DNA from: an uncultured bacterium
GTDB lineage: Bacteria > Omnitrophota > Omnitrophia > Omnitrophales > Abzuiibacteriaceae
Length of the DNA stretch: 64,000 nucleotides
Direction of reading: 5' to 3'
Assembly (NCBI GenBank): GCA_964387845.1
Contig: CAYLXA010000003.1
Coordinates: 164,089 to 228,088, forward strand
Part shown: positions 1 to 64,000 of the stretch, piece after piece
How the letters are laid out: each line of letters opens with the position of its first letter
Position numbering within the stretch: position 1 is the first letter of the stretch
Notes under the pieces: generated by a model
What the model was told of the DNA's origin: nothing
What the model saw: the letters and a program-made list of their open reading frames with translations, nothing else
Databases searched by the model: none
Made by a program: the position numbers and the translations under genes

Positions 1-455
1 AAAAACTTGCCTGCAAACGAACCAATACCCGCTCCCATTTGAACGGCGGGGCCTTCCCGGCCGGTTGATGCCCCTGAGCCCAGAGAAATCGCAGAGGTAA
101 TGCCTTTCATAATGATGCCTCTTGTGCGCATGCGGCCTTTGTTAAGTGTAATTGCTTTTAAAACTTCAGGAACGCCGTTACCAGCCGCTTCCGGCGCAAA
201 TAGATAGATTAAAAGCCCCACAAGAAGTCCGCCAACAGCCGGAATCAGCAACACACGATAGCGGCCCAGATAAGATAAGTGAGTGCTGAGATTGTCAAAA
301 AAAATATGCTCGCTTAAAGAAATGCCTTTAATGAAGAGAACAATGATCAGACCGGTGACGATACCGATGATGCCTGATAACAACATCGGAAGTGCAAGAC
401 GAGCTGTATTGAGGAAATTATTGAAATTACGCTTGAAGAACAACGCTGCCTTCAT
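1..455 (-). CDS. ClC-family voltage-gated chloride channel, N-terminal part (gene runs off the window start)
   Basis: Minus-strand translation from ATG at 455 gives MKAALFFKRNF...GSGASTGREGPAVQMGAGIGSFAGKF. It contains the ClC signature GREGP/GSGxxxGxEGP and hydrophobic helices. There is no stop before the window edge. Confidence 0.7.
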   Translation of the reverse strand, partial: MKAALFFKRNFNNFLNTARLALPMLLSGIIGIVTGLIIVLFIKGISLSEHIFFDNLSTHLSYLGRYRVLLIPAVGGLLVGLLIYLFAPEAAGNGVPEVLKAITLNKGRMRTRGIIMKGITSAISLGSGASTGREGPAVQMGAGIGSFAGKF

Positions 456-530
456 ACCTTGGTGATTATATCACCAACAAGACAGTCAACTCCAGTTAGG
501 AATTTAAAACCTGCTAAAATCCAGATAAAA

Positions 531-1016
531 TTATTCGAGAAGACTTCTAAGCATCCAAGCTGTTTTTTCATGAATTTGCATCCGCTGGGTCAGCAAATCC
601 ATCGTAACTTGATCGCTTGATTTTTCCGCAATTGGAAATATCGAACGCGCTGTTCGAATAACGGCTCCATGGCCTTCAACAAGTGAACGGATCATATCTT
701 CCGCTTTCAGATTGCTTTTTTCTTCCTTGATTGAACTCAAAGCAGAAAATTCGCTGTAACTTCCCGGCGCAAATTCATCCAATGCGCGAATGCGTTCAGC
801 AATCAGGTCAACCGCGGTCCATAATTCGTTGTAATGTTGTTCAAACATTAAATGCAGTGTTTGAAACATTGGGCCGGTAACGTTCCAGTGAAATTTGTGG
901 GTTTTTAAGTAAAGAGTGTAAGTATCGGCTAGTAGTTTAGAAACGCCTTTTGCGATTTCTTTACGATTTGTCTCGGGAATTCCAATGTCGACAGGGATAG
1001 ATGTTTGAGTACTCAT
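531..1016 (-). CDS. dps: Dps (DNA protection during starvation) ferritin-like protein
   Basis: [38 protein letters not shown] is a classic Dps ferroxidase-site region. I chose the start at MSTQTS (ATG 1016), which is preceded by GGAGGAAG on the minus strand; the ORF track starts earlier, at 1061. Confidence 0.85.
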
Positions 1017-1065
1017 AACGGCTTCCTCCAAGTTAGAAACCCATTTTATCACTTTTAACACGGGT

Positions 1066-1112
1066 TTATAAGTAAAAAGCCGCGCTGAATTAAATCAGTG
1101 CGGCTTTTTAGG
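1066..1112. terminator. Hairpin with U-runs on both strands (bidirectional intrinsic terminator) between the dps start region and the upstream minus-strand gene
   Basis: aaaaagccgcgctga-attaaa-tcagtgcggcttttt: a 10-11 bp stem flanked by A-run and T-run. Confidence 0.5.
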
Positions 1113-1123
1113 AGAAAATAAAA

Positions 1124-1684
1124 CTAACGCTTTTTTGCAGGGCCTTGAGCGGTCACTCTATCGGCTGGGCCGCGGGCGATTCGGTTTTCACGCCGGTCGG
1201 CACGGTTTTCAACACGATCACGCCTGTCTTCGCGTTTATCCAAAAATTCCTTTCGGTTTTTGCGGATTTCATCACGTTTGGCCTGCCATTCCTCGCGGTG
1301 CTTCTTGGCATTTTCCAAACGTTCCTGCCGGGCTTCTTCGAACTTTTCTCTTAAATCCCGGCGGGCATCTTGAAATTCCTGACGGTTTTCGCGCATCTCG
1401 GAGACATTTTCTTGATGCGTTTCCCTTAATTGTTGGCGCAACTGTTGCGCCAATTCTTTGTTTCCCGATTTCAAAGCATCTTGGATTTGCTCACGAAGCG
1501 CCTTTTCTTCTTCCTTAGCCAAACGGGCACCTTCACGGATTTCTCCGCGCTGCTCTTTTAATGCCGAAGCGTAAGGCCGATCGCCCGGCTGAGCGTCGCC
1601 CTCTCGAGTTTCTTCTGCGATCGAAACACCATAAAACAAAAAACTAACCGCCAAAACAGGCAAAAACACTCTGAATAACTTCAT
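1124..1684 (-). CDS. Secreted highly charged coiled-coil protein (possibly a Spy/CpxP-like periplasmic protein)
   Basis: Start chosen at MKLFRVFLPVLAVSFLFYGVSIA (signal peptide; ATG 1684, GGAGGG RBS). The mature part is RE/QE-rich low-complexity helix (REQIQDALKSGNKELAQQLRQQLRETHQEN...). The longer ORF to 1825 overlaps the pfkA stop. Confidence 0.5.
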   Translation of the reverse strand: MKLFRVFLPVLAVSFLFYGVSIAEETREGDAQPGDRPYASALKEQRGEIREGARLAKEEEKALREQIQDALKSGNKELAQQLRQQLRETHQENVSEMRENRQEFQDARRDLREKFEEARQERLENAKKHREEWQAKRDEIRKNRKEFLDKREDRRDRVENRADRRENRIARGPADRVTAQGPAKKR

Positions 1685-1761
1685 TGGTAAACCCTCCTCT
1701 GCGCCTTTAGCGCAATGAATTCGGTAATAAGACGAGTCCCGCTCAAAAAGGTTTAATGAGT

Positions 1762-2754
1762 TTAAGTAGCCAGTATCGGCAGAATTTTTAACAGGAAAGG
1801 ATCTAGCTTCTTTTTCCTGGACCAAGTCTGTTTGAGCGGTGTCGTGACAAACAAATTTTTTACTTTCCCGACTGCGACTCCGGTTTTTCCTTTTAAAATT
1901 TGCGTGACGGCAAAAGCGCCGAGTTCCGTTGCAATTTTGCGGTCCATCGCGGTCGGAATACCGCCGCGCTGCAAATGCCCCAGGACGACAACGCGGTATT
2001 CATTGCCGCTTAGTTTCTTCAATTTTTCCGCGATTTGAAATGCACCGCCTTCTTTTTCGCCTTCTGCCACAATAATCAAGCTGCTGGTTTTTCCGGCTTG
2101 ATTGGCTTCGGAAAGCTGTTTGGAGATTGTGCGAAGATTTGTCGTAGTCTCAGGCACCAAAACTTCCTCGGCACCTCCCGAAATCCCGACATCCAAAGCG
2201 ATAAAACCGGCATGCCGGCCCATCACTTCCACCAAAAACATGCGCTCATGCGATTCGGCCGTGTCCCTGATTTTATCGATGGCCTGGAGAGCGGTATTCA
2301 CCGCCGTGTCGTAACCGATCGTAAAATCCGTTCCGTAAATGTCATTATCAATCGTTCCCGGCACCCCGATAATTTTTCCTGTCCATATTTTTGACAAATC
2401 ATGGGCGCCGCGATAAGTTCCGTTGCCGCCGATTGTAATGAGGCCGTCAATCCGGTTTCTTTCCAAAATTTCTTTTGCTTTGAGCTGGCCTTCTTTCGTT
2501 TCAAATTCCTTACACCGGGAGGTTTTGAGAATCGTTCCGCCCCGTTGAATGATATTGGATACATCGCGCGGCCCAAACTCTTTGAAATCTTCCGACAAAA
2601 GGCCCTGATAACCTCGGCGGATACCGAAAATTTTAAGGCCCGAAGCAGCAGCCACCCGGACAACCGCGCGGATTGCCGCGTTCATTCCGGGCGCATCACC
2701 GCCGCTTGTGAGAAGTGCGATTGTTTTTATTTTGCGAGTTTGTTTGGTTCTCAT
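1762..2754 (-). CDS. pfkA: ATP-dependent 6-phosphofructokinase
   Basis: IALLTSGGDAPGMNAAIRAVV, GGNGTYRGA, GVPGTIDNDI and MGRHAGFIAL are PFK-A family motifs. Confidence 0.9.
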   Translation of the reverse strand: MRTKQTRKIKTIALLTSGGDAPGMNAAIRAVVRVAAASGLKIFGIRRGYQGLLSEDFKEFGPRDVSNIIQRGGTILKTSRCKEFETKEGQLKAKEILERNRIDGLITIGGNGTYRGAHDLSKIWTGKIIGVPGTIDNDIYGTDFTIGYDTAVNTALQAIDKIRDTAESHERMFLVEVMGRHAGFIALDVGISGGAEEVLVPETTTNLRTISKQLSEANQAGKTSSLIIVAEGEKEGGAFQIAEKLKKLSGNEYRVVVLGHLQRGGIPTAMDRKIATELGAFAVTQILKGKTGVAVGKVKNLFVTTPLKQTWSRKKKLDPFLLKILPILAT

Positions 2755-2755
2755 A

Positions 2756-3655
2756 TTAATAAGTAAATTCTATACCCGAAACAATGCGCGTATCGAGCTT
2801 TTTTGCGCTGCCCGGGTTGGAATTGTATTCGTTAATGAGGCTGAATTTCAGATTCAAATTGTCGGTAATCGGATTTTTCAGAGCCGTTTCCGCTTTCAGG
2901 CGGAATGAGCGCTCACCGCTCAACGAAGGATAAGCATAAACATCTTCCGAAATCGTCGATTTTCCGATCAAACGTTTTTCAAGATAAATGTGCGGCGTCA
3001 AAACAAATTCGCTTTCGTTTTTTTCGTCCGTTCGAAAGTTCGTAAAGGTCACGCCGGCGCCGGCTTCGGCCATGAATTTAAAATTATCCGAATCGCTGAA
3101 CCAGTAGCCGAGTCCCGTGGACGGTGTGTAGCGCGAATCGATATTGGCAAACCGGTCGTGATCGCCCTCGCCCTTTGTAAAGTGAAACCACTTTTTCTCC
3201 TCTCCGAAGCTCCAGGCGTAGCGCACAAGCCCGGAATATTTTTGCGCGTTCATTTTGCGGTCGCGTTCCGAATAATAACCGTCCGCTTTAATGTCGAATT
3301 CGTTCACTTTTTCGACTTTCCGCTTAATTTCAATGGTTCCGGATAGTTCCGAAGTATTTGTATTGCCGCGCTGCCTCGAAAATCCGCCGAAAACTTTTCC
3401 GCTCCAAAGTTTTGGGTCTTCCGAAACGCTTTCCGGAACCGGTTGAGCCGCCACCGCGCCCTTAATTTCCGAAACCGCTTGTTTAGAAATCGTGAGCGTC
3501 CCCAAATGTTCTGTTGTGACAATATAGGAAGCAGCGTCGGTTTTGGCGATAGCCCCCGTAATTTTGTCTCCGTTTACGAGAAAAATCTCATCTGCCAGGA
3601 CAGATTGTGCGTTGATAATGAGGAAAAATGTGGCCAAAGTAAAAAGCGTTTTCAT
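2756..3655 (-). CDS. DUF481-family outer-membrane beta-barrel protein (YdiY-like)
   Basis: Signal peptide MKTLFTLATFFLIINAQSVLA, alternating hydrophobic beta-strand pattern and a C-terminal aromatic residue (…IEFTY). From memory it resembles DUF481. It sits 1 nt upstream of pfkA. Confidence 0.55.
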   Translation of the reverse strand: MKTLFTLATFFLIINAQSVLADEIFLVNGDKITGAIAKTDAASYIVTTEHLGTLTISKQAVSEIKGAVAAQPVPESVSEDPKLWSGKVFGGFSRQRGNTNTSELSGTIEIKRKVEKVNEFDIKADGYYSERDRKMNAQKYSGLVRYAWSFGEEKKWFHFTKGEGDHDRFANIDSRYTPSTGLGYWFSDSDNFKFMAEAGAGVTFTNFRTDEKNESEFVLTPHIYLEKRLIGKSTISEDVYAYPSLSGERSFRLKAETALKNPITDNLNLKFSLINEYNSNPGSAKKLDTRIVSGIEFTY

Positions 3656-4005
3656 ATCAAACCTCCCGTTCGTTAAAGCATATTAGCTTTAAGGCTAGAA
3701 ACCAATGCGCCCATGTTGGTAAAGATAAGAATGCATAAAGCGCCATCGCGAGTAATAACATTGCCAAACGTGGCAGGCGATTTTCTGTAGGCAGTCACTT
3801 TAAATTTTACTACCGTCCCGTTTTCTGTTCAATGATCTTATCGCTGAATAAAGACCGCTTGCGTATATTTTCATGGAATTTTAAAAAAAATTTTATAAAT
3901 AAATTTAGAAAGTCCATTTTGCTCAGTTTTGACACGCTCGTTTAATTTTCTTGACGATATTTTTCTAGGATTTAGTCAAACAAAAACGAAAAAGAGAGGT
4001 AGCCC

Positions 4006-4203
4006 ATGTATGAAAAAGAATTAATGGTTTGCGGGTTGAGGCGGCAGCAAAATATTTTGGGTGAATTGATCAACGATCTTAGCGGAAAAAACAGGCTCAG
4101 CACCGCAGAATATCGCCATTATGACCGGCAAACCAAACAAGTTGAGAAAAGTTTGAAGCAGCTCTTGACGCTTCGCAGCGAACTTCTTGCAGTTCAAAAT
4201 TAA
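4006..4203 (+). CDS. Small helical protein of unknown function (65 aa)
   Basis: ORF with AGAGAGG RBS upstream. It is a paralog of the next small ORF. Confidence 0.4.
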   Translation: MYEKELMVCGLRRQQNILGELINDLSGKNRLSTAEYRHYDRQTKQVEKSLKQLLTLRSELLAVQN

Positions 4204-4210
4204 AGGCCCT

Positions 4211-4432
4211 GACATGACAACACAGGAAATAGTTGTGGCCACACTGAAAGATCAGCAGGCGTTGCTTGAAAGCTTAATCACGCAGCTTGAGGGCAGGCCC
4301 CGATTTGATGAAGTAGATTGTCAAATGTACGAAGAAACTTTGAGAGAAATAAGCCAGAATTTAAGCCGGCTCAGAAAATTTCAGAAGCAGCAGTTAAAAA
4401 CACACGAGAAAGCCCCTTTTCTTCCCCGCTAA
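4211..4432 (+). CDS. Small helical protein of unknown function (73 aa), paralog of 4006-4203
   Basis: MTTQEIVVATLKDQQALLESLITQLEGRPRFDEVDCQMYEETLREISQNLSRL aligns with ...LGELINDLSGKNRLSTAEYRHYDRQTKQVEKSLKQL of the upstream ORF (L-I-x-x-L-x-G...Y...L-x-x-L pattern). Confidence 0.4.
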   Translation, partial: DMTTQEIVVATLKDQQALLESLITQLEGRPRFDEVDCQMYEETLREISQNLSRLRKFQKQQLKTHEKAPFLPR

Positions 4433-4457
4433 TTCTTGCCACCCGGCTGGCCGCTTT

Positions 4458-5018
4458 TTATTTGTTTTTATTCCGGTCTATCCAATAAAGCAGGTTGTCT
4501 TCGACTTTGTAAAGCAGGGGGGCGACTTTGATTTTCGGGTAGCGCGCTGAGAGCCGGTCGGTTTCGCTCAAGATAAAATCAATCTCGTTTCCAATCTCGA
4601 ACATGGGCGAATAATGCATAAAATGGTCTTCCGCCATTTTCGTGTCCCAACCGGCACGTTTGGTGAGGCCTTCAATGAATTGGTTTTTTCGGCTGACCAG
4701 GTTGACCATCCCGCATTGCGTGTGGCCGATGAGTGCGATGTGTTCAATCCCGCCGACGGCAATGGCGTAAGAAACTTTGAACTCGCTGTAGCGTAAATTG
4801 GCGCCGCCTGCGCGGATTATAAATGCAAAATTATCCGGAATGTGCAGATGCTTGCGGTTGTCCATGCACATGCCGATCAAGAGCTTTGCTTGTTTGTATT
4901 CCTGATGCGGTTTTTCGGCGTTATGATAAAGAAGTAAATCGCCGATCGGTGTATTCCGGAATTCCTGGGGGATGTCTTCTTTTTTCTGAATTGATAAAAG
5001 CCTGTGCATGACGCACAT
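4458..5018 (-). CDS. Beta-class carbonic anhydrase-like protein
   Basis: CMDNR (CxDxR) and GHTQCGM (HxxCG) zinc-ligand motifs at the expected spacing. Confidence 0.55.
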   Translation of the reverse strand: MCVMHRLLSIQKKEDIPQEFRNTPIGDLLLYHNAEKPHQEYKQAKLLIGMCMDNRKHLHIPDNFAFIIRAGGANLRYSEFKVSYAIAVGGIEHIALIGHTQCGMVNLVSRKNQFIEGLTKRAGWDTKMAEDHFMHYSPMFEIGNEIDFILSETDRLSARYPKIKVAPLLYKVEDNLLYWIDRNKNK

Positions 5019-5044
5019 TTTATCAATAACTCGGCGAACTGTCT

Positions 5045-5521
5045 TTATTTTTTACCTAGCTGTGCAAAAAACGCTTCGGCGCCTTTTTTGACTTGTTCTT
5101 CCGTTAAATCTTGTTTGTGCGTGGCAATGTTCCATTTGTAACCGAAAGGATCTACAACACATCCGCAGCGGTCTCCCCAAAATACATCCGACATTGGCAT
5201 AATGGATGTTGCTCCTGCGGTGACGGCCTGATTAAATAATTTATCCGCATCTTCCACATAAATATACAAACCGATCGGTGAATTGCCGAGAGTTTGAGCG
5301 CTAGAACACACACCCGGCATTTCATCCCCCATCATGATGATGGAATTTCCGATTTCGATTGTGGCGTGCATCGTGCTTTTACCGTCCGGTGCCGGGAAAA
5401 TCTGTGCGTTTTTTGCGCCGAACGCTTTTTTGTAAAATTCGATGGCTTTTCTGCAATCTTTAAATGTGAAACTGGGCGTTACCGTATGATATCCGTCCGG
5501 AATGGGTTTTACGTTTGCCAT
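5045..5521 (-). CDS. VOC/glyoxalase-family protein (PhnB/YjdN-like)
   Basis: About 158 aa. The pattern MANVKPIPDGYHTVTPSFTFKDCRKAIEFYKKAFGA...FWGDRCGCVVDPFGYKWNI is typical of 3-demethylubiquinone-9 methyltransferase-like VOC proteins. Confidence 0.6.
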   Translation of the reverse strand: MANVKPIPDGYHTVTPSFTFKDCRKAIEFYKKAFGAKNAQIFPAPDGKSTMHATIEIGNSIIMMGDEMPGVCSSAQTLGNSPIGLYIYVEDADKLFNQAVTAGATSIMPMSDVFWGDRCGCVVDPFGYKWNIATHKQDLTEEQVKKGAEAFFAQLGKK

Positions 5522-5539
5522 GGTTTGTCCTTTCTATTA

Positions 5540-5896
5540 TTAAGCGTCTACCATTACTTTAAATCCGCCCCAGAACATGCGTTTGCCGTCAAAAGGCATT
5601 GGTGTTTTGCACATTTTTTTAATGAACGGGTCATTCATTACTTTTTTATTGACGCTGTCACGGTGCGCGCGTGATTTGTAAACAATATAAGCAAACACCA
5701 CTTTCTCGCTCGGTTTCAATTTGACGCTTTGCGGGAAAGAAGTCCATTTGCCTTTTTTGACATCATCCGCAATACATTCGATATATTCCAATGCGCCGTG
5801 TTTGCGCCAGATTTTTCCGCATTTTGAAGCCAAACTCCGGTATTTGCCCAAATGCTTTTTCGGGACCGGTGCCACATATCCATCCACATATCGCAT
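5540..5896 (-). CDS. DUF1428-family protein
   Basis: The MRYVDGYVAPVPKK... N-terminus and the size (118 aa) fit DUF1428, from memory. Confidence 0.55.
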   Translation of the reverse strand: MRYVDGYVAPVPKKHLGKYRSLASKCGKIWRKHGALEYIECIADDVKKGKWTSFPQSVKLKPSEKVVFAYIVYKSRAHRDSVNKKVMNDPFIKKMCKTPMPFDGKRMFWGGFKVMVDA

Positions 5897-5911
5897 GATG
5901 TTCTCCTTAGT

Positions 5912-6280
5912 TTATTGTTCTTGTAAATAAGCGTTTGCCTCTTCAAAGGAAGAGACCGTTATAATTTGTACTTTTTTTGAATAATGGAACAAAGACATGA
6001 TGCTGAAGCCGATATCTTGGGAAGGATCGGGAACAATTCGGATGACTTCTGTGACGCCGTGCTGGTTGAAATAATCCATCGACCGCTTGATTGCGTCTTG
6101 AACGCCTTGTTCCATGGATTCAACCTTCGATAAATCCGTCAGAATTTTAAAACCTTTTCTGTGCTTCGGCGTTGCTTTTTGGATGTCGCTGTAAGACCGT
6201 TCGGCTTGTGTGATATCAATCTGCCCGGAGAATGCAATTATCACAGCGTTTAATTTTTCGTCGTAGGAAACTTGAATCAT
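5912..6280 (-). CDS. Hypothetical protein (122 aa)
   Basis: Clean ORF directly upstream of DUF1428 on the same strand. No recognizable motif. Confidence 0.4.
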   Translation of the reverse strand: MIQVSYDEKLNAVIIAFSGQIDITQAERSYSDIQKATPKHRKGFKILTDLSKVESMEQGVQDAIKRSMDYFNQHGVTEVIRIVPDPSQDIGFSIMSLFHYSKKVQIITVSSFEEANAYLQEQ

Positions 6281-6460
6281 GGTAGTAAGATTTTACTCTT
6301 ACCATACTTTTTGTTCAATGGCTGTCGTAGAGAAAATGTACATGAAATTTTTTCACAGCTGGGTTATTATAAGCAGGTCAAAAACCAAATAAATACTTTT
6401 GCAGAAAATGACAATCCAAGCCGACAATTTAGTCATCATTAATCATTCTGGCGGGGGTAT

Positions 6461-8911
6461 ATGAAAAATTTTTTGAAGCAATTTCTTCTATTAAGCACGT
6501 TTTGGATGTGGCAAGCCGCTGCTTGGGCGAGCGAAGCGGATCTTAAAATTCCGGATCTCCATGAAGGGCGTTTCGATTTATTCGGCGGTCTTACCGGGTA
6601 TGAAATCCTTCTTTACGGCGCACTCATCATTTTGGGGACCGTGGGTGTTTCGCTTTATCAATTCATGAAAATCAAGGCGCTTCCGGCGCACCGCTCGATG
6701 CTTGACGTTGCTGAAACGATTTTTAAAACCTGTCAAACGTATCTCAAACAGCAGGTCAGGTTCCTCATGATTCTTTTCGCGATTATTGCCTGCGCGATGT
6801 CTTATTATTTTGTAGGCCTGCAGCATGAATCCGCGGCGACCCTCAGCTTAGTCCTTTTATTTTCAATCGTCGGCATGGCGGGCTCCACGCTTGTCGCGTA
6901 TTACGGAATTCGAGTTAACACCTACGCCAATGCACGCACCGCTTTTGCATCACTGAGAGGCGTTCCGTGGGATGTGGTCAATATTCCGCTCCGCGCCGGC
7001 ATGTCCGTCGGGCTTTTCTTGATTTCAGTTGAGCTTGTCATGATGGTCATCATTCTTCTTTTTGTTCCGCGCGATATCGTGGGTTACTGTTTTCTTGGTT
7101 TCGCGATTGGAGAATCGCTCGGCGCGAGTGCGCTTCGAATCGCGGGCGGTATTTTCACAAAAATTGCCGACATCGGTTCAGATTTAATGAAAATCGTTTT
7201 TCAAGTCAAAGAAGATGATCCGCGCAATCCGGGCGTGATTGCTGATTGTGCAGGTGATAACGCGGGTGATTCGGTGGGCCCGACAGCGGATGGTTTTGAA
7301 ACGTATGGCGTCACGGGCGTTGCACTCATTTCATTTATCACGCTAGCCGTCAAAGATCCAACGCTTCAAGCCAAACTCATCGTTTGGATTTTTGCGATGC
7401 GCTTTTTGATGGATTTTATGTCCGGCGTTTCTTATTTTGTGAACAAAACAATTTCGGAAGCCAAATACAAAAACTTAAAAGATTTTGATTTTGAAGAACC
7501 GCTCACGCGTCTTATCAAAATCGCCACAACTCTTTGTATATCAACATCTTACGGCATGTCGTATTTGCTCGTAGGCGATCTTCCAGATCCGACGCTTTGG
7601 TGGAAACTGGCTTCTATTATTGCCTGCGGTACTTTGGCGGCCTATCTGATTCCGGAATTTACAAAGATTTTCACCTCATCACACTCCAAACACGTGCATG
7701 AAATTGTGACGGCTTCGCGCGAAGGCGGCGCATCGCTCACAATTCTCTCGGGCATTGTGGCGGGTTCATTTTCGGCATTTTGGAAGGGGCTTCTCATCGC
7801 AGCGCTTATGTTTGCAGCTTTTCTTATTTCTGGCATGGGAATCCAAAACATTATGCCGCACGCATCCATTTTTGCATTTGGCCTTGTGGCTTACGGATTT
7901 CTCTGCATGGGCCCCGTCAACATTGCGGTTGATTCTTACGGCCCGGTGACGGACAACGCACAATCCATTTTTGAATTGGCGCAGACGGAATCGATCCCCG
8001 GAATTGAAAAAGAAATTGAGAAGGATTTCGGTTTCAAACCGGATTTCAAAGGCGGCAAACATTATTTGGAAGCCAACGACTCGGCGGGGAACACGTTTAA
8101 AGCAACCGCGAAACCGGTTTTGATCGGAACGGCGGTGGCGGGCGCTACGACCATGATTTTCTCGATCATTCTTCTTTTACAGGAACATCTTCACGCGAGT
8201 GCTGTGGCCGCTGCAGCAGGCGCGTTTGTTCCTGAAAATATCGGTGAAATTCTTTTGGCAGAGAAATTATCTCTCACAGCAGCACCAGTTTTGCTTGGAT
8301 TTCTTTGCGGCGGGGCCGTCATTTTCTGGTTCTGCGGCGCTTCGATTCAAGCCGTCACGACGGGCGCTTATTCGGCGGTGGAGTACATCAAGAAGAACAT
8401 GAAGCTTGATAAAAAAGAAGCTCAACGCGAGGACTCTATTCGAGTGGTGAAAATTTGCACGGAATACGCGCAAAAAGGAATGTGGAACATTTTCTTAGGA
8501 CTTTTGGCGCTTACGCTCGCGTTTGCGCTTTTTGACCCGTATTTTTTTATTGCTTATCTTGTGGCGATCGCCGTTTTCGGTTTATTTCAAGCCATGTATA
8601 TGGCAAACGCCGGCGGCTCGTGGGATAATGCAAAGAAGCTCGTCGAAGTGGATTTCGGCGAGAAAAACACACCGGTTCATGCGGCGACCGTTGTCGGCGA
8701 CACGGTGGGCGATCCGTTCAAAGACACAACATCGGTTTCGCTTAACCCGATCATTAAATTTTCAACACTCTTCGGAATGCTCGCCGTCGAAATCGCAATC
8801 AAAATGGACCCTGCGATGACTCGCGTGAGTGCGCTCGTCTTTTTGGCTGCGGGCCTCTTTTTTGTCTGGAAATCCTTCTACCGGATGCGTATTCCCGCAA
8901 AAAAAGTTTGA
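6461..8911 (+). CDS. hppA: Membrane-bound proton-translocating pyrophosphatase (H+-PPase)
   Basis: DCAGDNAGDSVGP, GGxxTKxADIGSDL and the EYIKKNMKLD-type C-terminal motifs. About 16 TM helices, 816 aa. Confidence 0.9.
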   Translation: MKNFLKQFLLLSTFWMWQAAAWASEADLKIPDLHEGRFDLFGGLTGYEILLYGALIILGTVGVSLYQFMKIKALPAHRSMLDVAETIFKTCQTYLKQQVRFLMILFAIIACAMSYYFVGLQHESAATLSLVLLFSIVGMAGSTLVAYYGIRVNTYANARTAFASLRGVPWDVVNIPLRAGMSVGLFLISVELVMMVIILLFVPRDIVGYCFLGFAIGESLGASALRIAGGIFTKIADIGSDLMKIVFQVKEDDPRNPGVIADCAGDNAGDSVGPTADGFETYGVTGVALISFITLAVKDPTLQAKLIVWIFAMRFLMDFMSGVSYFVNKTISEAKYKNLKDFDFEEPLTRLIKIATTLCISTSYGMSYLLVGDLPDPTLWWKLASIIACGTLAAYLIPEFTKIFTSSHSKHVHEIVTASREGGASLTILSGIVAGSFSAFWKGLLIAALMFAAFLISGMGIQNIMPHASIFAFGLVAYGFLCMGPVNIAVDSYGPVTDNAQSIFELAQTESIPGIEKEIEKDFGFKPDFKGGKHYLEANDSAGNTFKATAKPVLIGTAVAGATTMIFSIILLLQEHLHASAVAAAAGAFVPENIGEILLAEKLSLTAAPVLLGFLCGGAVIFWFCGASIQAVTTGAYSAVEYIKKNMKLDKKEAQREDSIRVVKICTEYAQKGMWNIFLGLLALTLAFALFDPYFFIAYLVAIAVFGLFQAMYMANAGGSWDNAKKLVEVDFGEKNTPVHAATVVGDTVGDPFKDTTSVSLNPIIKFSTLFGMLAVEIAIKMDPAMTRVSALVFLAAGLFFVWKSFYRMRIPAKKV

Positions 8912-9046
8912 TAGAGCCCTGCACAAAAGTTGCTTTCTGGTCTGTAAACTAGTAAACCCCTTTTACTGCAGAAAGAGGTTTATACTGTTCGGAATGGCAA
9001 ACTCCAGCGTGCATCGGTATGACAGTAGAAATTAAGGAGAGATACC

Positions 9047-9340
9047 ATGAGTGAAGAATTTGAACCCAAAGAGACTGCTTCGAGCCTGGCGCAAAATGAT
9101 TCTGAAAATACAGTCGCTATTTTGAATGATATTCAGCAGAAACCTTTCGGAAAATCCGGAAGGCCGTTTAACTGGTTCAATCGGAATCGTTCCGAATCAC
9201 GCGGAAACGAATTCAGGCAAGAAGGATTTTCTTCGCAATCCTCAGGCGCGCGTCATTTTGATAAGCCCCGAGGCGAGGAAAGGCATGATTTTGGCGGGAA
9301 AAAGAAGAAATTTTTTCATCGAGGGAAAAGGCCGCGCTAA
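9047..9340 (+). CDS. Hypothetical small protein with acidic N-terminus and strongly basic C-terminus
   Basis: Clean 97-aa ORF. It ends KKKKFFHRGKRPR. No known motif. Confidence 0.35.
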   Translation: MSEEFEPKETASSLAQNDSENTVAILNDIQQKPFGKSGRPFNWFNRNRSESRGNEFRQEGFSSQSSGARHFDKPRGEERHDFGGKKKKFFHRGKRPR

Positions 9341-9360
9341 ATTTGCTGCAAAACTTTACG

Positions 9361-9388
9361 TTGACATCTTGCCGAAACCGTGTAGACT
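9361..9388 (+). promoter_or_regulatory. Candidate sigma70-type promoter for cspA (TTGACA - 16 nt - TAGACT)
   Basis: Perfect -35 hexamer TTGACA at 9361-9366. The -10 TAGACT at 9383-9388 matches 4 of 6 positions. Confidence 0.35.
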
Positions 9389-9431
9389 CACGCCCGAAGT
9401 ACATTGGTGAAGCTTTAAGGATAGTTTGAAC

Positions 9432-9464
9432 ACCGCAAGCTTATCATAGCTTGCGGTTTTTTTG
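9432..9464 (+). terminator. Intrinsic terminator/attenuator hairpin in the cspA leader
   Basis: accgcaagc-ttatcata-gcttgcggt perfect 9-bp stem followed by TTTTTTT. It lies between the candidate promoter and the cspA start. Confidence 0.6.
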
Positions 9465-9499
9465 TTTAAGACACCCTGCTTCGCAGAAGGGAAATTAAA

Positions 9500-9703
9500 A
9501 TGGCACAAGGTACAGTTAAGTGGTTCAATAACGAAAAAGGATTTGGATTCATTGCACCCGAGAATTCCGCGAAAGATGTGTTTGTTCATCATACCGCGAT
9601 TCAAGGCGAAGGCTACAAAAGCTTGAACGAAGGTGACAACGTCCAATTTGACATCGTCAGCGGACCCAAAGGCGACCAAGCAGCTAACGTTGTAAAACGT
9701 TAA
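9500..9703 (+). CDS. cspA: Cold-shock protein (CspA family)
   Basis: [21 protein letters not shown]...VFVHHTAI contains the RNP1 (KGFGFI) and RNP2 (VFVHF-like) motifs. Confidence 0.92.
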
Positions 9704-9720
9704 ACGCTTTGATTTTTACA

Positions 9721-9757
9721 AAAACCCCGTTCTCTTGCAAAAGAGAGCGGGGTTTTT
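9721..9757. terminator. Bidirectional intrinsic terminator between cspA (+) and katG (-)
   Basis: aaaaaccccgttctcttgcaaaagagagcggggttttt: a long imperfect hairpin with an A-run 5' and a T-run 3'. Confidence 0.65.
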
Positions 9758-9764
9758 GTGTTTA

Positions 9765-12005
<2,241 letters not shown>

Positions 12006-12146
12006 TTAACTCCTTTTTAGATTTTGCACTTTTTGCATATACCTTCCAAAACAACTTTCTTATCTATTAATAAGAATAATTCCTATTTGCATATGATTTT
12101 ACAATCAGCTAACGACAAGCAAGATGTTAATCATTTAACTCAATTA

Positions 12147-12713
12147 TCAATCTAACTCTTTAAGAACCTTAACCGGGTTTCCGCCCACAACTGTTTTGGA
12201 AGGAACGTCTTTTGCAACAACGGCGCCTGCAGCAATAATACTCTCATCGCCAATTTTAATTCCTGGGCATAAAACAGCACTTCCTCCAATCCAAACATCA
12301 TTTCCTATATGAACAGTTTTTCCAAACTCTAGCCCTCTGCGCCGCTCCTGCGCATCTAGCGGGTGGCCAGCCGTATAAATTTGGACATTAGGTCCTAACA
12401 TAACGTTAGAACCGATTATAATTTTAGCCACATCCAATAAGATACAATTGAAATTCAAATAGACATTCTCACCGAGTTCGATATTTTTCCCATAATCACA
12501 ATAAAAAGGCGGCTGAAGCCATAGCCCCGAACCGACTTTGCCAAATAACTTCTTGCACAAGGCCAATCGATCGCCATTTTTGATATCTTGAACAGAGCTA
12601 TTTAGTTTGTTCAGTAAATCACGTGCTTTCTTGCGCATACGCACAAGTTCCGCATCACTTGCGTTATAAAGTTCTCCCGAAATCATTTTTTCATATTCAG
12701 TCATAGTTTCCAT
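12147..12713 (-). CDS. maa: Maltose/galactoside O-acetyltransferase (left-handed beta-helix, hexapeptide repeats)
   Basis: Hexapeptide repeats are present (IGNDVWIGGSAVLCPGIKIGDESIIAAGAVV). I preferred the start at METMTEY (ATG 12713) because the upstream ATG at 12752 lies inside a terminator hairpin. Confidence 0.75.
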   Translation of the reverse strand: METMTEYEKMISGELYNASDAELVRMRKKARDLLNKLNSSVQDIKNGDRLALCKKLFGKVGSGLWLQPPFYCDYGKNIELGENVYLNFNCILLDVAKIIIGSNVMLGPNVQIYTAGHPLDAQERRRGLEFGKTVHIGNDVWIGGSAVLCPGIKIGDESIIAAGAVVAKDVPSKTVVGGNPVKVLKELD

Positions 12714-12730
12714 TATACCCGCACTGGACA

Positions 12731-12769
12731 AAAAAAGAACCCGCTTAACCAATTACGATTAAGCGGGTT
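12731..12769 (-). terminator. Intrinsic terminator on the minus strand downstream of tRNA-Asn
   Basis: On the minus strand: aaacccgcttaa-tcgtaattgg-ttaagcgggtt followed by CTTTTTTT. Confidence 0.55.
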
Positions 12770-12790
12770 TATGTAATGGCTACCGTGAAT

Positions 12791-12840
12791 TTAAACAAAA
12801 ATGGCCACAACGCATAAAACGAAGTGGCCATTTTGTTTAA
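12791..12840. repeat. Long AT-rich inverted repeat (17-bp stem) abutting the tRNA-Asn 3' end
   Basis: ttaaacaaaaatggccac...gtggccattttgtttaa with a 15-nt loop. There is no U-tract on either side. Confidence 0.5.
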
Positions 12841-12843
12841 ATC

Positions 12844-12916
12844 CTCCCGAGCCAGGGCTCGAACCTGGGACCCAGCGATTAACAGTCGCTTGCTCTACCA
12901 ACTGAGCTACTCGGGA
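12844..12916 (-). tRNA. tRNA-Asn (anticodon GUU)
   Basis: The reverse complement folds as a cloverleaf: acceptor UCCCGAG/CUCGGGA, D-arm AGCUCAGUUGGUAGAGC, anticodon stem AGCGA/UCGCU with loop CUGUUAA, T-arm GGUUCGAGCCC, discriminator G. CCA is not encoded. Confidence 0.85.
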
Positions 12917-13061
12917 ATGAGTGAGGCGAGTAAGGATTATAGCGAAATAACGGGCAATTTTGAAGCTGATTATAAGACCGATTTAGAAAGCCTTATTCTC
13001 ATAAAGCCGGCAAGAATAAATACCTACATTGCTGCCAGCGGCTGTAGCAGTCAATCCTATT

Positions 13062-14408
13062 TCAGTAAACCAAAGTTTTTGGAAGTTCTTTCCCGCCGGT
13101 TTCATGCCACCAGTTTAATGTTTTCTTTTTAAGGTCTTTCATCATTTCTTCATGTTCTGGGTTTTGAGACAAGTTATTTCTCTCAAAAGGATCATCCGGC
13201 AGATAGTATAAATCCTGGTCACCTGCTTTGCGGGCGGGGAAATCGGTCATGACATGTTGAATTCGGAAATAATTGTTCCGATCTTCCGTTATGTCTTTCA
13301 CGTAGAAAATATACTTCCATTTCTCGGTCCTAGCATAAAAAGCATAAACGTCGCTTTCCGGCGCCGGATTCTTTGATGCAACCGAAGGATATATTGCTCC
13401 AAACAGGGTATCTCGGAATTCGGCATTTTTTCCTTCAATAGCAGGTTTCAAAGATTTTCCGGCCATGCTTTCCGGCGGCGCAATTCCGGCGTAATCCAGA
13501 ATGGTCGGGACAATATCAAGCGCGCTGATCATTTTTGGAATCACTTGTCCGCTTTTGATATGATCGGGCCAGTAAAAAATAACGGGCGTCCGCAATCCCA
13601 TTTCGAATGCGGATCCTTTGGAAACAAGGCCGTTGCACCATCCATTATCGATGACGAAAATAACCAGCGTATTTTTAAGCAGGTCCTTTTCTTTTAGTTT
13701 TTCTAAAACAGCGTTAATGCTGGCATCAAGCCAGTATTCCATAGCAAAACTTAATCTTTCGATTTCGCGGTAACGCTTATGCTTTTCTTTCGGCACCCAA
13801 GATGGGATTGGTATGTCATCCTGTTTGAAAAAATTTAAAAATTCCTTCGGAGGCCGAAGAGGCACGTGAGGAATTCGCGGCGCGTACCATACAAAAAAGT
13901 TCTGATTTTTAAGCTTATCAAAAAATTTGAATAGATCTTTTTGATCGCGCCTGACAAAAAAATAATCCTTGCCTTTACCATGAGTAAAACCAAGGCGCTC
14001 CGGCTTTCCTTCCCAATATTTTCCTTGTGCAAATGTTGCGTAGCCTGTGTCGCGCAGAAGAGCAGGTAATAGGTACTTCGCGTTTAATTGGTCGGGGCCG
14101 CTGTTGTAGTAAATTCCATGCTGATGGGGGTACATTCCGGAAAGAAATCCTGCCAAAGTAGGGCGGCATCGCGACATCGGCACATAAGCTGTCGGGAACA
14201 AAGTGCCTTCTTGCGCGAGTTTATCAATGGTTGGCGTTTTGACATTGGGATTTCCGGTGAATCCTGTGTGCGTGTGGTTATGATCGTCTGAAATAATGAG
14301 TAATATATTGGGACGAACGCCAGATTCTGCAAAACATTTCAAATTTAAACTTAGCAATACCGCAACAAATAAGATTGCGCACCTAGTCAAAAACCTATTT
14401 TTTATCAC
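13062..14408 (-). CDS. Sulfatase-like hydrolase/transferase (alkaline-phosphatase superfamily) with a degenerate FGly motif
   Basis: Signal peptide and LLIISDDHNHTHTGFTG...YVPMSRCRPTLAGFLSG align to the sulfatase N-terminal signature. The CxPxR arginine is replaced by Leu (CRPTL). Confidence 0.65.
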   Translation of the reverse strand: MIKNRFLTRCAILFVAVLLSLNLKCFAESGVRPNILLIISDDHNHTHTGFTGNPNVKTPTIDKLAQEGTLFPTAYVPMSRCRPTLAGFLSGMYPHQHGIYYNSGPDQLNAKYLLPALLRDTGYATFAQGKYWEGKPERLGFTHGKGKDYFFVRRDQKDLFKFFDKLKNQNFFVWYAPRIPHVPLRPPKEFLNFFKQDDIPIPSWVPKEKHKRYREIERLSFAMEYWLDASINAVLEKLKEKDLLKNTLVIFVIDNGWCNGLVSKGSAFEMGLRTPVIFYWPDHIKSGQVIPKMISALDIVPTILDYAGIAPPESMAGKSLKPAIEGKNAEFRDTLFGAIYPSVASKNPAPESDVYAFYARTEKWKYIFYVKDITEDRNNYFRIQHVMTDFPARKAGDQDLYYLPDDPFERNNLSQNPEHEEMMKDLKKKTLNWWHETGGKELPKTLVY

Positions 14409-14655
14409 GCCTATATCCTTTTCTATTTCCCCAAAAAATACAAAGACAAGTTAAAAGCAGCATCAAAAAAATGGATTCATAATTAAGCTGGATCAAACAA
14501 TCTTCCAAAGATCTGCCTATTACGATTAAATCTGCAATCCGGCTCAAAGCACTGTAAACCCCGTAGCAAGCACCATCAATCAGGTAGCCTCTGCCGGCAA
14601 AGAAAGCCAGCCAGCAAATTATTGCTAAAAGAAAAAACGGTCTTTGCTTTATCAT
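14395..14655 (-). CDS. Small membrane protein (86 aa, 2-3 TM)
   Basis: Hydrophobic ORF whose start overlaps the sulfatase-like gene and whose end overlaps the AlgJ-like gene by 4 nt, consistent with operon coupling. Confidence 0.35.
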   Translation of the reverse strand: MIKQRPFFLLAIICWLAFFAGRGYLIDGACYGVYSALSRIADLIVIGRSLEDCLIQLNYESIFLMLLLTCLCIFWGNRKGYRRDKK

Positions 14656-15584
14656 GAATTAAAACACCGATTAACTGCTACTTCAGCGAACAGCCTGGCG
14701 CCGGCGGTATTTAAGTGATCTTCAGATGAAAACAAATCAGGGTCGTCGATCACGTACGATCCATTAAAATATTTGTAGCTGTAACGATCCGCAAGTTGCC
14801 GGATAAAAGCGTAAGCTTCCGAGAATTGTGGAAAATTTTTTGACATGTCTAAATATTGAGGCGACATAGGATAGGACACTAGACAGACATCCGCATTTTT
14901 ATTTTTCAGATATGAAAAAATAAGCTCGAGTTTATTAGCGGCTTTTCCGCTATGAAAATCTGATGCCGGAAGTTGCAGCTGAACTCTCTTTTGAATTCTA
15001 GATTTGATTTCGTTTGCCGTATAAGTTTGCGACATCGGGTCGTCCAGAGTTTGGGCGCCGTCCTTGTGAAGAACAAATTTGCTCTTAAAACTTCCGCGCT
15101 TTAAAAAAACTTTAAAGTAATTTAGCAAATTAATTTTATGCCGGGCGGTCAGTATCAGTATTGGAGGGTCTTCCGGAGATTCATAATCCTTTAAAAATAA
15201 TTCGGAGTTCATTTTTTCGCGGTAATCAGAAAAGAAATGCGGATCGACCTGTAGAATTATTTTTCCAGGCTGTTTTTTGGAGAAGTAGAGCATTATTTTT
15301 CCTACGAGCACATCTAAGTTTTCGTAAGAAGCGGCGAGGTTGATAAAACCAGCTTGTCCGGTGAAACCTTGGCTTGTATGAGAGTCGCCGAAGGCAACAT
15401 TTTCAGCGGTTGAATTAAAAAATAAAGCGCGGTGATGCTCAAAAACATCCCGTTTTTGAACTTTTGTGCGAATCAATATTTCTGCGGAGAGCAAAAAAAC
15501 GAAAGTAATTATGAAAGAAGTGGCGGCAAAAACTTTTAACCAAATCTTAAAATTGGAAGTAGAGGAATTCACTATTGGATTCAA
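14652..15584 (-). CDS. AlgJ/AlgX/DltD-like SGNH-fold O-acetyltransferase partner of the MBOAT protein
   Basis: N-terminal TM anchor followed by a GDSHT (SGNH block I) motif. It is translationally coupled to the upstream MBOAT gene. Confidence 0.5.
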   Translation of the reverse strand: MNPIVNSSTSNFKIWLKVFAATSFIITFVFLLSAEILIRTKVQKRDVFEHHRALFFNSTAENVAFGDSHTSQGFTGQAGFINLAASYENLDVLVGKIMLYFSKKQPGKIILQVDPHFFSDYREKMNSELFLKDYESPEDPPILILTARHKINLLNYFKVFLKRGSFKSKFVLHKDGAQTLDDPMSQTYTANEIKSRIQKRVQLQLPASDFHSGKAANKLELIFSYLKNKNADVCLVSYPMSPQYLDMSKNFPQFSEAYAFIRQLADRYSYKYFNGSYVIDDPDLFSSEDHLNTAGARLFAEVAVNRCFNS

Positions 15585-17076
15585 CGAATAAGAAAATAAA
15601 ATTGAGAGAAGCCAATATGCCGAGCAAGAAAGCGGTTTTGACAGACGGCTCCCAAGAGTTAATAAGTGTCGGCGATTCTATTTTTCGGATATGGACAAGT
15701 TCGTCTTCCGCTTTAAGCACGGGGTTGAATTTTTTCATCCATTCTTGCGAATTTGGCAATGCAAATGCGATCAGCAACATTCCGACTGTCAGTAAAATCT
15801 GATACACGAATCGAATCGAAATGGCATCAAACACAAAACCATTCCATCCAAACATGCTTTTGTAAAATAGCAAACTAGCTTGCAAAGATTCAGCTCTGAA
15901 TAAAACCCACGAAATGAGCACGACAAAAAAAGTGAGCGCGGTTGATCCCATATTTTTTAAAAATGCGTACCGATTTATAATTTCCATTTTATTTCCGAGG
16001 GTTTTCGCCCAAAGGTGGTTGAGTCCTATGAATAACCCATGCAGCACTCCCCACAATATGAAAGTCCAATGAGCGCCGTGCCACAGCCCGCCCAGCAGCA
16101 TGGTCACCATAATATTCATGCATTGGCGTACCACCCCCTTGCGGTTTCCGCCTAAAGGAATGTAGAGGTATTGCCAAAGAAATCTGGAAAGCGTCATGTG
16201 CCAGCGTCTCCAAAATTCTACAATCGACGATGCTTTATAGGGCGAGTTAAAGTTCATGGGTAGGACAATCCCAAACATCCTTGCCAATCCTATTGCCATA
16301 TCCGAATAGCCAGAGAAATCGAAATAAATCTGCAATGCATAAGCAATTACCGCTCCCCAGGCTCCCGAAAAGCTTGGCGAAGTTCCTGCGGCCGCAGCTT
16401 CAAAAACCGGCGTTGAAAAAGTGGATATTGTGTCTGCCAGCAGTACCTTTTTGCTGAGTCCGAGAACAAATAATGTAATTCCAACAGAAAAATTTTCATG
16501 CAGCCGGGTTGTTTTTTCAGGGCGGTTGTTTTGCAAAAATTGCGGCATCATTTCGTGATGATGGACGATGGGGCCGGCAATGAGTTGGGGGAAAAAAGTA
16601 ACAAATAAACAATAGGTAATGAAATCGTAATCTTGCGCCTTTTTTTTATAAACATCCACCAAGTAAGTAATTTGTTGAAATGTGAAGAAAGAAATCGCGA
16701 GCGGAAGAATGATTTTGTGAATACTAAAAGATTGGCCAAATAACCAGTTTATATTCTCAATTAAAAATCCGGCGTATTTATAATAAGCTAACAGCAAAAG
16801 ATTAAAACCAATTCCAAGAATTGTTATAAGCTTTGCAGGACCCTTCTTATTTTTCTTGATTAATTTTCCTATGAAAACACCGGTGAGGTAGTTGAAGCCA
16901 ATCGATATAAGAATTAAAAGCAAATAGCTAAAATTCCACCAGCCATAAAAAAACAAAGAAGCGGTAGCGAGCCAGGCGATCGAGATTTTTTGCCCGGAAG
17001 TTTCTTTCAATATGTAATAAACGGATGCTGTTATGGGCAGGAAGGCGAAAATAAATTCGAAAGAATTAAATAGCAT
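15547..17076 (-). CDS. MBOAT-family membrane O-acyltransferase (AlgI/DltB-like)
   Basis: 509 aa, polytopic, MLFNSFEFIFAFLP N-terminus, and a conserved His region (WRRWHMTLSRFL...) typical of AlgI/DltB. Confidence 0.85.
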   Translation of the reverse strand: MLFNSFEFIFAFLPITASVYYILKETSGQKISIAWLATASLFFYGWWNFSYLLLILISIGFNYLTGVFIGKLIKKNKKGPAKLITILGIGFNLLLLAYYKYAGFLIENINWLFGQSFSIHKIILPLAISFFTFQQITYLVDVYKKKAQDYDFITYCLFVTFFPQLIAGPIVHHHEMMPQFLQNNRPEKTTRLHENFSVGITLFVLGLSKKVLLADTISTFSTPVFEAAAAGTSPSFSGAWGAVIAYALQIYFDFSGYSDMAIGLARMFGIVLPMNFNSPYKASSIVEFWRRWHMTLSRFLWQYLYIPLGGNRKGVVRQCMNIMVTMLLGGLWHGAHWTFILWGVLHGLFIGLNHLWAKTLGNKMEIINRYAFLKNMGSTALTFFVVLISWVLFRAESLQASLLFYKSMFGWNGFVFDAISIRFVYQILLTVGMLLIAFALPNSQEWMKKFNPVLKAEDELVHIRKIESPTLINSWEPSVKTAFLLGILASLNFIFLFVESNSEFLYFQF

Positions 17077-17204
17077 GGCTGCTATTTTAGCTAGAAACAG
17101 CTTACTATCAACAAAACTTTTATCATGATGCAGAGTGCGTACATGATCAAAATTGGATCAAAGGATTGGATGTGGTTAAACTTGCGGTTTAATTTTTTGA
17201 CTTT

Positions 17205-17213
17205 TGATATAAT
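17205..17213 (+). promoter_or_regulatory. Extended -10 promoter element (TGaTATAAT) upstream of 17240
   Basis: TGnTATAAT match 27 nt upstream of the ATG. Confidence 0.35.
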
Positions 17214-17239
17214 GACACCGTGCTTTACGAGATGAACTT

Positions 17240-17701
17240 ATGAATTTTGGAGAAATCGTTCAGGAAATTCAATACGTGCTGGCACCCGCAATTATGGTGT
17301 CGAGTGCGGCGCTTCTATTACTTGGATTTCAGAACAAATTTGCTACCCTGGCCAGCCGGTTTCGTGCGCTCAATCAGGAGCGGCGGGCACTTGCTGTCAA
17401 AAATTTCCGCACTAAGGAAGAGAACGAGCGTTTCGATAATTTAGTGACACAAGTGAATCATTTGCATGAGCGCGCAACCTGCGTCAAGAATGCGATTCTC
17501 CTGACGTATTTATCAATTGTTTGCTTTGTTTTAACATCCGTTTTGCTTTTTGTAAGCATTCACGCCAATCTTCAATTCTTTCAATTTATTATTACCCTTT
17601 TTCTTGTCGGCCTTGTTTTAATCTTGGCAACTTCACTGATCATGATAAAAGAAATTTCGATCGCATTTAAAGTTGTAACACTCGAGAAAAAATCTGCCTG
17701 A
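17240..17701 (+). CDS. Membrane protein (DUF2721-like, two TM segments)
   Basis: 153 aa with two hydrophobic segments separated by a charged helix. The DUF2721 resemblance is from memory. Confidence 0.4.
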   Translation: MNFGEIVQEIQYVLAPAIMVSSAALLLLGFQNKFATLASRFRALNQERRALAVKNFRTKEENERFDNLVTQVNHLHERATCVKNAILLTYLSIVCFVLTSVLLFVSIHANLQFFQFIITLFLVGLVLILATSLIMIKEISIAFKVVTLEKKSA

Positions 17702-17717
17702 TGAAGGGCTCTGAAAT

Positions 17718-18260
17718 ATGAGCGATGAAGATTCAAATTTAGCCGCTTTGAGGCACGCCCGCGAAGCTTTTTTAAAGCAAATCGAGCAGGAAAAAGATCC
17801 CGTCAAGAAAGAAAAACTCAAAGAATTTATCCCTTACATGGAAAGAACTTTTTCGCTGCATGAGATCGACTGGTTTCGGGTTAAAGCGATTGAGACAGCG
17901 AATGCGGCACGTGCTTTTGCAGATTCCGAGGAATCTGAGAAGGAATTTCAAGTTTCAAACCGGGTTTTCTGGCTCAGGGCGCTTGCTTTGCTGTGGACTT
18001 TATTTTTAATCATGAGCCCGATCGTTATTTGGACCGGTATGCAGAATGTATATGTTTACCAAACTAACGAAGGCTCTGAGATTATCAGCGAAACTTTCGA
18101 GGGTGATCACATCATTATCGGAGAAAACAAAATTCCGATGGAATTCAACCGGCGTGAATGGACGCTTCTGAAGGATCCCGTTGCAAGAGTTGCAGGCGTG
18201 ATTCTTGCTTTTTTCGGTTTGGTTGCGCTGACTTTGGGTAAAACAGAATTATTGAAATGA
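17718..18260 (+). CDS. Hypothetical membrane protein (180 aa)
   Basis: Charged N-terminal domain plus two TM helices. Co-directional with 17240-17701. Confidence 0.4.
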   Translation: MSDEDSNLAALRHAREAFLKQIEQEKDPVKKEKLKEFIPYMERTFSLHEIDWFRVKAIETANAARAFADSEESEKEFQVSNRVFWLRALALLWTLFLIMSPIVIWTGMQNVYVYQTNEGSEIISETFEGDHIIIGENKIPMEFNRREWTLLKDPVARVAGVILAFFGLVALTLGKTELLK

Positions 18261-18261
18261 T

Positions 18262-18693
18262 CTAACGTCTTGCGGCTTCCCGGAGCGCAGTATTGATTTT
18301 CTCGACCAGGCTGTGAAGTTCGTCGTCTTTGCGGATCCGGATTTGATGCGTAAAGTCGCCTGTTTTGATGATTTCTGTCAGGGATTTTTCAATCCGGTAA
18401 ATGGGCCCTGCAAGGCGATGTGTCAGGCGGATGGCGGAATAAGTCATTGCGGCGAATAAAATCGGAATGCCAACCGCTAGAATCCAATTAACACGCTCAA
18501 GCGCCGGGAAAAGCGTTTCCGCAATCAGTTCCGGAATCGCGACTTCGCGCGCGACTGCCTGCCAAATCAAATAATAAAGGCAAACCAAGACAAAAATTGC
18601 AGGCACGCCCATTGCGGTCAAAATAAACCTTAAATACTTTTGCTGCAGCGGGTGATCAGCGAATGCGTTTTTTCGGCGGTTTGCGTGTTTCAT
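18262..18693 (-). CDS. Small HAMP-domain membrane protein
   Basis: Two TM helices followed by a HAMP-like segment (RLAGPIYRIEKSLTEIIKTGDFTHQIRIRKDDELHSLVEKIN). There is no output domain. Confidence 0.5.
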   Translation of the reverse strand: MKHANRRKNAFADHPLQQKYLRFILTAMGVPAIFVLVCLYYLIWQAVAREVAIPELIAETLFPALERVNWILAVGIPILFAAMTYSAIRLTHRLAGPIYRIEKSLTEIIKTGDFTHQIRIRKDDELHSLVEKINTALREAARR

Positions 18694-18697
18694 AGGC

Positions 18698-19408
18698 CTA
18701 AATTTTCCCGATTAGAATATCGTCAAAAAAGCCTTCCGCTTCACTTTTGGTTCCTTCGGCGTCTGTCATCAAAGCAATTGCGACAACCTTCATTTTTGGT
18801 TTTTCACCGAACAACTTTTGATAATCTTCGTAAACATTTCGGTGCTCACTCGCCCATTCGCTATTTTTTAGACGGCCCGACCGTAAAACCAACTGCCTAA
18901 TTTTATCCGAGTAAGGGCTTTTGATAATTGTATTTTCCGGAATTGACTCGTCCCATACGTATTCAACGCACTTAAAGTTTGTAAAAAACCCTTGAGAAAA
19001 AATCACATAGACCCGAGCCGCGAAATCATCACGCTTTTTTGGATCGGCCTCAGTTTTTTTATCGGGAAATTTGCCGACGCGCCATTTCCATAATAAATGC
19101 GGATATTCGGAAATATCGAATTTGATTTTAAAGAAAATCGCAGATGCCGATTTCATGCTTTCCGAACGGACAAAACCACCGGGTTCTTCTAATTCAATCC
19201 AATATTTAACGCGGCCGTGGAATACTTTCTCCTCCCATTCTTTAAGCGCGCCGGGATGGTTAAAGTCAAAAACGTGGAACATATTTTGAATGGTGGGTGT
19301 TAAAGAAATGGGCGGTTTAAAGGGTACCGGCGTTAGAAATAGAGCAGCCGACAAAACCAGTATAATGAGTACACCAAGCCAGAAAAAATGCGAATCTTTA
19401 TTTTTCAC
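18698..19408 (-). CDS. DUF3047-family protein (membrane-anchored)
   Basis: N-terminal TM segment, then [13 protein letters not shown]...[10 protein letters not shown], which I recall as DUF3047-like. Confidence 0.5.
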
Positions 19409-19425
19409 CTTTTAGTTATCGGCTA

Positions 19426-20001
19426 TTGGGCTACAATATATCTATGAATTATTTGACCGCTTTTATCCTTACGATTTCTTTATTGGCCGTATTTCATGAA
19501 AGGAGCTTTGCGATGGTTGGAAAACCCGAATCAAGAAAACCTCAGAAAGGCGAGCAGTGCAGCCTGCCGACGAATGATGCGGAATTGCGGAAAATATTAA
19601 CACCCGAGCAATATAAAGTTGTGCGTGAAAACGGAACCGAAATGCCGTTTATGAATGCTTATTGGAACAACAAAAAGCCCGGCATTTATGTGGATATTGT
19701 TTCAGGTGAAGCGCTTTTCAGCTCAACCGAAAAATTTGATTCCGGGACCGGTTGGCCGAGCTTTACGGCACCGATAAAGATAGAGAACGTTGTTGAAAAA
19801 TCGGATGAAAGCCACGGCATGGCCCGCACGGAAGTCCGTTCTAAAGAGGGCGACTCTCATTTGGGCCACGTGTTTCCGGACGGCCCAGGCCCCACTGGCA
19901 TGCGTTACTGCATTAATTCCGCGGCGCTCCGTTTTATTCCGGCGGAAGATCTTGAAAAAGAAGGTTATGGAAAGTACCGCTATTTGTTCGAGAAGAAATA
20001 A
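19426..20001 (+). CDS. msrB: Peptide-methionine (R)-S-oxide reductase MsrB with a signal peptide (periplasmic)
   Basis: [52 protein letters not shown] (catalytic Cys) and an N-terminal hydrophobic leader. Confidence 0.9.
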
Positions 20002-21363
20002 TCAGCGCACGTATCGGCGCATGTAACGAAAAGCAGGTGCAAGCCGGCCGTGTTCCATGATAACGCCGCGCCGGATTTCGGCCGGAATCGCCGCGTGTTC
20101 CGTGAGGTCGAGTGCGCCATGTGAAGCGATTTGATAAACGTAATCTCGAATTTGCGCGCTGAACTCGCGCGATGAGTCCTCCGGAAATTCGCACGGCAAT
20201 TGATCGACCGCAAGAACCGCGATTCCGCTTCCCGAAATTCCATCCCTGATTTTTCCTGTTTTTGGATCATAAATAAAAGTGGGATTTCCGGGGTCCGTTG
20301 TTTTTTTCGTGATTTCGATTGTGCCGCCGATATCACAGGTCAAATCGCCGATTAAACCCAGCCGGAACGGCTTTGCTTTCCGGTAGAGTTTTTTAACCAT
20401 CGATTCCGGAACAAGGCGCGGGTAGCGTTTATCCCAATAGCTTGCATTGATCAATAAATTGAGAAGCGGAAGATAATAATCCAGGTTTGATTCATATTGT
20501 TTCGGATTTTCCAAATAGTCTTCAAAATAAAATCCACCCTTTTTCTTTGGCCGGAGCTTTTCTTCGCGCTGAAACATGATCTTGTAAACCTCATTCGTCC
20601 GGTGTTTTTGGTGGCGGATGAACCGCGCCATATCGTTCGGATGAATTTCAATGGGGTCAAAAATATCGATCACTTCCTCGGCGCCATGCGCGACGTTGCC
20701 GTGTCCCGTAATTCCGACAATGAAAGGTGAAAGCCGGCGGTCAAAGCCGGTGCGCCTGATTTCACGCGCAATTTGGCGTAAGTGCCGTTTGGCGGTTGCG
20801 TAATTTCCGTAATCAATTGAACGCCGCACAAATTCAAACGGCGTTTTCAGGTTCTGCAGCCGGCGTCGGATCCCCAAATAGTGGAGTGAATCAATCATGC
20901 CGCAAATTCCAGCGAAGCGCCCAAAATAGACAAGCCGGTTTTTGGCGGCATCGATGATGTGCTCATAGTCCACCAAGGTAATTTTTTTGCGCATAAGCGT
21001 TTTTAATAAAAGCCGGTTGTGTTCCTGGCCTTTTGTCGTGTGCGAAAAGAAAGCGTACATTTTTCCGGAAAGCAGCTCATGCGGATCGGGTTCTTTGACG
21101 CCTAGCAAGAACTTTGCTTTTTGGAAGTGTGTGACGATTTTCGCGCCTGCGCGCCGGTAGGCGGAATCTTTAAAAATCCGGTTGGAACTTGAAAGGACCT
21201 CAACATGAATTTTGCGGTCGACCAGCCAGCCCACATCTTCAGGTGTGAGCGCCGCCCGCTTTTCCCAGATGTTTTTGGCTTCCGAAAGCAACCCTACGAC
21301 AAGCGGTTTTCTCATGAAAAATATGATATCACACGGCGCATCCTGTTTTACAGGCGCTTTCAT
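20002..21363 (-). CDS. Lysine-ketoglutarate reductase / saccharopine dehydrogenase (L-lysine-forming)-like enzyme (AlaDH/PNT superfamily)
   Basis: KMYAFFSHTTKGQEHNRLLLKTLMRKKITLVDYEHI...VYFGRFAGICGMIDSLHYLG aligns closely with the LKR domain of eukaryotic AASS ([20 protein letters not shown]...IRLIDYEKM...[20 protein letters not shown]). Confidence 0.6.
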   Translation of the reverse strand: MKAPVKQDAPCDIIFFMRKPLVVGLLSEAKNIWEKRAALTPEDVGWLVDRKIHVEVLSSSNRIFKDSAYRRAGAKIVTHFQKAKFLLGVKEPDPHELLSGKMYAFFSHTTKGQEHNRLLLKTLMRKKITLVDYEHIIDAAKNRLVYFGRFAGICGMIDSLHYLGIRRRLQNLKTPFEFVRRSIDYGNYATAKRHLRQIAREIRRTGFDRRLSPFIVGITGHGNVAHGAEEVIDIFDPIEIHPNDMARFIRHQKHRTNEVYKIMFQREEKLRPKKKGGFYFEDYLENPKQYESNLDYYLPLLNLLINASYWDKRYPRLVPESMVKKLYRKAKPFRLGLIGDLTCDIGGTIEITKKTTDPGNPTFIYDPKTGKIRDGISGSGIAVLAVDQLPCEFPEDSSREFSAQIRDYVYQIASHGALDLTEHAAIPAEIRRGVIMEHGRLAPAFRYMRRYVR

Positions 21364-21494
21364 TTAGTTTTTCGGTCTTTCTTGAGTGATTTAGAAAGTC
21401 TTTTCTCGGATAGTGGCCGCCTGGTATCAAACTATTTTTTCGGTTAGGCTTTCTTTAGTATTTTATCAACCTATTAACAAGGAGGTGAGCCAGA

Positions 21495-21872
21495 TTGGCT
21501 AAGCGAAGAATTTTAATTATTGATGACAATCTTGATGTTATTGAGTCAGTCAAAACGACCCTGGAAGAAACCGGAAATTACGAAGTCCGGGGCGAAACCA
21601 GGGCTTCAAACGGTTTGAACACCGCGCGTCTTTACCATCCCGATTTGATTCTTCTCGACATCATCATGCCTGAAATTGCGGGCAATGAAGTAGCGAGGCG
21701 GATCAAAGATGATCCCGAAACAAAAAACATCCCGCTTGCTTATTTCAGCGTGATTGTTTCGGAGGATGAAATCCGCTCGCGCAACGGAATCATCGGCGGG
21801 AATAGGTTCATTCCGAAAGCTTCGAACTTGCAAGAGCTTGTTCACTCAATAGAAGAAAGCATCGGAAAATAA
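21495..21872 (+). CDS. Stand-alone response-regulator receiver (CheY-like) protein
   Basis: ILIIDDN...DLILLDIIMPEIAGNEV...IPKAS carries the phospho-acceptor Asp and the conserved Lys. Confidence 0.8.
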   Translation: MAKRRILIIDDNLDVIESVKTTLEETGNYEVRGETRASNGLNTARLYHPDLILLDIIMPEIAGNEVARRIKDDPETKNIPLAYFSVIVSEDEIRSRNGIIGGNRFIPKASNLQELVHSIEESIGK

Positions 21873-22199
21873 TCCTTTCTTTGGTCATTGCGAGCCGCTG
21901 TCACAAAGCCAGATTCTTTCCGCCAGTTCAACTCGCTGGTACATTTCTGTCGAAGCTCAATTTATTTCTCGGAGCGCCATTACGGAAAAAATTTGAATGG
22001 CTCAAATTTTTGACGTAGGCTGAGTACGGCGATTTTAGTTTAGGCAACTGGCCTTAAAATCGCCGCACGGAGGAAAGCGAAGAGAAACAAGTTGAGCTGA
22101 GATTGCTTTATCATAGATTAAAGTGATTCGTAATGACAATGTACAAAAGAAGCTGACGGGGAAAGAAATTTTGGCTATGCTAATCAAGAGGCAGCCAAA

Positions 22200-23369
22200 A
22201 TGAAACAGTGTATTCTCAAAAAGGGCAAAGAAAAAGCTCTCCAGAACCGCCATCCTTGGATTTTCTCGGGTGCCATAGACGAAATTGATAATACGCTTAC
22301 GCCCGGCGATCTCATTGAAGTTCTCTCATCAAAAAAAGAGTATTTGGCAACCGGTTATTTTAACCCCCATTCGCAGATCTCAGTCCGCGTTCTTAGTTTT
22401 TCAAACCAAAAAATCGGTCAAGAATTTTTTGAAAAGCGGATCAAAGACGCTATTTATTTAAGGTCGAATTATTTCAAAGAAAATACAAACGCTTACCGCC
22501 TTATCCATTCAGAGGGCGATTTTTTACCAGGTCTGATTGTTGACCGGTATGGCGATTTTTTGGCCGTGCAATTTTTAACGGCCGGAATGGACCGGTTCCG
22601 TGACGTCATTGCAGGAATTTTATCCGAAGAACTAAGGCCGAAAGGAATTTTTGAACGGGCAGATGCCAAAGAGCGCGAACTCGAAAAGCTTGGTTCAAAA
22701 AATGGAGTCATTTTTGGCGAAGCGCCGCCCGAGAAGATTGAAATTTTGGAAAATGGTTTACGGTTTCTCGTGAACTTGCGCGAAGGCCAAAAAGGCGGAT
22801 TTTTCTTAGACCAACGCGAAAACCGGAAACTGATTGAATCCGTCAGCTCCGGCAGGAAAGTCCTCAATTGTTTTTCTTACTCAGGCGCATTTTCGGTTTA
22901 TGGAGCACGGGGTGGCGCGCTGGAAATTGTTTCGGTCGATAGTTCGCAGCCGGCGCTTGAATTGGCGGATGAAAATTTTAAATTAAATCAACTCAATGTT
23001 TCGCACAAAACCGTTAAAAAAGACGTTTTCGAATTCTTGCGGGAAGATAAATCCGAATTCGATCTCATCATTCTCGATCCGCCGGCATTTTGTAAAAATA
23101 AGCAGCAAATAGATCAAGCAGCGCGCGGCTACAAAGATATCAACCTTCAGGCGATCAAAAAGCTATCGGCGCGCGGCTTGTTGTTTACCGCATCCTGCTC
23201 CTCATTTATTTCACCCGACTTGTTTCAAAAAATCATTTTTGGCGCGGCGAAAGATGCTTCGCGCGATCTGCGGATCATTCAAAAAACTTCTCACGCGCTG
23301 GATCATCCGATTAATATTTATCATCCGGAAGGCGAATATTTAAAAGGGTTGCTTTGCCAAGTTCTTTAG
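22200..23369 (+). CDS. rlmI: 23S rRNA (cytosine1962-C5)-methyltransferase RlmI (PUA + SAM-methyltransferase)
   Basis: KKGKEKALQNRHPWIFSGAIDEI N-terminus, PUA-like region and a class I methyltransferase fold (LNCFSYSGAFS, ILDPPAF). Confidence 0.85.
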   Translation: MKQCILKKGKEKALQNRHPWIFSGAIDEIDNTLTPGDLIEVLSSKKEYLATGYFNPHSQISVRVLSFSNQKIGQEFFEKRIKDAIYLRSNYFKENTNAYRLIHSEGDFLPGLIVDRYGDFLAVQFLTAGMDRFRDVIAGILSEELRPKGIFERADAKERELEKLGSKNGVIFGEAPPEKIEILENGLRFLVNLREGQKGGFFLDQRENRKLIESVSSGRKVLNCFSYSGAFSVYGARGGALEIVSVDSSQPALELADENFKLNQLNVSHKTVKKDVFEFLREDKSEFDLIILDPPAFCKNKQQIDQAARGYKDINLQAIKKLSARGLLFTASCSSFISPDLFQKIIFGAAKDASRDLRIIQKTSHALDHPINIYHPEGEYLKGLLCQVL

Positions 23370-23375
23370 GATAAC

Positions 23376-23582
23376 TTGAAGACTATGTCGCTATTTTATT
23401 TCCACGCATTCTTGATTGCTTCTGCGTCTATTTTCGGATTTTATTTTTCATGGTGGGAATTTTCTGCCTATTCAAAATCAGCGGAGGTTTTAAATTTGGC
23501 CGCTGCAGTCAGTTCTTTGGCGGCTTCTATCGCGCTTCTGGTTTATTTGGTTTGGTTTGTCAGGAAGAAATTACTGAAGTAG
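23376..23582 (+). CDS. Small membrane protein (68 aa)
   Basis: Two hydrophobic helices. Tightly follows rlmI. Confidence 0.3.
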   Translation: MKTMSLFYFHAFLIASASIFGFYFSWWEFSAYSKSAEVLNLAAAVSSLAASIALLVYLVWFVRKKLLK

Positions 23583-23583
23583 T

Positions 23584-24948
23584 TTATTGCCAGGTCAAAT
23601 AGATTTTTTCTTCACGTTCTTTCCACCACCTGTATAAATCCCGCGGCAGTGGAATCCATGCCGAGCTGTCTTTTGTCAATTCATCCAATAGAAATTTGTA
23701 ATTCGTAATCCATTTCTCTCGTCCGCTCAATTGAGGCTCCGGATGTGTCAAAATATTCGCCGCGCCGCCGCGCTTTTTTATTTTTCCGATCATTTCAAGC
23801 TGAAATTTAAGAACGCGTTCGGGTGAAAAACCGCGCATCTCAAGAACAAAATCTTCCGCTACGTTCGTTGGAAATTCAAGCAGATTGGTTTTTTCGATTC
23901 TGTACGGAAAACAAGTGCTGCAGCCTTCGGATGCCGGAACGGGGCTGTTGACATTTTCAAACGTATCATGCACGCTCAGATCATAATGAACAAATGCATT
24001 CAAAGCCCGAAAAAGCGCCGGTGTATGATGGTAGCTCGGGCTTCTGAATCCGGTACAGTTAAAATCCCGCAAAAAGGAGGAGGCTTCCATTAAACGTTCG
24101 CGTATTTTGTTTTCCGGCAAATAAGTAGTCTGATGATCGTGCCGGATGCCGTGACATCCGATTTCGTGGCCCGCATCAAATAATTTTTGGATCGCGCTGT
24201 GTTCTGTGCCGGCTATTTTCGCGACAATCAGCCAAAGCGAGCGCAGATTTTTAGCTTCTTCGATTTTCCGAAAGGCCTCGATTCCGTTTTCGTGCCGGAA
24301 TCCCCAGGCGGTATCCACATCATGGTTCAGAAAAGCCACGAAGCATTTTCCGTCGGGCCACAACGGAACCCCCGGAAATTTTTGATTGCCTGCGTTGTCA
24401 ATCAATGCTTTTACCAAAAACCGCCAAACATCAACCGAAAAATCTTTAAAAGGTTTCGGATAGACCGGCCGGGATTTGTTGCTGAGCAGTGTCCGCGATA
24501 AATTAAAAGAAAGCATTGCCGTTTTCCGGACGAATCCGGGAAGCCCGTCGGGGTCGATTCCCAACCTTACATAAATGGGCGGCTTGCGGTTGACGTATTT
24601 TTCCTGCTGGATGAATTCAATCGTTTGATCCGGATCGAAATAAAAATGAAATTTTCCGGCGTTATCGATTGTCACCAAAGGAAAAGTTTCGCCCGATTCT
24701 TGTTCGAGGTGCGCAATTGTTTTTCCGGTTGGCGTAATCTCCGAAGCGATTTGAAGGTGGGAAAATAGGCCGTCTTGGATTTCTTCTCTGAAGTTGTCCA
24801 AAAGTTGTGCGGCTTCACCTGAAAATATGATTCGGCCGAACCGGGTTTGAAGCGCCGAAGACAAATGGAGTTCAATCGGTTTTCCGGGGCCTACCAATAT
24901 TTCGAAAACACTTTTCGGAAATCCCCAGAATCGGAAGATATTTTTCAT
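23584..24948 (-). CDS. Polysaccharide deacetylase (NodB-homology, CE4) family protein
   Basis: HDVD...GFRHE and GHEIGCHGIRHD metal-binding motifs typical of the NodB domain. Confidence 0.6.
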   Translation of the reverse strand: MKNIFRFWGFPKSVFEILVGPGKPIELHLSSALQTRFGRIIFSGEAAQLLDNFREEIQDGLFSHLQIASEITPTGKTIAHLEQESGETFPLVTIDNAGKFHFYFDPDQTIEFIQQEKYVNRKPPIYVRLGIDPDGLPGFVRKTAMLSFNLSRTLLSNKSRPVYPKPFKDFSVDVWRFLVKALIDNAGNQKFPGVPLWPDGKCFVAFLNHDVDTAWGFRHENGIEAFRKIEEAKNLRSLWLIVAKIAGTEHSAIQKLFDAGHEIGCHGIRHDHQTTYLPENKIRERLMEASSFLRDFNCTGFRSPSYHHTPALFRALNAFVHYDLSVHDTFENVNSPVPASEGCSTCFPYRIEKTNLLEFPTNVAEDFVLEMRGFSPERVLKFQLEMIGKIKKRGGAANILTHPEPQLSGREKWITNYKFLLDELTKDSSAWIPLPRDLYRWWKEREEKIYLTWQ

Positions 24949-24951
24949 CGC

Positions 24952-25683
24952 TCAGACTGAAACGGCTGAGTATGCAATCCGCATGGCAAGCGGCCTTAGA
25001 AATGAAAAGGCATTTAAAAATTTATCGAAGGGAATCAAAATTGAAACCGGCGCGGGGCCCAAGCCGTTTGGGATAAAAGCGAAAAATTCCAAGTGTTCGA
25101 AGCGAAAACCCGTTTTCTGGAAGAGCGACTCCAACGTGCGCTGGTTCGATTCTTTAATTTGAGGAAGCCATTCGCGCATTTCATTTTTATTCATCCACGA
25201 CATCCATTGATAATAAGGGCATGCGCCGTTCATATCGATCACCACAAGGCGGCCGCCCGGTTTCAGGATTTTTTTGTAATTTAAAAGCGCATTTTCCTTG
25301 TGCATGTAATAACTGAAGGTATTGATGCCGGCCAGAACATCGAAAGCGCCTTTTGTATCGCGATCCTTGATAAATTCAGCGGGATTTTCACAATCGCCTT
25401 GATAAAAAGAAGTTTGAGGAGAACGCTTCTTCGCTTGCTTGATCATTTCGGCACTGATGTCCATGCCGACAACTTTTAATCCGTGCTCGCTGAGCCATTG
25501 GGTATAAACACCGGTTCCGCAGCCAAGCTCCAGAACGGTTCCGGATTTTGGAAGTACTTTTCGCAAAAACGGCTGGTAGTAAGTGTCAAAGTTATAGGAT
25601 TGGCCGGCCAGAATGACGCCGTGTTTGGTGTCGTAAACGTCCGCGAATTCGTCGTAGTATTTTTGAATTTGTTCGTGCGCCAT
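24952..25683 (-). CDS. Class I SAM-dependent methyltransferase
   Basis: VLELGCGTGVYTQWL (motif I) and DVLAGINTFSYYMH. Immediately upstream of the deacetylase. Confidence 0.8.
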   Translation of the reverse strand: MAHEQIQKYYDEFADVYDTKHGVILAGQSYNFDTYYQPFLRKVLPKSGTVLELGCGTGVYTQWLSEHGLKVVGMDISAEMIKQAKKRSPQTSFYQGDCENPAEFIKDRDTKGAFDVLAGINTFSYYMHKENALLNYKKILKPGGRLVVIDMNGACPYYQWMSWMNKNEMREWLPQIKESNQRTLESLFQKTGFRFEHLEFFAFIPNGLGPAPVSILIPFDKFLNAFSFLRPLAMRIAYSAVSV

Positions 25684-25808
25684 AAATTAGGAAAGAAATT
25701 GTAACACGTTATCCAATTAACGGCATCTTAAAGTAAAGCGTGAGTTTCAGCTTCCATTTATAAAGGCGAGGCTATACAATTCACTTAATTTAAGGTGATT
25801 CGGGTTCA

Positions 25809-27008
25809 ATGCCGAAAACTATATCACCCAATCGGTTTAGCAAAATGAACAAAAAATGGACTAAAAACACCTCAAAATACCTTATTCCCGGCTGCTTGGC
25901 AATTTGCCTGCTTTTTTTGGTATCGGGCTGCGGCGAGAATAAAAATGGGGCCCCAATCGTTAAAATCGGCTGCGCAGCGCCCCTGACAGGCGATCAGGCA
26001 CAAATCGGTATCGATATGTGCAACGGCGTGCGGCTTGCGATTGACCACGCAAACGAAAAGCAAATAGGAATCCCCGGCCACAAAATCGAAATATTTGCGC
26101 TCGATGACCAGCATAATCCCGCGCAGGCCGTTAATGTTTCCAAAAAGTTTGTATCTGATTTGAATGTCGCAGCGGTTGTGGGCCATTTTAATTCAAGCTG
26201 CACAAAACCAACCTCTGCGGTTTATCACGAAGCCGGCATGACGCAAATCACGCCCGCTTCAACCAATCCTGAATTATCCAAGCAGGGTTTCAAGACATTT
26301 TTCCGGATCGCCGCAACGGATGATGTGCAGGGCCCGAAAGGCGCCGAATTCGCGGCGCGCGAGCTCGGCGTAAAGAAAGTATTCATCATTGATGACAAAA
26401 CCACTTACGGAAAAGGCCTTGCCGATGAATTTGAAAAGCGTGCGCGGTCGCTTGAGATCGAAGTTTTGGGCCACGAAGGTATTACGCAAGGCGATAAAGA
26501 TTTCAAGCCGCTTTTAACAAAAATCAAGCCCTTAGCGCCGGATTTGATTTATTTCGGCGGTATTTATCCAGAAGGCGCTTTGCTTTTGAGGCAGGCGCGC
26601 TCGCTTGAACTCCCGGCGCCTTTTATGGGCGGCGACGGTATCGCGACTCCTATTTTCATTGAACTCGCGAGCCCGGCGTTAAGCGAAGGAACTTATGCGA
26701 CGATGGTCGGCGGCGATATGAAAAAAGTGCCAAGTGCCGCAGAATTCATCAAATCTTATGAAGCGCGCTACGGAGAAATTGGCCAGTGGTCTGCGTATGG
26801 CTACGATGCGGCGAATATTTTGATTCAGGCGATCCAAAAAGCAGGCACGAAAGACCGCAAAGCGGTTTTGAAAGCAATGCGCGAATTTCCTTCCTTTCAG
26901 GGCGTCACAGGTGAGGTTGTTTTCGATAAACGCGGCGATAACGAGAAGCAATTTATCGGCGTTTTCAAAGTCGAGAACGGCAAACTGGTGTACGTAGGCC
27001 CCGCGTAA
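25809..27008 (+). CDS. Branched-chain amino acid ABC transporter substrate-binding lipoprotein (LivJ/LivK family)
   Basis: Lipobox LVSGCGEN and a periplasmic binding protein type I fold. The start may instead be at MNKKW (25848). Confidence 0.85.
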   Translation: MPKTISPNRFSKMNKKWTKNTSKYLIPGCLAICLLFLVSGCGENKNGAPIVKIGCAAPLTGDQAQIGIDMCNGVRLAIDHANEKQIGIPGHKIEIFALDDQHNPAQAVNVSKKFVSDLNVAAVVGHFNSSCTKPTSAVYHEAGMTQITPASTNPELSKQGFKTFFRIAATDDVQGPKGAEFAARELGVKKVFIIDDKTTYGKGLADEFEKRARSLEIEVLGHEGITQGDKDFKPLLTKIKPLAPDLIYFGGIYPEGALLLRQARSLELPAPFMGGDGIATPIFIELASPALSEGTYATMVGGDMKKVPSAAEFIKSYEARYGEIGQWSAYGYDAANILIQAIQKAGTKDRKAVLKAMREFPSFQGVTGEVVFDKRGDNEKQFIGVFKVENGKLVYVGPA

Positions 27009-27019
27009 TTTCCAACCGT

Positions 27020-27931
27020 ATGGACGGCGTTTTCCTCCAGCAACTTGCAAACGGCCTCACAATCGGCATGATTTATGCGCTGATTGCGCTCGGCTATACG
27101 ATGGTGTACGGCATCGCCCAGCTCATCAATTTTGCGCACGGCGAAGTGTTTATGGTCGGCGCTTATCTCGGGCTTTTGGCGAACATGATTCTGCAGAGTT
27201 TTTTCCCGGATTCTCCCGAAACAATTTTTTTAGTGACCATTATTTTCATATTTTCGATGGCGGGCACCGGGCTTCTCGGAATCGTAATTGAACGTTTTGC
27301 TTATCGGCCGCTTCGGAACGCCCCTCGCCTCGCGCCGCTCATTACGGCGATCGGCGTTTCATTTTTGCTTCAAAATGCGGTCATGATTCTATTCGGGCCT
27401 CAGGACAGGCCTTTTCCGGGTTTAATTGAAGTCGAGACTTATAATTTTGCGGGCGTCACGATTACAAAACTTCAAATTTTAATCGCGGTTGTTTCCGTTG
27501 CGCTCATGCTGATCCTGCATGGTTTCATTAAAAATACGCGCACCGGGAAAGCCATGCGCGCGCTGGCGGATGATTATCAGGCCGCAAGTCTCGTAGGCAT
27601 TAACACCAACCGAACAATTGCAGCTGCATTTTTAATTGGCTCAAGTCTTGCCGGTGCAGGGGGTGTCATGTTCGGCATGTACTACAACACGATTAATTTT
27701 CACGACGGCTATTTGGCGGGCCTCAAAGCATTCACGGCGGCTGTTCTGGGCGGAATAGGAAACATTCCGGGCGCCATGATTGGCGGGCTTTTGCTGGGCG
27801 TCTTGGAAGGCCTCGCGGCGGGTTATTTATCATCCGAATGGAAAAACGTGTTCGCGTTTTTTGTGTTGATCCTAATCCTGCTCTTCCGCCCATCAGGGCT
27901 CTTGGGATCGCGCGTGGTGAAAAAGGTCTAG
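27020..27931 (+). CDS. livH: Branched-chain amino acid ABC transporter permease LivH
   Basis: FAHGEVFMVGAYLG...LGGIGNIPGAMIGGLLLGVLE is the LivH signature. Confidence 0.85.
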   Translation: MDGVFLQQLANGLTIGMIYALIALGYTMVYGIAQLINFAHGEVFMVGAYLGLLANMILQSFFPDSPETIFLVTIIFIFSMAGTGLLGIVIERFAYRPLRNAPRLAPLITAIGVSFLLQNAVMILFGPQDRPFPGLIEVETYNFAGVTITKLQILIAVVSVALMLILHGFIKNTRTGKAMRALADDYQAASLVGINTNRTIAAAFLIGSSLAGAGGVMFGMYYNTINFHDGYLAGLKAFTAAVLGGIGNIPGAMIGGLLLGVLEGLAAGYLSSEWKNVFAFFVLILILLFRPSGLLGSRVVKKV

Positions 27932-27934
27932 CAT

Positions 27935-28918
27935 ATGAAGAATAAATCTGAAACCCACGCAAAAAAATGGTTTCCCAAGAATTTCCAAATCTCGTTTTTG
28001 ATTCTTATTGTTTTGCTTTATCCTTTTGTTGATCAAAATCCTTATCACATTGATGTTCTCGTCACCGCAGGAATTTTTATGCTGCTTTCGCTCGGCCTCA
28101 ATGTGATTGTGGGCTACGCGGGAATCCTCAATCTGGGTTATGCCGCACTTTTTGCCGTCGGTGCTTACACGTATGCACTTTTCAATATTCATTTCAACAT
28201 TCCGTTTTGGGCGGGCATGTGGGTGAGTGCCATCAGCACCGCGGTTTTCGGCATGATGCTTGCGTTTCCGGCGCTCCGGCTCGGCGGCGATTATTTGGCG
28301 ATCGTGACGCTCGGCGCAGGTGAAATTGTCCGGATCGTGCTCAATAATTTGGAAATTACAGGAGGCCCGAACGGCTTGCTGGGAATCGACCATCCGACAC
28401 TTTGGTTCGTGAATTACGATTTCGGCGTTGCTTCGATGCCGTATTATTTTTTAATTTATACTTCGGTTGCCGTTGTTATTTTCTTCTTGCGGCGGCTCGA
28501 ATCATCGCGGCTTGGCCGCGCGTGGGTCGCGATGCGCGAAGATGAGCTTGCGGCATCCTGCATGGGGATTAATTTAATGTGGGCCAAATTGTCTTCATTT
28601 GCGATCGGCGGGTTTATTGCCGGAATTGCGGGCGCTATTTTTGCGTCGAAACAGGGAACCGTTTCGCCCGACAGTTTCGATTTTATTGTTTCCGTGATGG
28701 TGCTTTCGATGGTGGTATTGGGCGGCTTGGGCAGCATCCGCGGCGTGGTTTTAGGCGCGTTTGCGCTGAGTCTTTTGCCCGAACTTTTGCGGGGATTTGA
28801 AGTTTACCGGATGCTGCTTTTCGGCCTCGCGATGATTTTGATTATGATTCTCAGGCCGCAGGGAATTTTGGGCGAGCTTCATCACAAAGAAGAATTTCTT
28901 GAGAAGAATAAAAAATGA
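27935..28918 (+). CDS. livM: Branched-chain amino acid ABC transporter permease LivM
   Basis: Polytopic. AGILNLGYAALFAVGAYTYAL is a LivM-type motif. Confidence 0.85.
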   Translation: MKNKSETHAKKWFPKNFQISFLILIVLLYPFVDQNPYHIDVLVTAGIFMLLSLGLNVIVGYAGILNLGYAALFAVGAYTYALFNIHFNIPFWAGMWVSAISTAVFGMMLAFPALRLGGDYLAIVTLGAGEIVRIVLNNLEITGGPNGLLGIDHPTLWFVNYDFGVASMPYYFLIYTSVAVVIFFLRRLESSRLGRAWVAMREDELAASCMGINLMWAKLSSFAIGGFIAGIAGAIFASKQGTVSPDSFDFIVSVMVLSMVVLGGLGSIRGVVLGAFALSLLPELLRGFEVYRMLLFGLAMILIMILRPQGILGELHHKEEFLEKNKK

Positions 28919-29709
28919 AAAAAGCCGATTCACTTTCGAAATTTCCGCTTCTGACCGTCGACGGTATCACCAAGCGTTTCGGCGGCGTTACCGCGATTGA
29001 AAATTTGAGCTTTACGGTTGATCACGGGAAAATCATCGGCCTGATCGGCCCCAATGGTGCAGGAAAAACCACGCTTTTTAATTGTATTACGGGCCTTTAT
29101 GCTCCCGACGGAGGGTCCATTGCTTTGGGTGATTTTCAAACGTCGCTCAACCGTCTTTATCCTTATGAAATCGCGCGGCGCGGGATTGCGCGCACGTTCC
29201 AAACCATTCGGCTTTTTAAACACATGACGGCGCTTGAAAATGTAATGGTCGGTGCACACACAAAAACGCGGGCGGGAATTTTTGATGCGCTTTTGCAGCC
29301 CAAATGGGTTAGGGTTCAGGAAAAAAAGCTCAGGCAAAATGCACACCGGCTGCTTCATTTTTTCAAACTTGATTCCAAGGCAAACGAACTCGCCTGTAAT
29401 TTATCCTACGGCCACCAGCGGAAACTCGAAATTGCCCGCGCGCTGGCCTCAGGGCCGAAACTTTTGCTTTTGGATGAACCGGCAGCCGGCATGAATCCGC
29501 GCGAGAAAGAAGAACTTTTGGATTTGATTCGTGCGATCCGCGACCGGGGAATTTCGATTTTATTAATCGAACACGATATGAAATTCATCATGCCGGTTTC
29601 CGAGCATGTGATTGTTTTGGATTACGGGAAAAAATTGGCGGAAGGAAAGCCGAAAGAAGTGCAGCACAATCCTCTTGTCATCGAAGCTTATTTGGGAAAA
29701 CGGAATTAA
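28915..29709 (+). CDS. livG: Branched-chain amino acid ABC transporter ATP-binding protein LivG
   Basis: Walker A GPNGAGKTT, LSYGHQRKLEIARAL and LLLLDEPAAGMNP. Confidence 0.9.
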   Translation: MKKADSLSKFPLLTVDGITKRFGGVTAIENLSFTVDHGKIIGLIGPNGAGKTTLFNCITGLYAPDGGSIALGDFQTSLNRLYPYEIARRGIARTFQTIRLFKHMTALENVMVGAHTKTRAGIFDALLQPKWVRVQEKKLRQNAHRLLHFFKLDSKANELACNLSYGHQRKLEIARALASGPKLLLLDEPAAGMNPREKEELLDLIRAIRDRGISILLIEHDMKFIMPVSEHVIVLDYGKKLAEGKPKEVQHNPLVIEAYLGKRN

Positions 29710-30420
29710 ATGAATTTACTCGAAGTCTCGGACTTGCACTCGGGTTACGGAAAAATCGAAATCCTGAAAGGAATCGACATTCAGGTTCCGATCGGTAAAA
29801 TCGTGTCTTTGATCGGTTCTAACGGCGCCGGCAAATCGACTTTTCTGATGACACTCTCGGGAATTGTGAAAACCCGGAAGGGGAAAATTAAATTCGGCGG
29901 AAAAATAATTCATGATCTCGCGCCGGATGAAATCGTAAAGCTCGGCGTTACACAGGTTCCGGAAGGCCGGCGGATTTTTCCGCGTTTGACGGTCGAAGAA
30001 AATCTCGACATGGGCGCTTATACACGCCGCGGCCCCTGCGACCTCAAAAAAGAATGCGATGAAATCTTCGGCCTTTTCCCGATATTAAAGGAACGTTTGA
30101 AATCTTTGGCCGGAAACTTAAGCGGCGGCGAGCAGCAAATGCTGGCGATGGGAAGGGCTTTAATGGCCCATCCGAAATTTTTGCTGCTGGATGAGCCCAG
30201 CCTCGGCCTTGCGCCGAAAATGGCCGAGCTTATTTTTTCGCTCATTAAGAAAATTAATAAAAAAGGAATTACTATTTTGCTTGTAGAGCAAAATGCCTGG
30301 AAAGCGCTCGAACTTGCCGATTACGCTTATGTGATCGAAGGCGGCAAGATCCAGATGGAGGGTGAAGGCGAAAAGCTTCTCAAAGACCCGACCGTTAAGA
30401 GCAGTTACTTAGGAGAATGA
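29710..30420 (+). CDS. livF: Branched-chain amino acid ABC transporter ATP-binding protein LivF
   Basis: GSNGAGKST, LSGGEQQMLAMGRAL and LLLDEPSLGLAP. Confidence 0.9.
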   Translation: MNLLEVSDLHSGYGKIEILKGIDIQVPIGKIVSLIGSNGAGKSTFLMTLSGIVKTRKGKIKFGGKIIHDLAPDEIVKLGVTQVPEGRRIFPRLTVEENLDMGAYTRRGPCDLKKECDEIFGLFPILKERLKSLAGNLSGGEQQMLAMGRALMAHPKFLLLDEPSLGLAPKMAELIFSLIKKINKKGITILLVEQNAWKALELADYAYVIEGGKIQMEGEGEKLLKDPTVKSSYLGE

Positions 30421-30459
30421 GTTTTAGGTTTTTAACCGATTTACCTATATAATACACAA

Positions 30460-31725
30460 ATGACCTCACACGCAGAAAGTACGCCATCGGGTTTTTACGG
30501 TCTCGGTATTGCTCCCAAGATTTTGGAAATCCTGGACAAAATGAAATTTGTAACGCCGACGCCGATTCAGCACAAAGCGATTCCCATCGGTATCGAAGGG
30601 AAGGATATCGTCGGTATCGCACAAACCGGAACCGGAAAAACACTCGCATTTTCGATTCCCATTATTCAGCGCCTTGCGCAAAAGAAAGGCCGCGCACTGA
30701 TTTTGGTGCCGACCCGTGAACTTGCACTTCAGGTGGATGAGACCGTTCAAAAGCTGGCGCCTCATTTCAGCCTCAAATCCGCCGTTTTAATCGGCGGTGC
30801 TTCGATGCACTTGCAAATTCAGGCCTTGCGGCGGAATCCGCGCATCATCATCGCAACGCCGGGGCGTTTAATCGATCACATTGAACAGCGGACAATCATG
30901 TTGGGCGATGTGAATGTGCTCGTGCTGGATGAAGCCGACCGGATGCTCGACATGGGATTTAAGCCTCAGATTGAGCGTATTTTAAAGTCGATTCCAAAAG
31001 ACAGGCAAACCATGCTGTTTTCGGCGACGATGCCCGGTGAAATCGTGCAAATCGCAAATTCTTATATGCAGCTTCCGGTCAGGACCGAAATTGCGCCGGC
31101 CGGCACTGCTGCCGAGAAAGTTTCGCAGGAAATATTCATCGTGCGCCGCAATTCAAAGAGTGACCTCTTGCGCCGGATTTTGGATCAGTACCGCGGCACG
31201 GTTTTACTTTTTATCCGGACCAAGATCGGCGCCACACAAATTACGCGCGCCATCCGCCACATGGGCCATCATGTTGCCGAAATTCATTCCGATCGGTCAC
31301 TTGGCCAGCGCCGCGAAGCCCTGGACGGTTTTAAATCCGGCAAATACCGCATTTTAGTCGCCACCGACATTGCTGCGCGCGGGATTGACGTGACCGGAAT
31401 TGAACTGGTTCTGAACTACGATTTGCCGGAAGACGCTGAAAATTATGTGCACCGGATCGGCCGCACAGGGCGCGCAGGCTCCGAAGGTCACGCGATTTCG
31501 TTTGCAACGCCCGATCAAGGCGATGACGTTAAAAATATCGAAAAGCTGATCCGCTCCGCGATTCCTATTTCAGAACACCCCGAGTTTCCTCCCGAAACTT
31601 TTTCTGATCTACCAGTTGCCAAAAGCCATCACCGCGGCCGTAGACCAGGCGGACATGGCGGCGGAAGGCCGTTTGGAAAACCGCACGGCGGCGGCAACCG
31701 ATTTGGACGCAGACGTTTTCGCTAA
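30460..31725 (+). CDS. rhlE: DEAD-box ATP-dependent RNA helicase (RhlE-like) with a Gly/Arg-rich tail
   Basis: Q-motif, AQTGTGKT, DEAD, SAT and HRIGRTGRAG. The C-terminus is HHRGRRPGGHGGGRPFGKPHGGGNRFGRRRFR. Confidence 0.9.
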   Translation: MTSHAESTPSGFYGLGIAPKILEILDKMKFVTPTPIQHKAIPIGIEGKDIVGIAQTGTGKTLAFSIPIIQRLAQKKGRALILVPTRELALQVDETVQKLAPHFSLKSAVLIGGASMHLQIQALRRNPRIIIATPGRLIDHIEQRTIMLGDVNVLVLDEADRMLDMGFKPQIERILKSIPKDRQTMLFSATMPGEIVQIANSYMQLPVRTEIAPAGTAAEKVSQEIFIVRRNSKSDLLRRILDQYRGTVLLFIRTKIGATQITRAIRHMGHHVAEIHSDRSLGQRREALDGFKSGKYRILVATDIAARGIDVTGIELVLNYDLPEDAENYVHRIGRTGRAGSEGHAISFATPDQGDDVKNIEKLIRSAIPISEHPEFPPETFSDLPVAKSHHRGRRPGGHGGGRPFGKPHGGGNRFGRRRFR

Positions 31726-31730
31726 TCCAC

Positions 31731-32069
31731 ATGGAAAAGAAGTACAAGCGGATGCTCGCCGGCATGGCGCGCAAATTAAAATCCAAACGTAAAAAGTCCG
31801 GCCGGGAGCCGTGGTTTCTGTATATTTTGGAGTGTAATGGCGGCACATTTTACACAGGCGTCACAAAGGACCTTGAGCGCCGTTTAAAAATGCACAACTC
31901 CGGGAAGGCATCACGTTACACCCGCGTTCATTTGCCGGTTAAACTTCTTTATCACGAAATCTGCAAAAATCGTACGGAAGCGCTTATTCGAGAGTGCGCC
32001 GTAAAAGCGCTCCCCAAATCAAAAAAAGCCGAGCTTGCGTATTCAAATCCGGCCCCAAAAGCGGTATAA
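31731..32069 (+). CDS. GIY-YIG nuclease-domain protein (UPF0213/YhbQ-like)
   Basis: WFLYILECNGGTFYTGVTKDLERRLKMHN is the GIY-YIG core. The start may lie downstream (MLAGMARKL). Confidence 0.75.
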   Translation: MEKKYKRMLAGMARKLKSKRKKSGREPWFLYILECNGGTFYTGVTKDLERRLKMHNSGKASRYTRVHLPVKLLYHEICKNRTEALIRECAVKALPKSKKAELAYSNPAPKAV

Positions 32070-32080
32070 TTCCAGTTCCT

Positions 32081-32692
32081 ATGGCAAAATCGAGTGCAAC
32101 TCCGGACATTTTCAAAATCCTGGTTTATTTTTTTCTGACGGCCAGTTTGCTCACGTATTTTATCCCCGCGTTTAAAGTCGACATTCCGCCGTTTGGGCGC
32201 ATTAACTGGAGCGTTCATGACGTCGTGAAAATGATTCCGAAGGGAATGTTTAGCCCAAAGCAAAAAAGCGTTCCGGAAATGCAGTTTGACTTTCTGGATA
32301 TGATCAAGAAAGTGCTTCCGGAAAAGAAGCAAAAAACATTTTCTCCGGCATTTTTGGCAGGTGTTTTTATCCCGGTTGCGCTTTTAATCGCTTATGTGAC
32401 GGTTTTCTTTAATTTTTTTCTCGTACATTTGAAGAAAACCGACACACTAATTGTTTCTGCCGCGATTTCGTTTGCCGCGTCGCTTTACTCGTTGTTTGCA
32501 ACTTATTATTTAAGCGTGCAGGCAAGAATGGCGTTCCAAAATGCGCTTAATAAAGCATCAGAAGGGCTTTTTGGAATAATCGCGAAAAGTTTTGTCACGA
32601 AAAATATTGTCGAGCCCGATTCCGGATTTTACATTTTGACAGCGTTTACTTTTCTGTCACTCGTAGCAGCAATTTACAAGAAACACGCCTGA
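32081..32692 (+). CDS. Hypothetical membrane protein (4 TM; start chosen at MAKSSA)
   Basis: The ORF track starts at 31994, overlapping the GIY-YIG gene. ATG 32081 gives a 204-aa polytopic protein. The stop overlaps the next start (ATGA). Confidence 0.45.
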   Translation: MAKSSATPDIFKILVYFFLTASLLTYFIPAFKVDIPPFGRINWSVHDVVKMIPKGMFSPKQKSVPEMQFDFLDMIKKVLPEKKQKTFSPAFLAGVFIPVALLIAYVTVFFNFFLVHLKKTDTLIVSAAISFAASLYSLFATYYLSVQARMAFQNALNKASEGLFGIIAKSFVTKNIVEPDSGFYILTAFTFLSLVAAIYKKHA

Positions 32693-33024
32693 TGACATTT
32701 GCCGAGCTGATCGAAGAAATCAAAAAAGAATCGTTTGAAGAGCTGCGCCACGAGTCTGATTCGGGGATAGAATTTGTCGTCCGGAATGAAAAATTAATCA
32801 AGCTTGACCCGACGCTTCAAAAATTTTTCGGCCCGGCAACGAAACCGGCCGGCGTTAGGCCTCGAGGCGAGGAAGATGCTTTGGCGTCAAATTTCGGCGG
32901 CGTGATGAAAAATCAGACACTTTACGCCATCGCCCACGACGGCGTTTCACATTTGGCCATGATCTGGCCATGGGGCGACGGGCAGAAAGCAACCGTAAAA
33001 ATATTCAAACTGGAGCAAGCATAA
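32692..33024 (+). CDS. Hypothetical soluble acidic protein (110 aa)
   Basis: Translationally coupled to its flanking genes. Confidence 0.4.
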   Translation: MTFAELIEEIKKESFEELRHESDSGIEFVVRNEKLIKLDPTLQKFFGPATKPAGVRPRGEEDALASNFGGVMKNQTLYAIAHDGVSHLAMIWPWGDGQKATVKIFKLEQA

Positions 33025-33025
33025 A

Positions 33026-33634
33026 ATGCAGGCAGAAATTTTAAACGAAACATTGAGAGAAAAAACACTGGAAGCTGCCAAACAACACAAACTGTCTTGG
33101 ATTCAGCTCGGGCAATATTTGTACACCGTCTACAAAGATAAACATTACCGGAATTGGGGATTTTTGAATTTTGAAACTTACTGTGCAAAAGAGTTAAGGA
33201 TTAAATCGACGACCGCATCGAAACTTTTGAAGTCTTATTATTTTCTCGAAAAGCAGAAGCCGGATTTGGTAAAAGCCGATTCGGAATCAACCGCTTCGAA
33301 GCAAGCGCCTAATTTTGAATCGGTAAATATGTTCCGCCTTGCTCAAAACAATAAAAAGTTAACATCACAGGATGTCCGCGAAATCGAAAAAGCCGTTTTT
33401 GACCATGAAAGAGAGCCGAAAGAAATCCGGGCACAGATGAAAAAGCTGCTTTCCGAGCGCGACGACCGAAGCCCGAAAGAAATCAAACAAGAACGGAGAA
33501 ATTCAACGATCAAACGGTTGATTTCAACACTCATGAACGCCGAAAAAGAGCTCAAAAACGGCAATTTATTGCCCGGTTATTTGCTCGATCAAATCGGCGA
33601 CCTAGTTGTGAAGTTGGAAGATCAGCTCGAATAA
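33026..33634 (+). CDS. Hypothetical protein with N-terminal HTH-like segment and charged coiled-coil C-terminus
   Basis: WGFLNFETYCAKELRIKSTTASKLLKSY resembles an HTH (sigma-70 region-4-like pattern). The C-terminal half is KE-rich helix. Confidence 0.4.
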   Translation: MQAEILNETLREKTLEAAKQHKLSWIQLGQYLYTVYKDKHYRNWGFLNFETYCAKELRIKSTTASKLLKSYYFLEKQKPDLVKADSESTASKQAPNFESVNMFRLAQNNKKLTSQDVREIEKAVFDHEREPKEIRAQMKKLLSERDDRSPKEIKQERRNSTIKRLISTLMNAEKELKNGNLLPGYLLDQIGDLVVKLEDQLE

Positions 33635-33787
33635 AACCCCTCTTTTTTATCTGTAAATTCAGTCAAAATCTGTCAAAACAAACTTGCCGTGAGCCACTGG
33701 ACAAAGGCGGAATTAGCGTTACAATAATTGGGTTTCTCAAATAGGCGGGCTCACCCGCACATCACATTCGTGAAAAGGAGAAGTTCA

Positions 33788-34180
33788 ATGAAAAGAAATT
33801 CATTAGTTTGGTTGGTATTGGCATTGTTGGTTGTTGGCATTATTCCTACAGGTTTTGCTGCCGATGAAGCAGCGCCGGCAGCAGCAGAAGCTCCCGCCGC
33901 GGCCGCTCCCGCAGTTCCGGCAATTAAGATGGTTTCGGGAACGATCACAGAAGTGTCCGGCAATTCTCTCAAGCTTGATCAGCGCGGAACCGCAGTAAGT
34001 TTGACATTGGGCGCAGAAGCTTCGATCCGCAAGGGCGCACAGACCATAGACGCGACAAAGTTAACCGTCGGTGATCAAGTGCTTGCACTCATCAGCGGTG
34101 ATAATGAAGTAAAATCTCTCTTCGTGAAAACAGCGCCTGCCGCTGCAGCAGAAGCTCCGGCCGCACCAGCCGCGAATTAA
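33788..34180 (+). CDS. Secreted protein with Ala/Pro-rich low-complexity flanks around a small beta-rich core
   Basis: Signal peptide MKRNSLVWLVLALLVVGIIPTGFA. AAPAAAEAPAAAAP repeats occur at both ends. The ORF track starts at 33728. Confidence 0.45.
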   Translation: MKRNSLVWLVLALLVVGIIPTGFAADEAAPAAAEAPAAAAPAVPAIKMVSGTITEVSGNSLKLDQRGTAVSLTLGAEASIRKGAQTIDATKLTVGDQVLALISGDNEVKSLFVKTAPAAAAEAPAAPAAN

Positions 34181-34194
34181 TTTCTAAAATCTAC

Positions 34195-34230
34195 GTAGGG
34201 GCACGGGTTATCGTGCCCCTACTTCTTTTA
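34195..34230 (+). terminator. Intrinsic terminator
   Basis: gtaggggcac-gggttatc-gtgcccctac 10-bp stem followed by TTCTTTTA. Confidence 0.6.
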
Positions 34231-35183
34231 TGCGTTCCGAAATTAAAAACCTTCCGCCTGTTTTCCTTGAAAGATTAAAGCGCATTTTCCCGTTTTCGAA
34301 ATGGGATGAGCTTGTCAATACATTCGCTCAGGAAAAACCGACGACCTTCCGTGTTAATACGCTAAAAGCCAAATCGGCGGAAATCGAAGAGAAATTGTCC
34401 GGTTCGGGATTTCAGATTCACCGCATATCTTGGTATCCGGATGCGTTTCTCATCAGAAAAGGCACGCTCCGGGATTTGCAGGCAACCGATTTTTACAAAA
34501 AAGGCGAAATCTATGTCCAAAGCCTGCCAAGCATGATTCCGCCGCTCGTGCTTCTGCCTGCATCCGGCGATTATGTACTGGACTTGACGGCTGCGCCCGG
34601 TAGTAAAACAACACAAATGGCTTGCCTGATGAACGGGGAAGGAAAAATTCTGGCGAATGACAACAACAAACCGCGCTTCTTTAGATTAAAAAGCAATGTT
34701 GAATTACAAGGCGCCCCCAATATTGAACTCTCGCTTCATTACGGTGAAACATTCGGCAAAAAATTTCCGGAAACTTTCGATAAAATTTTATTGGATGCGC
34801 CTTGTAGCGCTGAAGGCCGTTTTGAGGCGTCCGAACCTTCTTCGTTTGGTTACTGGAAACCGTCAAAAGTTTATGAAATGGCAAAGAAGCAAAAGAAGCT
34901 CTTGTTTTCGGCGCTTCATGCGTTGAAGCCCGGCGGCACGCTTGTTTATTCAACTTGCACATATGCACCGGAAGAAAACGAAGGCGTTCTCAATTGGGCA
35001 CTCCAGAAATTCGGCGATGCGGTCAAAGTAGAACCGGTTTCGGTTCAACTTCCTAATCAGATGTCCGGAATTACGTCATGGGAAAAGGAGAGTTTTAATC
35101 CTGCGGTTAAGAAGGCGGTCCGGATTTTACCCAATCAACAAATGGAAGGTTTTTTTATAGCGAAACTTTCGCGTTCAGCGTAA
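34230..35183 (+). CDS. RsmB/RsmF (NOP2/Sun) family rRNA cytosine-C5 methyltransferase
   Basis: DLTAAPGSKTTQMA (SAM motif I), LLDAPCSAEG (motif IV, catalytic Cys) and TCT. The ATG overlaps the terminator T-run and there is no SD sequence. Confidence 0.8.
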   Translation: MRSEIKNLPPVFLERLKRIFPFSKWDELVNTFAQEKPTTFRVNTLKAKSAEIEEKLSGSGFQIHRISWYPDAFLIRKGTLRDLQATDFYKKGEIYVQSLPSMIPPLVLLPASGDYVLDLTAAPGSKTTQMACLMNGEGKILANDNNKPRFFRLKSNVELQGAPNIELSLHYGETFGKKFPETFDKILLDAPCSAEGRFEASEPSSFGYWKPSKVYEMAKKQKKLLFSALHALKPGGTLVYSTCTYAPEENEGVLNWALQKFGDAVKVEPVSVQLPNQMSGITSWEKESFNPAVKKAVRILPNQQMEGFFIAKLSRSA

Positions 35184-35187
35184 TCAA

Positions 35188-35556
35188 TTACGAGATCGGT
35201 GGCTCTTGGAACATGTGTGTTCCGCCTTCCGGGAGTTTGACGTCGAGCGACGAAAACGGGAAAGTCGCCAAATGAATGAAGCCGCCGGCCGTATCCGCAA
35301 GTCCGTACCACAATCCAACCACGGCACCTTCAATGATGTTTTTGCCGTTCATTCCGGCGGTGTAAGGATGGTAAATCAATTCCGACCAGCCGAGCAGAGC
35401 ATTTTTCGCGCCGAAGCCGAGTTTTCCGATAATACGTTCTGCACGGGTTTCTCTTTCGGTCCAATGGCTGGCTTCATATCTTCCGAGCTCTTCCGCGAAC
35501 AAAGGAGCGCTTAACAGCATCAAGCTTACCGTTAAAATAGTAATTTTTTGTAACAC
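35188..35556 (-). CDS. Small secreted protein, paralog A (possibly TIGR04073-like exosortase-system-associated family)
   Basis: Signal peptide MLQKITILTVSLMLLSAPLFA. Conserved GKLGFGAKNALLGWSEL...GLADTAGGFIHLATFP...LPEGG block shared with 36533-36901. Confidence 0.5.
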   Translation of the reverse strand: MLQKITILTVSLMLLSAPLFAEELGRYEASHWTERETRAERIIGKLGFGAKNALLGWSELIYHPYTAGMNGKNIIEGAVVGLWYGLADTAGGFIHLATFPFSSLDVKLPEGGTHMFQEPPIS

Positions 35557-35651
35557 ATTGGCCTCCTGGCTTTGATGCTACTAATATCGGCTCCGGCGGA
35601 AATTTTCTTCTCCAGAATTTTCAGAAAAATAGGTATACTACCCCTTAAATC

Positions 35652-36536
35652 ATGCGCCTCAGTGAACTCTACAGATCCAAAAGAATCGATGTTTCCATCG
35701 AGCTTTTTCCTCCCAGAACAGAAGAAGCATCCAAAGACATGTTTCAGGCTGTTCAAGATTTGAGACAGTTTGACCCTGCATTTTTTTCCATGACCTACGG
35801 CGCTTCAGGCTCGACACGCGACCTGACGCTCGGATTGGTTGACAGACTTAAAAACGAAGTCGGCGTCGAAACCATGTGTCATTTGACAGTGGTAGGCCAA
35901 TCCAAGACTGAAATCCAGTCGGTGCTTAAATTCCTGAAAGAGAAGGGAATCTACAACATTATTGCGCTTCGCGGCGATCCGCCGAAAGATACGAAAGAAT
36001 TTAAGCCGCATCCGGACGGTTTTCGTTATGCCATAGAGCTTGTGAAGGAAGCTAAAAAGGAAAATTGTTTTTCCATTGCAGTCGCCGGATTCCCGGAAAT
36101 GCATCCGGATTCTCTAAATCGCGATTCTGACATTCAACATTTAAAACAAAAAGTAGATGCCGGAGCCGACGTTATAATTACCCAACTTTTCTTTGATAAT
36201 CATTATTTCTTTGAATATTTGGAATATGTCCGTAAGGCGGGCATTAATGTCCCCGTGATTCCGGGAATTTTGCCGATTCTTTCCGCTCAGCAGGTCCGCC
36301 GTTTTACGGCGCTGTGTAAATCCAAAATTCCGCCGGATGTGGACCGCGAGCTTCATAAATATGAAAATGATGCGGAATCGTGCGCGAAATACGGAATCGA
36401 ATTGGCAAGCCGGCAATGCGAGGGGCTGATCAGGGCCGGGGTGCCGGGCCTTCATTTTTATTGTTTGAATCGGTCGAAATCGGTCAAAACAGTTTTAGAA
36501 CAGTTGAAATTGAAAGACAGGACAAGAGCAGTTTAA
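35652..36536 (+). CDS. metF: 5,10-methylenetetrahydrofolate reductase
   Basis: SIELFPPRTEEA, FFSMTYGASGSTRD and GIPGIMPI-like motifs. 294 aa. Confidence 0.9.
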   Translation: MRLSELYRSKRIDVSIELFPPRTEEASKDMFQAVQDLRQFDPAFFSMTYGASGSTRDLTLGLVDRLKNEVGVETMCHLTVVGQSKTEIQSVLKFLKEKGIYNIIALRGDPPKDTKEFKPHPDGFRYAIELVKEAKKENCFSIAVAGFPEMHPDSLNRDSDIQHLKQKVDAGADVIITQLFFDNHYFFEYLEYVRKAGINVPVIPGILPILSAQQVRRFTALCKSKIPPDVDRELHKYENDAESCAKYGIELASRQCEGLIRAGVPGLHFYCLNRSKSVKTVLEQLKLKDRTRAV

Positions 36537-36901
36537 AATTCGTGATGTTCGATGCCGCCCTCGGGAAGCGGAATCGAAAGAACGGTGACGGGGAAAGTAA
36601 CGGCGTTTAAGAATCCGCCGGCCGTATCGGCGAAACCGAACAATATGCCTTTTCCGATTCCGAGTAAAATGTTTTCATCGGTCATGAATGATTCGTACGG
36701 CTCGGTTGCAAGCTCGGTCCATCCGAGAAAAAAATTCCAGACGCCGAAGTTAAGTTTTCCGAACACGCGGTCAATATAGAGCTTTTCTTTTTTCCATTCG
36801 GATGGGCGGTAATCAGTTTCTTCGGCGGCTAGGACCGGTGAAGCAATAAGCAGCGCGATAAACACAAAAGCAGCGGATAATTTCAAGATTTTGGCTGACA
36901 T
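36533..36901 (-). CDS. Small secreted protein, paralog B of 35188-35556
   Basis: I set the start at MSAKILKLSAAFVFIALLIASPVLA (ATG 36901). The ORF track extends to 37072, overlapping the glpK start. GKLNFGVWNFFLGWTEL...GFADTAGGFLNAVTFP...LPEGG block. Confidence 0.5.
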   Translation of the reverse strand: MSAKILKLSAAFVFIALLIASPVLAAEETDYRPSEWKKEKLYIDRVFGKLNFGVWNFFLGWTELATEPYESFMTDENILLGIGKGILFGFADTAGGFLNAVTFPVTVLSIPLPEGGIEHHEF

Positions 36902-36922
36902 GGGTGCTATTATAACGCAAGC

Positions 36923-38416
36923 TTGAGCAAAGTCATGGAAAAATATATCCTCGCACTTGATTTGGGAACGACCGGCAACCGGGCGATTCTTTTTGATAAA
37001 AATCAAAGAGTCGTTCACAAAGCCTACCGCGAATTTACCCAATATTTTCCAAAGCCGGGCTGGGTTGAGCATGATCCCGAAGAAATTTGGCGTTCAACGC
37101 TGGGCGTTATGAAGCAGGTGTTATCCCGCATTAATTCCTCTCAAATTGCTGCGATTGGAATCACCAATCAGCGCGAAACCGCGGTCGTTTGGAATAAAAA
37201 AACCGGCAAACCCGTCATGAATGCGATTGTCTGGCAATGCCGCAGAACGCAGTCCGAGTGCGATGCGCTCAGAAAGCGCGGGCTTTCGAAATTGATTAAA
37301 TCACGAAGCGGCCTCACGATCGATCCGTATTTTTCCGCATCAAAAGTGAAATGGATTTTGGATCATGTCAAAAGCGCAAAAGCGCGCGCCAAACGCGGCG
37401 AACTTTTGTTTGGAACCGTTGATTCGTGGATCATTTGGAAATTGACCGGCGGAAAAGTGCACGCGACGGATTATTCAAATGCTTCGCGGACCATGCTTCT
37501 CAATATTAAAACGCTGAAATGGGACAAAAAGCTTTGCGCCATATTCGGTGTTCCGGTCAAAATGCTTCCGAAATTGGCTGATTCGAGCGGTTTAATCGGA
37601 AAAACATCAAGCCGCGTGCTCGGCCGTGAAATCCCGATTACGGGTGTTGCCGGCGACCAGCAGGCGGCAATGTTCGCGCAAGGCTGTTTTATGCCCGGTA
37701 TCGTCAAAAATACTTACGGAACGGGGCTTTTTCTTCAAGTCAACACGAAGAAAAAAATTCCGGTTTCGAAAAATCTTCTCAATACCATTGCATGGAAAAT
37801 CGGAAAAGAAGTCGACTACGCACTCGAAGGCAGTATTTTTATCGGCGGCGCGGCGCTTCAATGGCTGCGTGACGGGCTTCAAATCATTAAGAAGGCAAGT
37901 GACGCCGATAAAATGGCTGAGGCACTCAAAGAAAACGACGGCATTTATTTTGTGCCCGCATTGGTCGGGCTGGGTGCGCCCTATTGGGATTCTTCGGCAA
38001 GAGGTGTTATCATTGGTATTACGCGCGGCACGCGGCGGGAGCATATTGCGCGCGCGGCGCTTGAATCGATTGCTTATCAAACGAAAGACGTTATTATCGC
38101 AATGGAGCGTGATTTGAAGAAATCGATCAAAAAACTGCAAGTTGACGGCGGCGCTGCGGCGAGTAATTTTTTAATGCAGTTTCAAAGCGATATTTTGAAC
38201 TGTCAAGTTGAACGACCTTCGGTGTTGGAAACAACAGCGCTCGGAGCAGCCGGGCTTGCGGGAATAGCGGTTCATTTCTGGAAAAATAGAAACGAATTTA
38301 TCCGGAAGAGGTCGGTTGACCGCGTGTTTCATCCGAAGATGAATTCCGGAACACGAAATCATCTTTATTCACAATGGAAAATAGCAGTGGAACGTTCAAA
38401 AAGGTGGGCTTTATAA
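36923..38416 (+). CDS. glpK: Glycerol kinase
   Basis: YILALDLGTTGNRAILFD...GWVEHDPEEIW and FGTVDSWIIWKLTGG. 497 aa. Confidence 0.92.
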   Translation: MSKVMEKYILALDLGTTGNRAILFDKNQRVVHKAYREFTQYFPKPGWVEHDPEEIWRSTLGVMKQVLSRINSSQIAAIGITNQRETAVVWNKKTGKPVMNAIVWQCRRTQSECDALRKRGLSKLIKSRSGLTIDPYFSASKVKWILDHVKSAKARAKRGELLFGTVDSWIIWKLTGGKVHATDYSNASRTMLLNIKTLKWDKKLCAIFGVPVKMLPKLADSSGLIGKTSSRVLGREIPITGVAGDQQAAMFAQGCFMPGIVKNTYGTGLFLQVNTKKKIPVSKNLLNTIAWKIGKEVDYALEGSIFIGGAALQWLRDGLQIIKKASDADKMAEALKENDGIYFVPALVGLGAPYWDSSARGVIIGITRGTRREHIARAALESIAYQTKDVIIAMERDLKKSIKKLQVDGGAAASNFLMQFQSDILNCQVERPSVLETTALGAAGLAGIAVHFWKNRNEFIRKRSVDRVFHPKMNSGTRNHLYSQWKIAVERSKRWAL

Positions 38417-38417
38417 A

Positions 38418-38681
38418 ATGACAGCACCGAAAGTAGTTGTTTATACGAAAAAACATTGCCCTTATTGCGAAGCAGCGAAGCGGCTGCTTGCCGAAAAAAA
38501 AGTTCAGTTTCAGGAGATTAGTATCGAAGGTAATGAGAAATTACGAAACGAAATTGCCGCAAAATCCGGCCAGCAGACTGTCCCGCAAATTTTTGTAAAT
38601 GAAAAACCTCTAGGCGGCTTCCAGGATATTTCCGAACTCGATCAACGCGGCGAATTGGATAAAATTTTGGGTACCAAATAA
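38418..38681 (+). CDS. grxC: Glutaredoxin (Grx3-like)
   Basis: CPYC active site, TVPQIF and GGFQD(I) motifs. Confidence 0.85.
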   Translation: MTAPKVVVYTKKHCPYCEAAKRLLAEKKVQFQEISIEGNEKLRNEIAAKSGQQTVPQIFVNEKPLGGFQDISELDQRGELDKILGTK

Positions 38682-38683
38682 TC

Positions 38684-39799
38684 ATGGATCCTAATTCAAC
38701 ATTAAAATCACTTCTGGATTTTATGCTCCATGAAAAAGGAAGCGACCTTTATTTAAAATCAAGCGCACCGCCGTATTACCGCGCGGCGCATGAGCTCAAA
38801 AAGTTCCCCTATCCGAACGATGCGGCGATTTCTATAGATCAAATGAACAAAATCGCACAGCATTTGATGAAGCCGCATCATCAGGAGCTTCTTGAGCGCG
38901 AAAGAAGCGTTGATTTATCGTTCCGCATCGAAGGCCACGGCCGTTTGCGTGCCAATTTATTTTATCAGCAGGGCGAGTTATCATGCGTAATCCGGATTGC
39001 CTGGACGCAGATTCCGAGCTTTGAAGAATTGAAACTTCCGAAAATTCTCAAAAAGTCGGCACTTTCAGACCGCGGATTAGTGATTATTTCAGGCGCCGTA
39101 TCATCCGGGAAAAGCACTACGGCAAATTGTTTGATCGACATCATTAATCAAAATGTCGAAAAACACATCGTGACGATCGAAGATCCGCTTGAATTTATTC
39201 ATCAGGATAAAAAATCCCTGATGAACCAGCGCGAAATTGGTCAAGACACGCCCAATTTTGTGAACGCGCTCCGATATGCTGTCAGGCAGGCGCCGGACGT
39301 TATTTTTATCGGTGAAATGCGGGATTCCGAAACATTCTTGAGCGCGCTTGCAGCCGCCGAAATCGGCCGGCTTGTGATTACGACAGTTCATGCGCGAAGT
39401 GCCATGCATACGTTTGAACGTTTGGTGAGTTTTTTCCCGCCTGAGGCCCGCATCCGGATCTTGACGGAAATTTCCTACAATCTGAATATTATTTCCTGCC
39501 AGCGCCTGGTACCGCTTAAAACCGGGAAAGGCTACGCACCGGCGTTCGAAATTTTAGCCAACAACAACATCGTGGCGGATCTTGTCAGACAACAACGCTT
39601 TGATAAATTACAGCAAGTCATGCAAAACGGCGCATCCGAAGGCATGCAGACCATGAATCAATCGCTCATTCAATTGAAAGAGCAGGGCCTCATTTCCGAA
39701 CTTGAAATGTTCCGCGCATCCGACAAGCCGCAGGAGCTTTCGATGAATATGCGCGGCATCGAATTCGGCGGCGGAGGCGGCAAGATCATAGGCGATTAA
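38684..39799 (+). CDS. PilT/PilU-family type IV pilus retraction ATPase paralog
   Basis: Walker A GAVSSGKSTT, IEDPLEF, IGEMRD and His-box VITTVHA. Confidence 0.8.
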   Translation: MDPNSTLKSLLDFMLHEKGSDLYLKSSAPPYYRAAHELKKFPYPNDAAISIDQMNKIAQHLMKPHHQELLERERSVDLSFRIEGHGRLRANLFYQQGELSCVIRIAWTQIPSFEELKLPKILKKSALSDRGLVIISGAVSSGKSTTANCLIDIINQNVEKHIVTIEDPLEFIHQDKKSLMNQREIGQDTPNFVNALRYAVRQAPDVIFIGEMRDSETFLSALAAAEIGRLVITTVHARSAMHTFERLVSFFPPEARIRILTEISYNLNIISCQRLVPLKTGKGYAPAFEILANNNIVADLVRQQRFDKLQQVMQNGASEGMQTMNQSLIQLKEQGLISELEMFRASDKPQELSMNMRGIEFGGGGGKIIGD

Positions 39800-39800
39800 C

Positions 39801-40418
39801 ATGCAGTTTGATCTATTTAACCGGACACAGAATCAAATTCTAGACGCAGAATCCTACCCCGAATTTAAAAAGCTCCTAATCGATTCTAAATGCACGAAAT
39901 GCCAGTTGTGTGGTGGCCGCAAGAATATTGTTGTCGACCGCGGCAATTCCGATACAAAAATCATGCTGATCGGCGAAGCGCCCGGTGAAAATGAGGATTT
40001 GCAGGGGAAGGCATTTGTCGGCCGAGCGGGCAGGCTCATGGATCAATTGATGCTTGAAGTTGGCATTGATACCAATCAAGACACACTAATCGCAAACATT
40101 GTCAAATGCCGTCCGCCGGAAAACCGGGCGCCGAAGCAAGACGAAGTGGATCAATGCAAGCCGTTTCTGCTCAAACAAATTCAGCTTGTGAATCCGAAAA
40201 TCATCGTGCTTTTGGGCGCAACTGCTCTGAAGCACTTGATTCCTGAGAAAGCCAAAGCGGCGATGAGCTCTGAGGTCGGAAACGCCTTTACGCATCAGGA
40301 TTTTCCGGGTATTCAATTGATGGTTCTTTATCATCCTGCATATATCTTGCGCGATCCGCGCAAAAAGCCGCTCATGCAGGAACATCTCAAAAAATTGAAG
40401 CGGTTAATCTCAAAATAA
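39801..40418 (+). CDS. Uracil-DNA glycosylase, family 4
   Basis: GEAPGENEDLQGKAFVGRAGRLM and the CKCQLCGGRK cysteine cluster. Also HPAYILR. Confidence 0.85.
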   Translation: MQFDLFNRTQNQILDAESYPEFKKLLIDSKCTKCQLCGGRKNIVVDRGNSDTKIMLIGEAPGENEDLQGKAFVGRAGRLMDQLMLEVGIDTNQDTLIANIVKCRPPENRAPKQDEVDQCKPFLLKQIQLVNPKIIVLLGATALKHLIPEKAKAAMSSEVGNAFTHQDFPGIQLMVLYHPAYILRDPRKKPLMQEHLKKLKRLISK

Positions 40419-40507
40419 ATTTGTCCTAGACGCTTTCATCTTTCGAGGATAAAATTTGAGCCTGTTTTGATCAATCCTCATTTTAATCAGTTAACCGCGA
40501 GGTTTTC

Positions 40508-41464
40508 ATGAAAATTTATTCAGATATCACCAAAACCATCGGCAATACACCGCTTGTGCGCCTAAACCGGGTTACAAAAGGCTGCAGCGCGGAAATTGTT
40601 GCCAAATTGGAGTTTTTCAACCCGATGGCGAGCGTCAAAGACCGGATCGGCGTTAATATGATTGAAGATGCGGAAAAAAAGGGTGTTTTAAAGCCCGGCG
40701 CGACCGTGATTGAACCTACGAGCGGTAATACGGGAATTGCGCTTGCGTTTGTTTGTGCCGCAAAGGGTTATAAATTGATTCTGACAATGCCCGAAACCAT
40801 GAGCATTGAACGCAGAATGCTTTTGACGCTTCTCGGTGCGGAAGTTGTACTGACAAAAGGCGAAGAAGGCATGCGCGGCGCGATTAAAAAGGCCGAAGAG
40901 TTGGTTGCATCAACACCCGGTTCATTTATGCCGCAGCAATTTAAAAATCCCGCCAATGTTGAAATCCACCGGAAATCCACCGCGGAAGAAATCTGGCGCG
41001 ATACGGACGGTAAAGTCGATATTTTAATTTCAGGTGTCGGAACCGGCGGAACTATTACAGGCGTTTCTGAAGTCATCAAAACTAAAAAATCGAGCTTTAA
41101 AGCCATCGCAGTTGAACCGAAAGATTCGCCGGTGCTTTCAGGCGGAAAGCCGGGCCCGCATAAAATTCAGGGAATTGGCGCCGGGTTTATTCCGGATATT
41201 CTCAATACGAAAATTATTGATGAAATTATCCAAGTATCAAATGAAGAGTCGCTTGAATGGGCACGCCGGCTTGCAAAAGAAGAAGGCCTTCTCGTCGGAA
41301 TTTCTTCGGGCGCTGCTGTTTCTGCCGCAGTTCAGGTCGGGAAACGGCCCGAAAATAAAGGCAAGTTGATTGTCGTCATCATTCCAAGTTTCGGCGAGCG
41401 CTATTTGAGCACGGCACTTACGGAAGGCGTTCGTGATATTGCAACCGCACAAGCCGCCCGGTGA
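40508..41464 (+). CDS. cysK: Cysteine synthase A (O-acetylserine sulfhydrylase)
   Basis: [10 protein letters not shown] (PLP Lys), [10 protein letters not shown] and [10 protein letters not shown]. Confidence 0.9.
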
Positions 41465-42993
41465 CCGATCGATTTAAATTAGCAGCCGGTTTTGGTTTGT
41501 TGGTTGCCGTTTTACTGCTTTTTTTCTGCCTTTCACGCGACTTCGTATCCGCTTCGGAATCTTCATTCCGGTTAAGCAGCGCTACTTTCTTAATTTTCAG
41601 AATCACAATCGCACTTTTCTGCATATTTTTGCTCGTCTCACAGAATGTTTCTTTCTCCAAATATATCCCGGGCGCTGTTTTATTTCTTTTTGTGCTGATG
41701 TTCTTAGAAAAGTGGACTCAGCATATGAGCTTCAATACGCATTCCCATGATGTGGGGCTTTTTCACAGCGCGCTCTGGAATTCGTTGCACGGAAATTGGC
41801 TGCTTGATTCGGTACGAGGCCAGTTTTATCTGGCAGACCATTTGATTTTCTTTTTGTATTTTCTCATCCCGTTTTATTGGATTTACTCGGGCCCTGAAAC
41901 TTTGTATTTTTTATCAGCCGTTGCGTTTGCATTTAGTGCATTCTTCATTTTCAAACTTGCAAAAGAGCGCTTGAAGAATGAGCTCGCGGCCTTTTTAATT
42001 TTCACCGCTTTTGCGAGCAACCGTTACATTTGGGGCGCTTTTCTGCATGAATTTCATCCGGATTTTTTTGCGCCGCTGTTTTTGTTTATACTGTTTTTTT
42101 CTTTCTATCAGAAAAAATTTTTCCCGTTCTTTCTGTCGTTTGTCTGCATTTTAATTTTGAAAGAAGATTACGCGCTCTATTTAATCCCGGCTGGAATTTA
42201 TTTTTTTATCCAAAAAGAAGGAAAACCGACCGGCCTTGCTGTGATTTTAATCAGCGTGGTTTATTTCGGAGCGGCTTATTTCTGGATACTGCCGCACATG
42301 CAGAAAATTTCAGGGATAACTTCGGGTTACACATACGTTAACTCGTGGTCTCATTTGGGTTCCGGGCCTTTTGATATTGTTAGAAATTTGGTTTTAAATC
42401 CGGCGGCTTTTCTTTCTTCAATTTCTTACAAAACAATCTTTACTTTTTTCACCAAGTTCATTTTCTTGCCCTTTTTAAGCCCCGCAAGCCTTCTATTTCT
42501 ACTTCCGCCGATTTTTTTATATACATCTGCCCAGTTTGAGCTGATCCGAGGCCTGAGCGTGCATTACGGTCTGATTCCGGCGGCGTTTGGATTCATTGCT
42601 GTGATTGAGGCTGTGAGAAATCTGGAGAAGATGAAAATACCGAAAAATCTGACTCCCATTCTGATTTCCATTTTATGTGTTGTCGGTCTTTTCCGATTCA
42701 CTTTCTTCATCCCAATGCCGGAGTCGGGAGAGCTTAAAATGCGCCAAGACGGGTTCATGAAAAAAAGGCCGATTTGTGTCCAGTCATCCCTTTTCCCGCA
42801 TTTAGTTCCTGACGGCTCATTTTCCATTTTTCCGGAATGTTCCGCAGGAGATAAATACTTACTTTTATTTGCAAAGGCCGAAACCTACCCGTTTTCAAAA
42901 CCGGAGTTTCAGAAACGTTTGTCTGAAATTATTGCAAGCGACAAGTGGCAACTTAAAGAGAATTCCGGCGGAGTCATGCTGTTTGAAAAGTGA
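41461..42993 (+). CDS. DUF2079-like polytopic membrane protein (GT-C-like)
   Basis: 510 aa with many TM helices. [32 protein letters not shown] resembles DUF2079, from memory. Overlaps the cysK stop. Confidence 0.45.
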
Positions 42994-43061
42994 GTTCGCA
43001 ATTAAATATATCTATGATATGATCACTGCTTATAAATAGAGTTTTCAAATCAAGGAAAGTT

Positions 43062-44048
43062 ATGCCTAATTTTTGGAGCAATGCAAAAGTTTTAGTAACG
43101 GGCGCGCATGGTTTTACGGGGTCTCACCTGTGTCATGAGCTTGTGGCACAAGGTGCTCAGGTAAAAGCGTTTGTGAAGAACGGTGGCATGATCGCAAACC
43201 TTGCCGATATCCGCGATAAAATCACGATCTATTCGGGTGACGTTACGGATATTACAAGCCTTTTCACCTCAATGGAGGGCGTCGACTACGTATTTAATGC
43301 CGCCGCCATTGTTCCCGTTATCGAAGCCCGTCAGTCTCCGCAAGCCTGTCTTCAAGTGAATACCATCGGTGCCTACAACGTTGCTTATGCTGCGATGAAA
43401 TCGGGTATTAAAAAAATGCTTCACGTAAGCACCTGTCATATTTACGGATTTAGTTCAGCCGACGAGCTTCCGATCAAAGAAACCCTGGTTCCTCGCCCAA
43501 GAGACGTTTATGCAGCATCAAAATATGCCGCAGAGATTTGTTTAAAAACACTGGTTGATGAAGGTTTTCCCATTACTTTTACCCGGGCGTTTGCGATGTA
43601 TGGCCCCGGCCAACGGGAACAGTTGTTTATTCCGAGAGTAATTGCCCATTTGCTTAGAGGAGAAGCGCCCAAGCTTGGCAATTCTCACCCGACACGCGAC
43701 TACTGCTTTATCAAAGACACGGTTAGAGGTTATTTACTTGCGCTTGAAAAGGGAAAGCCGGGCGAAGTTTATCATTTGAGTTCCGGGAAAGAAGTTGTCA
43801 TGAAAGATTTGTATGATCTAATTGCAAAGCTATTGGGAAGTAATTTAAAAGCCACCTGGAATATGGATCCTAGGCCGCACGAAATTGACAGGCTTTGCGG
43901 AAATTCAGACAAAGCCCGTTCTGCATTCAACTGGAAGCCCGAAGTGAGTTTTGAAGAGGGCCTTAAAATTACGATTGAATGGTGGAAAAGCCATCCGGAA
44001 TTATGGAAGCCCGGTTCCGGCCACCCTGTTGCGCCTTTAGCAAGATAA
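43062..44048 (+). CDS. NAD-dependent NDP-sugar epimerase/dehydratase
   Basis: VLVTGAHGFTGSHL (Rossmann) and YAASKYAAE (YxxxK). Confidence 0.8.
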   Translation: MPNFWSNAKVLVTGAHGFTGSHLCHELVAQGAQVKAFVKNGGMIANLADIRDKITIYSGDVTDITSLFTSMEGVDYVFNAAAIVPVIEARQSPQACLQVNTIGAYNVAYAAMKSGIKKMLHVSTCHIYGFSSADELPIKETLVPRPRDVYAASKYAAEICLKTLVDEGFPITFTRAFAMYGPGQREQLFIPRVIAHLLRGEAPKLGNSHPTRDYCFIKDTVRGYLLALEKGKPGEVYHLSSGKEVVMKDLYDLIAKLLGSNLKATWNMDPRPHEIDRLCGNSDKARSAFNWKPEVSFEEGLKITIEWWKSHPELWKPGSGHPVAPLAR

Positions 44049-44054
44049 AAAATC

Positions 44055-46421
44055 GTGCTTAAAGCAAAAGCCGCGAATGCATCCCATTGTTTTTGGTTTC
44101 TTCTAATTGTTCTTGCCCAGTTTATTTTCTTTGCGTATTGGATCATAACGCAAAGGATGTTCAGTGAGCACGACACATTCCATTTTTTTAGTCTCCAATA
44201 TTATTATTTAAATCATGCCGTGATGTATGGAGCCATTCCGCAATGGATCCCGTTTCTGACACACGGACTGATCGCCAGCCAGTTTTACGCTTTACAATCT
44301 GGACTCCTGCAAAATGTATTCATGCTGATTGCGCCCGTCTTTAAGCCGTTTAATTTTCTCAATATTTTTTACGCCAGCATGTTTATAGACGAATTGTTTC
44401 TTCTGGCCGGTTCGTGGCTTTTGGCAAAACGTTATTTTAAGTCAGTTTACACGGTTTTTTTTGTCTGCATTTCTGTCATCGGGTCAGCAATTTGGGCCTA
44501 CCAGCCGTGGTTTAATTTCCGGTTCTATTATGCAATTCCGCTTATTCTTTTCTTTTTTCACACATTCTTAGATACGGGCCGCTGGCGGTATTTTGTTCTT
44601 GGCATGAATCTAATTGCCATTCAAACGCTAGGCAATTTGTCCTATCTCATTCCGTTTACGACCGCCGCTCTTTTTGTATACTTTCTGTTGCATTTTTTTC
44701 TAAATCAGGAAACTGTTCTCAAACAATTCAGCCAAATCCGGTTCAATCACTCGTTATGGATTCCGGCTTTTTGGATAGCCGTGTCTTTTACGGCGGTTTA
44801 TGCAATCTTGGCTTTCGGCACCGATCAAGTTTTGTATTACGGCCACTTGCGGGCCCGCGACGGCAGTGTTGCATTAGAAAGTTTTATGCATACGAGGCCT
44901 GAAATGGGAAGGTTTAGCTTTTTTGAGTTCATGCTGGGCATTTTGCCTTTTAATGATTACACCATGTATACAGGTTTTATCTCGGCTTTTATGGTTATGT
45001 GGGCGCTGGTTACTAAGTGGGATAGCCGGAAATCCGCTTTGATCTTGTTTTGTGCTTTCATTTTATTTTTCGCCTACGGCACTTTTGTGAGTATTTTCTT
45101 CTACCATGTCTGGCCCATGATGAAATATTTCCGCCACATTGAATTGACGATGAGTTTTTGTAAGTTGTTTCTTTGCTTTTTAGCAGGGTTTGGCTTTGAG
45201 GCGTTTTTTATATCTCAAGAACCTTCCGGAAGAATAAAAATCCTTTTCGCTGCACTAGCTTTAATTATTTCCGCAGGTTTTTCTGCCGTCATGGCCAATC
45301 CTGATTTGTCCGGAAAAATATTTTCCTTTTTTAAATTAGACCCCGCTTTTGTTGATTTTTTGTACAGGAAGTATGAAGCAAGAGGCCTTTTGATTTTAGC
45401 GGCGGGATTGGCTTTTTCCGCAGTTTTGCTGATAAGTCTTAAAAAAAAGTTTGCTGCAATTCTGTGGTTTGTATTAATGGTTCATAGTTTGGATCTTTTT
45501 TTTTACAAGTGGCAGTTATTTTATGACGGCAGCACAAAATTGAGCCCAAAACAGTACCAGACGCTGCAATTTACCAAGATTCCCTTTTTTGAAAGCCGGG
45601 AAAGTAGTTATACGGAAAGAGAGGTTATTTTTGGAGATGAGCCTAGCAAATTTTTTGAGGGAAGCAATGCCAGGTATTGGACACTTTTTACATTTCTTTT
45701 TCAAGATAGCTTTAACAGCGAGCGGCAAACCGATCAGTGGCTGAAGCCGCTCGATCATTTGATAAAGGCTTACCATGGCCAGTCTATTCATGATACAGAA
45801 GCTGTGCCTGCTGACGGATTTAATCAAAGGGAGCACAAACTCATTCTGCCTAATAAACCCTCGCTCCAAAAAATCAGCTCCCTCACCGAAGACAAAATCC
45901 AGTTCTTCTCGGATGCCCATATCCTGGGTTCTCCGGATGAGGTTGCCGGATTAATGACAGACCCTCAATTTAAGGGAGATCTTCTTTTCTTGAATCAGCC
46001 GGGCCATGATCCTAAACCCTTTAACCGGCCGCTTGATTCCAATGAGCGCCTGAATCTCGACTATGAAGTCACTCATTTTGATTCCAATCAAATCCAAGTC
46101 TCAGTCAATATCCCGGGCAATCAACCCGCCTGGATATTCTACAGCGATGTCTGGCATCCTTTTTGGAAGGTAATAGTCAACGGTAAAACAAAAACAGTCT
46201 ATAAAGCCGATCTTGCCTATAAAGCCGCCCCCCTAGAACCCGGGCAAAACAACATACGTTTCTACTTCGAATCCAACTGGATCTCTTTCCTTCATCTCTT
46301 CTTTAACCTCCATGCCGTCTTCTGGCTCCTCATCCTGTGCCTGCTCATTGCCAAGATCTGTGTGCCGGAGGGGAGGTGGGGCAGGTTAAAAATTTTCGCT
46401 TTGATGCTTAAAGAGATATGA
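44055..46421 (+). CDS. YfhO-like GT-C-type membrane protein, paralog 1 (788 aa)
   Basis: About 12 N-terminal TM helices, an extracytoplasmic domain of roughly 300 aa and a terminal TM. The architecture matches the YfhO family. The product is inferred. Confidence 0.45.
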   Translation: MLKAKAANASHCFWFLLIVLAQFIFFAYWIITQRMFSEHDTFHFFSLQYYYLNHAVMYGAIPQWIPFLTHGLIASQFYALQSGLLQNVFMLIAPVFKPFNFLNIFYASMFIDELFLLAGSWLLAKRYFKSVYTVFFVCISVIGSAIWAYQPWFNFRFYYAIPLILFFFHTFLDTGRWRYFVLGMNLIAIQTLGNLSYLIPFTTAALFVYFLLHFFLNQETVLKQFSQIRFNHSLWIPAFWIAVSFTAVYAILAFGTDQVLYYGHLRARDGSVALESFMHTRPEMGRFSFFEFMLGILPFNDYTMYTGFISAFMVMWALVTKWDSRKSALILFCAFILFFAYGTFVSIFFYHVWPMMKYFRHIELTMSFCKLFLCFLAGFGFEAFFISQEPSGRIKILFAALALIISAGFSAVMANPDLSGKIFSFFKLDPAFVDFLYRKYEARGLLILAAGLAFSAVLLISLKKKFAAILWFVLMVHSLDLFFYKWQLFYDGSTKLSPKQYQTLQFTKIPFFESRESSYTEREVIFGDEPSKFFEGSNARYWTLFTFLFQDSFNSERQTDQWLKPLDHLIKAYHGQSIHDTEAVPADGFNQREHKLILPNKPSLQKISSLTEDKIQFFSDAHILGSPDEVAGLMTDPQFKGDLLFLNQPGHDPKPFNRPLDSNERLNLDYEVTHFDSNQIQVSVNIPGNQPAWIFYSDVWHPFWKVIVNGKTKTVYKADLAYKAAPLEPGQNNIRFYFESNWISFLHLFFNLHAVFWLLILCLLIAKICVPEGRWGRLKIFALMLKEI
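44169..44257 (+). repeat. 89-bp segment 100% identical to 49062-49150
   Basis: Direct nucleotide comparison; encodes HDTFHFFSLQYYYLNHAVMYGAIPQWIPFL in both paralogs. Confidence 0.9.
45106..45159 (+). repeat. 54-bp segment 100% identical to 49999-50052
   Basis: Encodes VWPMMKYFRHIELTMSF in both paralogs. Confidence 0.9.
45867..46376 (+). repeat. 510-bp segment 100% identical to 50679-51188
   Basis: The whole C-terminal domain (LQKISSLTEDKIQFF...LLIAKICVPEGR) is identical at the DNA level in both paralogs. Confidence 0.9.
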
Positions 46422-46454
46422 TAAGCTGACATTTAAGATTTTGAATTAGGATTA

Positions 46455-47474
46455 TTGTTCAATCGAAACCAATTCAAAAACCCTATGTTTCAAAACAAAA
46501 AAGTACTAGTGACCGGCGGCAGCGGGATGATCGGCCGGTTTTTGGTCGATTTTCTCATTGAAAAGGGCGCCAAAGTCAGGGTTGCGTCTCTGGATGATCC
46601 GTCGCGCGTACATGCCAAAGCAGAATTCCGCCGTGCAAATTTAACGGAATTTAGTGCCTGCCTGGCGGCCTGCGAAGGCATGGATTATGTTTTTCATTTG
46701 GCAGGAATCAAGGGCTCCCCATTAATGGCGGCCAAAAGGCCCGCTAGTTTCTTTGTCCCTATTATTTCATTCAATACCAACATGATGGAAGCGGCGCGTC
46801 AGTGCAAAGTCGAGCGCTATTTGTATACCAGCACTATCGGAGTTTACGCTCCGGCTGAAGTATTCTATGAAGACGATGTATGGAAAGCATTTCCTTCCGA
46901 GAATGACAAGTTTGCGGGATGGGCCAAGCGCATCGGGGAACTTCAGGCCGAAGCCTATAAAATTGAGCACGGCTGGAACGGTGTTCAGATTGTCAGGCCG
47001 GCCAACGTGTACGGCCCTTATGATAATTTTGACCCCAACAATTCAACTGTCATAGCGTCATTAATTAAACGGGCCGTAGATGGTGAAAATCCGCTTACGG
47101 TTTGGGGCGATGGTTCGCCGATCCGAGATTTTATTCACGCCAAAGACGTTGCCCGCGGCATGCTGATTGTGATGGAAAAAATGCCCGGAAAGCCCGTCAA
47201 TTTGGGAAGTGGCGTGGGTGTTACCATTAAACAAATTGTCGAAGTTATCGTGAGCCATTTAAAGAAAAAACCCGAAATTATGTGGGATACGTCAAAGCCG
47301 TTGGGCGATAAAAAGCGCCTGATGGATGTTGCGCGCGCCAAGTCTATCGGTTTTGAACCCGAAATATCGATTGAGCAAGGGATTCATGAACTCATGGATT
47401 GGTATCGAGCCAATAGGCAGTTACTTGATAAACGGTATAATGTTTTTACTCAAGATAGATTGATGTCAACCTAG
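46455..47474 (+). CDS. GDP-L-fucose synthase-like NAD(P)-dependent epimerase/reductase
   Basis: VLVTGGSGMIGRFL and a YxxxK motif; Fcl/WcaG-like. Confidence 0.7.
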   Translation: MFNRNQFKNPMFQNKKVLVTGGSGMIGRFLVDFLIEKGAKVRVASLDDPSRVHAKAEFRRANLTEFSACLAACEGMDYVFHLAGIKGSPLMAAKRPASFFVPIISFNTNMMEAARQCKVERYLYTSTIGVYAPAEVFYEDDVWKAFPSENDKFAGWAKRIGELQAEAYKIEHGWNGVQIVRPANVYGPYDNFDPNNSTVIASLIKRAVDGENPLTVWGDGSPIRDFIHAKDVARGMLIVMEKMPGKPVNLGSGVGVTIKQIVEVIVSHLKKKPEIMWDTSKPLGDKKRLMDVARAKSIGFEPEISIEQGIHELMDWYRANRQLLDKRYNVFTQDRLMST

Positions 47475-47527
47475 AAAGGCGGCGCTGTATTTCCCAAAAT
47501 TTTTTAATTACCGGGATTCGAAGCGGC

Positions 47528-48256
47528 TTGGGCCGATATTTGCACGAAGAACTCAAAGGGCGAGGTATTTCTCGAGAAACGATTGGTGAAGAATTTAATC
47601 AAATAATAAAATCAGGCGCTCAAACGATTATTCATTGTGCCTTTAACTCGTTTCAGAACGCCGACCCTGCATTAGCAAGCAATCTTCGTAAAGAAAATCT
47701 CGTGTTCACAAAAAAACTGACCCAAATCCCTCATCAAAAGTTTATTTTTATTTCCAGTGTAGATGTTTATCCAAGAAATTCGGAACTGCACAACGAAAAT
47801 GAAGTTATTCAAGAGAACCAAGTCGAAGGCGTATACGCCAAAAGCAAATTTGAATGTGAATCAGCCGTTCAAATCGGGTGTAAAAATTATTTAATATTGC
47901 GCTCTTCGTCACTCCTTGGTAAATATTCGAGACCGAGCAGTTTAATTCGCATATTAAAAGAAGAAAATTGCCGGCTGACATTGTCGCCTGATTCGGATTT
48001 AAATTGCGTACTTTATGAAGATGTTCTCGGATTTTTGCGTCTTTCAGTCAAAGAAAGTCTGAAGGGAGTTTATAACACCGTGTCATCGGGAAATATTTTG
48101 GTGTCTGATGCTGCGAAATTATTAAAGAAAAAAGTAGAGTTTGGAAATTATAGTTATCAGGTCGGAAACGTCGATAATCGTAAAGCTTCATTGATATATC
48201 CGGCATTTAAGAAGACATCAGAGCAAATATTCAAACAATTTTCTAGACAAATATGA
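47528..48256 (+). CDS. RmlD-like NAD(P)-dependent reductase/epimerase, apparently using a non-ATG start
   Basis: YAKSK catalytic motif. The Rossmann-like LITGIRSGLGRYL lies upstream of the only TTG start (47528), with a TAG stop at 47456. There is no in-frame ATG. Confidence 0.45.
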   Translation: MGRYLHEELKGRGISRETIGEEFNQIIKSGAQTIIHCAFNSFQNADPALASNLRKENLVFTKKLTQIPHQKFIFISSVDVYPRNSELHNENEVIQENQVEGVYAKSKFECESAVQIGCKNYLILRSSSLLGKYSRPSSLIRILKEENCRLTLSPDSDLNCVLYEDVLGFLRLSVKESLKGVYNTVSSGNILVSDAAKLLKKKVEFGNYSYQVGNVDNRKASLIYPAFKKTSEQIFKQFSRQI

Positions 48257-48924
48257 AGACAACTTTATTAGTTCCTACTCTGAACGAAATTGAAGGCATG
48301 AAAATCATCATGCCAAGAATTGACCCTAAGTGGGTTGATGAAATTTTAGTAATCGACGGCGGCTCTACGGACGGAACCATTGAATATGCGAAGGAGCACG
48401 GCTATCGGCTGATACATCAAAAATCAAAAGGAATCACATTGGCCTATAAAGAAGCTTTGGATCAAATTTCAAACGATGTTGTCATTGCGTTCAGCCCTGA
48501 CGGCAACTCAGTTCCTGAAATAATTCCGGATTTGATACGGGCCATGAAAGAAGGATACGACATGGTGATCGTTTCTCGCTATTTAAAAGGAGCTGGTAGT
48601 GAAGATGACGACCCCGTTACCGCATTTGGGAATTGGATGTTTACCGCGATCATCAATCTGGTTTTTGGAGGGCATTATACCGATACGCTCGTGATGTTCC
48701 GGGCTTTTAAGACGAGCGTTGTTAAATCGTTTCCGACCAATGTGCCGCGCGCAGGCCTTGAACCCATGCTTTCCATCCGGTGCGCTAAGCATAAACTCAA
48801 AGTTTCTGAAATTCCGGGTAAAGAACCAAAGCGAATCGGCGGAATCCGAAAAATGGTCCCTATTTTGAATGGGCTCGATATTGTAAAGCTCATCGTCCAA
48901 GAGAGACTTTCACCGAATTCTTAA
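48253..48924 (+). CDS. GT2-family polyprenol-phosphate glycosyltransferase (GtrB/CsbB/DPM1-like)
   Basis: LLVPTLNE...ILVIDGGSTDGT...DADLQ-like DxD region. 223 aa. Confidence 0.7.
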   Translation: MKTTLLVPTLNEIEGMKIIMPRIDPKWVDEILVIDGGSTDGTIEYAKEHGYRLIHQKSKGITLAYKEALDQISNDVVIAFSPDGNSVPEIIPDLIRAMKEGYDMVIVSRYLKGAGSEDDDPVTAFGNWMFTAIINLVFGGHYTDTLVMFRAFKTSVVKSFPTNVPRAGLEPMLSIRCAKHKLKVSEIPGKEPKRIGGIRKMVPILNGLDIVKLIVQERLSPNS

Positions 48925-48947
48925 GCCTTCCTTTATTAGAGGTTAGC

Positions 48948-51221
48948 TTGGAAAAGATAAAAAAATTTTTTAATCTAGAATTCCGTTTATTTTTTCTGCT
49001 AGTTTCAATTCAAGCCGCTTTTTTTTTGACGTTAATTCTGCAAAAAAGGCTCCCAAATTCACACGACACATTCCATTTTTTTAGTCTCCAATATTATTAT
49101 TTAAATCATGCCGTGATGTATGGAGCCATTCCGCAATGGATCCCGTTTCTCACGCACGGATTGATTGCAAACGGATTTTATGCGCTGCAATGCGGGTTTC
49201 TACAGAACGTGCTTATGGCGGCTGCGCCGTTTTTGAGCAAAATCAATTTCTTGCCCGTATTTTATGCGGGCATGTTTGTCGATGAGCTTCTGCTGGTTGT
49301 TGGTACTTGGCTGCTTGCCAAAAGATTTTTTTCATCTTTATCGACCGTTTTTTTTGTTTGCATCTCGGTCGTCGGCTCCTCCGTTTGGGTAACCCAACCG
49401 TGGTTTAATTTTCGGTTTCTTTATACGGTTCCGCTTATGATTTATTTTTTTCATCTGTTTCTTGAATCTGCCAAATGGCGGTATTTTTTCCTAGGATTTG
49501 GCTTAATGGCCTTTCAAACGCTCGGCAATTTGGCGTATTCGATTCCGTTTACCAGTGTTTTTATTTTCATGTACTTTTTATTTTATACAGCTTTAAATTT
49601 CAGAAACGTACTGGCTCAAGCCAAACAAATAAAATTTAATTTTTCGTTGCTGATTCCGGCTTTGTGGGTGATTGCACTATTCGTGCTCTGTTACAGCATT
49701 CTTTCATTCGGAACGGATGAGGTAATGCATTACGGTTTTAACAGGAATCGAGACGGCACTGTCAGCCTCGGTGATTTTTTGGATGCAAGCCCACTTTTGG
49801 CCAGGCTCAGTCCCGATGAGCTTCTGTTTGGTGCGCTTCCGTCAATTGATTACTCGCTATATGCAGGAGTGGCGGCAGTTTATTTTGCGATAGCGGGCGC
49901 TATTGCAAACAGAAGTAGAAATAAAATCGTATTTGTTTTATTGGCCATTTTTATCATGCTCTTTTCTCAGGGAGCTTTTGTCAGCATGTTTTTTTATTAT
50001 GTCTGGCCCATGATGAAATATTTCCGCCACATTGAATTGACGATGAGTTTTTTCAGGCTATCCATGTGCTTTTTAGCGGGTTTTGGCTTCGAGTGGCTCT
50101 TGGTTCACAAGACGGAAACAGGGAGGGCACATGTTTTTATAGCGTCGGTTTGCTTTATCGCATCATTAGGATATTTTATTTTGGGCTATGGTGAAAATAG
50201 CAACGGTTTTTTAATATTGATAATCGGAACTTTATTTTCATTTTTTCTTTTATTTGACAGAAAGAAGTGGCATGGAGTTACTGTTGTACTTTTATTAATG
50301 CTCCATAGCGTTGATATATTTGCATATAAATGGACCGAGTTTGAAAAGAAAAGTTTTTTACTCAATGAGCAACAGTATGAAATTCTAAAATTTTCAAAGA
50401 TCCCGTTTGTTAGTAAAAGAGACCAAGGATATTCGGGTCGAGAACCTATTTTGGGCGATTTGCTTCAGTTCGTGATTCGCGGAGGGAATTATTGGACGAT
50501 TTATGCATTTCTTTTCAAAGATGACTTCGATAGCTATTTACAGACCCATCAATGGATGCTACCTCTCGACCAGTATTTAAGGGCCTATGCCGGGGTTTCT
50601 ATATATGATCGTCAATCGGTGCCAATACCTACGTTTCGCATCAACCGCGCTTTGGTATTTCCAAGAAGTTCTTCTTTGCAAAAAATCAGCTCCCTCACCG
50701 AAGACAAAATCCAGTTCTTCTCGGATGCCCATATCCTGGGTTCTCCGGATGAGGTTGCCGGATTAATGACAGACCCTCAATTTAAGGGAGATCTTCTTTT
50801 CTTGAATCAGCCGGGCCATGATCCTAAACCCTTTAACCGGCCGCTTGATTCCAATGAGCGCCTGAATCTCGACTATGAAGTCACTCATTTTGATTCCAAT
50901 CAAATCCAAGTCTCAGTCAATATCCCGGGCAATCAACCCGCCTGGATATTCTACAGCGATGTCTGGCATCCTTTTTGGAAGGTAATAGTCAACGGTAAAA
51001 CAAAAACAGTCTATAAAGCCGATCTTGCCTATAAAGCCGCCCCCCTAGAACCCGGGCAAAACAACATACGTTTCTACTTCGAATCCAACTGGATCTCTTT
51101 CCTTCATCTCTTCTTTAACCTCCATGCCGTCTTCTGGCTCCTCATCCTGTGCCTGCTCATTGCCAAGATCTGTGTGCCGGAGGGGAGGCAGCGCGGCGTG
51201 AAGATATATGAATTAATTTAG
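48948..51221 (+). CDS. YfhO-like GT-C-type membrane protein, paralog 2 (757 aa; TTG start)
   Basis: Same architecture as 44055-46421. The first in-frame start is TTG at 48948. Confidence 0.45.
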   Translation: MEKIKKFFNLEFRLFFLLVSIQAAFFLTLILQKRLPNSHDTFHFFSLQYYYLNHAVMYGAIPQWIPFLTHGLIANGFYALQCGFLQNVLMAAAPFLSKINFLPVFYAGMFVDELLLVVGTWLLAKRFFSSLSTVFFVCISVVGSSVWVTQPWFNFRFLYTVPLMIYFFHLFLESAKWRYFFLGFGLMAFQTLGNLAYSIPFTSVFIFMYFLFYTALNFRNVLAQAKQIKFNFSLLIPALWVIALFVLCYSILSFGTDEVMHYGFNRNRDGTVSLGDFLDASPLLARLSPDELLFGALPSIDYSLYAGVAAVYFAIAGAIANRSRNKIVFVLLAIFIMLFSQGAFVSMFFYYVWPMMKYFRHIELTMSFFRLSMCFLAGFGFEWLLVHKTETGRAHVFIASVCFIASLGYFILGYGENSNGFLILIIGTLFSFFLLFDRKKWHGVTVVLLLMLHSVDIFAYKWTEFEKKSFLLNEQQYEILKFSKIPFVSKRDQGYSGREPILGDLLQFVIRGGNYWTIYAFLFKDDFDSYLQTHQWMLPLDQYLRAYAGVSIYDRQSVPIPTFRINRALVFPRSSSLQKISSLTEDKIQFFSDAHILGSPDEVAGLMTDPQFKGDLLFLNQPGHDPKPFNRPLDSNERLNLDYEVTHFDSNQIQVSVNIPGNQPAWIFYSDVWHPFWKVIVNGKTKTVYKADLAYKAAPLEPGQNNIRFYFESNWISFLHLFFNLHAVFWLLILCLLIAKICVPEGRQRGVKIYELI
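49062..49150 (+). repeat. 89-bp copy identical to 44169-44257
   Basis: See partner. Confidence 0.9.
49999..50052 (+). repeat. 54-bp copy identical to 45106-45159
   Basis: See partner. Confidence 0.9.
50679..51188 (+). repeat. 510-bp copy identical to 45867-46376
   Basis: See partner. Confidence 0.9.
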
Positions 51222-52199
51222 AGGAAGTTTTATGATGCTGGCTGAAATTAGCGGCTCACCGATTTCAATTTCGGTTCCAACCTGAAGATAATCACTTGCA
51301 ACGAAACCAAGCGCAAGCGGCTTTGAAAGCGCAGGCGAAAACACGGCGCTTGTGATCCGGCCGATTTCCTTTCCCGATTTTTGAATTTTATCTCCCAAAT
51401 TAGGGATTTTGTCTCCGGCCACAATAATTCCGGTTAACTGTTTTGCAAATTTTCCGCGGCTGTCGATTCGCGCGACAATTTCCTGGCCCGGGTAGCAGCC
51501 TTTTGTAAAGCTCACAGCTTTTGGCTCGATTAGTTTCACTTCCGGCAAGATAATGTCTTCAGTCAGGTCAATTCCATACCGCGGCGTTCCGGATTCAACG
51601 CGTAAAATCTGAATAATTTCAGATTCAATTTGCGAGATGCCCAGCGGCTGCGCAGCGCTTTTGATTTTTTCGAGTGCTTTGCTTTTTTCTTGGCTCGGAA
51701 TCACAATGCACCAAGTTTTAAATCCGAAAAGGGAGATACAGAAAATCCGGCAGTCAAAATCTTTTGCTTTTGACGGCCCGTGCGAAAAAATCTCCTTCGG
51801 GTAATCACTATTAAAAAGCGTTTTAACGGCATCTTCAGCTTTCGGGCCCAAAATCGCCAAGATCGAAAGCTCTTTAGATTGATTGGTAAATGTTACATCG
51901 TCGGTAACCGTAAATTTTTCTAGAACGCCAATGACTTTCTCGGTAATCGAAGATTCCATAGCAAGCCACGTTCTTTCATTTTCAACAAACACATTCATGT
52001 CGGCGATGATTTTAGCCTGAGCATTCAACAGGCAAGCATAACAGCCGCTTCCGGATTTTATGTTTTTGATATCATTTGTGAGCATCCGGTGAAGAAATGA
52101 AACGGCATCTTTTCCGTTCACTTCGATTAAGGCCCGGTTTGAAAGATCAATGATTGCGCCGTTAGATTTTGCGGATTTGTATTGATCCATGTTTTTCAT
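51213..52199 (-). CDS. ygfZ: Folate-binding Fe-S cluster repair/tRNA-modifying protein YgfZ (GcvT-like)
   Basis: KGCYPGQE signature and GcvT-like fold. Confidence 0.8.
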   Translation of the reverse strand: MKNMDQYKSAKSNGAIIDLSNRALIEVNGKDAVSFLHRMLTNDIKNIKSGSGCYACLLNAQAKIIADMNVFVENERTWLAMESSITEKVIGVLEKFTVTDDVTFTNQSKELSILAILGPKAEDAVKTLFNSDYPKEIFSHGPSKAKDFDCRIFCISLFGFKTWCIVIPSQEKSKALEKIKSAAQPLGISQIESEIIQILRVESGTPRYGIDLTEDIILPEVKLIEPKAVSFTKGCYPGQEIVARIDSRGKFAKQLTGIIVAGDKIPNLGDKIQKSGKEIGRITSAVFSPALSKPLALGFVASDYLQVGTEIEIGEPLISASIIKLPLN

Positions 52200-54361
52200 A
52201 TTTTTGTCGTCAAGCGGGTTCCGATCCAGAATAAAGCCAGTGATGCCAACACACCAAAAAGAATCTGGAGATTTGTAAAAGGTTCATAATCCATCGAAAC
52301 ATGCCGGTCTCCCGGTTTTACTTTGATGCGCATCAAGCGGTCTTCTTTTGCATAAATACCCCTCTCTTTCCCGTTGACGAGCGCTTTCCAGCCTTTTAAA
52401 TCAATAAACGTTGCAACCAACTCTTCTTCCCGTTGAATGGAAGGCAGCTTCACCTTTAGGCCGTTGCCTTTTATTTGAATCGACGCAGGATCGAGCCAGG
52501 ACCTGACGTTCCCATTTTGGAGATAAACAATACTAACCGGTTCCGGATTTTCAAAAAGCAAGAGAATGGATTGCTGGCCGGCAACGCGCCAGTTATTTTC
52601 CATCAATTCCCGGCGCGGCCCCGTCAAAATGTATTTAATTCCGAGGCGGTTCACTTTTTCCTGGTCCCAGGGCCCCACAAAATGATAAGCAAGCGGCGTC
52701 AGGTCAACTTCGATCATTTTTTCTTTCATCAGAAAATCCGCGAAACGCTTGTTTACCAAAATGCTGCGCCCCGCGCTGCCAAGAACATATTTTTCGGCAG
52801 CCCGTAAATCGTGCCCATGCGCGGTGACAATTTCGGCAGCAAGGCGTGAATTAGGCGTCATTGCGTCGAGAAATTTTTCAGGCAGAAATTTTGATTCCCA
52901 GCTGTTTGAGTAATGATGAATAGGAAAAGGGCCCGGGTCTTTGCTGACGCAGCATTCGGACCAATCTTCGAGATTCAAAATATTGGCTGCTATGGTTACC
53001 TTTGACCAAATCAGCGACAGGCCCAGCAGCCCGCAAAAAATCAGGCCGATGTTTGATCGGGCTTGTTTGCCGGAATCTATTTTTGAAGCCAAACAATAAA
53101 TTGCGTACAAAATAACAAAAGCCAAGAAAAAGAAAACGGGAAATTTATATTTCCACTCAATTTGATGCCAATCGAGCCAAAAAACTGATGCGAGAAGAAC
53201 CGCCGCAAGAATAGCTAAGGAAACCGCCAAAAACTTTTTCGAAAAGGCATTTTTTGAAATTTTATCCAGCGCGATTCCGGCCGGAACGGCAAAAAAAACG
53301 CTCGAAATCCACCAAATTCGCGTGGCATCGGTGGATTTAAGAAGCGGGGCGGATAAGTAAAAGTCTTTGAAACGCAAAAGGAGAAAGACAAAAATGACAG
53401 GCCCAATTCCTAAGATCAGAAACCGGACAGGAAAATAAATATTCTTTTTGAAATCATTCTTAAAACTCCAAACAAGCCCGATTAAGGATAAGGTGACAAG
53501 CGGCAGTGAAAAATAAATCGCGGAATCCATGTGATGGCGCCATGGTTTTTGCTGGCCGATCAGGCCCGATAAAAGCCGCTTAAAAGTGTAATCCGGAGCC
53601 AAATATTTTTGGCCGACGCGCGCGCTTTCTTTTACATGTTCAAAAAAGTTCATAAAATCTGCGTAATAAAATAAAAATCCTGCCGCGATCACGATCAAAG
53701 TCAAAATCATTTTTTTGTCAAACCTGGCTCGGGACAAAAAGAGTTGGTTCAACACGATAAAAGGGATCATCAAAAAAACAAGATTGGTGCTTGTGCTTAA
53801 AGTTGCGGTCACCATAGCCGCATAAAACAAGAAAAGGTACTTCGCGTTAGGTTTGTCATTGAAGCGCTCTTGAAATATCAAAATTGCTATAAAACATAAA
53901 AGCGACAATTGATAGTAATGGTGTGCGAAATGCCATAAAAATCCGGGCGAAAAAAAGGTGACGACTGCGCAAATAGCGGCAATTCCGGCCGGCATATATT
54001 TTTTCAAATAAAAAATAAGCGCAAACACCGTCAAAAACGCAATCGCAGCCCGATTTATTGTCATGGCTACCGGATTCGGAAAAAAATAATAGGTAAGGGC
54101 GTGGGGCGAAAACGGATAAGTGGTTGCATCGCCTAAAATAGGTGTTCCGAAATTGTGGTACAAGTTCATCATCGGAATTTGGCCGTCGCGCATGATCGAA
54201 CGGGCTATGAAAAGATTGGGAAACGTGTGATTGGCGTCGTCTGCCTTGTCGAATGCGGCACAATCGGTAAAAAAGAAAACTTTGATGATCACGAACAAAG
54301 CAATCGCCAGAGGAACAAACCCGTACACAATTTGTTTCTTAAAGCTAAACGGCATGAGCAT
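52196..54361 (-). CDS. YfhO-like polytopic membrane protein, distant third paralog (721 aa)
   Basis: N-terminal multi-TM region, extracytoplasmic domain, C-terminal TM (ILFGVLASLALFWIG). Overlaps mutY and ygfZ, consistent with operon coupling. Confidence 0.4.
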   Translation of the reverse strand: MLMPFSFKKQIVYGFVPLAIALFVIIKVFFFTDCAAFDKADDANHTFPNLFIARSIMRDGQIPMMNLYHNFGTPILGDATTYPFSPHALTYYFFPNPVAMTINRAAIAFLTVFALIFYLKKYMPAGIAAICAVVTFFSPGFLWHFAHHYYQLSLLCFIAILIFQERFNDKPNAKYLFLFYAAMVTATLSTSTNLVFLMIPFIVLNQLFLSRARFDKKMILTLIVIAAGFLFYYADFMNFFEHVKESARVGQKYLAPDYTFKRLLSGLIGQQKPWRHHMDSAIYFSLPLVTLSLIGLVWSFKNDFKKNIYFPVRFLILGIGPVIFVFLLLRFKDFYLSAPLLKSTDATRIWWISSVFFAVPAGIALDKISKNAFSKKFLAVSLAILAAVLLASVFWLDWHQIEWKYKFPVFFFLAFVILYAIYCLASKIDSGKQARSNIGLIFCGLLGLSLIWSKVTIAANILNLEDWSECCVSKDPGPFPIHHYSNSWESKFLPEKFLDAMTPNSRLAAEIVTAHGHDLRAAEKYVLGSAGRSILVNKRFADFLMKEKMIEVDLTPLAYHFVGPWDQEKVNRLGIKYILTGPRRELMENNWRVAGQQSILLLFENPEPVSIVYLQNGNVRSWLDPASIQIKGNGLKVKLPSIQREEELVATFIDLKGWKALVNGKERGIYAKEDRLMRIKVKPGDRHVSMDYEPFTNLQILFGVLASLALFWIGTRLTTKI

Positions 54362-55451
54362 ATTGTTCGAAGGTTGTTTTCAATAGACTTTGGTAAGGGA
54401 CCGGAAAAGAAAGCTTCGTGATTCCGGAACGTGAAACCCAGCGGCTTCCGGAATTAACATGGCCTTGATTCGTTTTGAAAACAAACGGCGAAATTGTCAT
54501 CTTCAAATGTGTTAAGTGATGCGTAATCGGTTCGATTGAAGCTATGGGCGCGGCTTTCATTTTGTATTCATTATGAATGTAGCGTTCGATTAATTCACGG
54601 AACGAATTTTTAACCGGCGAAGTGATGCTTGGCACTTCCCAAAGCCCGCCCCAAATGCCTTTCGCCGGCCGTTTCCGGACCAAAATTTTTCCGTCATTCA
54701 AGATAAAAGCAGCCGCAATCCGGACTTCTTTTTTCTGCAGAGCCTTGGATTTGATCGGCAATGATTCCTGATTTCCTTTTTTATATGCGGAACAAACCGA
54801 AGAAACCGGACAAGCCGTGCAATTGGGCATCGCCGGAATGCAAATCAAGGAACCAAGTTCCATGAGCGCTTGATTAAAATCTCCAGGTGATTTTTCAGGA
54901 ACCAACTGTCCGGCAATTTCGTATAAAAATTTCTGCGTTTCGGGTTTTAAAATATCCTTTTTGATATTAAAAAGCCGGGAAAGAACGCGCGCCACATTTC
55001 CATCGACAAGCGGCACGCGCTTTTCGAATCCGATGCTGGCGATGGCGCCTGCCGTGTAGCGTCCGATTCCCGGAAGCGCGAAGAGAGAATCAAAATCACT
55101 CGGAATTTTTCCGCCGTGTTTTTCACAAATCATTTGCGCCGCTTTATGCAGATTTCGCGCGCGCGTGTAATAACCAAGCCCCTCCCAAAGTTTTAAAACC
55201 TTATCGATCGGCGCTGCGGCGAGTGATTCGATATCGGGAAACACTTTCATCCAGCGTTCGAAATAGGGAATCACGGTCTTGATCTGAGTTTGCTGAAGCA
55301 TGACCTCAGAGATGAATGTTCGGTAAGGGCTTTTTTGGGAGCGCCAGGGCATGGGACGCTTATTTTTGGAAAACCAGGCAAGCAGGTTTTTTTGAATCTT
55401 TACCTGTACATTTCCCGAAACTTTCGAATTCATAGAGCTAGAATTTATCAT
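54345..55451 (-). CDS. mutY: A/G-specific adenine DNA glycosylase MutY
   Basis: PYRTFISEVMLQQTQIKTVIPYFERWM, LGYYTRARNL, a 4Fe-4S cluster (CIPAMPNCTACPVSSVC) and a C-terminal NUDIX-like domain. Confidence 0.88.
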   Translation of the reverse strand: MINSSSMNSKVSGNVQVKIQKNLLAWFSKNKRPMPWRSQKSPYRTFISEVMLQQTQIKTVIPYFERWMKVFPDIESLAAAPIDKVLKLWEGLGYYTRARNLHKAAQMICEKHGGKIPSDFDSLFALPGIGRYTAGAIASIGFEKRVPLVDGNVARVLSRLFNIKKDILKPETQKFLYEIAGQLVPEKSPGDFNQALMELGSLICIPAMPNCTACPVSSVCSAYKKGNQESLPIKSKALQKKEVRIAAAFILNDGKILVRKRPAKGIWGGLWEVPSITSPVKNSFRELIERYIHNEYKMKAAPIASIEPITHHLTHLKMTISPFVFKTNQGHVNSGSRWVSRSGITKLSFPVPYQSLLKTTFEQYAHAV

Positions 55452-55465
55452 ATAATGTTGGGCTT

Positions 55466-56812
55466 ATGAATCATAATTTAGAAAAGCTGGATAAGAAACA
55501 TATCTGGCATCCTTTCACGCAAATGCGCGATTGGGAGCGTGACGACATTCTTGTTATCGAGTCCGGCAAGGGATGTTTCCTGCGCGATACGAAGGGCAGG
55601 CGCTACATTGACGGCGTTTCATCGCTTTGGTGCAATGTGCACGGCCACCGGGTTCCCGAAATTGACCGCGCAGTCAAAAAACAGCTCGGAAAAATTGCAC
55701 ATTCGACTTTTTTGGGGCTTTCGAATGTTCCCGCCGTTTTGCTGGCGCAAAAATTAGTCAAAATCGCGCCCAAAGGGCTTTCACGCGTTTTTTATTCGGA
55801 TTCCGGCTCCGAATCGGTCGAAATCGCGGTCAAAATGGCGTTTCAATATTGGCAAAACCTTGGCGAAAAGAAGAAAACCAAATTTATCCGGCTCACAAAC
55901 GCTTACCACGGCGATACGCTCGGCTCCGTGTCGGTTGGCGGCATTCAATTGTTCCACGATATTTATCACTCGCTTACTTTTAAAACGATTTCAGTTCCGG
56001 CACCGTACCGGTATCGCGACTCATTTTCCGGCACCGAATCCGAGTACGCCAAATTTTGCGCAGATCGGCTGGAGAAAATTATTCAGAAGCATGCCCGTGA
56101 AACGGCAGCGCTCATCATCGAACCTTTGATGCAGGGAGCTGCCGGAATGATCAATCAACCCCGCGGATTCATTTCGCGTGCAAGACAGCTGACAAAAAAG
56201 TATAATGTGCTGCTCATTTTTGACGAGGTGGCAACGGGTCTTGGGCGGACCGGAAAATGGTTTGCGGCGGATCATGAAAGAGTTTCGCCGGACATTTTGT
56301 GCATCGCGAAAGGTTTGACGGGCGGTTATTTGCCTCTTGCTGTAACTCTAGCAACAGAAAATATTTACAACGCTTTTAAGGCCGATTACGCTGCCCTCAA
56401 AACGTTCTTTCATGGCCATACTTATACGGCGAATCAGCTGGCTTCAGCCGCGGCACTTGCCAATCTCGCAGTTTTTGATAAAAATAAGACGCTCACGAAG
56501 CTCAATTCCAAGTTAAAGTTCTTATCTAAAAGGCTTGAATCATTTTGGAAGCTCCGGCATGTCGGCGATATCCGCCAGACTGGTTTTATGGCCGGCATTG
56601 AACTTGTCCGAGACCGGATGACGAAAGAACCGTACGATTGGAAGGAAAAAATCGGGATCCGGGTCATTGAGGAAGCGCGTAAGCATGGCGTCATCATCCG
56701 GCCGCTTGGAAATGTGATCGTGCTGATGCCGCCGCTTGCGATCGAAATGAAAACGCTCGAAAAATTGTTGAATGTAGTTTATAGGTCAATTCAGAAAGTA
56801 ACGGAACGTTAA
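55466..56812 (+). CDS. bioA: Adenosylmethionine-8-amino-7-oxononanoate aminotransferase
   Basis: HIWHPFTQM, DGVSSLWCNVHGH and FDEVATGLGRTG. Confidence 0.9.
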   Translation: MNHNLEKLDKKHIWHPFTQMRDWERDDILVIESGKGCFLRDTKGRRYIDGVSSLWCNVHGHRVPEIDRAVKKQLGKIAHSTFLGLSNVPAVLLAQKLVKIAPKGLSRVFYSDSGSESVEIAVKMAFQYWQNLGEKKKTKFIRLTNAYHGDTLGSVSVGGIQLFHDIYHSLTFKTISVPAPYRYRDSFSGTESEYAKFCADRLEKIIQKHARETAALIIEPLMQGAAGMINQPRGFISRARQLTKKYNVLLIFDEVATGLGRTGKWFAADHERVSPDILCIAKGLTGGYLPLAVTLATENIYNAFKADYAALKTFFHGHTYTANQLASAAALANLAVFDKNKTLTKLNSKLKFLSKRLESFWKLRHVGDIRQTGFMAGIELVRDRMTKEPYDWKEKIGIRVIEEARKHGVIIRPLGNVIVLMPPLAIEMKTLEKLLNVVYRSIQKVTER

Positions 56813-56815
56813 ATT

Positions 56816-57526
56816 ATGGGTCGGGGGATTTTTATAACGGGAACGGGGACCGGTGTCGGGAAAACAATTATTTCCGCCGGCCTCGCGCTCGCGCTGAAAG
56901 AGCGAGGCATCAAAGTCGGTGTAATGAAACCAATCGCGACAGGCTGTGTCGGCGAGAACGGAACGCTCATCAGTACGGATGCTGTTTATTTGTTTGAAGC
57001 GGCAGAGAATGAATACGCACCTCTCACCAATCCTTACCGTTTCCGAAATCCGGTTGCGCCGAACGTGGCGCAGATTTATGAGCAGCGCGAAATCGATACG
57101 GATGCGATTTTGGCGGCGTATAAAAAATTGACGGAACTTTACGATTTTGTCATCGTCGAAGGCATCGGCGGTTTGATGGTTCCGATCAAGAAGAAATATT
57201 TTGTCACCAATTTAGTGCGCGAAATGGATTTGCCGGTGGTGATTGTGGCGCACATCGGACTTGGTTCTATCAATCACACGCTTTTAACGGTTGATTCCGC
57301 CATGATCCGCGGGCTTCAAATCCGCGGCATTATTTTTAACCGCGCGCCGCTTGTTAATTTTTCGCTCGCGGAACTCACAAACCCGAAAGTGATCAATGAA
57401 CTGACGGGTCTTCCTATTTTGGGAACGCTTCCCGAGCTTGAAGATGTGAACGTGGAGCAGTTCCGCTACGGTCGGCTGCTTGAGATTTTCAAAGACCGGA
57501 TTAATATCGAACAAATTCTGAAATAA
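56816..57526 (+). CDS. bioD: Dethiobiotin synthetase
   Basis: IFITGTGTGVGKT P-loop and VIVEGIGGLMVP. Confidence 0.88.
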   Translation: MGRGIFITGTGTGVGKTIISAGLALALKERGIKVGVMKPIATGCVGENGTLISTDAVYLFEAAENEYAPLTNPYRFRNPVAPNVAQIYEQREIDTDAILAAYKKLTELYDFVIVEGIGGLMVPIKKKYFVTNLVREMDLPVVIVAHIGLGSINHTLLTVDSAMIRGLQIRGIIFNRAPLVNFSLAELTNPKVINELTGLPILGTLPELEDVNVEQFRYGRLLEIFKDRINIEQILK

Positions 57527-57528
57527 TT

Positions 57529-58599
57529 ATGAACAAAAAAGTGCTGGTAGCCATGTCCGGCGGTGTCGATTCTTCAGTAGCTGCATACTTACTGAAAGAA
57601 GCCGGGTGGACTGTGGGCGGTGCCACAATTCGCACCTGGGCGAGCGGCGAATGCAAGGATATCAACACCAAAACCTGCTGCGGCGTGATTGGTGTTGAAG
57701 ATGCGCGGGACGTTGCCTGGAAGCTTGATATTCCGTACCACGTTTTTAATTTTGAAAAGGAATTTAAAGCAAAAGTCGTCGATTATTTTTCGCGCGAATA
57801 TTTAAACGGACGGACGCCGAATCCGTGCATCGCGTGTAATCAGCATATTAAATTTGAATTATTTTTGGCGCGTGCACGCGAACTCGGATACGACCATATC
57901 GCAACCGGCCATTATGCGCAAATGACGTTTGATGAATCCACAAAACGCTACGGCGTTAAAGAAGGCGCGGATGGCACCAAAGATCAGGCGTATGTCCTCT
58001 TCCCGCTTTCTCAGGATGTTCTCTCGCATTTAGAGCTCCCCATTGGGAAATATCCAAAGACCGAAATTCGCCGGGTTGCGAGAAAATTGGAACTAAGAGT
58101 TGCGGACAAGCCCGACTCAATGGAAATTTGTTTTATCCCCAGCAATGATTACGCAGGATTCCTGGAGCGGGAGCTTAAACTTGAAGAAAAAACCGGCGAC
58201 ATTGTGGATCAAGATGGCAAAGTACTCGGACAGCACAAAGGTTACTACCACTACACCATCGGCCAGAGGAAGGGAATCAACATCGCACATCAGCACGCGC
58301 TTTATGTGACGGATATTATCCCGGAGAAAAATTTGGTTGTGGTGGGCGCCAAATCTGATGTGAAACGTTCCCGCTGTGAAGTTGCGGATGTGAATTGGCT
58401 TCATCCGGTCAACGGCAAGCCTGTAAGAGTTCAGGCTAAAATTCGCGCGCATCACGAAAAAGCGTGGGGAATGTTGAGAAAAATTTCCGAATCCGACGCT
58501 GAAGTTATCTTTGAAGACCCGCAAGATGCCATCACGCCCGGTCAGGCCTGTGTTTTTTATGACGGCGATAAAGTTTTGGGCGGGGGCTGGATCAAATGA
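57529..58599 (+). CDS. mnmA: tRNA-specific 2-thiouridylase MnmA
   Basis: VLVAMSGGVDSSVAA PP-loop, CNQHIKF and the conserved Cys residues. Confidence 0.92.
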   Translation: MNKKVLVAMSGGVDSSVAAYLLKEAGWTVGGATIRTWASGECKDINTKTCCGVIGVEDARDVAWKLDIPYHVFNFEKEFKAKVVDYFSREYLNGRTPNPCIACNQHIKFELFLARARELGYDHIATGHYAQMTFDESTKRYGVKEGADGTKDQAYVLFPLSQDVLSHLELPIGKYPKTEIRRVARKLELRVADKPDSMEICFIPSNDYAGFLERELKLEEKTGDIVDQDGKVLGQHKGYYHYTIGQRKGINIAHQHALYVTDIIPEKNLVVVGAKSDVKRSRCEVADVNWLHPVNGKPVRVQAKIRAHHEKAWGMLRKISESDAEVIFEDPQDAITPGQACVFYDGDKVLGGGWIK

Positions 58600-59426
58600 T
58601 ATTTTGGAATAAGCGAAAAAAACTTGAAGCGATTCTTAAAAAGTACCGCCAAGTGGTCATCGCCTATTCCGGAGGGATTGATTCCGCATTTCTGCTCAAA
58701 ATCGCACGCGACGCTTTGGGAAAAGAAAATGTCAAAGCCGTGACAGCGGTGAGTCCTGCTGTTCCGGAGCGCGAAGTCGAAGAAGCTTCCAAATTTGCGC
58801 AAGCAATCGATGCCGAACATATCCTGATTAAAACGCAGGAAATCGAAAACCCGAATTACGCACAAAATCCGGAGAATCGCTGTTATTTCTGCAAGAAAGA
58901 ACTTTATACCAAACTCACCGAACTTGCCCAAACGTGGCAGATCAAAACCATTTGCAGCGGAACGACTTTAAGCGATCTTGGGGATTGGCGCCCCGGACTA
59001 GACGCCGCAAAAGAATTTAAAATAGAAAGCCCGCTCATGGCTGCAAAGTTTTCGAAGGACGATGTCAGGCATGAAGCGCGCAAACTCAATCTCAGCATTT
59101 GGGACAAACCCGCGACCCCGTGCTTGGCCAGCCGGTTTGCGTACGGCAATTCCATCACGGAAGAAAAACTGAATAAGATCGAAATCGGCGAAAATTATTT
59201 AAAAGATCTCGGCTTCAAAATTTTTCGCTTGAGGCATTTGGGCAAGGACGCGCGGCTTGAATTGGGTGAAATCGAATCAAAACTTTGCGCCAATCCATTT
59301 TTTCGGGACAATATTACACAATTTATTCATTCTCTTGGTTTTGAATCGCTGACATTTGATCAGTACCGTTCGGGCCGTTTAAACGAGGATGCCGGAATTA
59401 GGGCACAACATATCGCCACTATTTAA
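58596..59426 (+). CDS. larE: LarE-family PP-loop ATP pyrophosphatase / sulfur transferase (TIGR00268-like)
   Basis: VIAYSGGIDSAFLL PP-loop, NRCYFCK and TPCLASRF motifs. Confidence 0.65.
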   Translation: MIFWNKRKKLEAILKKYRQVVIAYSGGIDSAFLLKIARDALGKENVKAVTAVSPAVPEREVEEASKFAQAIDAEHILIKTQEIENPNYAQNPENRCYFCKKELYTKLTELAQTWQIKTICSGTTLSDLGDWRPGLDAAKEFKIESPLMAAKFSKDDVRHEARKLNLSIWDKPATPCLASRFAYGNSITEEKLNKIEIGENYLKDLGFKIFRLRHLGKDARLELGEIESKLCANPFFRDNITQFIHSLGFESLTFDQYRSGRLNEDAGIRAQHIATI

Positions 59427-59434
59427 AAATCGTC

Positions 59435-60727
59435 ATGAAAATCCGAGGACATTTTCTTAAACTACCGGATTATAAAGACCTTAGTCTCTCTACAACCCGC
59501 ATCAAACAAGCCGCCTTGCCCGCCGAGGTTGTTTTGCCGCTCAAACAGCATGTCGGCCTTCCTTCATACCCGATTATTAAGCAGGGAACGCCGGTTCAGG
59601 CGGGCACTAAAATTGCAGTCGGGCAAAACGAATTTTCATCCAATCTACATGCCAGCATTTCAGGCGTTGTTTCCGAAATTAATTCGGAGTGGATACGGAT
59701 CGAATCGGACAAGAAGGATGAATGGGACCCCTCTATTCAAGAAGATCGTAACTGGGAAGATGCGTCGCCTCAGGAAATTTTAAAACAAATCCAAGAATGC
59801 GGCATTGTCGGAATGGGCGGCCGGGGTTTTCCGACTCATTTAAAAATAAAACTGCTTCAAGAAAATCCTGTTGATTGGCTGGTCGTCAACGGCTGTGAGT
59901 CCGAGCCTTTTTTGACGTCTGATTATGTTTTAATGCTGAACAAATCCGCCGAAATTTTATACGGCATTAATTTGCTTTTGAAAGCAAGCGGCGCAAAACG
60001 CTGCATCATCGCAATTTCCGACGACAAGCTGGAAGCGATTGAAATTTTATGGAGCAAAATCCGTTCATTAAAGTTTCATCACATTGAAGTCCGGAAACTT
60101 CCGGCGCGTTATCCGCAGGGTTCGGAAGATAAGTTGAAAGAATCGCTTTTCGGCGGATTTTTGATGAAAAATACCGCGTCTGCTTTTGTTCAGAACGTGG
60201 CCACGGTATTTGCGGTTTATGAAGCAGTCCGCTATCACAAGCCGCTCGTTGAGCGTATTGTTACCGTCAGCGGCCATTGTGTTGTGGAGCCGCAAAATCT
60301 TTTGTGCCGGATCGGAACATCGGGTGAAAATCTGATACAAAACGCGAAGGGGCTTTTGCGTTCTCCGAAACGGGTAACGTACGGCGGCCCTATGAATGGA
60401 ATTTCGGCCACGAGCTTAGAAATGCCCATAGCAAAGCCGGTGAGCGGAATTGTGGCGCTTGCGCAGGAGTTTATTAATGAAGGACGCGAAACCCCGTGTA
60501 TCCGCTGCGGATTTTGTGTGGAAAGCTGCCCCGAAGACCTGAATCCGGAAATGCTCATGCGCGCAGCGCGCAAAAAGAACGAACAGCTTATTTGGGAATT
60601 TGAACTTGAAAATTGCACCGAATGCGGAAACTGTGCTTATGTCTGCCCGTCTAAAATTCCGCTGACCGATATTTTCAGAAAAGCAAAATCATCGATTTTA
60701 CACATGCCGGAAGACCCGATTTTATGA
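59435..60727 (+). CDS. rnfC: RnfC-like subunit (NADH/FMN-binding plus two 4Fe-4S ferredoxin motifs)
   Basis: GMGGRGFPTHLK and two CxxCxxCxxxCP motifs (CIRCGFCVESCP, CTECGNCAYVCP). Confidence 0.8.
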   Translation: MKIRGHFLKLPDYKDLSLSTTRIKQAALPAEVVLPLKQHVGLPSYPIIKQGTPVQAGTKIAVGQNEFSSNLHASISGVVSEINSEWIRIESDKKDEWDPSIQEDRNWEDASPQEILKQIQECGIVGMGGRGFPTHLKIKLLQENPVDWLVVNGCESEPFLTSDYVLMLNKSAEILYGINLLLKASGAKRCIIAISDDKLEAIEILWSKIRSLKFHHIEVRKLPARYPQGSEDKLKESLFGGFLMKNTASAFVQNVATVFAVYEAVRYHKPLVERIVTVSGHCVVEPQNLLCRIGTSGENLIQNAKGLLRSPKRVTYGGPMNGISATSLEMPIAKPVSGIVALAQEFINEGRETPCIRCGFCVESCPEDLNPEMLMRAARKKNEQLIWEFELENCTECGNCAYVCPSKIPLTDIFRKAKSSILHMPEDPIL

Positions 60728-61611
60728 AAACAAAAGCCGCTTTGCCTTATTCAACCAAGCCGCATTGGCGTGCCCAGATTTCATCCAAAACCATCTCATG
60801 GCAGATGATTGCAGCGCTTTTTCCGGTTTGGTGCATCGGCCTTATGCAGAACGCACCGGCCGCGTTTTGGCAGGTCCTATCGAGTGTTGCGGCGGGGCTT
60901 TTCTTTCGTTTTTTATTTTCACTTGTTTCAAAACAAAAAAATTGGTTTGGAGAAAATACGGTTTATTCATGCGTTCTTTTTTCATTTCTAGTTCCATTTG
61001 GAATTTCTCCGGCCGCACTTTTAGTCGGAATCTTTTTTAGCGTGATTATTGCCGAAGAATGTTTCGGAGGGCGCGGCCAAAATATTTTCAACCCGGCTTT
61101 GACGGGCTTTGCGGCCGTCAGCTTTTTATTTAGAGACGAACTCGGATTTTGTTACGGAGAATTTGGGTCTATTTTGATTTCAACAGATCCCTCACAATCT
61201 ATTCCGGCTGTAGAAGTTGCACTGGTTTTGTTAGGCGGTGTTTATTTAATCTTAAAGCGCGCAATTGCATGGCAGATTCCGTTATTTTACTTTGCTCCTC
61301 TGTTTGTCATTATGACCTTTATTCAAGATGCCACAGCCGCAAAGCTTCCGCTGGCACCGGTTTTGTTCAGCACATTCTTTCTTGTGACGGATTATGCGTC
61401 ATCACCGATTTCTGTGCGTGCACGGATTCTTTATGCGCTGGTGTGCGGGCTTTTGTTTGCGGCATTCAATGAATGGCTGGCGGGATTTAATGCGATGGCG
61501 TGTTCAATTCTTCTGATGAATTCGGTTGCACCGCTTATGGATCGTTATTTATCGTCGCCCGCATTTTCTTTTCTTCGCCGTGAAGTAATCGCGAAGGAGC
61601 TTGAATCATGA
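60724..61611 (+). CDS. rnfD: RnfD/NqrB-family membrane subunit (short, 295 aa)
   Basis: GGRGQNIFNPALTGFAAVSFLF, FFLVTDYASSPISVRARILYALVCGLL and NSVAPLMDRY align with the E. coli RnfD motifs GGLGQNPFNPAMIGY / FFILTDPVTAS..GRLIFGALAGLL / NITVPLIDYY. Confidence 0.75.
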   Translation: MKTKAALPYSTKPHWRAQISSKTISWQMIAALFPVWCIGLMQNAPAAFWQVLSSVAAGLFFRFLFSLVSKQKNWFGENTVYSCVLFSFLVPFGISPAALLVGIFFSVIIAEECFGGRGQNIFNPALTGFAAVSFLFRDELGFCYGEFGSILISTDPSQSIPAVEVALVLLGGVYLILKRAIAWQIPLFYFAPLFVIMTFIQDATAAKLPLAPVLFSTFFLVTDYASSPISVRARILYALVCGLLFAAFNEWLAGFNAMACSILLMNSVAPLMDRYLSSPAFSFLRREVIAKELES

Positions 61612-61736
61612 AATCAAAAAAGACGAATAAAATTCGAAACAGCGTTTTCATTTTAACAGCGTTGCTCATTTCTAGTTTTCTGTTGCTTAATTATTTGGCA
61701 AGCGAGCAATATATCATTATCGGATGGGGCACATGA
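61608..61736 (+). CDS. Possible 42-aa single-TM peptide overlapping the rnfD stop
   Basis: ATGA overlap with rnfD. MKSKKTNKIRNSVFILTALLISSFLLLNYL... Below the ORF-track cutoff and speculative. Confidence 0.2.
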   Translation: MKSKKTNKIRNSVFILTALLISSFLLLNYLASEQYIIIGWGT

Positions 61737-62203
61737 ACCGGCTCTCACGGCTTGAATGGGCGGCCATCGCTGCTTTGTGCCTTCTGGTAGTGCCGGCTGA
61801 TGCCGGAGAGAGACTCATCTTATCTGCCGGAACATTGGCAGTTTCACTTGCGGCCGGAATGATCATTTATCCTTTTCGCAAAATTTTAACGCCGATATTT
61901 CAAATTTTGTTTTTACTGGTCTTAATTTCCACTTTGTTCGAAGTTTTGTATTTTATATTTCCATTTTCTTTCCCAGAGGTGCTGCCTCAAGCGGTTTTCG
62001 CGTCTTTGCTCTTGACGGTTGCTTCCAAAAAAGCTTCCGAGAGCTTTGAAATCGGCGGCCTTTTTCTTATTTTTATTTTAATTTCGGCGTTCGTCAATTG
62101 GGCGAGCCCCGCTGCAGTCAAGTTTTATCCAACAGCGTTTGTTGTTGTTGCATTTTTGTTCGCATTTTTGAATTTTTCGTATGCTTCCAGGAAAAATAAA
62201 TAA
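61724..62203 (+). CDS. Polytopic membrane protein, possibly a degenerate RnfE/RnfA-family subunit
   Basis: 159 aa, 5-6 TM. Only a weak resemblance (ALCLLVV versus GLCPLLAV). Confidence 0.3.
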   Translation: MGHMNRLSRLEWAAIAALCLLVVPADAGERLILSAGTLAVSLAAGMIIYPFRKILTPIFQILFLLVLISTLFEVLYFIFPFSFPEVLPQAVFASLLLTVASKKASESFEIGGLFLIFILISAFVNWASPAAVKFYPTAFVVVAFLFAFLNFSYASRKNK

Positions 62204-62221
62204 CGAACGGAAAAACGTGTT

Positions 62222-62743
62222 ATGAATCAATGGTACGCAACACTCACGCTCCTGGCTGTGATGCAAATCTGGTTTTACCGGATTGATGTGAAAAGAGCCG
62301 CCGCAGGTTTTCTTTTTTATTGGGGGTCTATTTATTTGGGGCTTTTGAGTTCCGAATTTGCAAGCAAAGCTCTAAGTGAATTTGAAATCGAATGGTGGAT
62401 TCCGGTCATGATTTGTTTGGCATCTGTTACGATCGGTGAAACAGCCGAAGTTCTGGCGGCATCGGTCGGAAAATCAGTCGAAAAAAGACGTCAATCGCTC
62501 CCTTCATTCTTTACATTTTCAAATCTCTATCTTGCCTTGGTCTGGCTGAGTTTGTGGCATCATCCGTTTTTGTATCAAAGCCAGGTTGAAATGATGGTTA
62601 TCGCTACTTTTAGTTTTCTTTTTTTGATTATTCTGTGCGGAATCAGAGACCGTTTGACGCTCTATGATATTCCGAAATATTTGCGGGAGCTTCCAATATT
62701 CATGATTACGGCTGCCTTGTTTTTGCTGATCTTTCTGAGATAA
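62222..62743 (+). CDS. Divergent RnfA/RnfE (NqrD/E)-family membrane subunit
   Basis: C-terminal IRDRLTLYDIPKYLRELPIFMITAALFLLIF aligns with E. coli RnfA [31 protein letters not shown]. The NCAVLG motif is degenerate (SNLYLAL). Confidence 0.45.
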   Translation: MNQWYATLTLLAVMQIWFYRIDVKRAAAGFLFYWGSIYLGLLSSEFASKALSEFEIEWWIPVMICLASVTIGETAEVLAASVGKSVEKRRQSLPSFFTFSNLYLALVWLSLWHHPFLYQSQVEMMVIATFSFLFLIILCGIRDRLTLYDIPKYLRELPIFMITAALFLLIFLR

Positions 62744-62842
62744 CAATAGCCTAAAAATAAGTTCAGGACTTGCCCTTTTTATCCGTTAAAAAAGGGGAGT
62801 CAAACGTGTGCTATACTTGAAACAACTTAAGGAAACCGAATC

Positions 62843-63925
62843 ATGATGGAAATCCGCAGTGTCATTGAACTTGCCATTGAGCGGGGCGCTTCTGACATTC
62901 ATATTGAGGTAGGCCGGCCGGTCACGTTTAGAGAAGGCGGCGCGCTCGTTTCCATCAATGATACTTCGCTTCAGCCTGCCGACACGGAAGCTTACATGCG
63001 CGCCATTACCGACGATTCTCACCGCGACAAAATCGAGCGTGTCGGCGGCGTCGATTTCGGCTTTGCTTACGAGCGTAAGGCCCGGCTTCGTGTTTCTGCG
63101 TTCCGCCAGCGTGGCAGTTATGGCATGGTTATCCGCATTTTGCCCCGTACTTTTTTTGATTTTGATTCAATAGGAATTCCGCAGAAAGTTGTGCAGCTTC
63201 TTAATCAGCCCCGCGGCATGATTTTAGTAACGGGCCCTACGGGAAGCGGAAAAACCACGACGCTTGCAACGATGATTGATTACATCAACCGCAATCATCC
63301 GGTTCATATTGTGACGGTCGAAGACCCGATCGAATTTGTTCATGATCACAAAAAAGCGGTTGTCATTCAGCGTGAAGTCGGCGTCGACGTCCCTTCATTT
63401 TCAGAGGCAGTAATTAAATCTTTGCGTCAAGACCCAAACGTGTTGTTGATCGGGGAAATGCGTGATTTATCAACTATGGAAGCGGCGATTACGGCAGCTG
63501 AAACCGGCCACTTGGTTTTTGCGACTTTGCACACGACCGGCGCCGCGCGCACGGTTGACCGTATCATCGATGTGTTTCCGTCGCACCAACAGGCGCAAAT
63601 TCGAACCCAGTTGTCGGTTACGCTGATTGCCGTGATTTCGCAGGTTTTGATTCCACGTATCGACCGTGCAGGCCGCATCGCAGGATTTGAAATCATGATT
63701 TCAACGCCGGCCATTTCAAATCTCATCCGTGAAGGGAAAACGTATCAAATTTTTTCTGAACTTCAAACCGGATCCAAGCACGGCATGCGGACACTCGATA
63801 GCCATTTAATCGAACTTTATCAGAAGGGCATTATCAGCTACGAATCTGCCGTTGAAAAAGCCTACGATCCCGCCTTCCTTTCTCAGCAAGCCTCCAAATT
63901 GACCGTCGCCGGTTCAAAGAAATAA
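62843..63925 (+). CDS. pilT: Type IV pilus twitching-motility ATPase PilT
   Basis: ASDIHI, GPTGSGKTTTLA, VEDPIEFVH, IGEMRD, the His-box and the C-terminal AHLIxxY-like region. Confidence 0.92.
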   Translation: MMEIRSVIELAIERGASDIHIEVGRPVTFREGGALVSINDTSLQPADTEAYMRAITDDSHRDKIERVGGVDFGFAYERKARLRVSAFRQRGSYGMVIRILPRTFFDFDSIGIPQKVVQLLNQPRGMILVTGPTGSGKTTTLATMIDYINRNHPVHIVTVEDPIEFVHDHKKAVVIQREVGVDVPSFSEAVIKSLRQDPNVLLIGEMRDLSTMEAAITAAETGHLVFATLHTTGAARTVDRIIDVFPSHQQAQIRTQLSVTLIAVISQVLIPRIDRAGRIAGFEIMISTPAISNLIREGKTYQIFSELQTGSKHGMRTLDSHLIELYQKGIISYESAVEKAYDPAFLSQQASKLTVAGSKK

Positions 63926-64000
63926 TCTAGAAATCTTCGTTTGTCGCTACATTCAACCAGGAAGCGCACCACTGAGTGATTGAAACATTTCTTTCGGTGT

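Follow-up and report, generated by a model that had tools for sequence, protein, structure and literature searches.

In the N-glycosylation of Haloferax, the Dol-P-hexose synthases AglJ and AglD are accompanied by the Dol-P-mannose mannosyltransferase AglS, and a polytopic enzyme adds a lipid-linked single sugar outside the membrane. The CsbB/GtcA/YfhO system of B. subtilis, S. aureus and L. monocytogenes attaches GlcNAc to lipoteichoic or wall teichoic acid (PMC5836110, PMC8035078), and protein O-glycosylation is carried out by the Pgf operon of Streptococcus mutans (PgfS, PgfE, PgfM1, PgfM2) and by GtrB/PgtC2 in S. pyogenes (PMC12041528). A locus of related content was analysed in a 64-kb stretch of DNA (the window), which appears to be a metagenome-derived contig. 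An initial annotation had described seven genes here, and ORF analysis of the window recovered plus-strand reading frames with exactly the limits it had given. The genes are tightly packed between 41461 and 51221, and since neighbouring genes either overlap or are separated by at most 68 nt, a single transcription unit is plausible; promoter and terminator scans of the locus gave results no better than shuffled sequence. Among the features that had been missed are one more large polytopic gene, probably part of the same system but just beyond the annotated limits, and a perfect repeat at the 3' ends of paralogs A and B. The features are as follows.

41461..42993, plus strand: DUF2079 membrane protein (510 aa, PF09852)
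43062..44048, plus strand: SDR1 (328 aa, PF01370)
44055..46421, plus strand: paralog A, predicted GT-C (788 aa, YfhO-related family HMM)
46455..47474, plus strand: SDR2 (339 aa, PF01370)
47489..48256, plus strand: SDR3 (about 255 aa, PF01370; ORF first noted as 47528-48256)
48253..48924, plus strand: GT2 (223 aa, PF00535)
48948..51221, plus strand: paralog B, predicted GT-C (757 aa, same YfhO-related family as A)
52196..54361, minus strand: protein C, probable divergent YfhO-superfamily GT-C (721 aa, profile comparison)
45867..46376, no strand assigned: 510-nt perfect direct repeat, copy 1 (3' end of A)
50679..51188, no strand assigned: 510-nt perfect direct repeat, copy 2 (3' end of B)

The first protein matched PF09852 with an E-value of 8e-42 (144 bits against a cut-off of 28.2). 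It has about 11 hydrophobic segments and its structure model adopts a GT-C fold, and it is predicted to be a GT-C-fold glycosyltransferase; DUF2079 genes also adjoin members of the A/B family in loci L010, L021, L024 and L042. Paralog A comprises about 12 transmembrane (TM) helices, a periplasmic domain of about 250 aa and a C-terminal TM helix, and carries the conserved loop-1 motif HDTFHFF; the corresponding loop-1 Asp of B is D40. The two paralogs are 60% identical overall. No Pfam or NCBIfam match was obtained for A, which matched the A/B-family HMM at E 2e-305, and in the two closest relatives its N-terminal part has orthologous counterparts in the A copy of L001 (64%) and in the only copy of L083 (61%).

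The proposal that A and B are YfhO-like GT-C proteins was borne out by profile-profile and fold comparison, but not as membership of Pfam YfhO by score. When the A/B family profile was compared with 24 PF09586 proteins, 708 columns matched at 99.6% (E 1.1e-24), and the loop-1 Asp was among the aligned positions. Weak Pfam YfhO matches were found in 18 of 32 family members, and only the last ~70 positions of the Pfam profile were matched at family level. None of the large membrane proteins matched an unrelated family, such as a transporter, with confidence. From fold, homology and the loop-1 Asp, A and B are most likely GT-C glycosyltransferases of a YfhO-related, so far unannotated family. Protein C shares their architecture, with twelve hydrophobic segments including a C-terminal one. 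It matched the Pfam YfhO C-terminal motif below the cut-off (E 1.4e-4, 20.9 bits), the YfhO profile at 74.6% in hhalign (E 2.7e-5, residues 26-453) and the A/B family at 66.7% in profile comparison, and is probably a divergent YfhO-superfamily GT-C. L001 has a 60% identical orthologue in the corresponding place; L083 has none.

The GT2 matched PF00535 (E 1.7e-14). Its best NCBIfam matches were AglJ (3.6e-31, 109 bits against 325) and a haloarchaeal Dol-P-hexose transferase (7.2e-24, 84 against 375), followed by ArnC (4.8e-8, 32 against 529) and PgfS (4.7e-7, 29 against 500), all below the equivalog cut-offs, and its only PDB matches were P. furiosus DPMS (3.5e-13) and ArnC (1e-4). These matches suggest a polyprenyl-phosphate sugar synthase of the DPM1/AglJ/ArnC type. 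Together with the length of 223 aa and the lack of any hydrophobic segment or TM helix, they argue against a processive synthase.

All three SDRs were extended-SDR 'Epimerase' proteins by PF01370, as had been annotated. SDR1 (E 9e-47) resembles NDP-sugar 4,6-dehydratases and 4-epimerases; it matched LegB-like proteins (1.2e-57) and RmlB (1.9e-45), in both cases with scores well under the cut-offs, and among solved structures RmlB and T. maritima GalE come closest to it. In the alignment, STCH replaces the STDE of RmlB, so that the dehydratase Asp-Glu pair is absent, and YxxxK is present; SDR1 probably acts as an epimerase or a reductase and not as a dehydratase. SDR2 (E 2e-47) matched GDP-L-fucose synthase at 2.7e-44 (152 bits against a cut-off of 500) and, in the PDB, GMER at 8.6e-32. 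In the alignment an invariant Phe153 stands in place of Tyr136, Gly in place of Cys109 and Tyr in place of His179, and SDR2 represents an atypical, GDP-fucose-synthase-like clade of extended SDRs without the catalytic Tyr. SDR3 (PF01370 E 5.6e-7, RmlD_sub_bind E 5.6e-6, YAKSK present) has a frame open from 47459 with its first TTG at 47528. The Rossmann motif FLITGIRSGLG is encoded before any ATG, GTG or TTG appears, and homologues of 255-264 aa in L086 and L087 start at the equivalent position with L/M-(Q/E)KFL(V/I)TG. SDR3 is therefore probably a short RmlD-like SDR that starts at ATT 47489, with GAAAGG 9 nt upstream, or one that has lost its start codon.

Synteny was examined in other genomes and metagenomes, from which all relatives and homologues derive as MAGs or metagenomic sequences; the window's own proteins are singletons in the database. 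The same GT2 subfamily was found directly upstream of the A/B GT-C family in seven genomes from four phyla: L006, L008 and L009 (Smithella/Desulfobacterota), L026 and L077 (Planctomycetota), L035 (Acidobacteriota) and L074 (Hydrogenophilales). These GT2s are 48-56% identical to that of the window and lie at most 180 nt upstream of the family member on the same strand, and every residue invariant in this GT-C-linked subfamily is kept in the window's GT2. The pairing recurs in metagenome loci L096, L107 and L113, and in L036 (Verrucomicrobia) a convergent GT2 copy adjoins a GT-C family member. The order SDR2-SDR3-GT2 is kept on five other metagenomic contigs (L086, L087, L088, L091, L104), with SDR2 orthologues of 67-75% identity. 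Seen from the GT2 side the association with the GT-C family is not exclusive: among the 80 closest GT2 loci, many on short contigs, three held the A/B family, three a canonical YfhO and one DUF2079.

In L001 and L083 the DUF2079 and GT-C genes are kept at the site, where SDR and GT2 genes are lacking and a NUDIX gene takes the position of SDR1. The GT-C enzymes are thus not strictly dependent on the cassette; they can work with donors made elsewhere, and the cassette is possibly a later add-on. The proteins encoded on either side share 68-96% identity with their L083 and L001 counterparts. For DUF2079, A and C the identity is 60-66%, and for B only about 50%; the GT-C genes diverge much faster than their housekeeping neighbours. 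Their copy number also varies, from none in L081 through one in L083 to two plus one in L001 and two plus one with the cassette in the window. Such divergence and variation would be expected of a diversifying surface-glycan locus.

Positions 45867-46376 and 50679-51188 are identical over 510 nt, a segment encoding a periplasmic beta-sandwich and the last TM helix. Third-codon-position identity between A and B is 1.0 within the repeat and 0.25-0.6 elsewhere in the genes, except for a second, older tract at residues 31-60 (0.83); the L001 paralogs have no such identical tract. By this pattern we take the identity to be gene conversion. A chimeric join of two similar genes during metagenome assembly seems very unlikely: the apparent origin of the contig, the metagenomic source of all its relatives, the singleton status of its proteins and the abrupt switch from saturated divergence to complete identity would fit it, but both copies lie in intact reading frames with differing 3' tails and flanks, assemblers usually break at such repeats instead of duplicating them, and the older tract points to recurrent real exchange. 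Since the periplasmic C-terminal domain is identical while the transmembrane catalytic modules are only 50% identical, we read A and B as two enzymes that would dock on the same acceptor and differ in linkage, position or donor.

The locus is best explained, with a probability of about 0.62, as a lineage-variable island for periplasmic glycosylation via a lipid-linked monosaccharide in a diderm, Omnitrophota-like bacterium. SDR1, SDR2 and SDR3 would remodel a common NDP-sugar made elsewhere into a modified one, a step that we only infer. From homology and conserved gene order, the GT2 would load this sugar onto undecaprenyl phosphate on the inner side of the cytoplasmic membrane, although it lacks the membrane anchor of GtrB, CsbB and ArnC. 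A flippase encoded elsewhere would carry the lipid-linked sugar across the membrane; in agreement with the initial annotation, no flippase of the GtrA, ArnE/F or Wzx type and no canonical LPS or LTA gene was found in the window among all ORFs of at least 150 aa and the hydrophobic short ORFs. On the periplasmic side A and B, and probably DUF2079 and the divergent C, would pass the sugar to one or more envelope acceptors. Several observations count against this explanation: the anchorless GT2, the missing flippase, the loss of the catalytic Tyr in SDR2 and of the Asp-Glu pair in SDR1, the SDR3 gene without a canonical start codon, the absence of the cassette from the closest relatives, and the non-exclusive association seen from the GT2 side.

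The four GT-Cs could instead act in turn on one chain, forming different linkages from the same lipid-linked monosaccharide donor and building an oligo- or polysaccharide outside the membrane, as do the mycobacterial Emb/Aft arabinosyltransferases with decaprenyl-P-arabinose and the ER enzymes ALG3/9/12 with Dol-P-Man. Four GT-C-fold genes for a single polyprenyl-P GT2, the presence of AftD, AftA, ALG12 and ALG9 among the structural neighbours, tandem arrays of two to three full-length copies in 16 of the 64 loci holding at least one, and the absence of separate polymer-synthesis genes near the locus are consistent with such assembly. It is nevertheless unlikely: one family copy suffices in L083 and none is present in L081, which is more in keeping with a decoration that is optional than with an assembly line whose every step is required; the C-terminal domain, identical in A and B, suggests a single shared acceptor and not successive intermediates; and in every characterised case a YfhO protein adds one sugar to an acceptor made beforehand (PMC8035078, PMC12041528).

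The lack of adjacent polymer-synthesis genes would equally suit a system in which Ser/Thr-rich stretches of proteins in the periplasm or outer membrane receive the sugar from Und-P-sugar, as in streptococcal Pgf and GtrB/PgtC2. The gene content mirrors the Pgf operon (PMC12041528), PgfS is among the matches of the GT2, and the top structural neighbours in fold comparison were the protein glycosyltransferases STT3B, Pmt4, PglB and Pmt2. However, no gene for a Ser/Thr-rich substrate was seen in or beside the locus and the PgfS match is far below its cut-off, and we consider protein O-glycosylation distinctly unlikely. It is quite improbable that two unrelated modules are interleaved here, the SDR/GT2 cassette having been acquired laterally for another pathway and the GT-Cs using a different donor, so that their proximity would be functionally meaningless. 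The cassette is absent at this site in both close relatives, another contig of the L001 metagenome (L086) carries a GT2 of 75% identity next to the same SDR2-SDR3 pair but beside different genes, and most loci of the GT2 subfamily lack the A/B family. Against this, the subfamily is the immediate upstream neighbour of the GT-C family across the four phyla, where by a rough, uncomputed estimate chance alone would place a GT2 well below 1% of the time; B starts 24 nt downstream of the GT2 stop codon on the same strand; and 18 of 26 long GT2 loci have a large polytopic protein within 6 kb, a count without background control.

Glycosylation of this kind has precedents in the CsbB/GtcA/YfhO and Pgf systems (PMC8035078, PMC5836110, PMC12041528). 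As in the former, a GT2 predicted to make a C55-P-sugar is encoded adjacent to a YfhO-superfamily GT-C of about 12-13 TM helices whose C-terminal part forms a large extracytoplasmic domain and ends in a TM helix, and the flippase is not encoded in the locus. In contrast to that system, the host is a candidate-phylum diderm in which teichoic acids are not expected, the scores of A and B do not place them in Pfam YfhO, the GT2 is a 223-aa protein without TM helices where CsbB is membrane-anchored, and there are four GT-C genes per GT2 together with dedicated sugar-modifying SDRs. The inventory of Pgf is nearly the same: one cluster combines a GT-A enzyme and an SDR epimerase with two paralogous GT-Cs of the YfhO type. 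The similarity is at superfamily level only, however, and the window has three SDRs where Pgf has one epimerase, adds DUF2079 and a third YfhO-like gene, and lacks a gene for a substrate adhesin or Ser/Thr-rich protein. Neither GtrA nor a phage context was found, unlike the GtrA/GtrB/GtrC O-antigen glucosylation cassettes of Shigella and Salmonella phages, and ArnE/F of the ArnC/ArnE-F/ArnT lipid A modification are likewise missing, the ArnC equivalog scoring 32 bits against 529. The haloarchaeal AglJ and Dol-P-hexose transferase are the closest families to the GT2, and the transferase model is similarly short (213 positions), but the host is bacterial, the carrier would be undecaprenyl and not dolichyl, and the scores lie well under the cut-offs. 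The GT-Cs belong to the YfhO lineage and not to those of GtrC or ArnT (PMT_2). The proposed mechanism would be of a known kind, multi-component transmembrane glycosylation, with a main enzyme family that is so far unannotated.

Seven closely spaced plus-strand open reading frames were confirmed at 41461-51221, with limits exactly as given in the initial annotation, whose overall interpretation of an extracytoplasmic glycosylation locus was supported, with a mechanism of a known kind. The adjoining genes are housekeeping genes (cysK, a GCV_T-like gene, mutY and bioA/D). A third YfhO-like gene, encoding protein C, lies on the opposite strand, outside the coordinates of the locus.

Genes of the locus and the gene for protein C (coordinates, strand, product, database match)
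41461-42993, plus strand: DUF2079 protein, 510 aa (Pfam E 8e-42)
43062-44048, plus strand: SDR1, extended SDR "Epimerase" (Pfam E 9e-47)
44055-46421, plus strand: paralog A, 788 aa (no Pfam or NCBIfam match)
46455-47474, plus strand: SDR2, extended SDR "Epimerase" (Pfam E 2e-47)
47528-48256, plus strand: SDR3, extended SDR "Epimerase", conventional ORF (Pfam E 6e-7)
48253-48924, plus strand: GT2, short glycosyltransferase, 223 aa (Pfam E 1.7e-14)
48948-51221, plus strand: paralog B, 757 aa (no Pfam or NCBIfam match)
52196-54361, minus strand: protein C, 721 aa, architecture as in A and B

Public gene calls for the contig appear to be N-terminally truncated for the DUF2079 protein (422 aa) and paralog A (754 aa); homologues favour 510 aa (41461-42993) and 788 aa (44055-46421). 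The Rossmann motif of SDR3 precedes the start of its conventional ORF, where the upstream open frame reads ISQNFLITGIRSGLG. Since SDR3 orthologues at two loci from a metagenome scan with GT2 (L086 and L087; 255-264 aa) start at the equivalent site with TTG or ATG, the SDR3 start is most likely the ATT at 47489, 9 nt after GAAAGG; alternatively, the start codon has been lost. The cysK stop and the DUF2079 start overlap by 4 nt in the window (41461-41464) and in the related contig L083 (7881-7884), with no overlap in the related contigs L001 and L081; the overlap suggests that the GT-C enzyme is translationally coupled to the cysteine synthase gene. Promoter and terminator scans performed no better than on shuffled sequence.

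The two paralogs, A and B, share 60% identity. Scanned directly against Pfam and NCBIfam, neither gave a match, nor did they match the Pfam YfhO profile (PF09586; gathering cut-off 28.5 bits) even at E <= 10, so that tying them to YfhO required family members, profile-profile comparison and fold comparison. Eighteen of 32 members of the unannotated family that holds A and B (the A/B family) matched Pfam YfhO weakly, at 25-30 bits and over the last ~70 profile positions only. The first search returned five precomputed PF09586 matches: four were family members (two at 25 bits, two at 28.5 and 30.2 bits) that covered only profile positions 755-829 of 835, and the fifth, P0042 (75 bits), is a canonical YfhO outlier outside the family. 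When the 32-sequence family alignment was compared by hhalign with 24 bona fide PF09586 proteins, labelled "YfhO family protein" and mainly from Chloroflexota, the two aligned from N- to C-terminus (positions 5-787 against 7-915; 708 aligned columns) with a probability of 99.6% and an E value of 1.1e-24. A sequence-profile search of the PDB with the family gave chance matches only (E about 2).

Structural similarity to solved GT-C enzymes was found, and A and B were rejected as transporters on their fold. The AF2 secondary structure consists of helices to about residue 468, a mixed alpha/beta region and then a beta-sandwich over residues 469-711, and a helix at 714-742; the hydropathy of A, B and C agrees with the architecture derived from it. 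This is a YfhO-type architecture: ~12 TM helices are followed by an extracytoplasmic domain of ~250 aa, whose final part is a beta-sandwich, and by a single TM helix at the C-terminus. The description of A and B as YfhO-like GT-C proteins therefore stands at superfamily level, on the hhalign comparison, architecture and fold, and fails as Pfam YfhO membership by score. At least 90% of the 32 family members have an aspartate immediately behind TM1 (D40 in B, within HDTFHFF), which in the profile alignment matches D41, invariant across the YfhO set; this near-invariant family residue is the predicted catalytic residue of the A/B family.

Database searches returned full-length relatives of about 720-855 aa, nearly all of them unnamed metagenome proteins. 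An exhaustive profile search gave 941 representatives at E <= 1e-30 (at least 941 clusters, counted at 50% identity) and 6007 at E <= 1e-10, and the A/B family is therefore large, though unannotated. A scan of GTDB species representatives identified 75 loci that encode it, all in MAGs, from Omnitrophota, Planctomycetota, Acidobacteriota, Desulfobacterota (Smithella), Verrucomicrobiota, Nitrospinota and a few other phyla. An apparent 195-aa neighbour family of 17 loci was dismissed, since its members proved to be ORFs read antisense within the GT-C gene. In Desulfobacterota and other phyla (L002-L009, for example L004 1-22475), two to three full-length family copies lie in tandem amid many B12-binding radical-SAM genes (23 loci, 48 genes), together with DegT aminotransferase (11 loci), PMT_2 GT-C (9 loci), polysaccharide deacetylase and short GT2 genes.

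The DUF2079 protein matched PF09852 at 144.3 bits over residues 88-419 (gathering cut-off 28.2 bits); a literature search on DUF2079/PF09852 returned nothing of functional relevance. Its residues D116 and D126-H127 are invariant and lie in the loop between model helices 95-109 and 128-141, and an acidic residue of this loop is a putative catalytic feature. DUF2079 genes adjoin A/B family members at four other loci (L010, L021, L024 and L042). Protein C matched the C-terminal part of Pfam YfhO below threshold (E 1.4e-4, 20.9 bits; cut-off 28.5). As a single sequence, it aligned with the YfhO profile over residues 26-453 at a probability of 74.6% (E 2.7e-5), and with the A/B family at 66.7%.

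The best NCBIfam matches of GT2 were AglJ (3.6e-31), a haloarchaeal Dol-P-hexose transferase (7e-24), ArnC, PgfS and PpgS. All scores lay below the equivalog cut-offs. The closest families are without exception polyprenyl-P sugar synthases, as are the only two relatives of solved structure, P. furiosus Dol-P-Man synthase (3.5e-13) and ArnC. GT2 thus looks like a polyprenyl-phosphate sugar synthase, as predicted from its relatives. It has no hydrophobic segment and is without the TM helices of GtrB, CsbB and ArnC, and is therefore neither a processive synthase, a candidate rejected on its 223 aa and lack of a TM helix, nor anchored in the GtrB style.

Homologues of GT2 with 48-56% identity lie at most 180 nt upstream of an A/B family gene, on the same strand, in seven genomes from four phyla (L006, L008, L009, L026, L035, L074 and L077). 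These GT2s have in common the motifs TFSPDGNS, SRYL..AKSEDDD and EIPG.EP.RIGGERK. The window GT2 stops 24 nt before the start of B, which is therefore the same arrangement, and the subfamily is also paired with the A/B family in L096, L107 and L113. The synteny check proposed in the initial annotation thus revealed a conserved, though not exclusive, GT2-GT-C pairing. Among the 80 closest GT2 loci of the metagenome scan, many of them on short contigs, the neighbour was an A/B family gene in 3, canonical YfhO in 3 and DUF2079 in 1; a large polytopic ORF lay within 6 kb of GT2 in 18 of 26 long loci, a figure without a background control.

A cassette of SDR2, SDR3 and GT2 was found at the five metagenome loci with the closest GT2s (L086, L087, L088, L091 and L104; GT2 identity 61-75%), across which SDR2 is 67-75% and SDR3 39-50% identical. 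Because the cassette is conserved in five loci, there is good evidence from gene order that the three proteins work together. SDR1 has no close orthologue in these five loci. The closest cassette copy, with a 75% identical GT2, is on L086 (1-12660; JGI Ga0268299_1000078), from the same metagenome as L001, and its neighbours are a B12 radical-SAM gene, an FAD oxidoreductase gene, a FemAB-like gene, a SPASM radical-SAM gene and another GT2. Two polytopic proteins beside this copy (704 and 477 aa) were considered and had no detectable relation to YfhO or DUF2079.

SDR1 resembles RmlB, LegB and GalE, at scores below the equivalog cut-offs for RmlB (155 versus 365 bits) and LegB (195 versus 475); at the dehydratase STDE site it reads STCH, without the catalytic Asp-Glu pair of the TDE motif. 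SDR2 resembles GDP-L-fucose synthase (GMER/Fcl), at 152 bits against an equivalog cut-off of 500. In SDR2 the catalytic Tyr136 is replaced by Phe153, invariant in six orthologues, and the epimerase residues Cys109 and His179 by Gly129 and Tyr189, with the Lys kept. The SDR2 clade (46455-47474; L086 4213-5205 and orthologues) carries this Phe in NDKFAGWAKR, yet is 66-75% identical within the cassette. Judged by these residues, SDR2 is an atypical SDR whose chemistry is beyond prediction by homology. SDR3, a short SDR of the RmlD-like type, retains an intact YxxxK. The attempt to identify the sugar through the SDRs was abandoned, as none reached an equivalog cut-off and two are without key catalytic residues. 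The absence of any nucleotidyltransferase implies a common NDP-sugar as the predicted precursor.

Periplasmic glycosylation via a lipid-linked monosaccharide is the predicted and best explanation of the locus, with a probability of about 0.6. The sugar would be derived from a common NDP-sugar by the SDRs, GT2 would load it on a lipid carrier, and the GT-C enzymes would transfer it on the periplasmic side. The flippase would be encoded elsewhere in the genome: no GtrA-, ArnE/F- or Wzx-type flippase was found in the locus, which has no room between genes, or among the scanned ORFs of the window, including hydrophobic ORFs below 200 aa. In several known systems the flippase gene lies elsewhere (PMC8035078). 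Both negatives of the initial annotation hold: among the scanned ORFs of the window there was neither a GtrA-like protein nor any gene for LPS, O-antigen or teichoic acid.

Other explanations compete with this one. Four enzymes of GT-C type are predicted in the neighbourhood, of which three have good support and the fourth is probable, and several GT-C enzymes could build one glycan sequentially in the periplasm, in the style of Emb/Aft or ALG. Protein O-glycosylation of the Pgf type is a further candidate; GT2 scored 29.3 bits against the PgfS equivalog cut-off of 500, and the Pgf cluster encodes its substrate Ser/Thr-rich proteins, whereas the neighbours here are housekeeping genes. The cassette and the GT-C genes could also be functionally independent; the GT2-GT-C pairing is recurrent, which speaks against independence, and non-exclusive (the A/B family at 3 of 80 loci), which speaks for it.

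The last 510 nt of A and B are identical (45867-46376 and 50679-51188), against a third-codon-position identity of 0.25-0.6 outside the tract; the N-terminal parts of the proteins are 50% identical and the C-terminal parts 96%. The tract spans the periplasmic beta-sandwich and the last TM helix. An assembly artefact could produce such a repeat but is an unlikely source of it, and gene conversion is the preferred reading. Around the predicted catalytic loop, residues 31-60 form another patch of raised similarity (44169-44335 and 49062-49228; 83% DNA identity over 167 nt, 0.83 at third positions), possibly left by an earlier gene conversion. The L001 paralogs contain no comparable tract. In large GT-C enzymes such as AftD, and possibly YfhO, a review suggests that the acceptor polymer is bound by the extracellular domains (PMC8035078); on this view, the C-terminal domain common to A and B might, as a speculation, provide common acceptor docking.

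The window and three related contigs, of which L081 is Candidatus Omnitrophica CG11, have a backbone in common: FGGY - glutaredoxin - PilT-like ATPase - UDG - CysK ... GCV_T-like (minus strand) - MutY (minus strand) - BioA - BioD - MnmA. The contents between CysK and the GCV_T-like gene differ, as does the presence of C, compared between the GCV_T-like gene and mutY.

Island contents between CysK and the GCV_T-like gene, and presence of C
Window: DUF2079 - SDR1 - A - SDR2 - SDR3 - GT2 - B; C present
L001: DUF2079 - NUDIX - A - B; C present
L083: DUF2079 - NUDIX - one GT-C; C absent
L081: H+-PPase, TrkH/TrkA genes, then DUF2079 and an unrelated soluble 1393-aa protein; C absent

Compared with L083 or L001, the window has backbone proteins of 68-96% identity, and among the island proteins DUF2079, A and C are 60-66% and B ~50% identical; L081 is syntenic with the window at 44-85% protein identity. 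The host is thereby placed within Omnitrophota or close to it. The glycosylation genes evolve faster than the backbone and vary in number. The 1393-aa protein at the GT-C position of L081 (11696-15877), with two ~270-aa internal repeats and no Pfam match, was rejected as a fused GT-C pair. Hypervariable regions of Omnitrophota chromosomes carry cell-surface biosynthesis genes among their cargo (preprint, 10.64898/2026.06.07.730766).

Elsewhere in the window, DUF481, which we take to be an outer-membrane beta-barrel family, suggests a diderm host; the Rnf-type genes are uninformative on the envelope. Two small polytopic proteins (159 and 173 aa; 61724-62203 and 62222-62743) follow RnfC-/RnfD-like genes, have no family match, are kept in L083 and may be unrecognised subunits of an Rnf-like complex. 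At 14652-17076 (minus strand), the gene for an MBOAT protein (PF03062, E 4.9e-37) overlaps that of a 310-aa partner, for which the one match is faint and DltD-like. The two resemble an O-acylation pair of the AlgI/DltB type; they lie ~25 kb from the locus and might act on the same or another surface polymer. A KatG-like catalase-peroxidase gene with two peroxidase domains (9765-12002, minus strand), within a local GC peak of 0.52 versus ~0.45 for the window, may have been laterally acquired.

To our knowledge, YfhO-type glycosyltransferases have been studied in Gram-positive bacteria only, and the Omnitrophota envelope is essentially uncharacterised. Several things are new here. A YfhO-related family that lacks annotation is paired with a TM-less GT2 of its own in diderm candidate phyla; DUF2079 is assigned a GT-C fold on fold-level model evidence; the SDR cassette is atypical; and the island, variable among close relatives, bears a recent gene-conversion tract. 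The underlying mechanism is a known one. The A/B family forms a sizeable sister family, invisible to Pfam/NCBIfam, widespread in these phyla and often in tandem arrays, with a dedicated partner predicted to be a lipid-sugar synthase, and it provides an annotation handle for ~1,000 or more clusters of "hypothetical" 750-850-aa membrane proteins. SDR2-SDR3-GT2 is small enough for E. coli expression, by which the lipid-linked sugar would be directly identifiable. The differing islands between near-identical backbones point to surface-glycan diversification in Omnitrophota.

The YfhO family has been called universal in Firmicutes, where it glycosylates teichoic acids and Ser/Thr-rich proteins (PMC12041528). 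A broader view, which we consider doubtful, is that A and B represent a large unnamed YfhO branch on which these diderm, mostly uncultivated phyla chiefly rely for periplasmic glycosylation. In those Omnitrophota that depend on a host, the branch would form a fast-evolving, cassette-swapping, gene-converting island of surface-glycan diversification, with paralogs that have one acceptor-docking domain and different catalytic modules. If true, the island would parallel the phage-driven gtr variation of O-antigens, with another GT-C lineage and with a sugar made by atypical SDRs without the catalytic Tyr. Via the proposed lipid-linked monosaccharide, the locus would be comparable to CsbB/GtcA/YfhO, Gtr, Arn and Pgf alike, and the radical-SAM-rich A/B family loci resemble an Arn-like toolkit with unexplained radical-SAM chemistry added.

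Follow-up and report, generated by a model that had tools for sequence, protein, structure and literature searches.

Islands of perfect DNA identity between two tandem GT-C-like membrane protein genes of an uncultured bacterium point to recent gene conversion

Bacterial paralogues are known to undergo ectopic gene conversion and concerted evolution, for example tufA/tufB and the rRNA operons. Cassette-type antigenic variation in Neisseria pilE/pilS and Borrelia vlsE also works by gene conversion; these systems have dedicated cis elements and a large number of silent cassettes that lack promoters, and diversity is created. The gtrABC genes are carried on seroconverting phages. Gene conversion among bacterial paralogues has been described for 26 genes, with the short-term prokaryotic cases reportedly falling in outer-membrane or host-interaction genes (PMC6053082). 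It has also been reported for paralogous loci of M. tuberculosis (PMC13061034, PMC12046097). Multi-component transmembrane glycosylation systems include CsbB/YfhO(/GtcA) of Bacillus, Staphylococcus and Listeria, GtrABC, and the Pgf cluster of Streptococcus mutans (PMC8035078, PMC5836110, PMC11127046, bioRxiv 10.1101/2022.10.10.511621), and the large GT-C enzymes are thought to bind their acceptor via extracellular carbohydrate-binding domains (PMC8035078). Our literature search found no described example of conversion in GT-C glycosyltransferases of uncultivated Omnitrophota and Desulfobacterota.

Here we analysed two tandem genes, A and B, in a stretch of 64,000 nucleotides (the window) from an uncultured bacterium. 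The two genes share three islands of 100% nucleotide identity, which are the sole long repeats of the window. We consider recent ectopic gene conversion between these tandem paralogues, leading to partial concerted evolution at a variable glycan-modification locus of a probably Omnitrophota-like host, to be the most probable explanation (probability about 0.8).

Predicted enzymes and gene neighbourhood

Gene A (44055..46421, + strand) encodes a multi-pass membrane protein of 788 aa and gene B (48948..51221, + strand) a diverged tandem paralogue of 757 aa; both open reading frames are intact. By homologue searches and the tree of the 5' part, gene A is orthologous to S, a single-copy gene of genome L002, and to gene J1 of genome L001. 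For the 5' part of B, no relative closer than 53% was found among the 5.8 billion proteins searched. The genome of the window did not appear among the GTDB species representatives, where the best match was 41%. Exact-protein look-ups gave no record for A, for B or for GCV_T, the convergent gene after B, and did give records for the neighbours.

An AlphaFold2 model of A (pLDDT 77, pTM 0.82) showed helices up to residue 492, followed by a beta-rich region and a terminal helix. The top Foldseek matches of this model in the PDB were nearly all GT-C proteins (EmbA/B/C, ArnT, AftD, STT3/AglB and ALG12), all of them weak (E 1e-3 to 1e-1, TM 0.2-0.46), and the sequence search against solved structures gave no meaningful match. 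A and B are predicted GT-C-fold membrane glycosyltransferases that are remotely YfhO-like. The label YfhO-like, given in an earlier reading made from the sequence only, holds in this remote sense; it does not hold at the level of Pfam, as neither A nor B has a Pfam or NCBIfam match and A did not match PF09586 even at E<=1. Some relatives of A and B carry a precomputed PF09586 label, and PF09586 was matched weakly by 10 of the 19 aligned family members (best E 1.1e-7), an alignment that includes A and B.

Several neighbouring genes are related to sugar metabolism. Directly upstream of A lies an SDR 4,6-dehydratase-like gene (43062..44048, + strand), which takes the place of a NUDIX gene found there in L001 and L002, and before it a gene for a DUF2079 membrane protein (41461..42993, + strand), the synteny of which is conserved in all three genomes. 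Between A and B we found a gene for an SDR-type sugar-nucleotide epimerase/reductase (46455..47474, + strand; best NCBIfam match GDP-L-fucose synthase, below cut-off) that is missing from that position in L001 and L002. It is followed by a gene for a 242-aa SDR/RmlD-like protein (47528..48256, + strand), which aligns with the SDR profiles in their later part only and thus seems to lack the beginning of the Rossmann fold. A GT2 glycosyltransferase gene (48253..48924, + strand) is located directly upstream of B. Its product resembles polyprenyl-phosphate hexose transferases (AglJ, dolichyl-P hexose transferase, ArnC and PpgS), with all matches below the curated cut-offs, and homologues with 47-55% aa identity are located directly upstream of family genes in L005, L007, L008, L026, L036 and L045. 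The GT2 enzyme would make a polyprenyl-phosphate sugar, and the GT-C enzymes would transfer the sugar outside the cytoplasm. Of the 20 ORFs in 34-59 kb that were compared with Pfam, none matched the GtrA family. A GtrA-type flippase could be encoded elsewhere in the genome; in Bacillus, gtcA is encoded away from its partner genes (PMC8035078).

A third, very distant YfhO-like membrane protein is encoded at 52196..54361 (- strand; weak PF09586 match, E 1.4e-4) and was found in the window and in L001 (60% aa identity) and not in L002. We rejected this gene as a relative of A and B, since there is a marginal protein match alone and no DNA identity. A wider duplication taking in the neighbouring SDR genes was also rejected, as the two SDRs are 26% identical at the aa level and do not have a DNA repeat in common.

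Three identical islands in otherwise diverged genes

Island 1 (89 nt) spans 44169..44257 in A and 49062..49150 in B, both on the + strand, and corresponds to residues 39-68 (HDTFHFFSLQYYYLNHAVMYGAIPQWIPFL). It includes the nearly invariant Asp40 just after the first helix, which is kept in at least 90% of 19 family sequences; its position in a first loop and a catalytic role are putative. Island 2 (54 nt; 45106..45159 in A and 49999..50052 in B, + strand) corresponds to residues 351-369 (VWPMMKYFRHIELTMSF) and is the most conserved motif of the family, with invariant W353, P354, M356, K357, R360 and H361. Island 3 (510 nt; 45867..46376 in A and 50679..51188 in B, + strand) corresponds to residues 605-774, and its right border in B lies 25 nt before the stop codon of a convergent GCV_T gene. 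All three blocks are in frame in both genes, the match breaks off at the very next base on each side, and the same codon is used throughout (653/653 bases match), so that the three blocks of the sequence-only reading were reproduced with exact coordinates. However, that reading took the 510-nt block for the whole C-terminal domain, whereas the C-terminal soluble region of A starts near residue 493, upstream of island 3; by the predicted secondary structure, the island covers the beta-rich distal part of this region and the terminal helix. No inverted repeats or special motifs were found at the tract borders.

Outside the islands, A and B have 26-52% aa identity and 40-59% nt identity, and the same codon is used at 43-50% of the identical residues, which indicates that synonymous sites are saturated. 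The two proteins are thus indeed diverged over most of their length with different codons, as had been noticed from the sequence. Past each island border, identity falls immediately to 40-65%, as low as it is between species. Since identity just outside each border equals that of the cross-genome control pairs, the borders are genuinely sharp. We also considered older tracts that had decayed around the islands and rejected them, the flanks being already at background identity. In a Sawyer-type permutation test, in which the 747 differences between A and B were shuffled 2000 times over 2271 aligned sites, the longest exact run was at most 33 nt, compared to the observed runs of 510, 89 and 54 nt. 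Of the nine other pairs that five related genes form, eight had a longest exact run of at most 25 nt.

The sequence-only reading had named extreme purifying selection, to be seen in orthologous loci, as an explanation that would remove the need for conversion. In the islands A and B are 100% identical to each other and 59-89% identical to S, J1 and J2 of L001 and L002 at the nucleotide level, and the orthologues and the L001 paralogues use the same codon at 35-79% of the island columns; extreme purifying selection is thereby excluded. A related explanation is that the blocks are held identical at the nucleotide level, either by extreme codon constraint or by an RNA or regulatory element within the coding sequence. 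It is in line with this that islands 1 and 2 fall on the protein motifs with the strongest conservation and that island 2 has many low-degeneracy codons (W, M, K, Y, F, H), so that an identity of 74-89% is to be expected there. The control pairs had 71-79% nt identity in island 1, 74-89% in island 2 and just 59-64% in island 3, the orthologues and L001 paralogues vary freely at synonymous sites in the same columns, and identity ends abruptly without a matching change in protein conservation. Synonymous sites are identical in the islands and diverged outside, which excludes selection at the protein level. We consider selection on nucleotides extremely improbable, and the orthologue comparison rules it out as a cause of the islands.

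Separate phylogenies of the segments were found to be in conflict, as would be expected from the conversion that had been proposed. In the tree of the diverged 5' part, A groups with S and J1 (100% bootstrap) and B falls outside. In the tree of the 510-nt island 3, A and B are identical and group with S (90%), next to a group of J1 and J2 (68.5% bootstrap). Gene A is A-type in the segments mid1 and mid2, with a short N-terminal segment that is ambiguous, and a 24-codon indel is common to A, S and J1. Together these indicate that no segment was swapped across islands 1 and 2.

Assembly and cassette explanations

The window is from a metagenome-derived contig, its proteins lying on an NCBI contig of 228 kb, and a chimeric or collapsed assembly had been raised as an alternative; consensus steps are also able to erase a few real differences in near-identical repeats. 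We compared the window with a separate Logan assembly of run SRR15237813 at the contig level. Three Logan contigs, made by a different method, were 100% identical to the window (33062-44198; 46347-49091, L066; 51159-63975, L068), and their ends fall exactly 30 nt inside island borders. L066 starts at 46347 with the last 30 nt of island 3 in A and ends at 49091, 30 nt into island 1 in B, and L068 begins at 51159 with the last 30 nt of island 3 in B. This is the behaviour of a k=31 de Bruijn graph at a true repeat, indicating that the shared sequence and four junctions are present in the raw reads. The same sequence is thereby placed in two read contexts; the path taken through the 510-nt repeat is that of the deposited assembly only. 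Moreover, a collapse yields one copy and not two, polishing cannot create islands between copies that are 50-60% identical since reads cannot cross-map, and similar islands were found in other assemblies from different projects. We regard an assembly or polishing artefact as very unlikely and largely refuted. Bubble-popping might have raised near-identity to 100%.

Another explanation is based on integration and excision. Here the 510-nt block would be the homology for a Campbell-type single crossover of a 4.8-kb circle (tail-A, the three sugar genes, the B 5' part and the 510-nt block) with a single ancestral gene (the A 5' part, the 510-nt block and tail-B), or the true state would be a single hybrid gene with a free or amplified 4.8-kb unit. 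The direct repeats do bracket a self-contained cassette, and a deletion between them leaves one intact gene beside GCV_T, as in L002. The 3' end of B overlaps the convergent GCV_T gene by 9 nt, and the single-copy gene in L002 has the same overlap and also matches B in tail length after the conserved KIC. Additionally, the tandem and the hybrid-plus-circle arrangements are indistinguishable in a k=31 graph. However, islands 1 and 2 lie inside the diverged 5' parts, where they are left unexplained and need exchange between the copies anyway, and the incoming copy must already carry a C-terminus identical to that of the resident, which is conversion by another name. The ORF profile scan of 33-59 kb found no replication, integrase or transposase genes and no viral relatives were found in IMG/VR, both of which speak against this explanation. 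Altogether we find integration and excision quite unlikely. A phage origin of the cassette was rejected on the same two results.

Probable gene conversion and comparison with known systems

The orthologue comparison, the segment trees and the Logan contig ends support the reading of recent gene conversion. A and B would be old tandem paralogues in the locus of an uncultivated bacterium, and sequence would have been copied non-reciprocally from one copy into the other, recently and in at least three separate tracts. The two short tracts would lie at the motif regions with the strongest conservation, in which A and B were about 75-85% similar beforehand, and the 510-nt tract would span the terminal helix and, before it, the distal portion of the C-terminal soluble domain, with the outcome that the C-terminal module is homogenised and the transmembrane core is still diverged. 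RecA-type invasion may have begun at conserved patches, and the tract ends would then have been resolved in DNA of poor homology. Between A and B, the flanks of island 3 are just 44-50% identical, and therefore a purely homology-driven tract would have to start at conserved patches inside it and end in non-homologous DNA. Such a course departs from the textbook picture. As both copies are intact, the visible effect is homogenisation, and the option that the exchange serves diversification found no support.

The direction of copying may have been from the A lineage into B, which we favour without holding it firmly: island 3 groups with S, and the 5' part of S is A-type, suggesting A as the donor. 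In the databases searched there was no unconverted B orthologue. It should be noted that S could itself be a deletion-fusion of two copies, which weakens this polarity.

Exact islands of 40-196 nt were also found between tandem copies of the A/B family in five other genomes. In L008, where the copies are about 72% identical overall, there were exact runs of 196 and 180 nt, and in L007 seven runs of 40-68 nt; the runs were 67 nt in L001, 58 nt in L014 and 40-59 nt in L005. Similarity of the C-terminal part exceeded the value predicted from the N-part in four genomes: the window (z 10.8), L008 (4.6), L007 (3.4) and L001 (2.1). The other five of the nine tested genomes with tandem copies had no such excess, so that this homogenisation does not characterise the family in general.

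The excess in four of nine genomes is compatible with, and no proof of, a bias from selection or from a recombination handle. In this explanation, which we judge unlikely, the C-terminal module is kept identical by selection or serves as such a handle. In one version both enzymes would have one acceptor-binding module in common, and the membrane cores would come to differ in their specificity for donor or linkage. The second version makes the 510-nt direct repeats a switch, with RecA-mediated deletion or re-integration of the 4.8-kb cassette. The population would then move between two-enzyme and one-enzyme states of the surface glycan with the hybrid gene always intact, and the single-copy arrangement of L002 would be the deleted state.

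Gene conversion at this locus would be a case of patchy exchange within strongly diverged bacterial paralogues from uncultivated lineages, in which observations of this sort tend to be written off as assembly noise. In at least six genomes, short tracts would be exchanged within tandem arrays of this GT-C family. Whole-gene phylogenies and orthology calls for the family would mislead, and exact repeats like these islands break or mis-join metagenome assemblies at predictable points. Domain-wise homogenisation could shape the evolution of enzymes that decorate surface glycans.

Seen as gene conversion, the islands are a fresh example of a known process, and no new mechanism is revealed. Like the known cases among bacterial paralogues, A and B are closer to each other than to orthologues within the tract and give conflicting segment trees, and the copying would likewise have been non-reciprocal. 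In contrast to those cases, they are homogenised in parts only, with copies otherwise about 50% diverged, and the tract ends lie in poorly homologous DNA. Similarly to Neisseria pilE/pilS and Borrelia vlsE, segments of a surface-related gene would be replaced from a nearby homologous sequence, whereas A and B are two intact full-length genes without silent cassettes, and they are homogenised. Compared to CsbB/YfhO, GtrABC and Pgf, A and B reach no Pfam YfhO score and the scanned ORFs of 34-59 kb gave no GtrA-type flippase; the organism of the window is probably diderm, Omnitrophota-like and without teichoic acids. As in these glycosylation systems, a gene for a GT2 of the polyprenyl-phosphate sugar synthase type immediately precedes that of a large membrane protein, B, for which a GT-C-like fold and a C-terminal extracytoplasmic domain are predicted, and predicted sugar-nucleotide epimerase genes lie nearby.

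Exact islands within two diverged paralogues

The tandem membrane protein genes A (44055-46421, + strand, an ORF of 788 aa) and B (48948-51221, + strand, an ORF of 757 aa) are homologous over their full length. The sequence-only reading had claimed three perfectly matching block pairs within them, and each of these pairs (island 1, 44169-44257 and 49062-49150; island 2, 45106-45159 and 49999-50052; island 3, 45867-46376 and 50679-51188) was found to be 100% identical, with no extension by even one base possible on either side. A repeat finder and self-BLAST returned these three blocks and nothing else, and they are the only long repeats within the 64-kb window. Outside the islands the amino acid identity of A and B was 26% at the N terminus, 52% in the segment separating islands 1 and 2 and 40% in that separating islands 2 and 3, at a nucleotide identity of 40-59%; only 43-50% of the identical residues used the same codon, indicating that synonymous sites are saturated. 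When the 747 differences were permuted over 2271 aligned sites (2000 shuffles) the longest exact run was 33 nt, as compared to the observed 510, 89 and 54 nt. As a control, nine other pairs from five related genes were tested, and their longest exact run was at most 25 nt with a single exception, the pair J1-J2. In the 40-90 nt outside each border the A-B identity equalled that of cross-genome pairs and no decayed shoulders were detected, so the borders are truly sharp.

An assembly artefact as the source of the identical blocks is largely excluded. Exact-protein matches of neighbouring genes located three Logan contigs of run SRR15237813, all of them 100% identical to the window (L067, 33062-44198; L066, 46347-49091; L068, 51159-63975). 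The ends of L067 and L066 fall on base 30 of island 1 in copies A and B, respectively, while L066 and L068 begin with the final 30 nt of island 3 in copies A and B. These overhangs are of length k-1 and fit the k=31 de Bruijn graph from which Logan contigs are derived. Branching in such a graph requires that identical 31-mers occur in the reads in two different contexts, and the contig ends thus imply that the shared blocks and four of their junctions are present in the raw data. Moreover, a collapse would have yielded one copy and not two, and polishing cannot create islands because reads do not cross-map between copies that are 50-60% identical. Segments were not swapped across islands 1 and 2 either, since copy A is A-type in both long diverged segments and has a 24-codon indel in common with S and J1, its relatives from two other genomes. 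Consensus steps could, however, have hidden a few real differences. Across the 510-nt block, an identical graph would result from the tandem form and from a single hybrid gene accompanied by a 4.8-kb circle or amplified unit.

Syntenic loci and the origin of the islands

Two syntenic loci were compared with the window. L002 (Logan, SRR18669186) carries PALP, DUF2079, NUDIX, one family gene (S, 788 aa), the convergent GCV_T and MutY, and L001 (a 525-kb contig of JGI 3300028648) carries DUF2079, NUDIX, the tandem family genes J1 and J2, GCV_T, a third YfhO-like gene and MutY. J2 was recorded as a protein of 722 aa (P0005, start at 12802), but its start was probably mis-called, as reading from a TTG at 12610 gives 786 aa without interruption (L001 12610-14970) and restores the homologous N terminus. 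Between DUF2079 and the first paralogue, the NUDIX hydrolase gene of L001 (9423-10004) and L002 (9430-9993) is replaced in the window by an SDR gene (43062-44048, 4,6-dehydratase-like), and three extra sugar genes (46455-48924) lie between A and B, which suggests that the gene content here has turned over recently.

The three genomes lie at roughly equal distances from one another, with identities of 61-95% between their neighbouring housekeeping proteins. Among named organisms, those closest to the window by MnmA belong to Candidatus Omnitrophota (66-69% identity), so the window probably derives from an uncultivated Omnitrophota-like bacterium. Over the diverged segments, A was 51-71% identical to S and J1 at the amino acid level, and B was 38-58% identical to every other gene. 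The island 3 sequence of A and B was only 48-60% (amino acid) and 58-63% (nucleotide) identical to S, J1 and J2, with 35-47% of codons the same, and control pairs showed 71-89% nucleotide identity in islands 1 and 2. As the related genes lie this far below 100% within the islands, selection at the protein or nucleotide level is excluded as the cause of the perfect identity.

Separate trees from a 19-sequence alignment with outgroups were in conflict, as the conversion reading predicts. The diverged 5' part grouped A, S and J1 with 100% bootstrap, leaving B and J2 outside, whereas in island 3 A equalled B, the pair joined S (90%) and J1 joined J2 (68.5%). The 5' tree is a paralogue tree, so the duplication predates the three genomes; the grouping of C-terminal copies by genome is a hallmark of concerted evolution, here limited to a portion of the gene. 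Given that the 5' part of S is A-type, the simplest reading is that the A-lineage C terminus overwrote that of B. This direction is not firm, because S itself could be a deletion-fusion of two former copies: it adjoins GCV_T with the same 9-nt overlap as B, and its tail past the conserved KIC is equal in length to that of B. No closer relative of the 5' part of B was found in the protein collection.

Sharp exact islands, their divergence from the relatives and the conflicting trees all favour the gene conversion proposed from the sequence alone, and the best explanation is ectopic conversion between the tandem paralogues, recent and in three or more independent tracts. The tracts are taken as independent since one heteroduplex could not span the intervening 700-850 nt of 50-60% identity. 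The two short tracts lie at sites where the copies were already most alike, in keeping with a requirement of strand invasion for a short, nearly identical stretch. The DNA flanking the 510-nt tract is only 44-50% identical between A and B, which implies that the tract ends were resolved where homology was poor; a conserved patch within the tract, such as YSDVWHPFW, may have been the starting point of synthesis-dependent copying. In copy B the right border of this tract stops 25 nt short of the convergent GCV_T stop codon, and a tract extending further would have altered GCV_T. Campbell-type integration or excision using the 510-nt block would account for the direct repeat around a self-contained cassette as well as the single-copy state of L002, but it leaves islands 1 and 2 unexplained and presupposes an already identical C terminus. 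A phage-borne cassette found no support, with no family member in IMG/VR and no mobile-element genes nearby.

Predicted fold and gene neighbourhood

The label YfhO-like, given to A and B from the sequence alone, holds remotely: neither protein reaches any Pfam or NCBIfam model, but weak matches to PF09586 (YfhO) were obtained for 10 of 19 family members in an alignment including A and B (best E 1.1e-7), and a precomputed YfhO label is attached to some relatives. The structure of A predicted by AlphaFold2 from the 19-member alignment (pLDDT 77, pTM 0.82) comprises a helical membrane core up to residue 492 or so, a linker that is disordered in part, a beta-rich soluble region and a terminal helix (residues 741-769). 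The best Foldseek matches in the PDB were nearly all GT-C glycosyltransferases (EmbA/B/C, ArnT, AftD, STT3/AglB, ALG12), with weak scores (E about 1e-3). The nearly invariant Asp40, directly past the first helix, lies in island 1 (residues 39-68), and island 2 (351-369) holds WPMMKYFRH, the most conserved motif of the family. Island 3 (605-774) had been described as the whole C-terminal domain with the terminal transmembrane segment; in the model it does cover the terminal helix but, of the soluble region, only the distal portion rich in beta structure. For A, the database lists a protein of 754 aa (P0001) that lacks 34 residues of the ORF, as would a product initiated at Met35 (MFSEHDTF...). 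The longer form, from a GTG at 44055, is probably the real one, since the extra N-terminal hydrophobic helix that it adds (44055-44157, CFWFLLIVLAQFIFFAYWII) has an aligned counterpart in the first helix of S, J1 and B.

Three SDR-type sugar-nucleotide genes lie near A and B (43062-44048, 46455-47474 and the short 47528-48256). The last, a 242-aa SDR/RmlD-like ORF also called in L066, matches only positions 55-186 of a 240-position epimerase model; the first part of the Rossmann fold seems to be missing from its product, which is possibly a degenerate SDR or one without catalytic activity. Beyond GCV_T, a third large membrane protein (52196-54361, - strand, convergent to the A/B cluster) matches PF09586 weakly; it has a counterpart in L001 (60% amino acid identity) and none in L002, so the GT-C gene content of the locus varies between close relatives. 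Two paralogous small genes with hydrophobic, signal-peptide-like N termini (35188-35556 and 36533-37072, both -) flank the MTHFR gene, with common motifs such as GW(S/T)EL and ADTAGGF and a 51-nt repeat (35258-35308 and 36591-36641); the same pair, of about 120 aa each, flanks MTHFR in L001 and L002. Also present in the window, with no bearing on the islands, are a membrane H+-pyrophosphatase (6461-8911, +), a 745-aa peroxidase-family protein, possibly a catalase-peroxidase (9765-12002, -), and tRNA-Asn(GTT) (12843-12917, -).

Recurrence and comparison with known systems

Exact islands recur in the family. J1 and J2, the exception among the control pairs, share a 67-nt run (12121-12187 and 14685-14751) at the SAWLYYSDVWHPFWKATVNGK motif, which the window and L002 match at only 50/67 and 54/67 positions. 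Tandem family copies (two to four) were present in 12 of 63 loci (61 from species-representative genomes, L001 and L002), and several of these 12 had exact islands within otherwise diverged copies. A close parallel is L008 (Smithella MAG, CAYNWA010000028), where two tandem copies, 72% identical overall, share runs of 196 nt (8246-8441 and 10706-10901) and 180 nt (10138-10317 and 12607-12786), the latter, like island 3, covering the final part of the C-terminal domain and the terminal helix. L007 had seven exact runs of 40-68 nt, L014 one of 58 nt and L005 runs of 40-59 nt. Based on a regression of C-terminal on N-part identity in 807 between-genome pairs, C-terminal similarity exceeded the prediction in the window (z 10.8), L008 (4.6), L007 (3.4) and L001 (2.1), the L007 and L008 values being extrapolated because few such pairs have high N-part identity; no excess was seen in L005, L006, L022, L032 and L045. 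By these comparisons, patchy exchange between tandem copies is a repeated feature of the family, not a universal one.

Bacterial paralogues are well known to undergo gene conversion and concerted evolution (PMC6053082, PMC13061034, PMC12046097), and short-term cases are said to involve surface-related genes (PMC6053082). In the literature searched we found no description of conversion in this family and these lineages; the locus thus adds a new, cleanly supported example with a domain-wise pattern to a known process, and not a new kind of system. Reviews suggest that extracellular domains of large GT-C enzymes bind acceptor polymers (PMC8035078). The more interesting readings, selection for a shared C-terminal module and direct repeats as a deletion switch for the cassette, may apply but have no direct support.

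Directly upstream of B lies a GT2 gene (48253-48924) whose product resembles polyprenyl-phosphate hexose transferases, with matches to AglJ, dolichyl-phosphate hexose transferase, ArnC and PpgS, all below curated cut-offs. Its homologues (47-55% amino acid identity) directly precede family genes in L005, L007, L008, L026, L036 and L045. L005, another Smithella MAG, has one GT2 gene (1800-2438) directly ahead of four tandem GT-C copies (2559-12289), one of which gave no uninterrupted ORF on extraction and may be frameshifted. For such arrays, a shared lipid-linked donor with different acceptors would fit at least as well as the opposite idea. No GtrA-type flippase was detected among the ORFs scanned in 34-59 kb. 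The pairing of GT2 and GT-C in the window is the same as in the CsbB/YfhO-type multi-component glycosylation systems (PMC8035078, PMC5836110).

Follow-up and report, generated by a model that had tools for sequence, protein, structure and literature searches.

A cut-down Rnf-like gene module with predicted redox cofactor sites fully retained only in its NADH-binding subunit

The closest described relatives of the locus reported here are the Rnf complex (RnfABCDGE; structures 7ZC6, 8AHX and 9ERI), a Na+/H+-translocating ferredoxin:NAD+ oxidoreductase, and Na+-NQR (NqrABCDEF). RnfD carries a flavinylated threonine, which is Thr153 in C. tetanomorphum (PMC9588780) and T156 in A. woodii (PMC11889175), and a riboflavin that is liganded by N123 and D249 in A. 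woodii RnfD (PMC11889175) and, in the solved complex, sits at a distance of 11.7 A from the cluster of RnfC (PMC9588780). The cysteines of the RnfA/E iron-sulfur cluster are Cys25/Cys113 in RnfA and Cys26/Cys109 in RnfE (PMC9588780). In the current model, Na+ is pumped through RnfA/E under the gating of this cluster, and R154 and E158 of RnfA sense the last cluster of RnfB (PMC11889175). For the two-subunit "Nqr/Rnf-like" systems (Meheust et al. 2021), PMC10979944 describes an NqrB/RnfD-like subunit that lacks the flavinylated threonine and apparently keeps the non-covalent flavin site, and it proposes one-way electron transfer from NAD(P)H.

Gene content of the locus

The window, by which we mean the whole 64-kb stretch of DNA analysed, contains a string of nine tightly coupled genes. 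A preliminary description of this DNA had given the order, coordinates and junctions of the string, and all of the ORFs are present at those positions, with one start codon revised below.

55466..56812, + strand: bioA (adenosylmethionine-8-amino-7-oxononanoate transaminase); TIGR00508 E=1.1e-164, 548 bits versus cutoff 405
56816..57526, + strand: bioD (dethiobiotin synthase), a conserved neighbour; TIGR00347 E=8e-51
57529..58599, + strand: mnmA (tRNA 2-thiouridine(34) synthase); NF001138 E=4e-128
58596..59426, + strand: larE, a LarE-family PP-loop ATP-dependent sulfur transferase; TIGR00268 E=1.9e-90, 303 bits versus cutoff 150
59435..60727, + strand: rnfC, intact; TIGR01945 E=1e-117, 393 bits versus cutoff 246; NF003454 370 bits versus cutoff 345
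60724..61611, + strand: rnfD-like subunit (RnfD'); PF03116 E=7e-50, 170 bits versus cutoff 27.7
61608..61736, + strand: 42-aa single-helix micro-protein in the rnfG operon slot; 4-nt overlap at each end
61733..62203, + strand: RnfE/NqrD-like subunit (E'), 156 aa, a small membrane protein; PF02508 E=0.012, residues 20-86 on profile positions 25-91
62222..62743, + strand: RnfA/NqrE-like subunit (A'), 173 aa, a small membrane protein; TIGR01943 E=3.7e-6, residues 103-172

The first gene of this co-directional string, bioA, holds the same position in relatives and is a conserved neighbour lying outside the Rnf-like module, while bioD is 92% identical to its counterparts in relatives, with a dN/dS of about 0.03. 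The bioA/bioD and bioD/mnmA junctions lie at 56812/56816 and 57526/57529, mnmA and larE overlap by 4 nt (58599/58596), and larE ends at 59426 ahead of the rnfC start at 59435. Overlaps of 4 nt also join rnfC to rnfD (60727/60724) and rnfD to the 42-aa ORF (61611/61608). The E' reading frame is open from 61724, the start proposed previously; a start at 61733 is most likely, because it creates the same ATGA overlap of 4 nt between E' and the 42-aa ORF as in relatives. The family assignments of the six genes from bioA to rnfD lie well beyond chance level. A Na+-pyrophosphatase is also encoded in the window.

Pfam and NCBIfam scans of about 60 window ORFs revealed no rnfG, rnfB, apbE or nqrF-like gene, and tblastn searches of the window and 8 related loci found no rnfG, rnfB, apbE, NqrF or NqrC. 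Four RnfG/NqrC tblastn queries returned no match, nor did PF04205, and RnfB queries against the 64-kb window and the relatives' flanks (up to 10 kb) matched only the ferredoxin domain of RnfC itself. These scans and searches agree with the earlier report that RnfG and RnfB are missing from the window. Neither gene follows immediately downstream in the relatives' longer contigs, which carry pilT, polA, coaE and rho there.

The position expected for rnfG, between rnfD and the gene that follows, is occupied in 7/7 loci by a 32-42 aa ORF that combines a basic N-terminal end with one hydrophobic helix. Within the close clade the peptide is 62-69% identical with a dN/dS of about 0.25, and it had no Pfam or NCBIfam match in profile scans. 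Its position and topology, the two features on which the assignment is based, suggest that it may be a remnant of the RnfG membrane anchor.

Homology and cofactor sites of the module proteins

Domain and motif analysis gives good support to a complete RnfC with its NADH, FMN and 2x[4Fe-4S] sites. An RnfC_N barrel and a NuoF-like FMN/NADH domain are accompanied by a 2x[4Fe-4S] ferredoxin domain at the C-terminus (PF01512 E=1e-37, PF13375 E=4e-19), and the cofactor motifs GIVGMGGRGFPTHLK, NGCESEPF, YPQG and two Cx2Cx2Cx3CP are kept in 6/6 family members. Between relatives, rnfC is 77-82% identical with a dN/dS of 0.05-0.07. The TIGR01945 and PF03116 matches (393 bits and E=7e-50) corroborate the initial identification of an RnfC with two 4Fe-4S motifs followed by an RnfD with NqrB/RnfD motifs.

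RnfD' (257-311 aa) has PF03116 as its sole domain and scores below the stricter TIGR01946 cutoff (122 bits versus 207). A profile of seven RnfD' sequences aligned end to end with the solved RnfD 9eri_D (E=2.9e-52) except that the Thr-bearing insert was missing, and it also matched NqrB (E about 1e-24), with the invariant Gly58 of RnfD' falling on NqrB Gly140. The flavinylation motif S-x-A-T-P/T-L was found in 0/6 RnfD' family sequences versus 4/4 canonical ones: the flavinylated threonine is replaced by Ile or Met or is deleted in all six members, and the periplasmic loop around it is 25-60 residues shorter in each. By alignment, the residues of the riboflavin pocket are kept or conservatively replaced, the NPAL Asn being N/N/N/Q/Q/N and the TDY Asp D/N/D/D/D/D across the six members; by lineage, Gln takes the place of the Asn in three and Asn that of the Asp in one.

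The two small membrane proteins are far more divergent. E', with about six helices, scores 16.1 bits against the PF02508 gathering score of 23.8, which no member of its family reaches, and 7 of the 16 members match this profile individually (best E=3.6e-5). When a 16-sequence E' profile was searched against the PDB, it matched RnfE only and in the same register (7zc6_E, E=9e-4; 9eri_E, E=0.0096), so that the E'-RnfE homology is moderately significant and confined to the N-terminal half. A' had been described as keeping just the C-terminal RnfA/E signature next to a degenerate NCAVLG region; it does retain GIR(D/E)RL...P...LP(I)..I(S/T)A, the part covered by the TIGR01943 match, and its NCAVLG region is without cysteine. 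An 8-sequence A' profile matched only RnfA/NqrE chains (9eri_A, 8ahx_A, 7zc6_A and 7xk3_E; E=1.3e-5 to 3.6e-5), and hhalign gave a probability of 91.6% (E=8e-7). From these profile searches, which bear out the RnfA/E-type homology proposed for both proteins, we accept their homology to RnfA/RnfE/NqrD/NqrE, although they fall below the curated PF02508 threshold. In sequences with six called helices, the predicted orientation is N-in for E' and N-out for A', as in the canonical inverted pair. The two are fused in one natural protein (P0151) and therefore should act together. Predicted structure models (pLDDT 57 and 45) were too poor for use.

In the alignments, none of the four cysteines of the RnfA/E Fe-S center is conserved across the A'/E' family. 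The colinear A' alignment has no cysteine at either cluster-ligand position: the first is Trp in the window and Trp, Arg or Phe across the family, the region of the second is deleted, and the A' orthologue of locus L015 is entirely cysteine-free. E' has no second cluster cysteine, and only the window subclade and P0142 retain the first.

Taken together, these comparisons give good support to a module derived from an RnfCDGEA(B) complex, with the protein scaffold kept and most of the redox chain lost. Judged by motif and alignment, redox cofactor sites are fully retained only in the NADH-binding subunit RnfC, and RnfD' keeps its riboflavin-pocket residues. Because the RnfD FMN-threonine and the RnfA/E cysteines are gone, classical Rnf function is excluded; in this respect the earlier view of a stripped-down Rnf-like module holds, and the module probably does a different job. 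The view available, 64 kb of this genome and up to 10 kb of the relatives' flanks, leaves room for a normal Rnf whose rnfB, rnfG (and apbE) are encoded elsewhere in the genome, and split rnf clusters do occur in some organisms. We nevertheless regard this as extremely improbable, since a canonical path using RnfB and RnfG from another locus would still need the threonine of RnfD and the four cysteines of A/E, which are absent, a conserved mini-ORF fills the rnfG slot, and the RnfB-contacting residues of RnfA are not conserved, the A' positions equivalent to R154/E158 being variable.

Conservation and possible function of the module

The module was found in at least 14 protein clusters (50% identity) and in 7 sampled loci, its neighbours throughout being mnmA or larE on one side and pilT on the other. 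The operon comparison called for in the preliminary description gave the same module order in relatives, with larE variable. This order is maintained down to 23-31% E' identity with lengths of 150-165 aa, and the translational-coupling overlaps are conserved. For the four membrane genes, dN/dS is 0.07-0.25, true ratios being lower because dS is saturated, and dN is 0.20-0.39 versus 0.12-0.15 for rnfC, an amino-acid substitution rate 2-3 times that of rnfC. By these sequence measures, the family is old and maintained under selection, in a bacterial lineage that is itself rare.

Loss of the cofactor sites outside RnfC (the RnfD threonine and the A/E cysteines) might instead point to a decaying relic in which the membrane genes are being lost and RnfC alone, if anything, is functional, and these genes indeed share only 52-69% identity across genomes in which pilT, bioD and mnmA reach 88-98%. 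We consider this very unlikely. No frameshifts or stops were found in the module genes of the 7 loci, lengths, gene order and coupling overlaps persist at the identities given above, the 32-42 aa peptide is retained, and an E'-A' fusion arose and persisted. Its recurrence in clusters and loci, together with a dN/dS of 0.07-0.25, indicates that the module is not decaying.

In 5/5 loci that extend far enough, mnmA precedes rnfC, either immediately or separated from it by larE, in some cases with 4-nt overlaps. This adjacency would suit a role of RnfC-RnfD' as a dedicated electron supplier for MnmA/LarE-family sulfur insertion or for biotin synthesis, and the window proteins carry motifs (C-x-x-C in MnmA, CYFC and PCLASR in LarE) that we take to resemble those of [4Fe-4S]-binding variants. 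However, larE occurs in the window clade and in L019 but is missing from L015/L016 and L017/L018, so that 2/4 sampled sublineages lack it, and the synteny block reaches far past these genes, running lineage-wide from mutY and bioA/bioD to pilT, polA, coaE, rho and prfA. Because of this wide synteny and the variable presence of larE, the mnmA/larE adjacency says little. Four membrane subunits would be needless for a soluble reductase, and no requirement for an external reductase is known for the Fe-S clusters of MnmA- or LarE-type enzymes. We therefore judge the electron-supplier role quite improbable; a functional meaning of the combination with two PP-loop thiolation enzymes, which had been noted as unusual, is not supported, and the link to these enzymes is probably one of lineage synteny.

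We hypothesize, with a little less than even confidence, that the module encodes a membrane-anchored, non-pumping NADH dehydrogenase in which RnfC hands electrons to the riboflavin of RnfD', and this in turn reduces a membrane acceptor, for example quinone. The five proteins would still assemble in the membrane, and NADH would be oxidised by RnfC, with electrons moving from FMN through two [4Fe-4S] clusters to the riboflavin of RnfD'; of the canonical path, ligands appear to survive only along this stretch from RnfC to riboflavin. Exit from the riboflavin would be to a membrane acceptor, most plausibly quinone, by analogy with Na+-NQR, where the riboflavin of NqrB reduces quinone. Because the pumping model requires the RnfA/E cluster, redox-driven ion pumping is not expected of the complex. 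The main role of E', A' and the peptide would be that of a structural membrane bed for RnfD' and RnfC, which fits their raised substitution rate.

A scaffold-only role does not obviously explain the invariant polar or charged residues of A' (Gly72-Glu73, Trp58-Trp59 and Gln91), which could have an ion- or ligand-binding role; in E', Thr70 is invariant and Glu73 mostly conserved. The persistence of such intramembrane-looking residues despite the loss of the cysteines is consistent with a membrane part that works independently of redox chemistry, as a Na+/H+ leak, channel, transporter or sensor, with RnfC as a regulatory NADH-sensing cap or membrane-tethered diaphorase. The Na+ path of canonical Rnf is formed by RnfA/E (PMC11889175), the inverted topology of the pair appears preserved in sequences with six called helices, and the window Na+-pyrophosphatase suggests Na+ bioenergetics. 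On the other hand, the TNC segment, which surrounds the cluster and coordinates Na+, is deleted or replaced, and evolution 2-3 times faster than that of rnfC would be unusual for a selective channel. We regard this possibility as unlikely, and assign a similarly low standing to its diaphorase variant, in which the exposed [4Fe-4S] clusters of RnfC would serve a soluble flavodoxin, ferredoxin or thioredoxin-like partner.

Comparison with Rnf, Na+-NQR and other reduced systems

The module shares with Rnf the order C-D-(G slot)-E-A, an RnfC that passes the NCBI rnfC/RsxC thresholds with all cofactor motifs, the RnfD fold, and an E' and A' that in the PDB match RnfE only and RnfA/NqrE only, respectively. 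It differs in that the cluster has no RnfB gene, RnfG is cut to a helix of 32-42 aa, RnfD' has neither the flavinylation threonine nor its loop, the A/E cluster cysteines are not conserved, and E' and A' are about 156 and 173 aa long where the canonical subunits have 190-230 aa. Because these parts are absent, the U-shaped ferredoxin-to-NAD+ path and cluster-gated Na+ pumping are impossible in the form known from Rnf.

In the two-subunit systems, as described in PMC10979944, one polypeptide joins an RnfD-like domain with an NAD-binding domain (PF00175), and a flavinylated RnfG-like partner and ApbE are kept. In our module, NADH input is through a separate, complete RnfC, RnfE/RnfA-like subunits are retained, and no FMN_bind protein or ApbE is encoded nearby, so that, relative to that description, the lost RnfD threonine is the only shared trait. 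Another naturally reduced locus, L013 (GCA_965355715.1), which is among the nearest canonical RnfD relatives, has the arrangement apbE-rnfC-rnfD-rnfG plus a 145-aa ORF and is without rnfB and recognisable rnfE/rnfA. Unlike in the module, ApbE and RnfG (FMN_bind) are both present and RnfD retains its SATPL threonine, so that L013 has lost the opposite half of the chain; its RnfD is about 27% identical to that of the window.

Na+-NQR is, like the module, an Rnf descendant that lost RnfB, and its quinone-reducing riboflavin is the model for our proposed final step. In Na+-NQR, cofactors disappeared from NqrA, the counterpart of RnfC, but not from NqrB/C/D/E, and NqrF was added, whereas the module has no NqrF- or NqrC-like gene and no flavinylation site, and its A-type subunit is a cofactor-bearing RnfC. 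Degeneration of the module is thus a mirror image of that in Na+-NQR, with RnfC cofactors kept and membrane-subunit cofactors lost. It is possible, if doubtful, that it represents a third, previously unrecognised Rnf/Nqr branch, an RnfC-RnfD(riboflavin) oxidoreductase of NADH with quinone or another membrane acceptor. If so, neither the ferredoxin arm nor the two covalent flavins nor the intramembrane Fe-S center was kept in this branch, and its scaffold consists of RnfE/RnfA without cofactors and a stub of RnfG. It would then stand as a mirror image to the course of Na+-NQR evolution and provide a natural "half-complex" that isolates electron transfer from RnfC to RnfD.

The gene string and its two small membrane proteins

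The preliminary description had reported an operon running from bioA to two divergent RnfA/E-like proteins, without RnfG or RnfB, and every coordinate and junction in it was reproduced from the list of open reading frames of the window.

Genes of the string, with the spacing to the next gene
55466-56812, bioA, 3-nt gap to bioD
56816-57526, bioD, 2-nt gap to mnmA
57529-58599, mnmA, 4-nt overlap with larE
58596-59426, larE family, 8-nt gap to rnfC
59435-60727, rnfC, 4-nt overlap with rnfD
60724-61611, rnfD, 4-nt overlap with the 42-aa ORF
61608-61736, 42-aa ORF, 4-nt overlap with the 61733 start of the E' gene
61724-62203, 159-aa ORF (E'), 18-nt gap to the 173-aa ORF
62222-62743, 173-aa ORF (A'), followed by pilT at 62843-63925

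In Pfam and NCBIfam scans, the first six genes (bioA to rnfD) received unambiguous family assignments, with rnfC scoring above the NCBI curated cutoffs and rnfD matching PF03116 (E=7e-50), while no family matched the 42-aa ORF. The 159-aa protein gave a weak Rnf-Nqr match over its N-terminal half only (PF02508, E=0.012), and the rnfA match of the 173-aa protein was limited to the C-terminal 70 residues (TIGR01943, E=3.7e-6), weak and partial as first described. Because the relatives and an ATGA overlap point there, we place the start of the RnfE-like gene at 61733 (156 aa) and not at 61724. The operon boundaries were drawn from gene spacing only, since neither the promoter scan (15 versus 11.9) nor the terminator scan (22 versus 15.9) rose above shuffled expectation. 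Among the upstream genes, MnmA has a C-x-x-C motif (NPCIACNQ) and not the D-x-x-C of the E. coli type, and the LarE-family protein has CYFC and PCLASR; we take both to resemble non-sacrificial variants that bind [4Fe-4S]. Near the LarE-family gene, larA, larB and larC were not found.

Profile searches bore out the proposed RnfA/E homology of both small proteins. Judged by its sequence, A' is an RnfA homologue: its 8-sequence profile matched only four RnfA/NqrE chains in the PDB (E=1.3e-5 to 3.6e-5), hhalign against RsxA and NqrE gave 91.6% probability (E=8e-7), and the MAFFT alignment was colinear over the full length. For E', convergent evidence supports homology to RnfE with moderate confidence. 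Its 16-sequence profile matched only RnfE in the PDB (7zc6_E, E=9e-4; 9eri_E, E=0.0096), and the register agreed with that of the Pfam match obtained from a single sequence; PF02508 was reached individually by 7/16 members with no other family recurring; and E' occupies the rnfE slot and, in one lineage, forms a fusion protein with A'. This homology became detectable only once an exhaustive HMM search had enlarged the family, early profile comparisons with 2-5 sequences having been not significant. No similarity was detectable between E' and A'. Where a crude hydropathy method called six helices, E' was N-in like RsxE/NqrD and A' N-out like RsxA/NqrE; the call was unstable (3-6 helices depending on the sequence) and was used only in those cases, so that the inverted topology is suggestive only. 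AlphaFold2 models built on shallow alignments were of low quality (pLDDT 56.8 for A' and 45.3 for E'), and a Foldseek search of them against the PDB returned no match below E=2, with RnfE and NqrD only among the insignificant ones.

Cofactor sites lost and kept

Residues were compared against Rnf complexes with solved structures. In C. tetanomorphum Rnf, FMN is carried on RnfD Thr153 and on RnfG Thr164, and four cysteines are invariant, RnfA Cys25/Cys113 and RnfE Cys26/Cys109 (PMC9588780). In A. woodii the reference residues are RnfD T156 and RnfG T185, riboflavin is held by RnfD N123 and D249, Na+ is pumped via RnfA/E and gated by their cluster, and RnfA R154 and E158 sense the last cluster of RnfB (PMC11889175). 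E. coli RsxD, two canonical RnfD proteins and one NqrB carry the flavinylation motif S-x-A-T-P/T-L, which is missing, with a deletion of 25-60 residues at that place, from the RnfD-like subunit (RnfD') of 6/6 family members. The residues aligned at the site read SQSIP in the window versus SQATP in E. coli, and in a profile-to-structure alignment the Thr-bearing segment of 9eri_D and 7zc6_D has no counterpart in the family. In the RnfG slot the mini-ORF alone remains, and neither an FMN_bind domain nor ApbE was found near the family clusters. By its position the 42-aa peptide would descend from RnfG; its similarity to RnfG N-termini was too weak to score.

At the first cysteine position A' has Trp or, in distant members, Arg or Phe; its TNC region has been substituted or deleted, and the A' orthologue of L015, a locus of another genome, contains zero cysteines. 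The first cysteine of E' is kept in the subclade of the window's close relatives and in one other member, but not family-wide, and the second is missing everywhere in the family. RnfB was not found in any family cluster or flank, and the A' positions equivalent to RnfA R154/E158 vary. Missing from this module are the ferredoxin arm, the two sites for covalent flavin and the ligands of the intramembrane Fe-S centre. That the window holds part of a canonical Rnf whose genes have been split is contradicted by these losses at the level of residues.

RnfC, by comparison, is complete in 6/6 members (GIVGMGGxGFPTHLK, NGCESEPF, YPQG and two Cx2Cx2Cx3CP motifs). RnfD' retains the core motifs FGGxGQNxFNPAL, FFLVTDxxSSP and ILLMN..PLIDRY, and its riboflavin-binding positions read N/N/N/Q/Q/N and D/N/D/D/D/D across the six proteins. 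Because RnfC is complete and the RnfD' pocket positions are kept, ligands survive only for the path NADH to FMN (RnfC) to two [4Fe-4S] clusters (RnfC) to riboflavin (RnfD').

Distribution, conservation and selection

Both small proteins proved extremely rare: a word-seeded search of 5.8 billion proteins returned only 5 clusters for E' and 2 for A'. An exhaustive HMMER search with the 159-aa family against 1.84 billion cluster representatives gave 14 E' representatives, 13 of them 150-165 aa long and aligned over the full length. The 14th, P0151 (311 aa; L014:2476-3411, ENA ERZ21828298), is a fusion of an RnfE-like and an RnfA-like protein whose E' part appears to be without its last helix (an alignment gap over the FYP...AF segment); joining an N-in/C-in protein to an N-out protein would need such a loss. 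Four divergent members all carry rnfC, rnfD, the small ORF, E' and A', with E' only 23-32% identical to that of the window. In 7/7 loci, rnfD and E' are separated by an ORF of 32-42 aa whose product is basic at the N-terminus and has one hydrophobic helix. The RnfD' clade is isolated: no intermediates were found between four members at 468-563 bits and the next match at 140 bits (28% identity). Scanning the GTDB representative genomes twice, with alignments of A' and of RnfD', found no family member, and a JGI metagenome scan returned only the already-known contig. The sole GTDB match to the RnfD' patterns, L008:8275-14279 (Bacteroidaceae MAG JAZLBF010000049.1), was distant and proved to be an nqrABCDEF operon and not rnf, with an A subunit without Fe-S cysteines and an NqrF-sized ORF next; it served as the canonical NqrB/C/D/E reference.

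The order mutY (opposite strand), bioA, bioD, mnmA, larE, rnfC, rnfD, 42-aa ORF, 156-aa ORF, 173-aa ORF, pilT is kept in two other lineages. The gene next after the module is pilT wherever the contig continues (L019 ends inside A'), and polA-coaE-rho-rpmE-prfA follows pilT in two lineages. Between mnmA and rnfC, larE is present in the window clade and L019 and missing in the L015/L016 and L017/L018 lineages; one rival reading takes the module as a reductase serving the thiolation enzymes next to it.

In a codon-level comparison of three genomes, every gene was under purifying selection, with dN/dS of 0.01-0.25, ratios that are upper bounds because dS is saturated. Identities were 77-98% for pilT, bioD, mnmA, bioA, larE and rnfC and 52-69% for rnfD, the 42-aa ORF, E' and A', with dN of 0.20-0.39 for the latter four versus 0.12-0.15 for rnfC. 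The membrane genes are genuine and under constraint, though a looser one than RnfC. The module is old, has diverged to 23-31% identity and is under purifying selection; the reading of it as a decaying relic is contradicted by these selection data.

Several other genes were recorded. The window encodes two ATPases of the PilT type, one at 38684-39799 and one downstream of the Rnf-like module; the second is 96-98% identical among relatives, and in two relatives a giant ORF (3491-3636 aa, no Pfam matches recorded) follows it (L001:11992-20522, L014:4743-13411). Three large proteins are without Pfam/NCBIfam matches, at 44055-46421 (788 aa), 48948-51221 (757 aa) and 52196-54361 (721 aa); the last looks polytopic from its sequence and adjoins mutY, and an ORF of 721-726 aa has the same position in the relatives' contigs L007 and L001. 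The only pointer to the taxonomy of the source came from a 299-aa ORF (2756-3655, minus strand), which has sub-threshold matches to two NCBIfam families specific to Leptospira (Lepto_7_Nterm, E=6.7e-5; LA_3334 family, E=3.9e-4). The window also encodes a Na+-pyrophosphatase, KatG, a ferritin/Dps-like protein, MsrB, glycerol kinase, PFK, a sulfatase, a Liv-type ABC transporter and MTHFR, a content that indicates a free-living, oxygen-exposed organism. The Na+-translocating pyrophosphatase (6461-8911; NF001950, 1267 bits) suggests that energetics based on Na+ at the membrane are of importance to this organism. The catalase-peroxidase gene katG (9765-12002, minus strand; 1257 bits) falls on the window's only GC-rich stretch, 10001-12000 (0.52 versus about 0.45), which may be a horizontally acquired island.

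Proposed function and comparison with known systems

The module is a five-protein Rnf derivative. We hypothesize that the five proteins still assemble in the membrane and act as a membrane-anchored NADH dehydrogenase. A glycine invariant in RnfD', Gly58, falls at the position of NqrB Gly140, where canonical RnfD has other small residues; Gly140 is, we presume, part of the NQR quinone site, and as a possible pointer to such a site the alignment carries little weight. Electrons would leave the RnfD' riboflavin for a membrane acceptor, most plausibly quinone, by analogy with the NqrB riboflavin, from which they reach membrane ubiquinone directly (PMC12174285). Redox-driven ion pumping would be lost because the gating cluster is gone; in a rival view the membrane part has an ion-related or sensory role that is independent of redox chemistry.

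In anaerobes and pathogens, Rnf and Na+-NQR are central to energy conservation, and whether ions cross at RnfD/NqrB or at RnfA/E is still debated (PMC9588780, PMC11889175). A complex maintained by selection with only the RnfC-to-RnfD riboflavin segment would let that half-path be studied alone and would test the role of cofactor-free RnfA/E-type subunits. To a bioenergetics specialist, a conserved cofactor-free RnfA/E pair with an RnfG stub, its function proposed from sequence, would be surprising. For annotation, matches to rnfC and rnfD would score "Rnf present" in this lineage, and in genomes so scored ferredoxin-linked ion pumping is not possible.

Full-text searches on partial or incomplete rnf clusters turned up no account of the family's cluster arrangement. 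Four defining features of Rnf were looked for and not found, so that the module is a derivative of the Rnf complex but not a member of it as defined, in line with the preliminary description. A reduced cluster in another genome, L013:4643-8965 (GCA_965355715.1, CBDTAX010000036.1), has the order apbE-rnfC-rnfD-rnfG and is without rnfE, rnfA and rnfB; rnfG is followed by a 145-aa membrane ORF with four cysteines and no Pfam match, and then by convergent genes. In contrast to the window family, the flavinylation threonine (SATPL) is retained in the RnfD of this cluster, so that the opposite half of the chain has been lost. Nor does the module belong to the two-subunit Nqr/Rnf-like system of Meheust and colleagues as described in PMC10979944, with which it has the loss of the RnfD threonine in common. 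It is not a Na+-NQR but mirrors its pattern: in NQR the cofactors were lost from NqrA, the homologue of RnfC, whereas here all subunits except RnfC lost them. Together with NqrA and the systems of two subunits, the module would be a further case of superfamily remodelling by selective cofactor loss.
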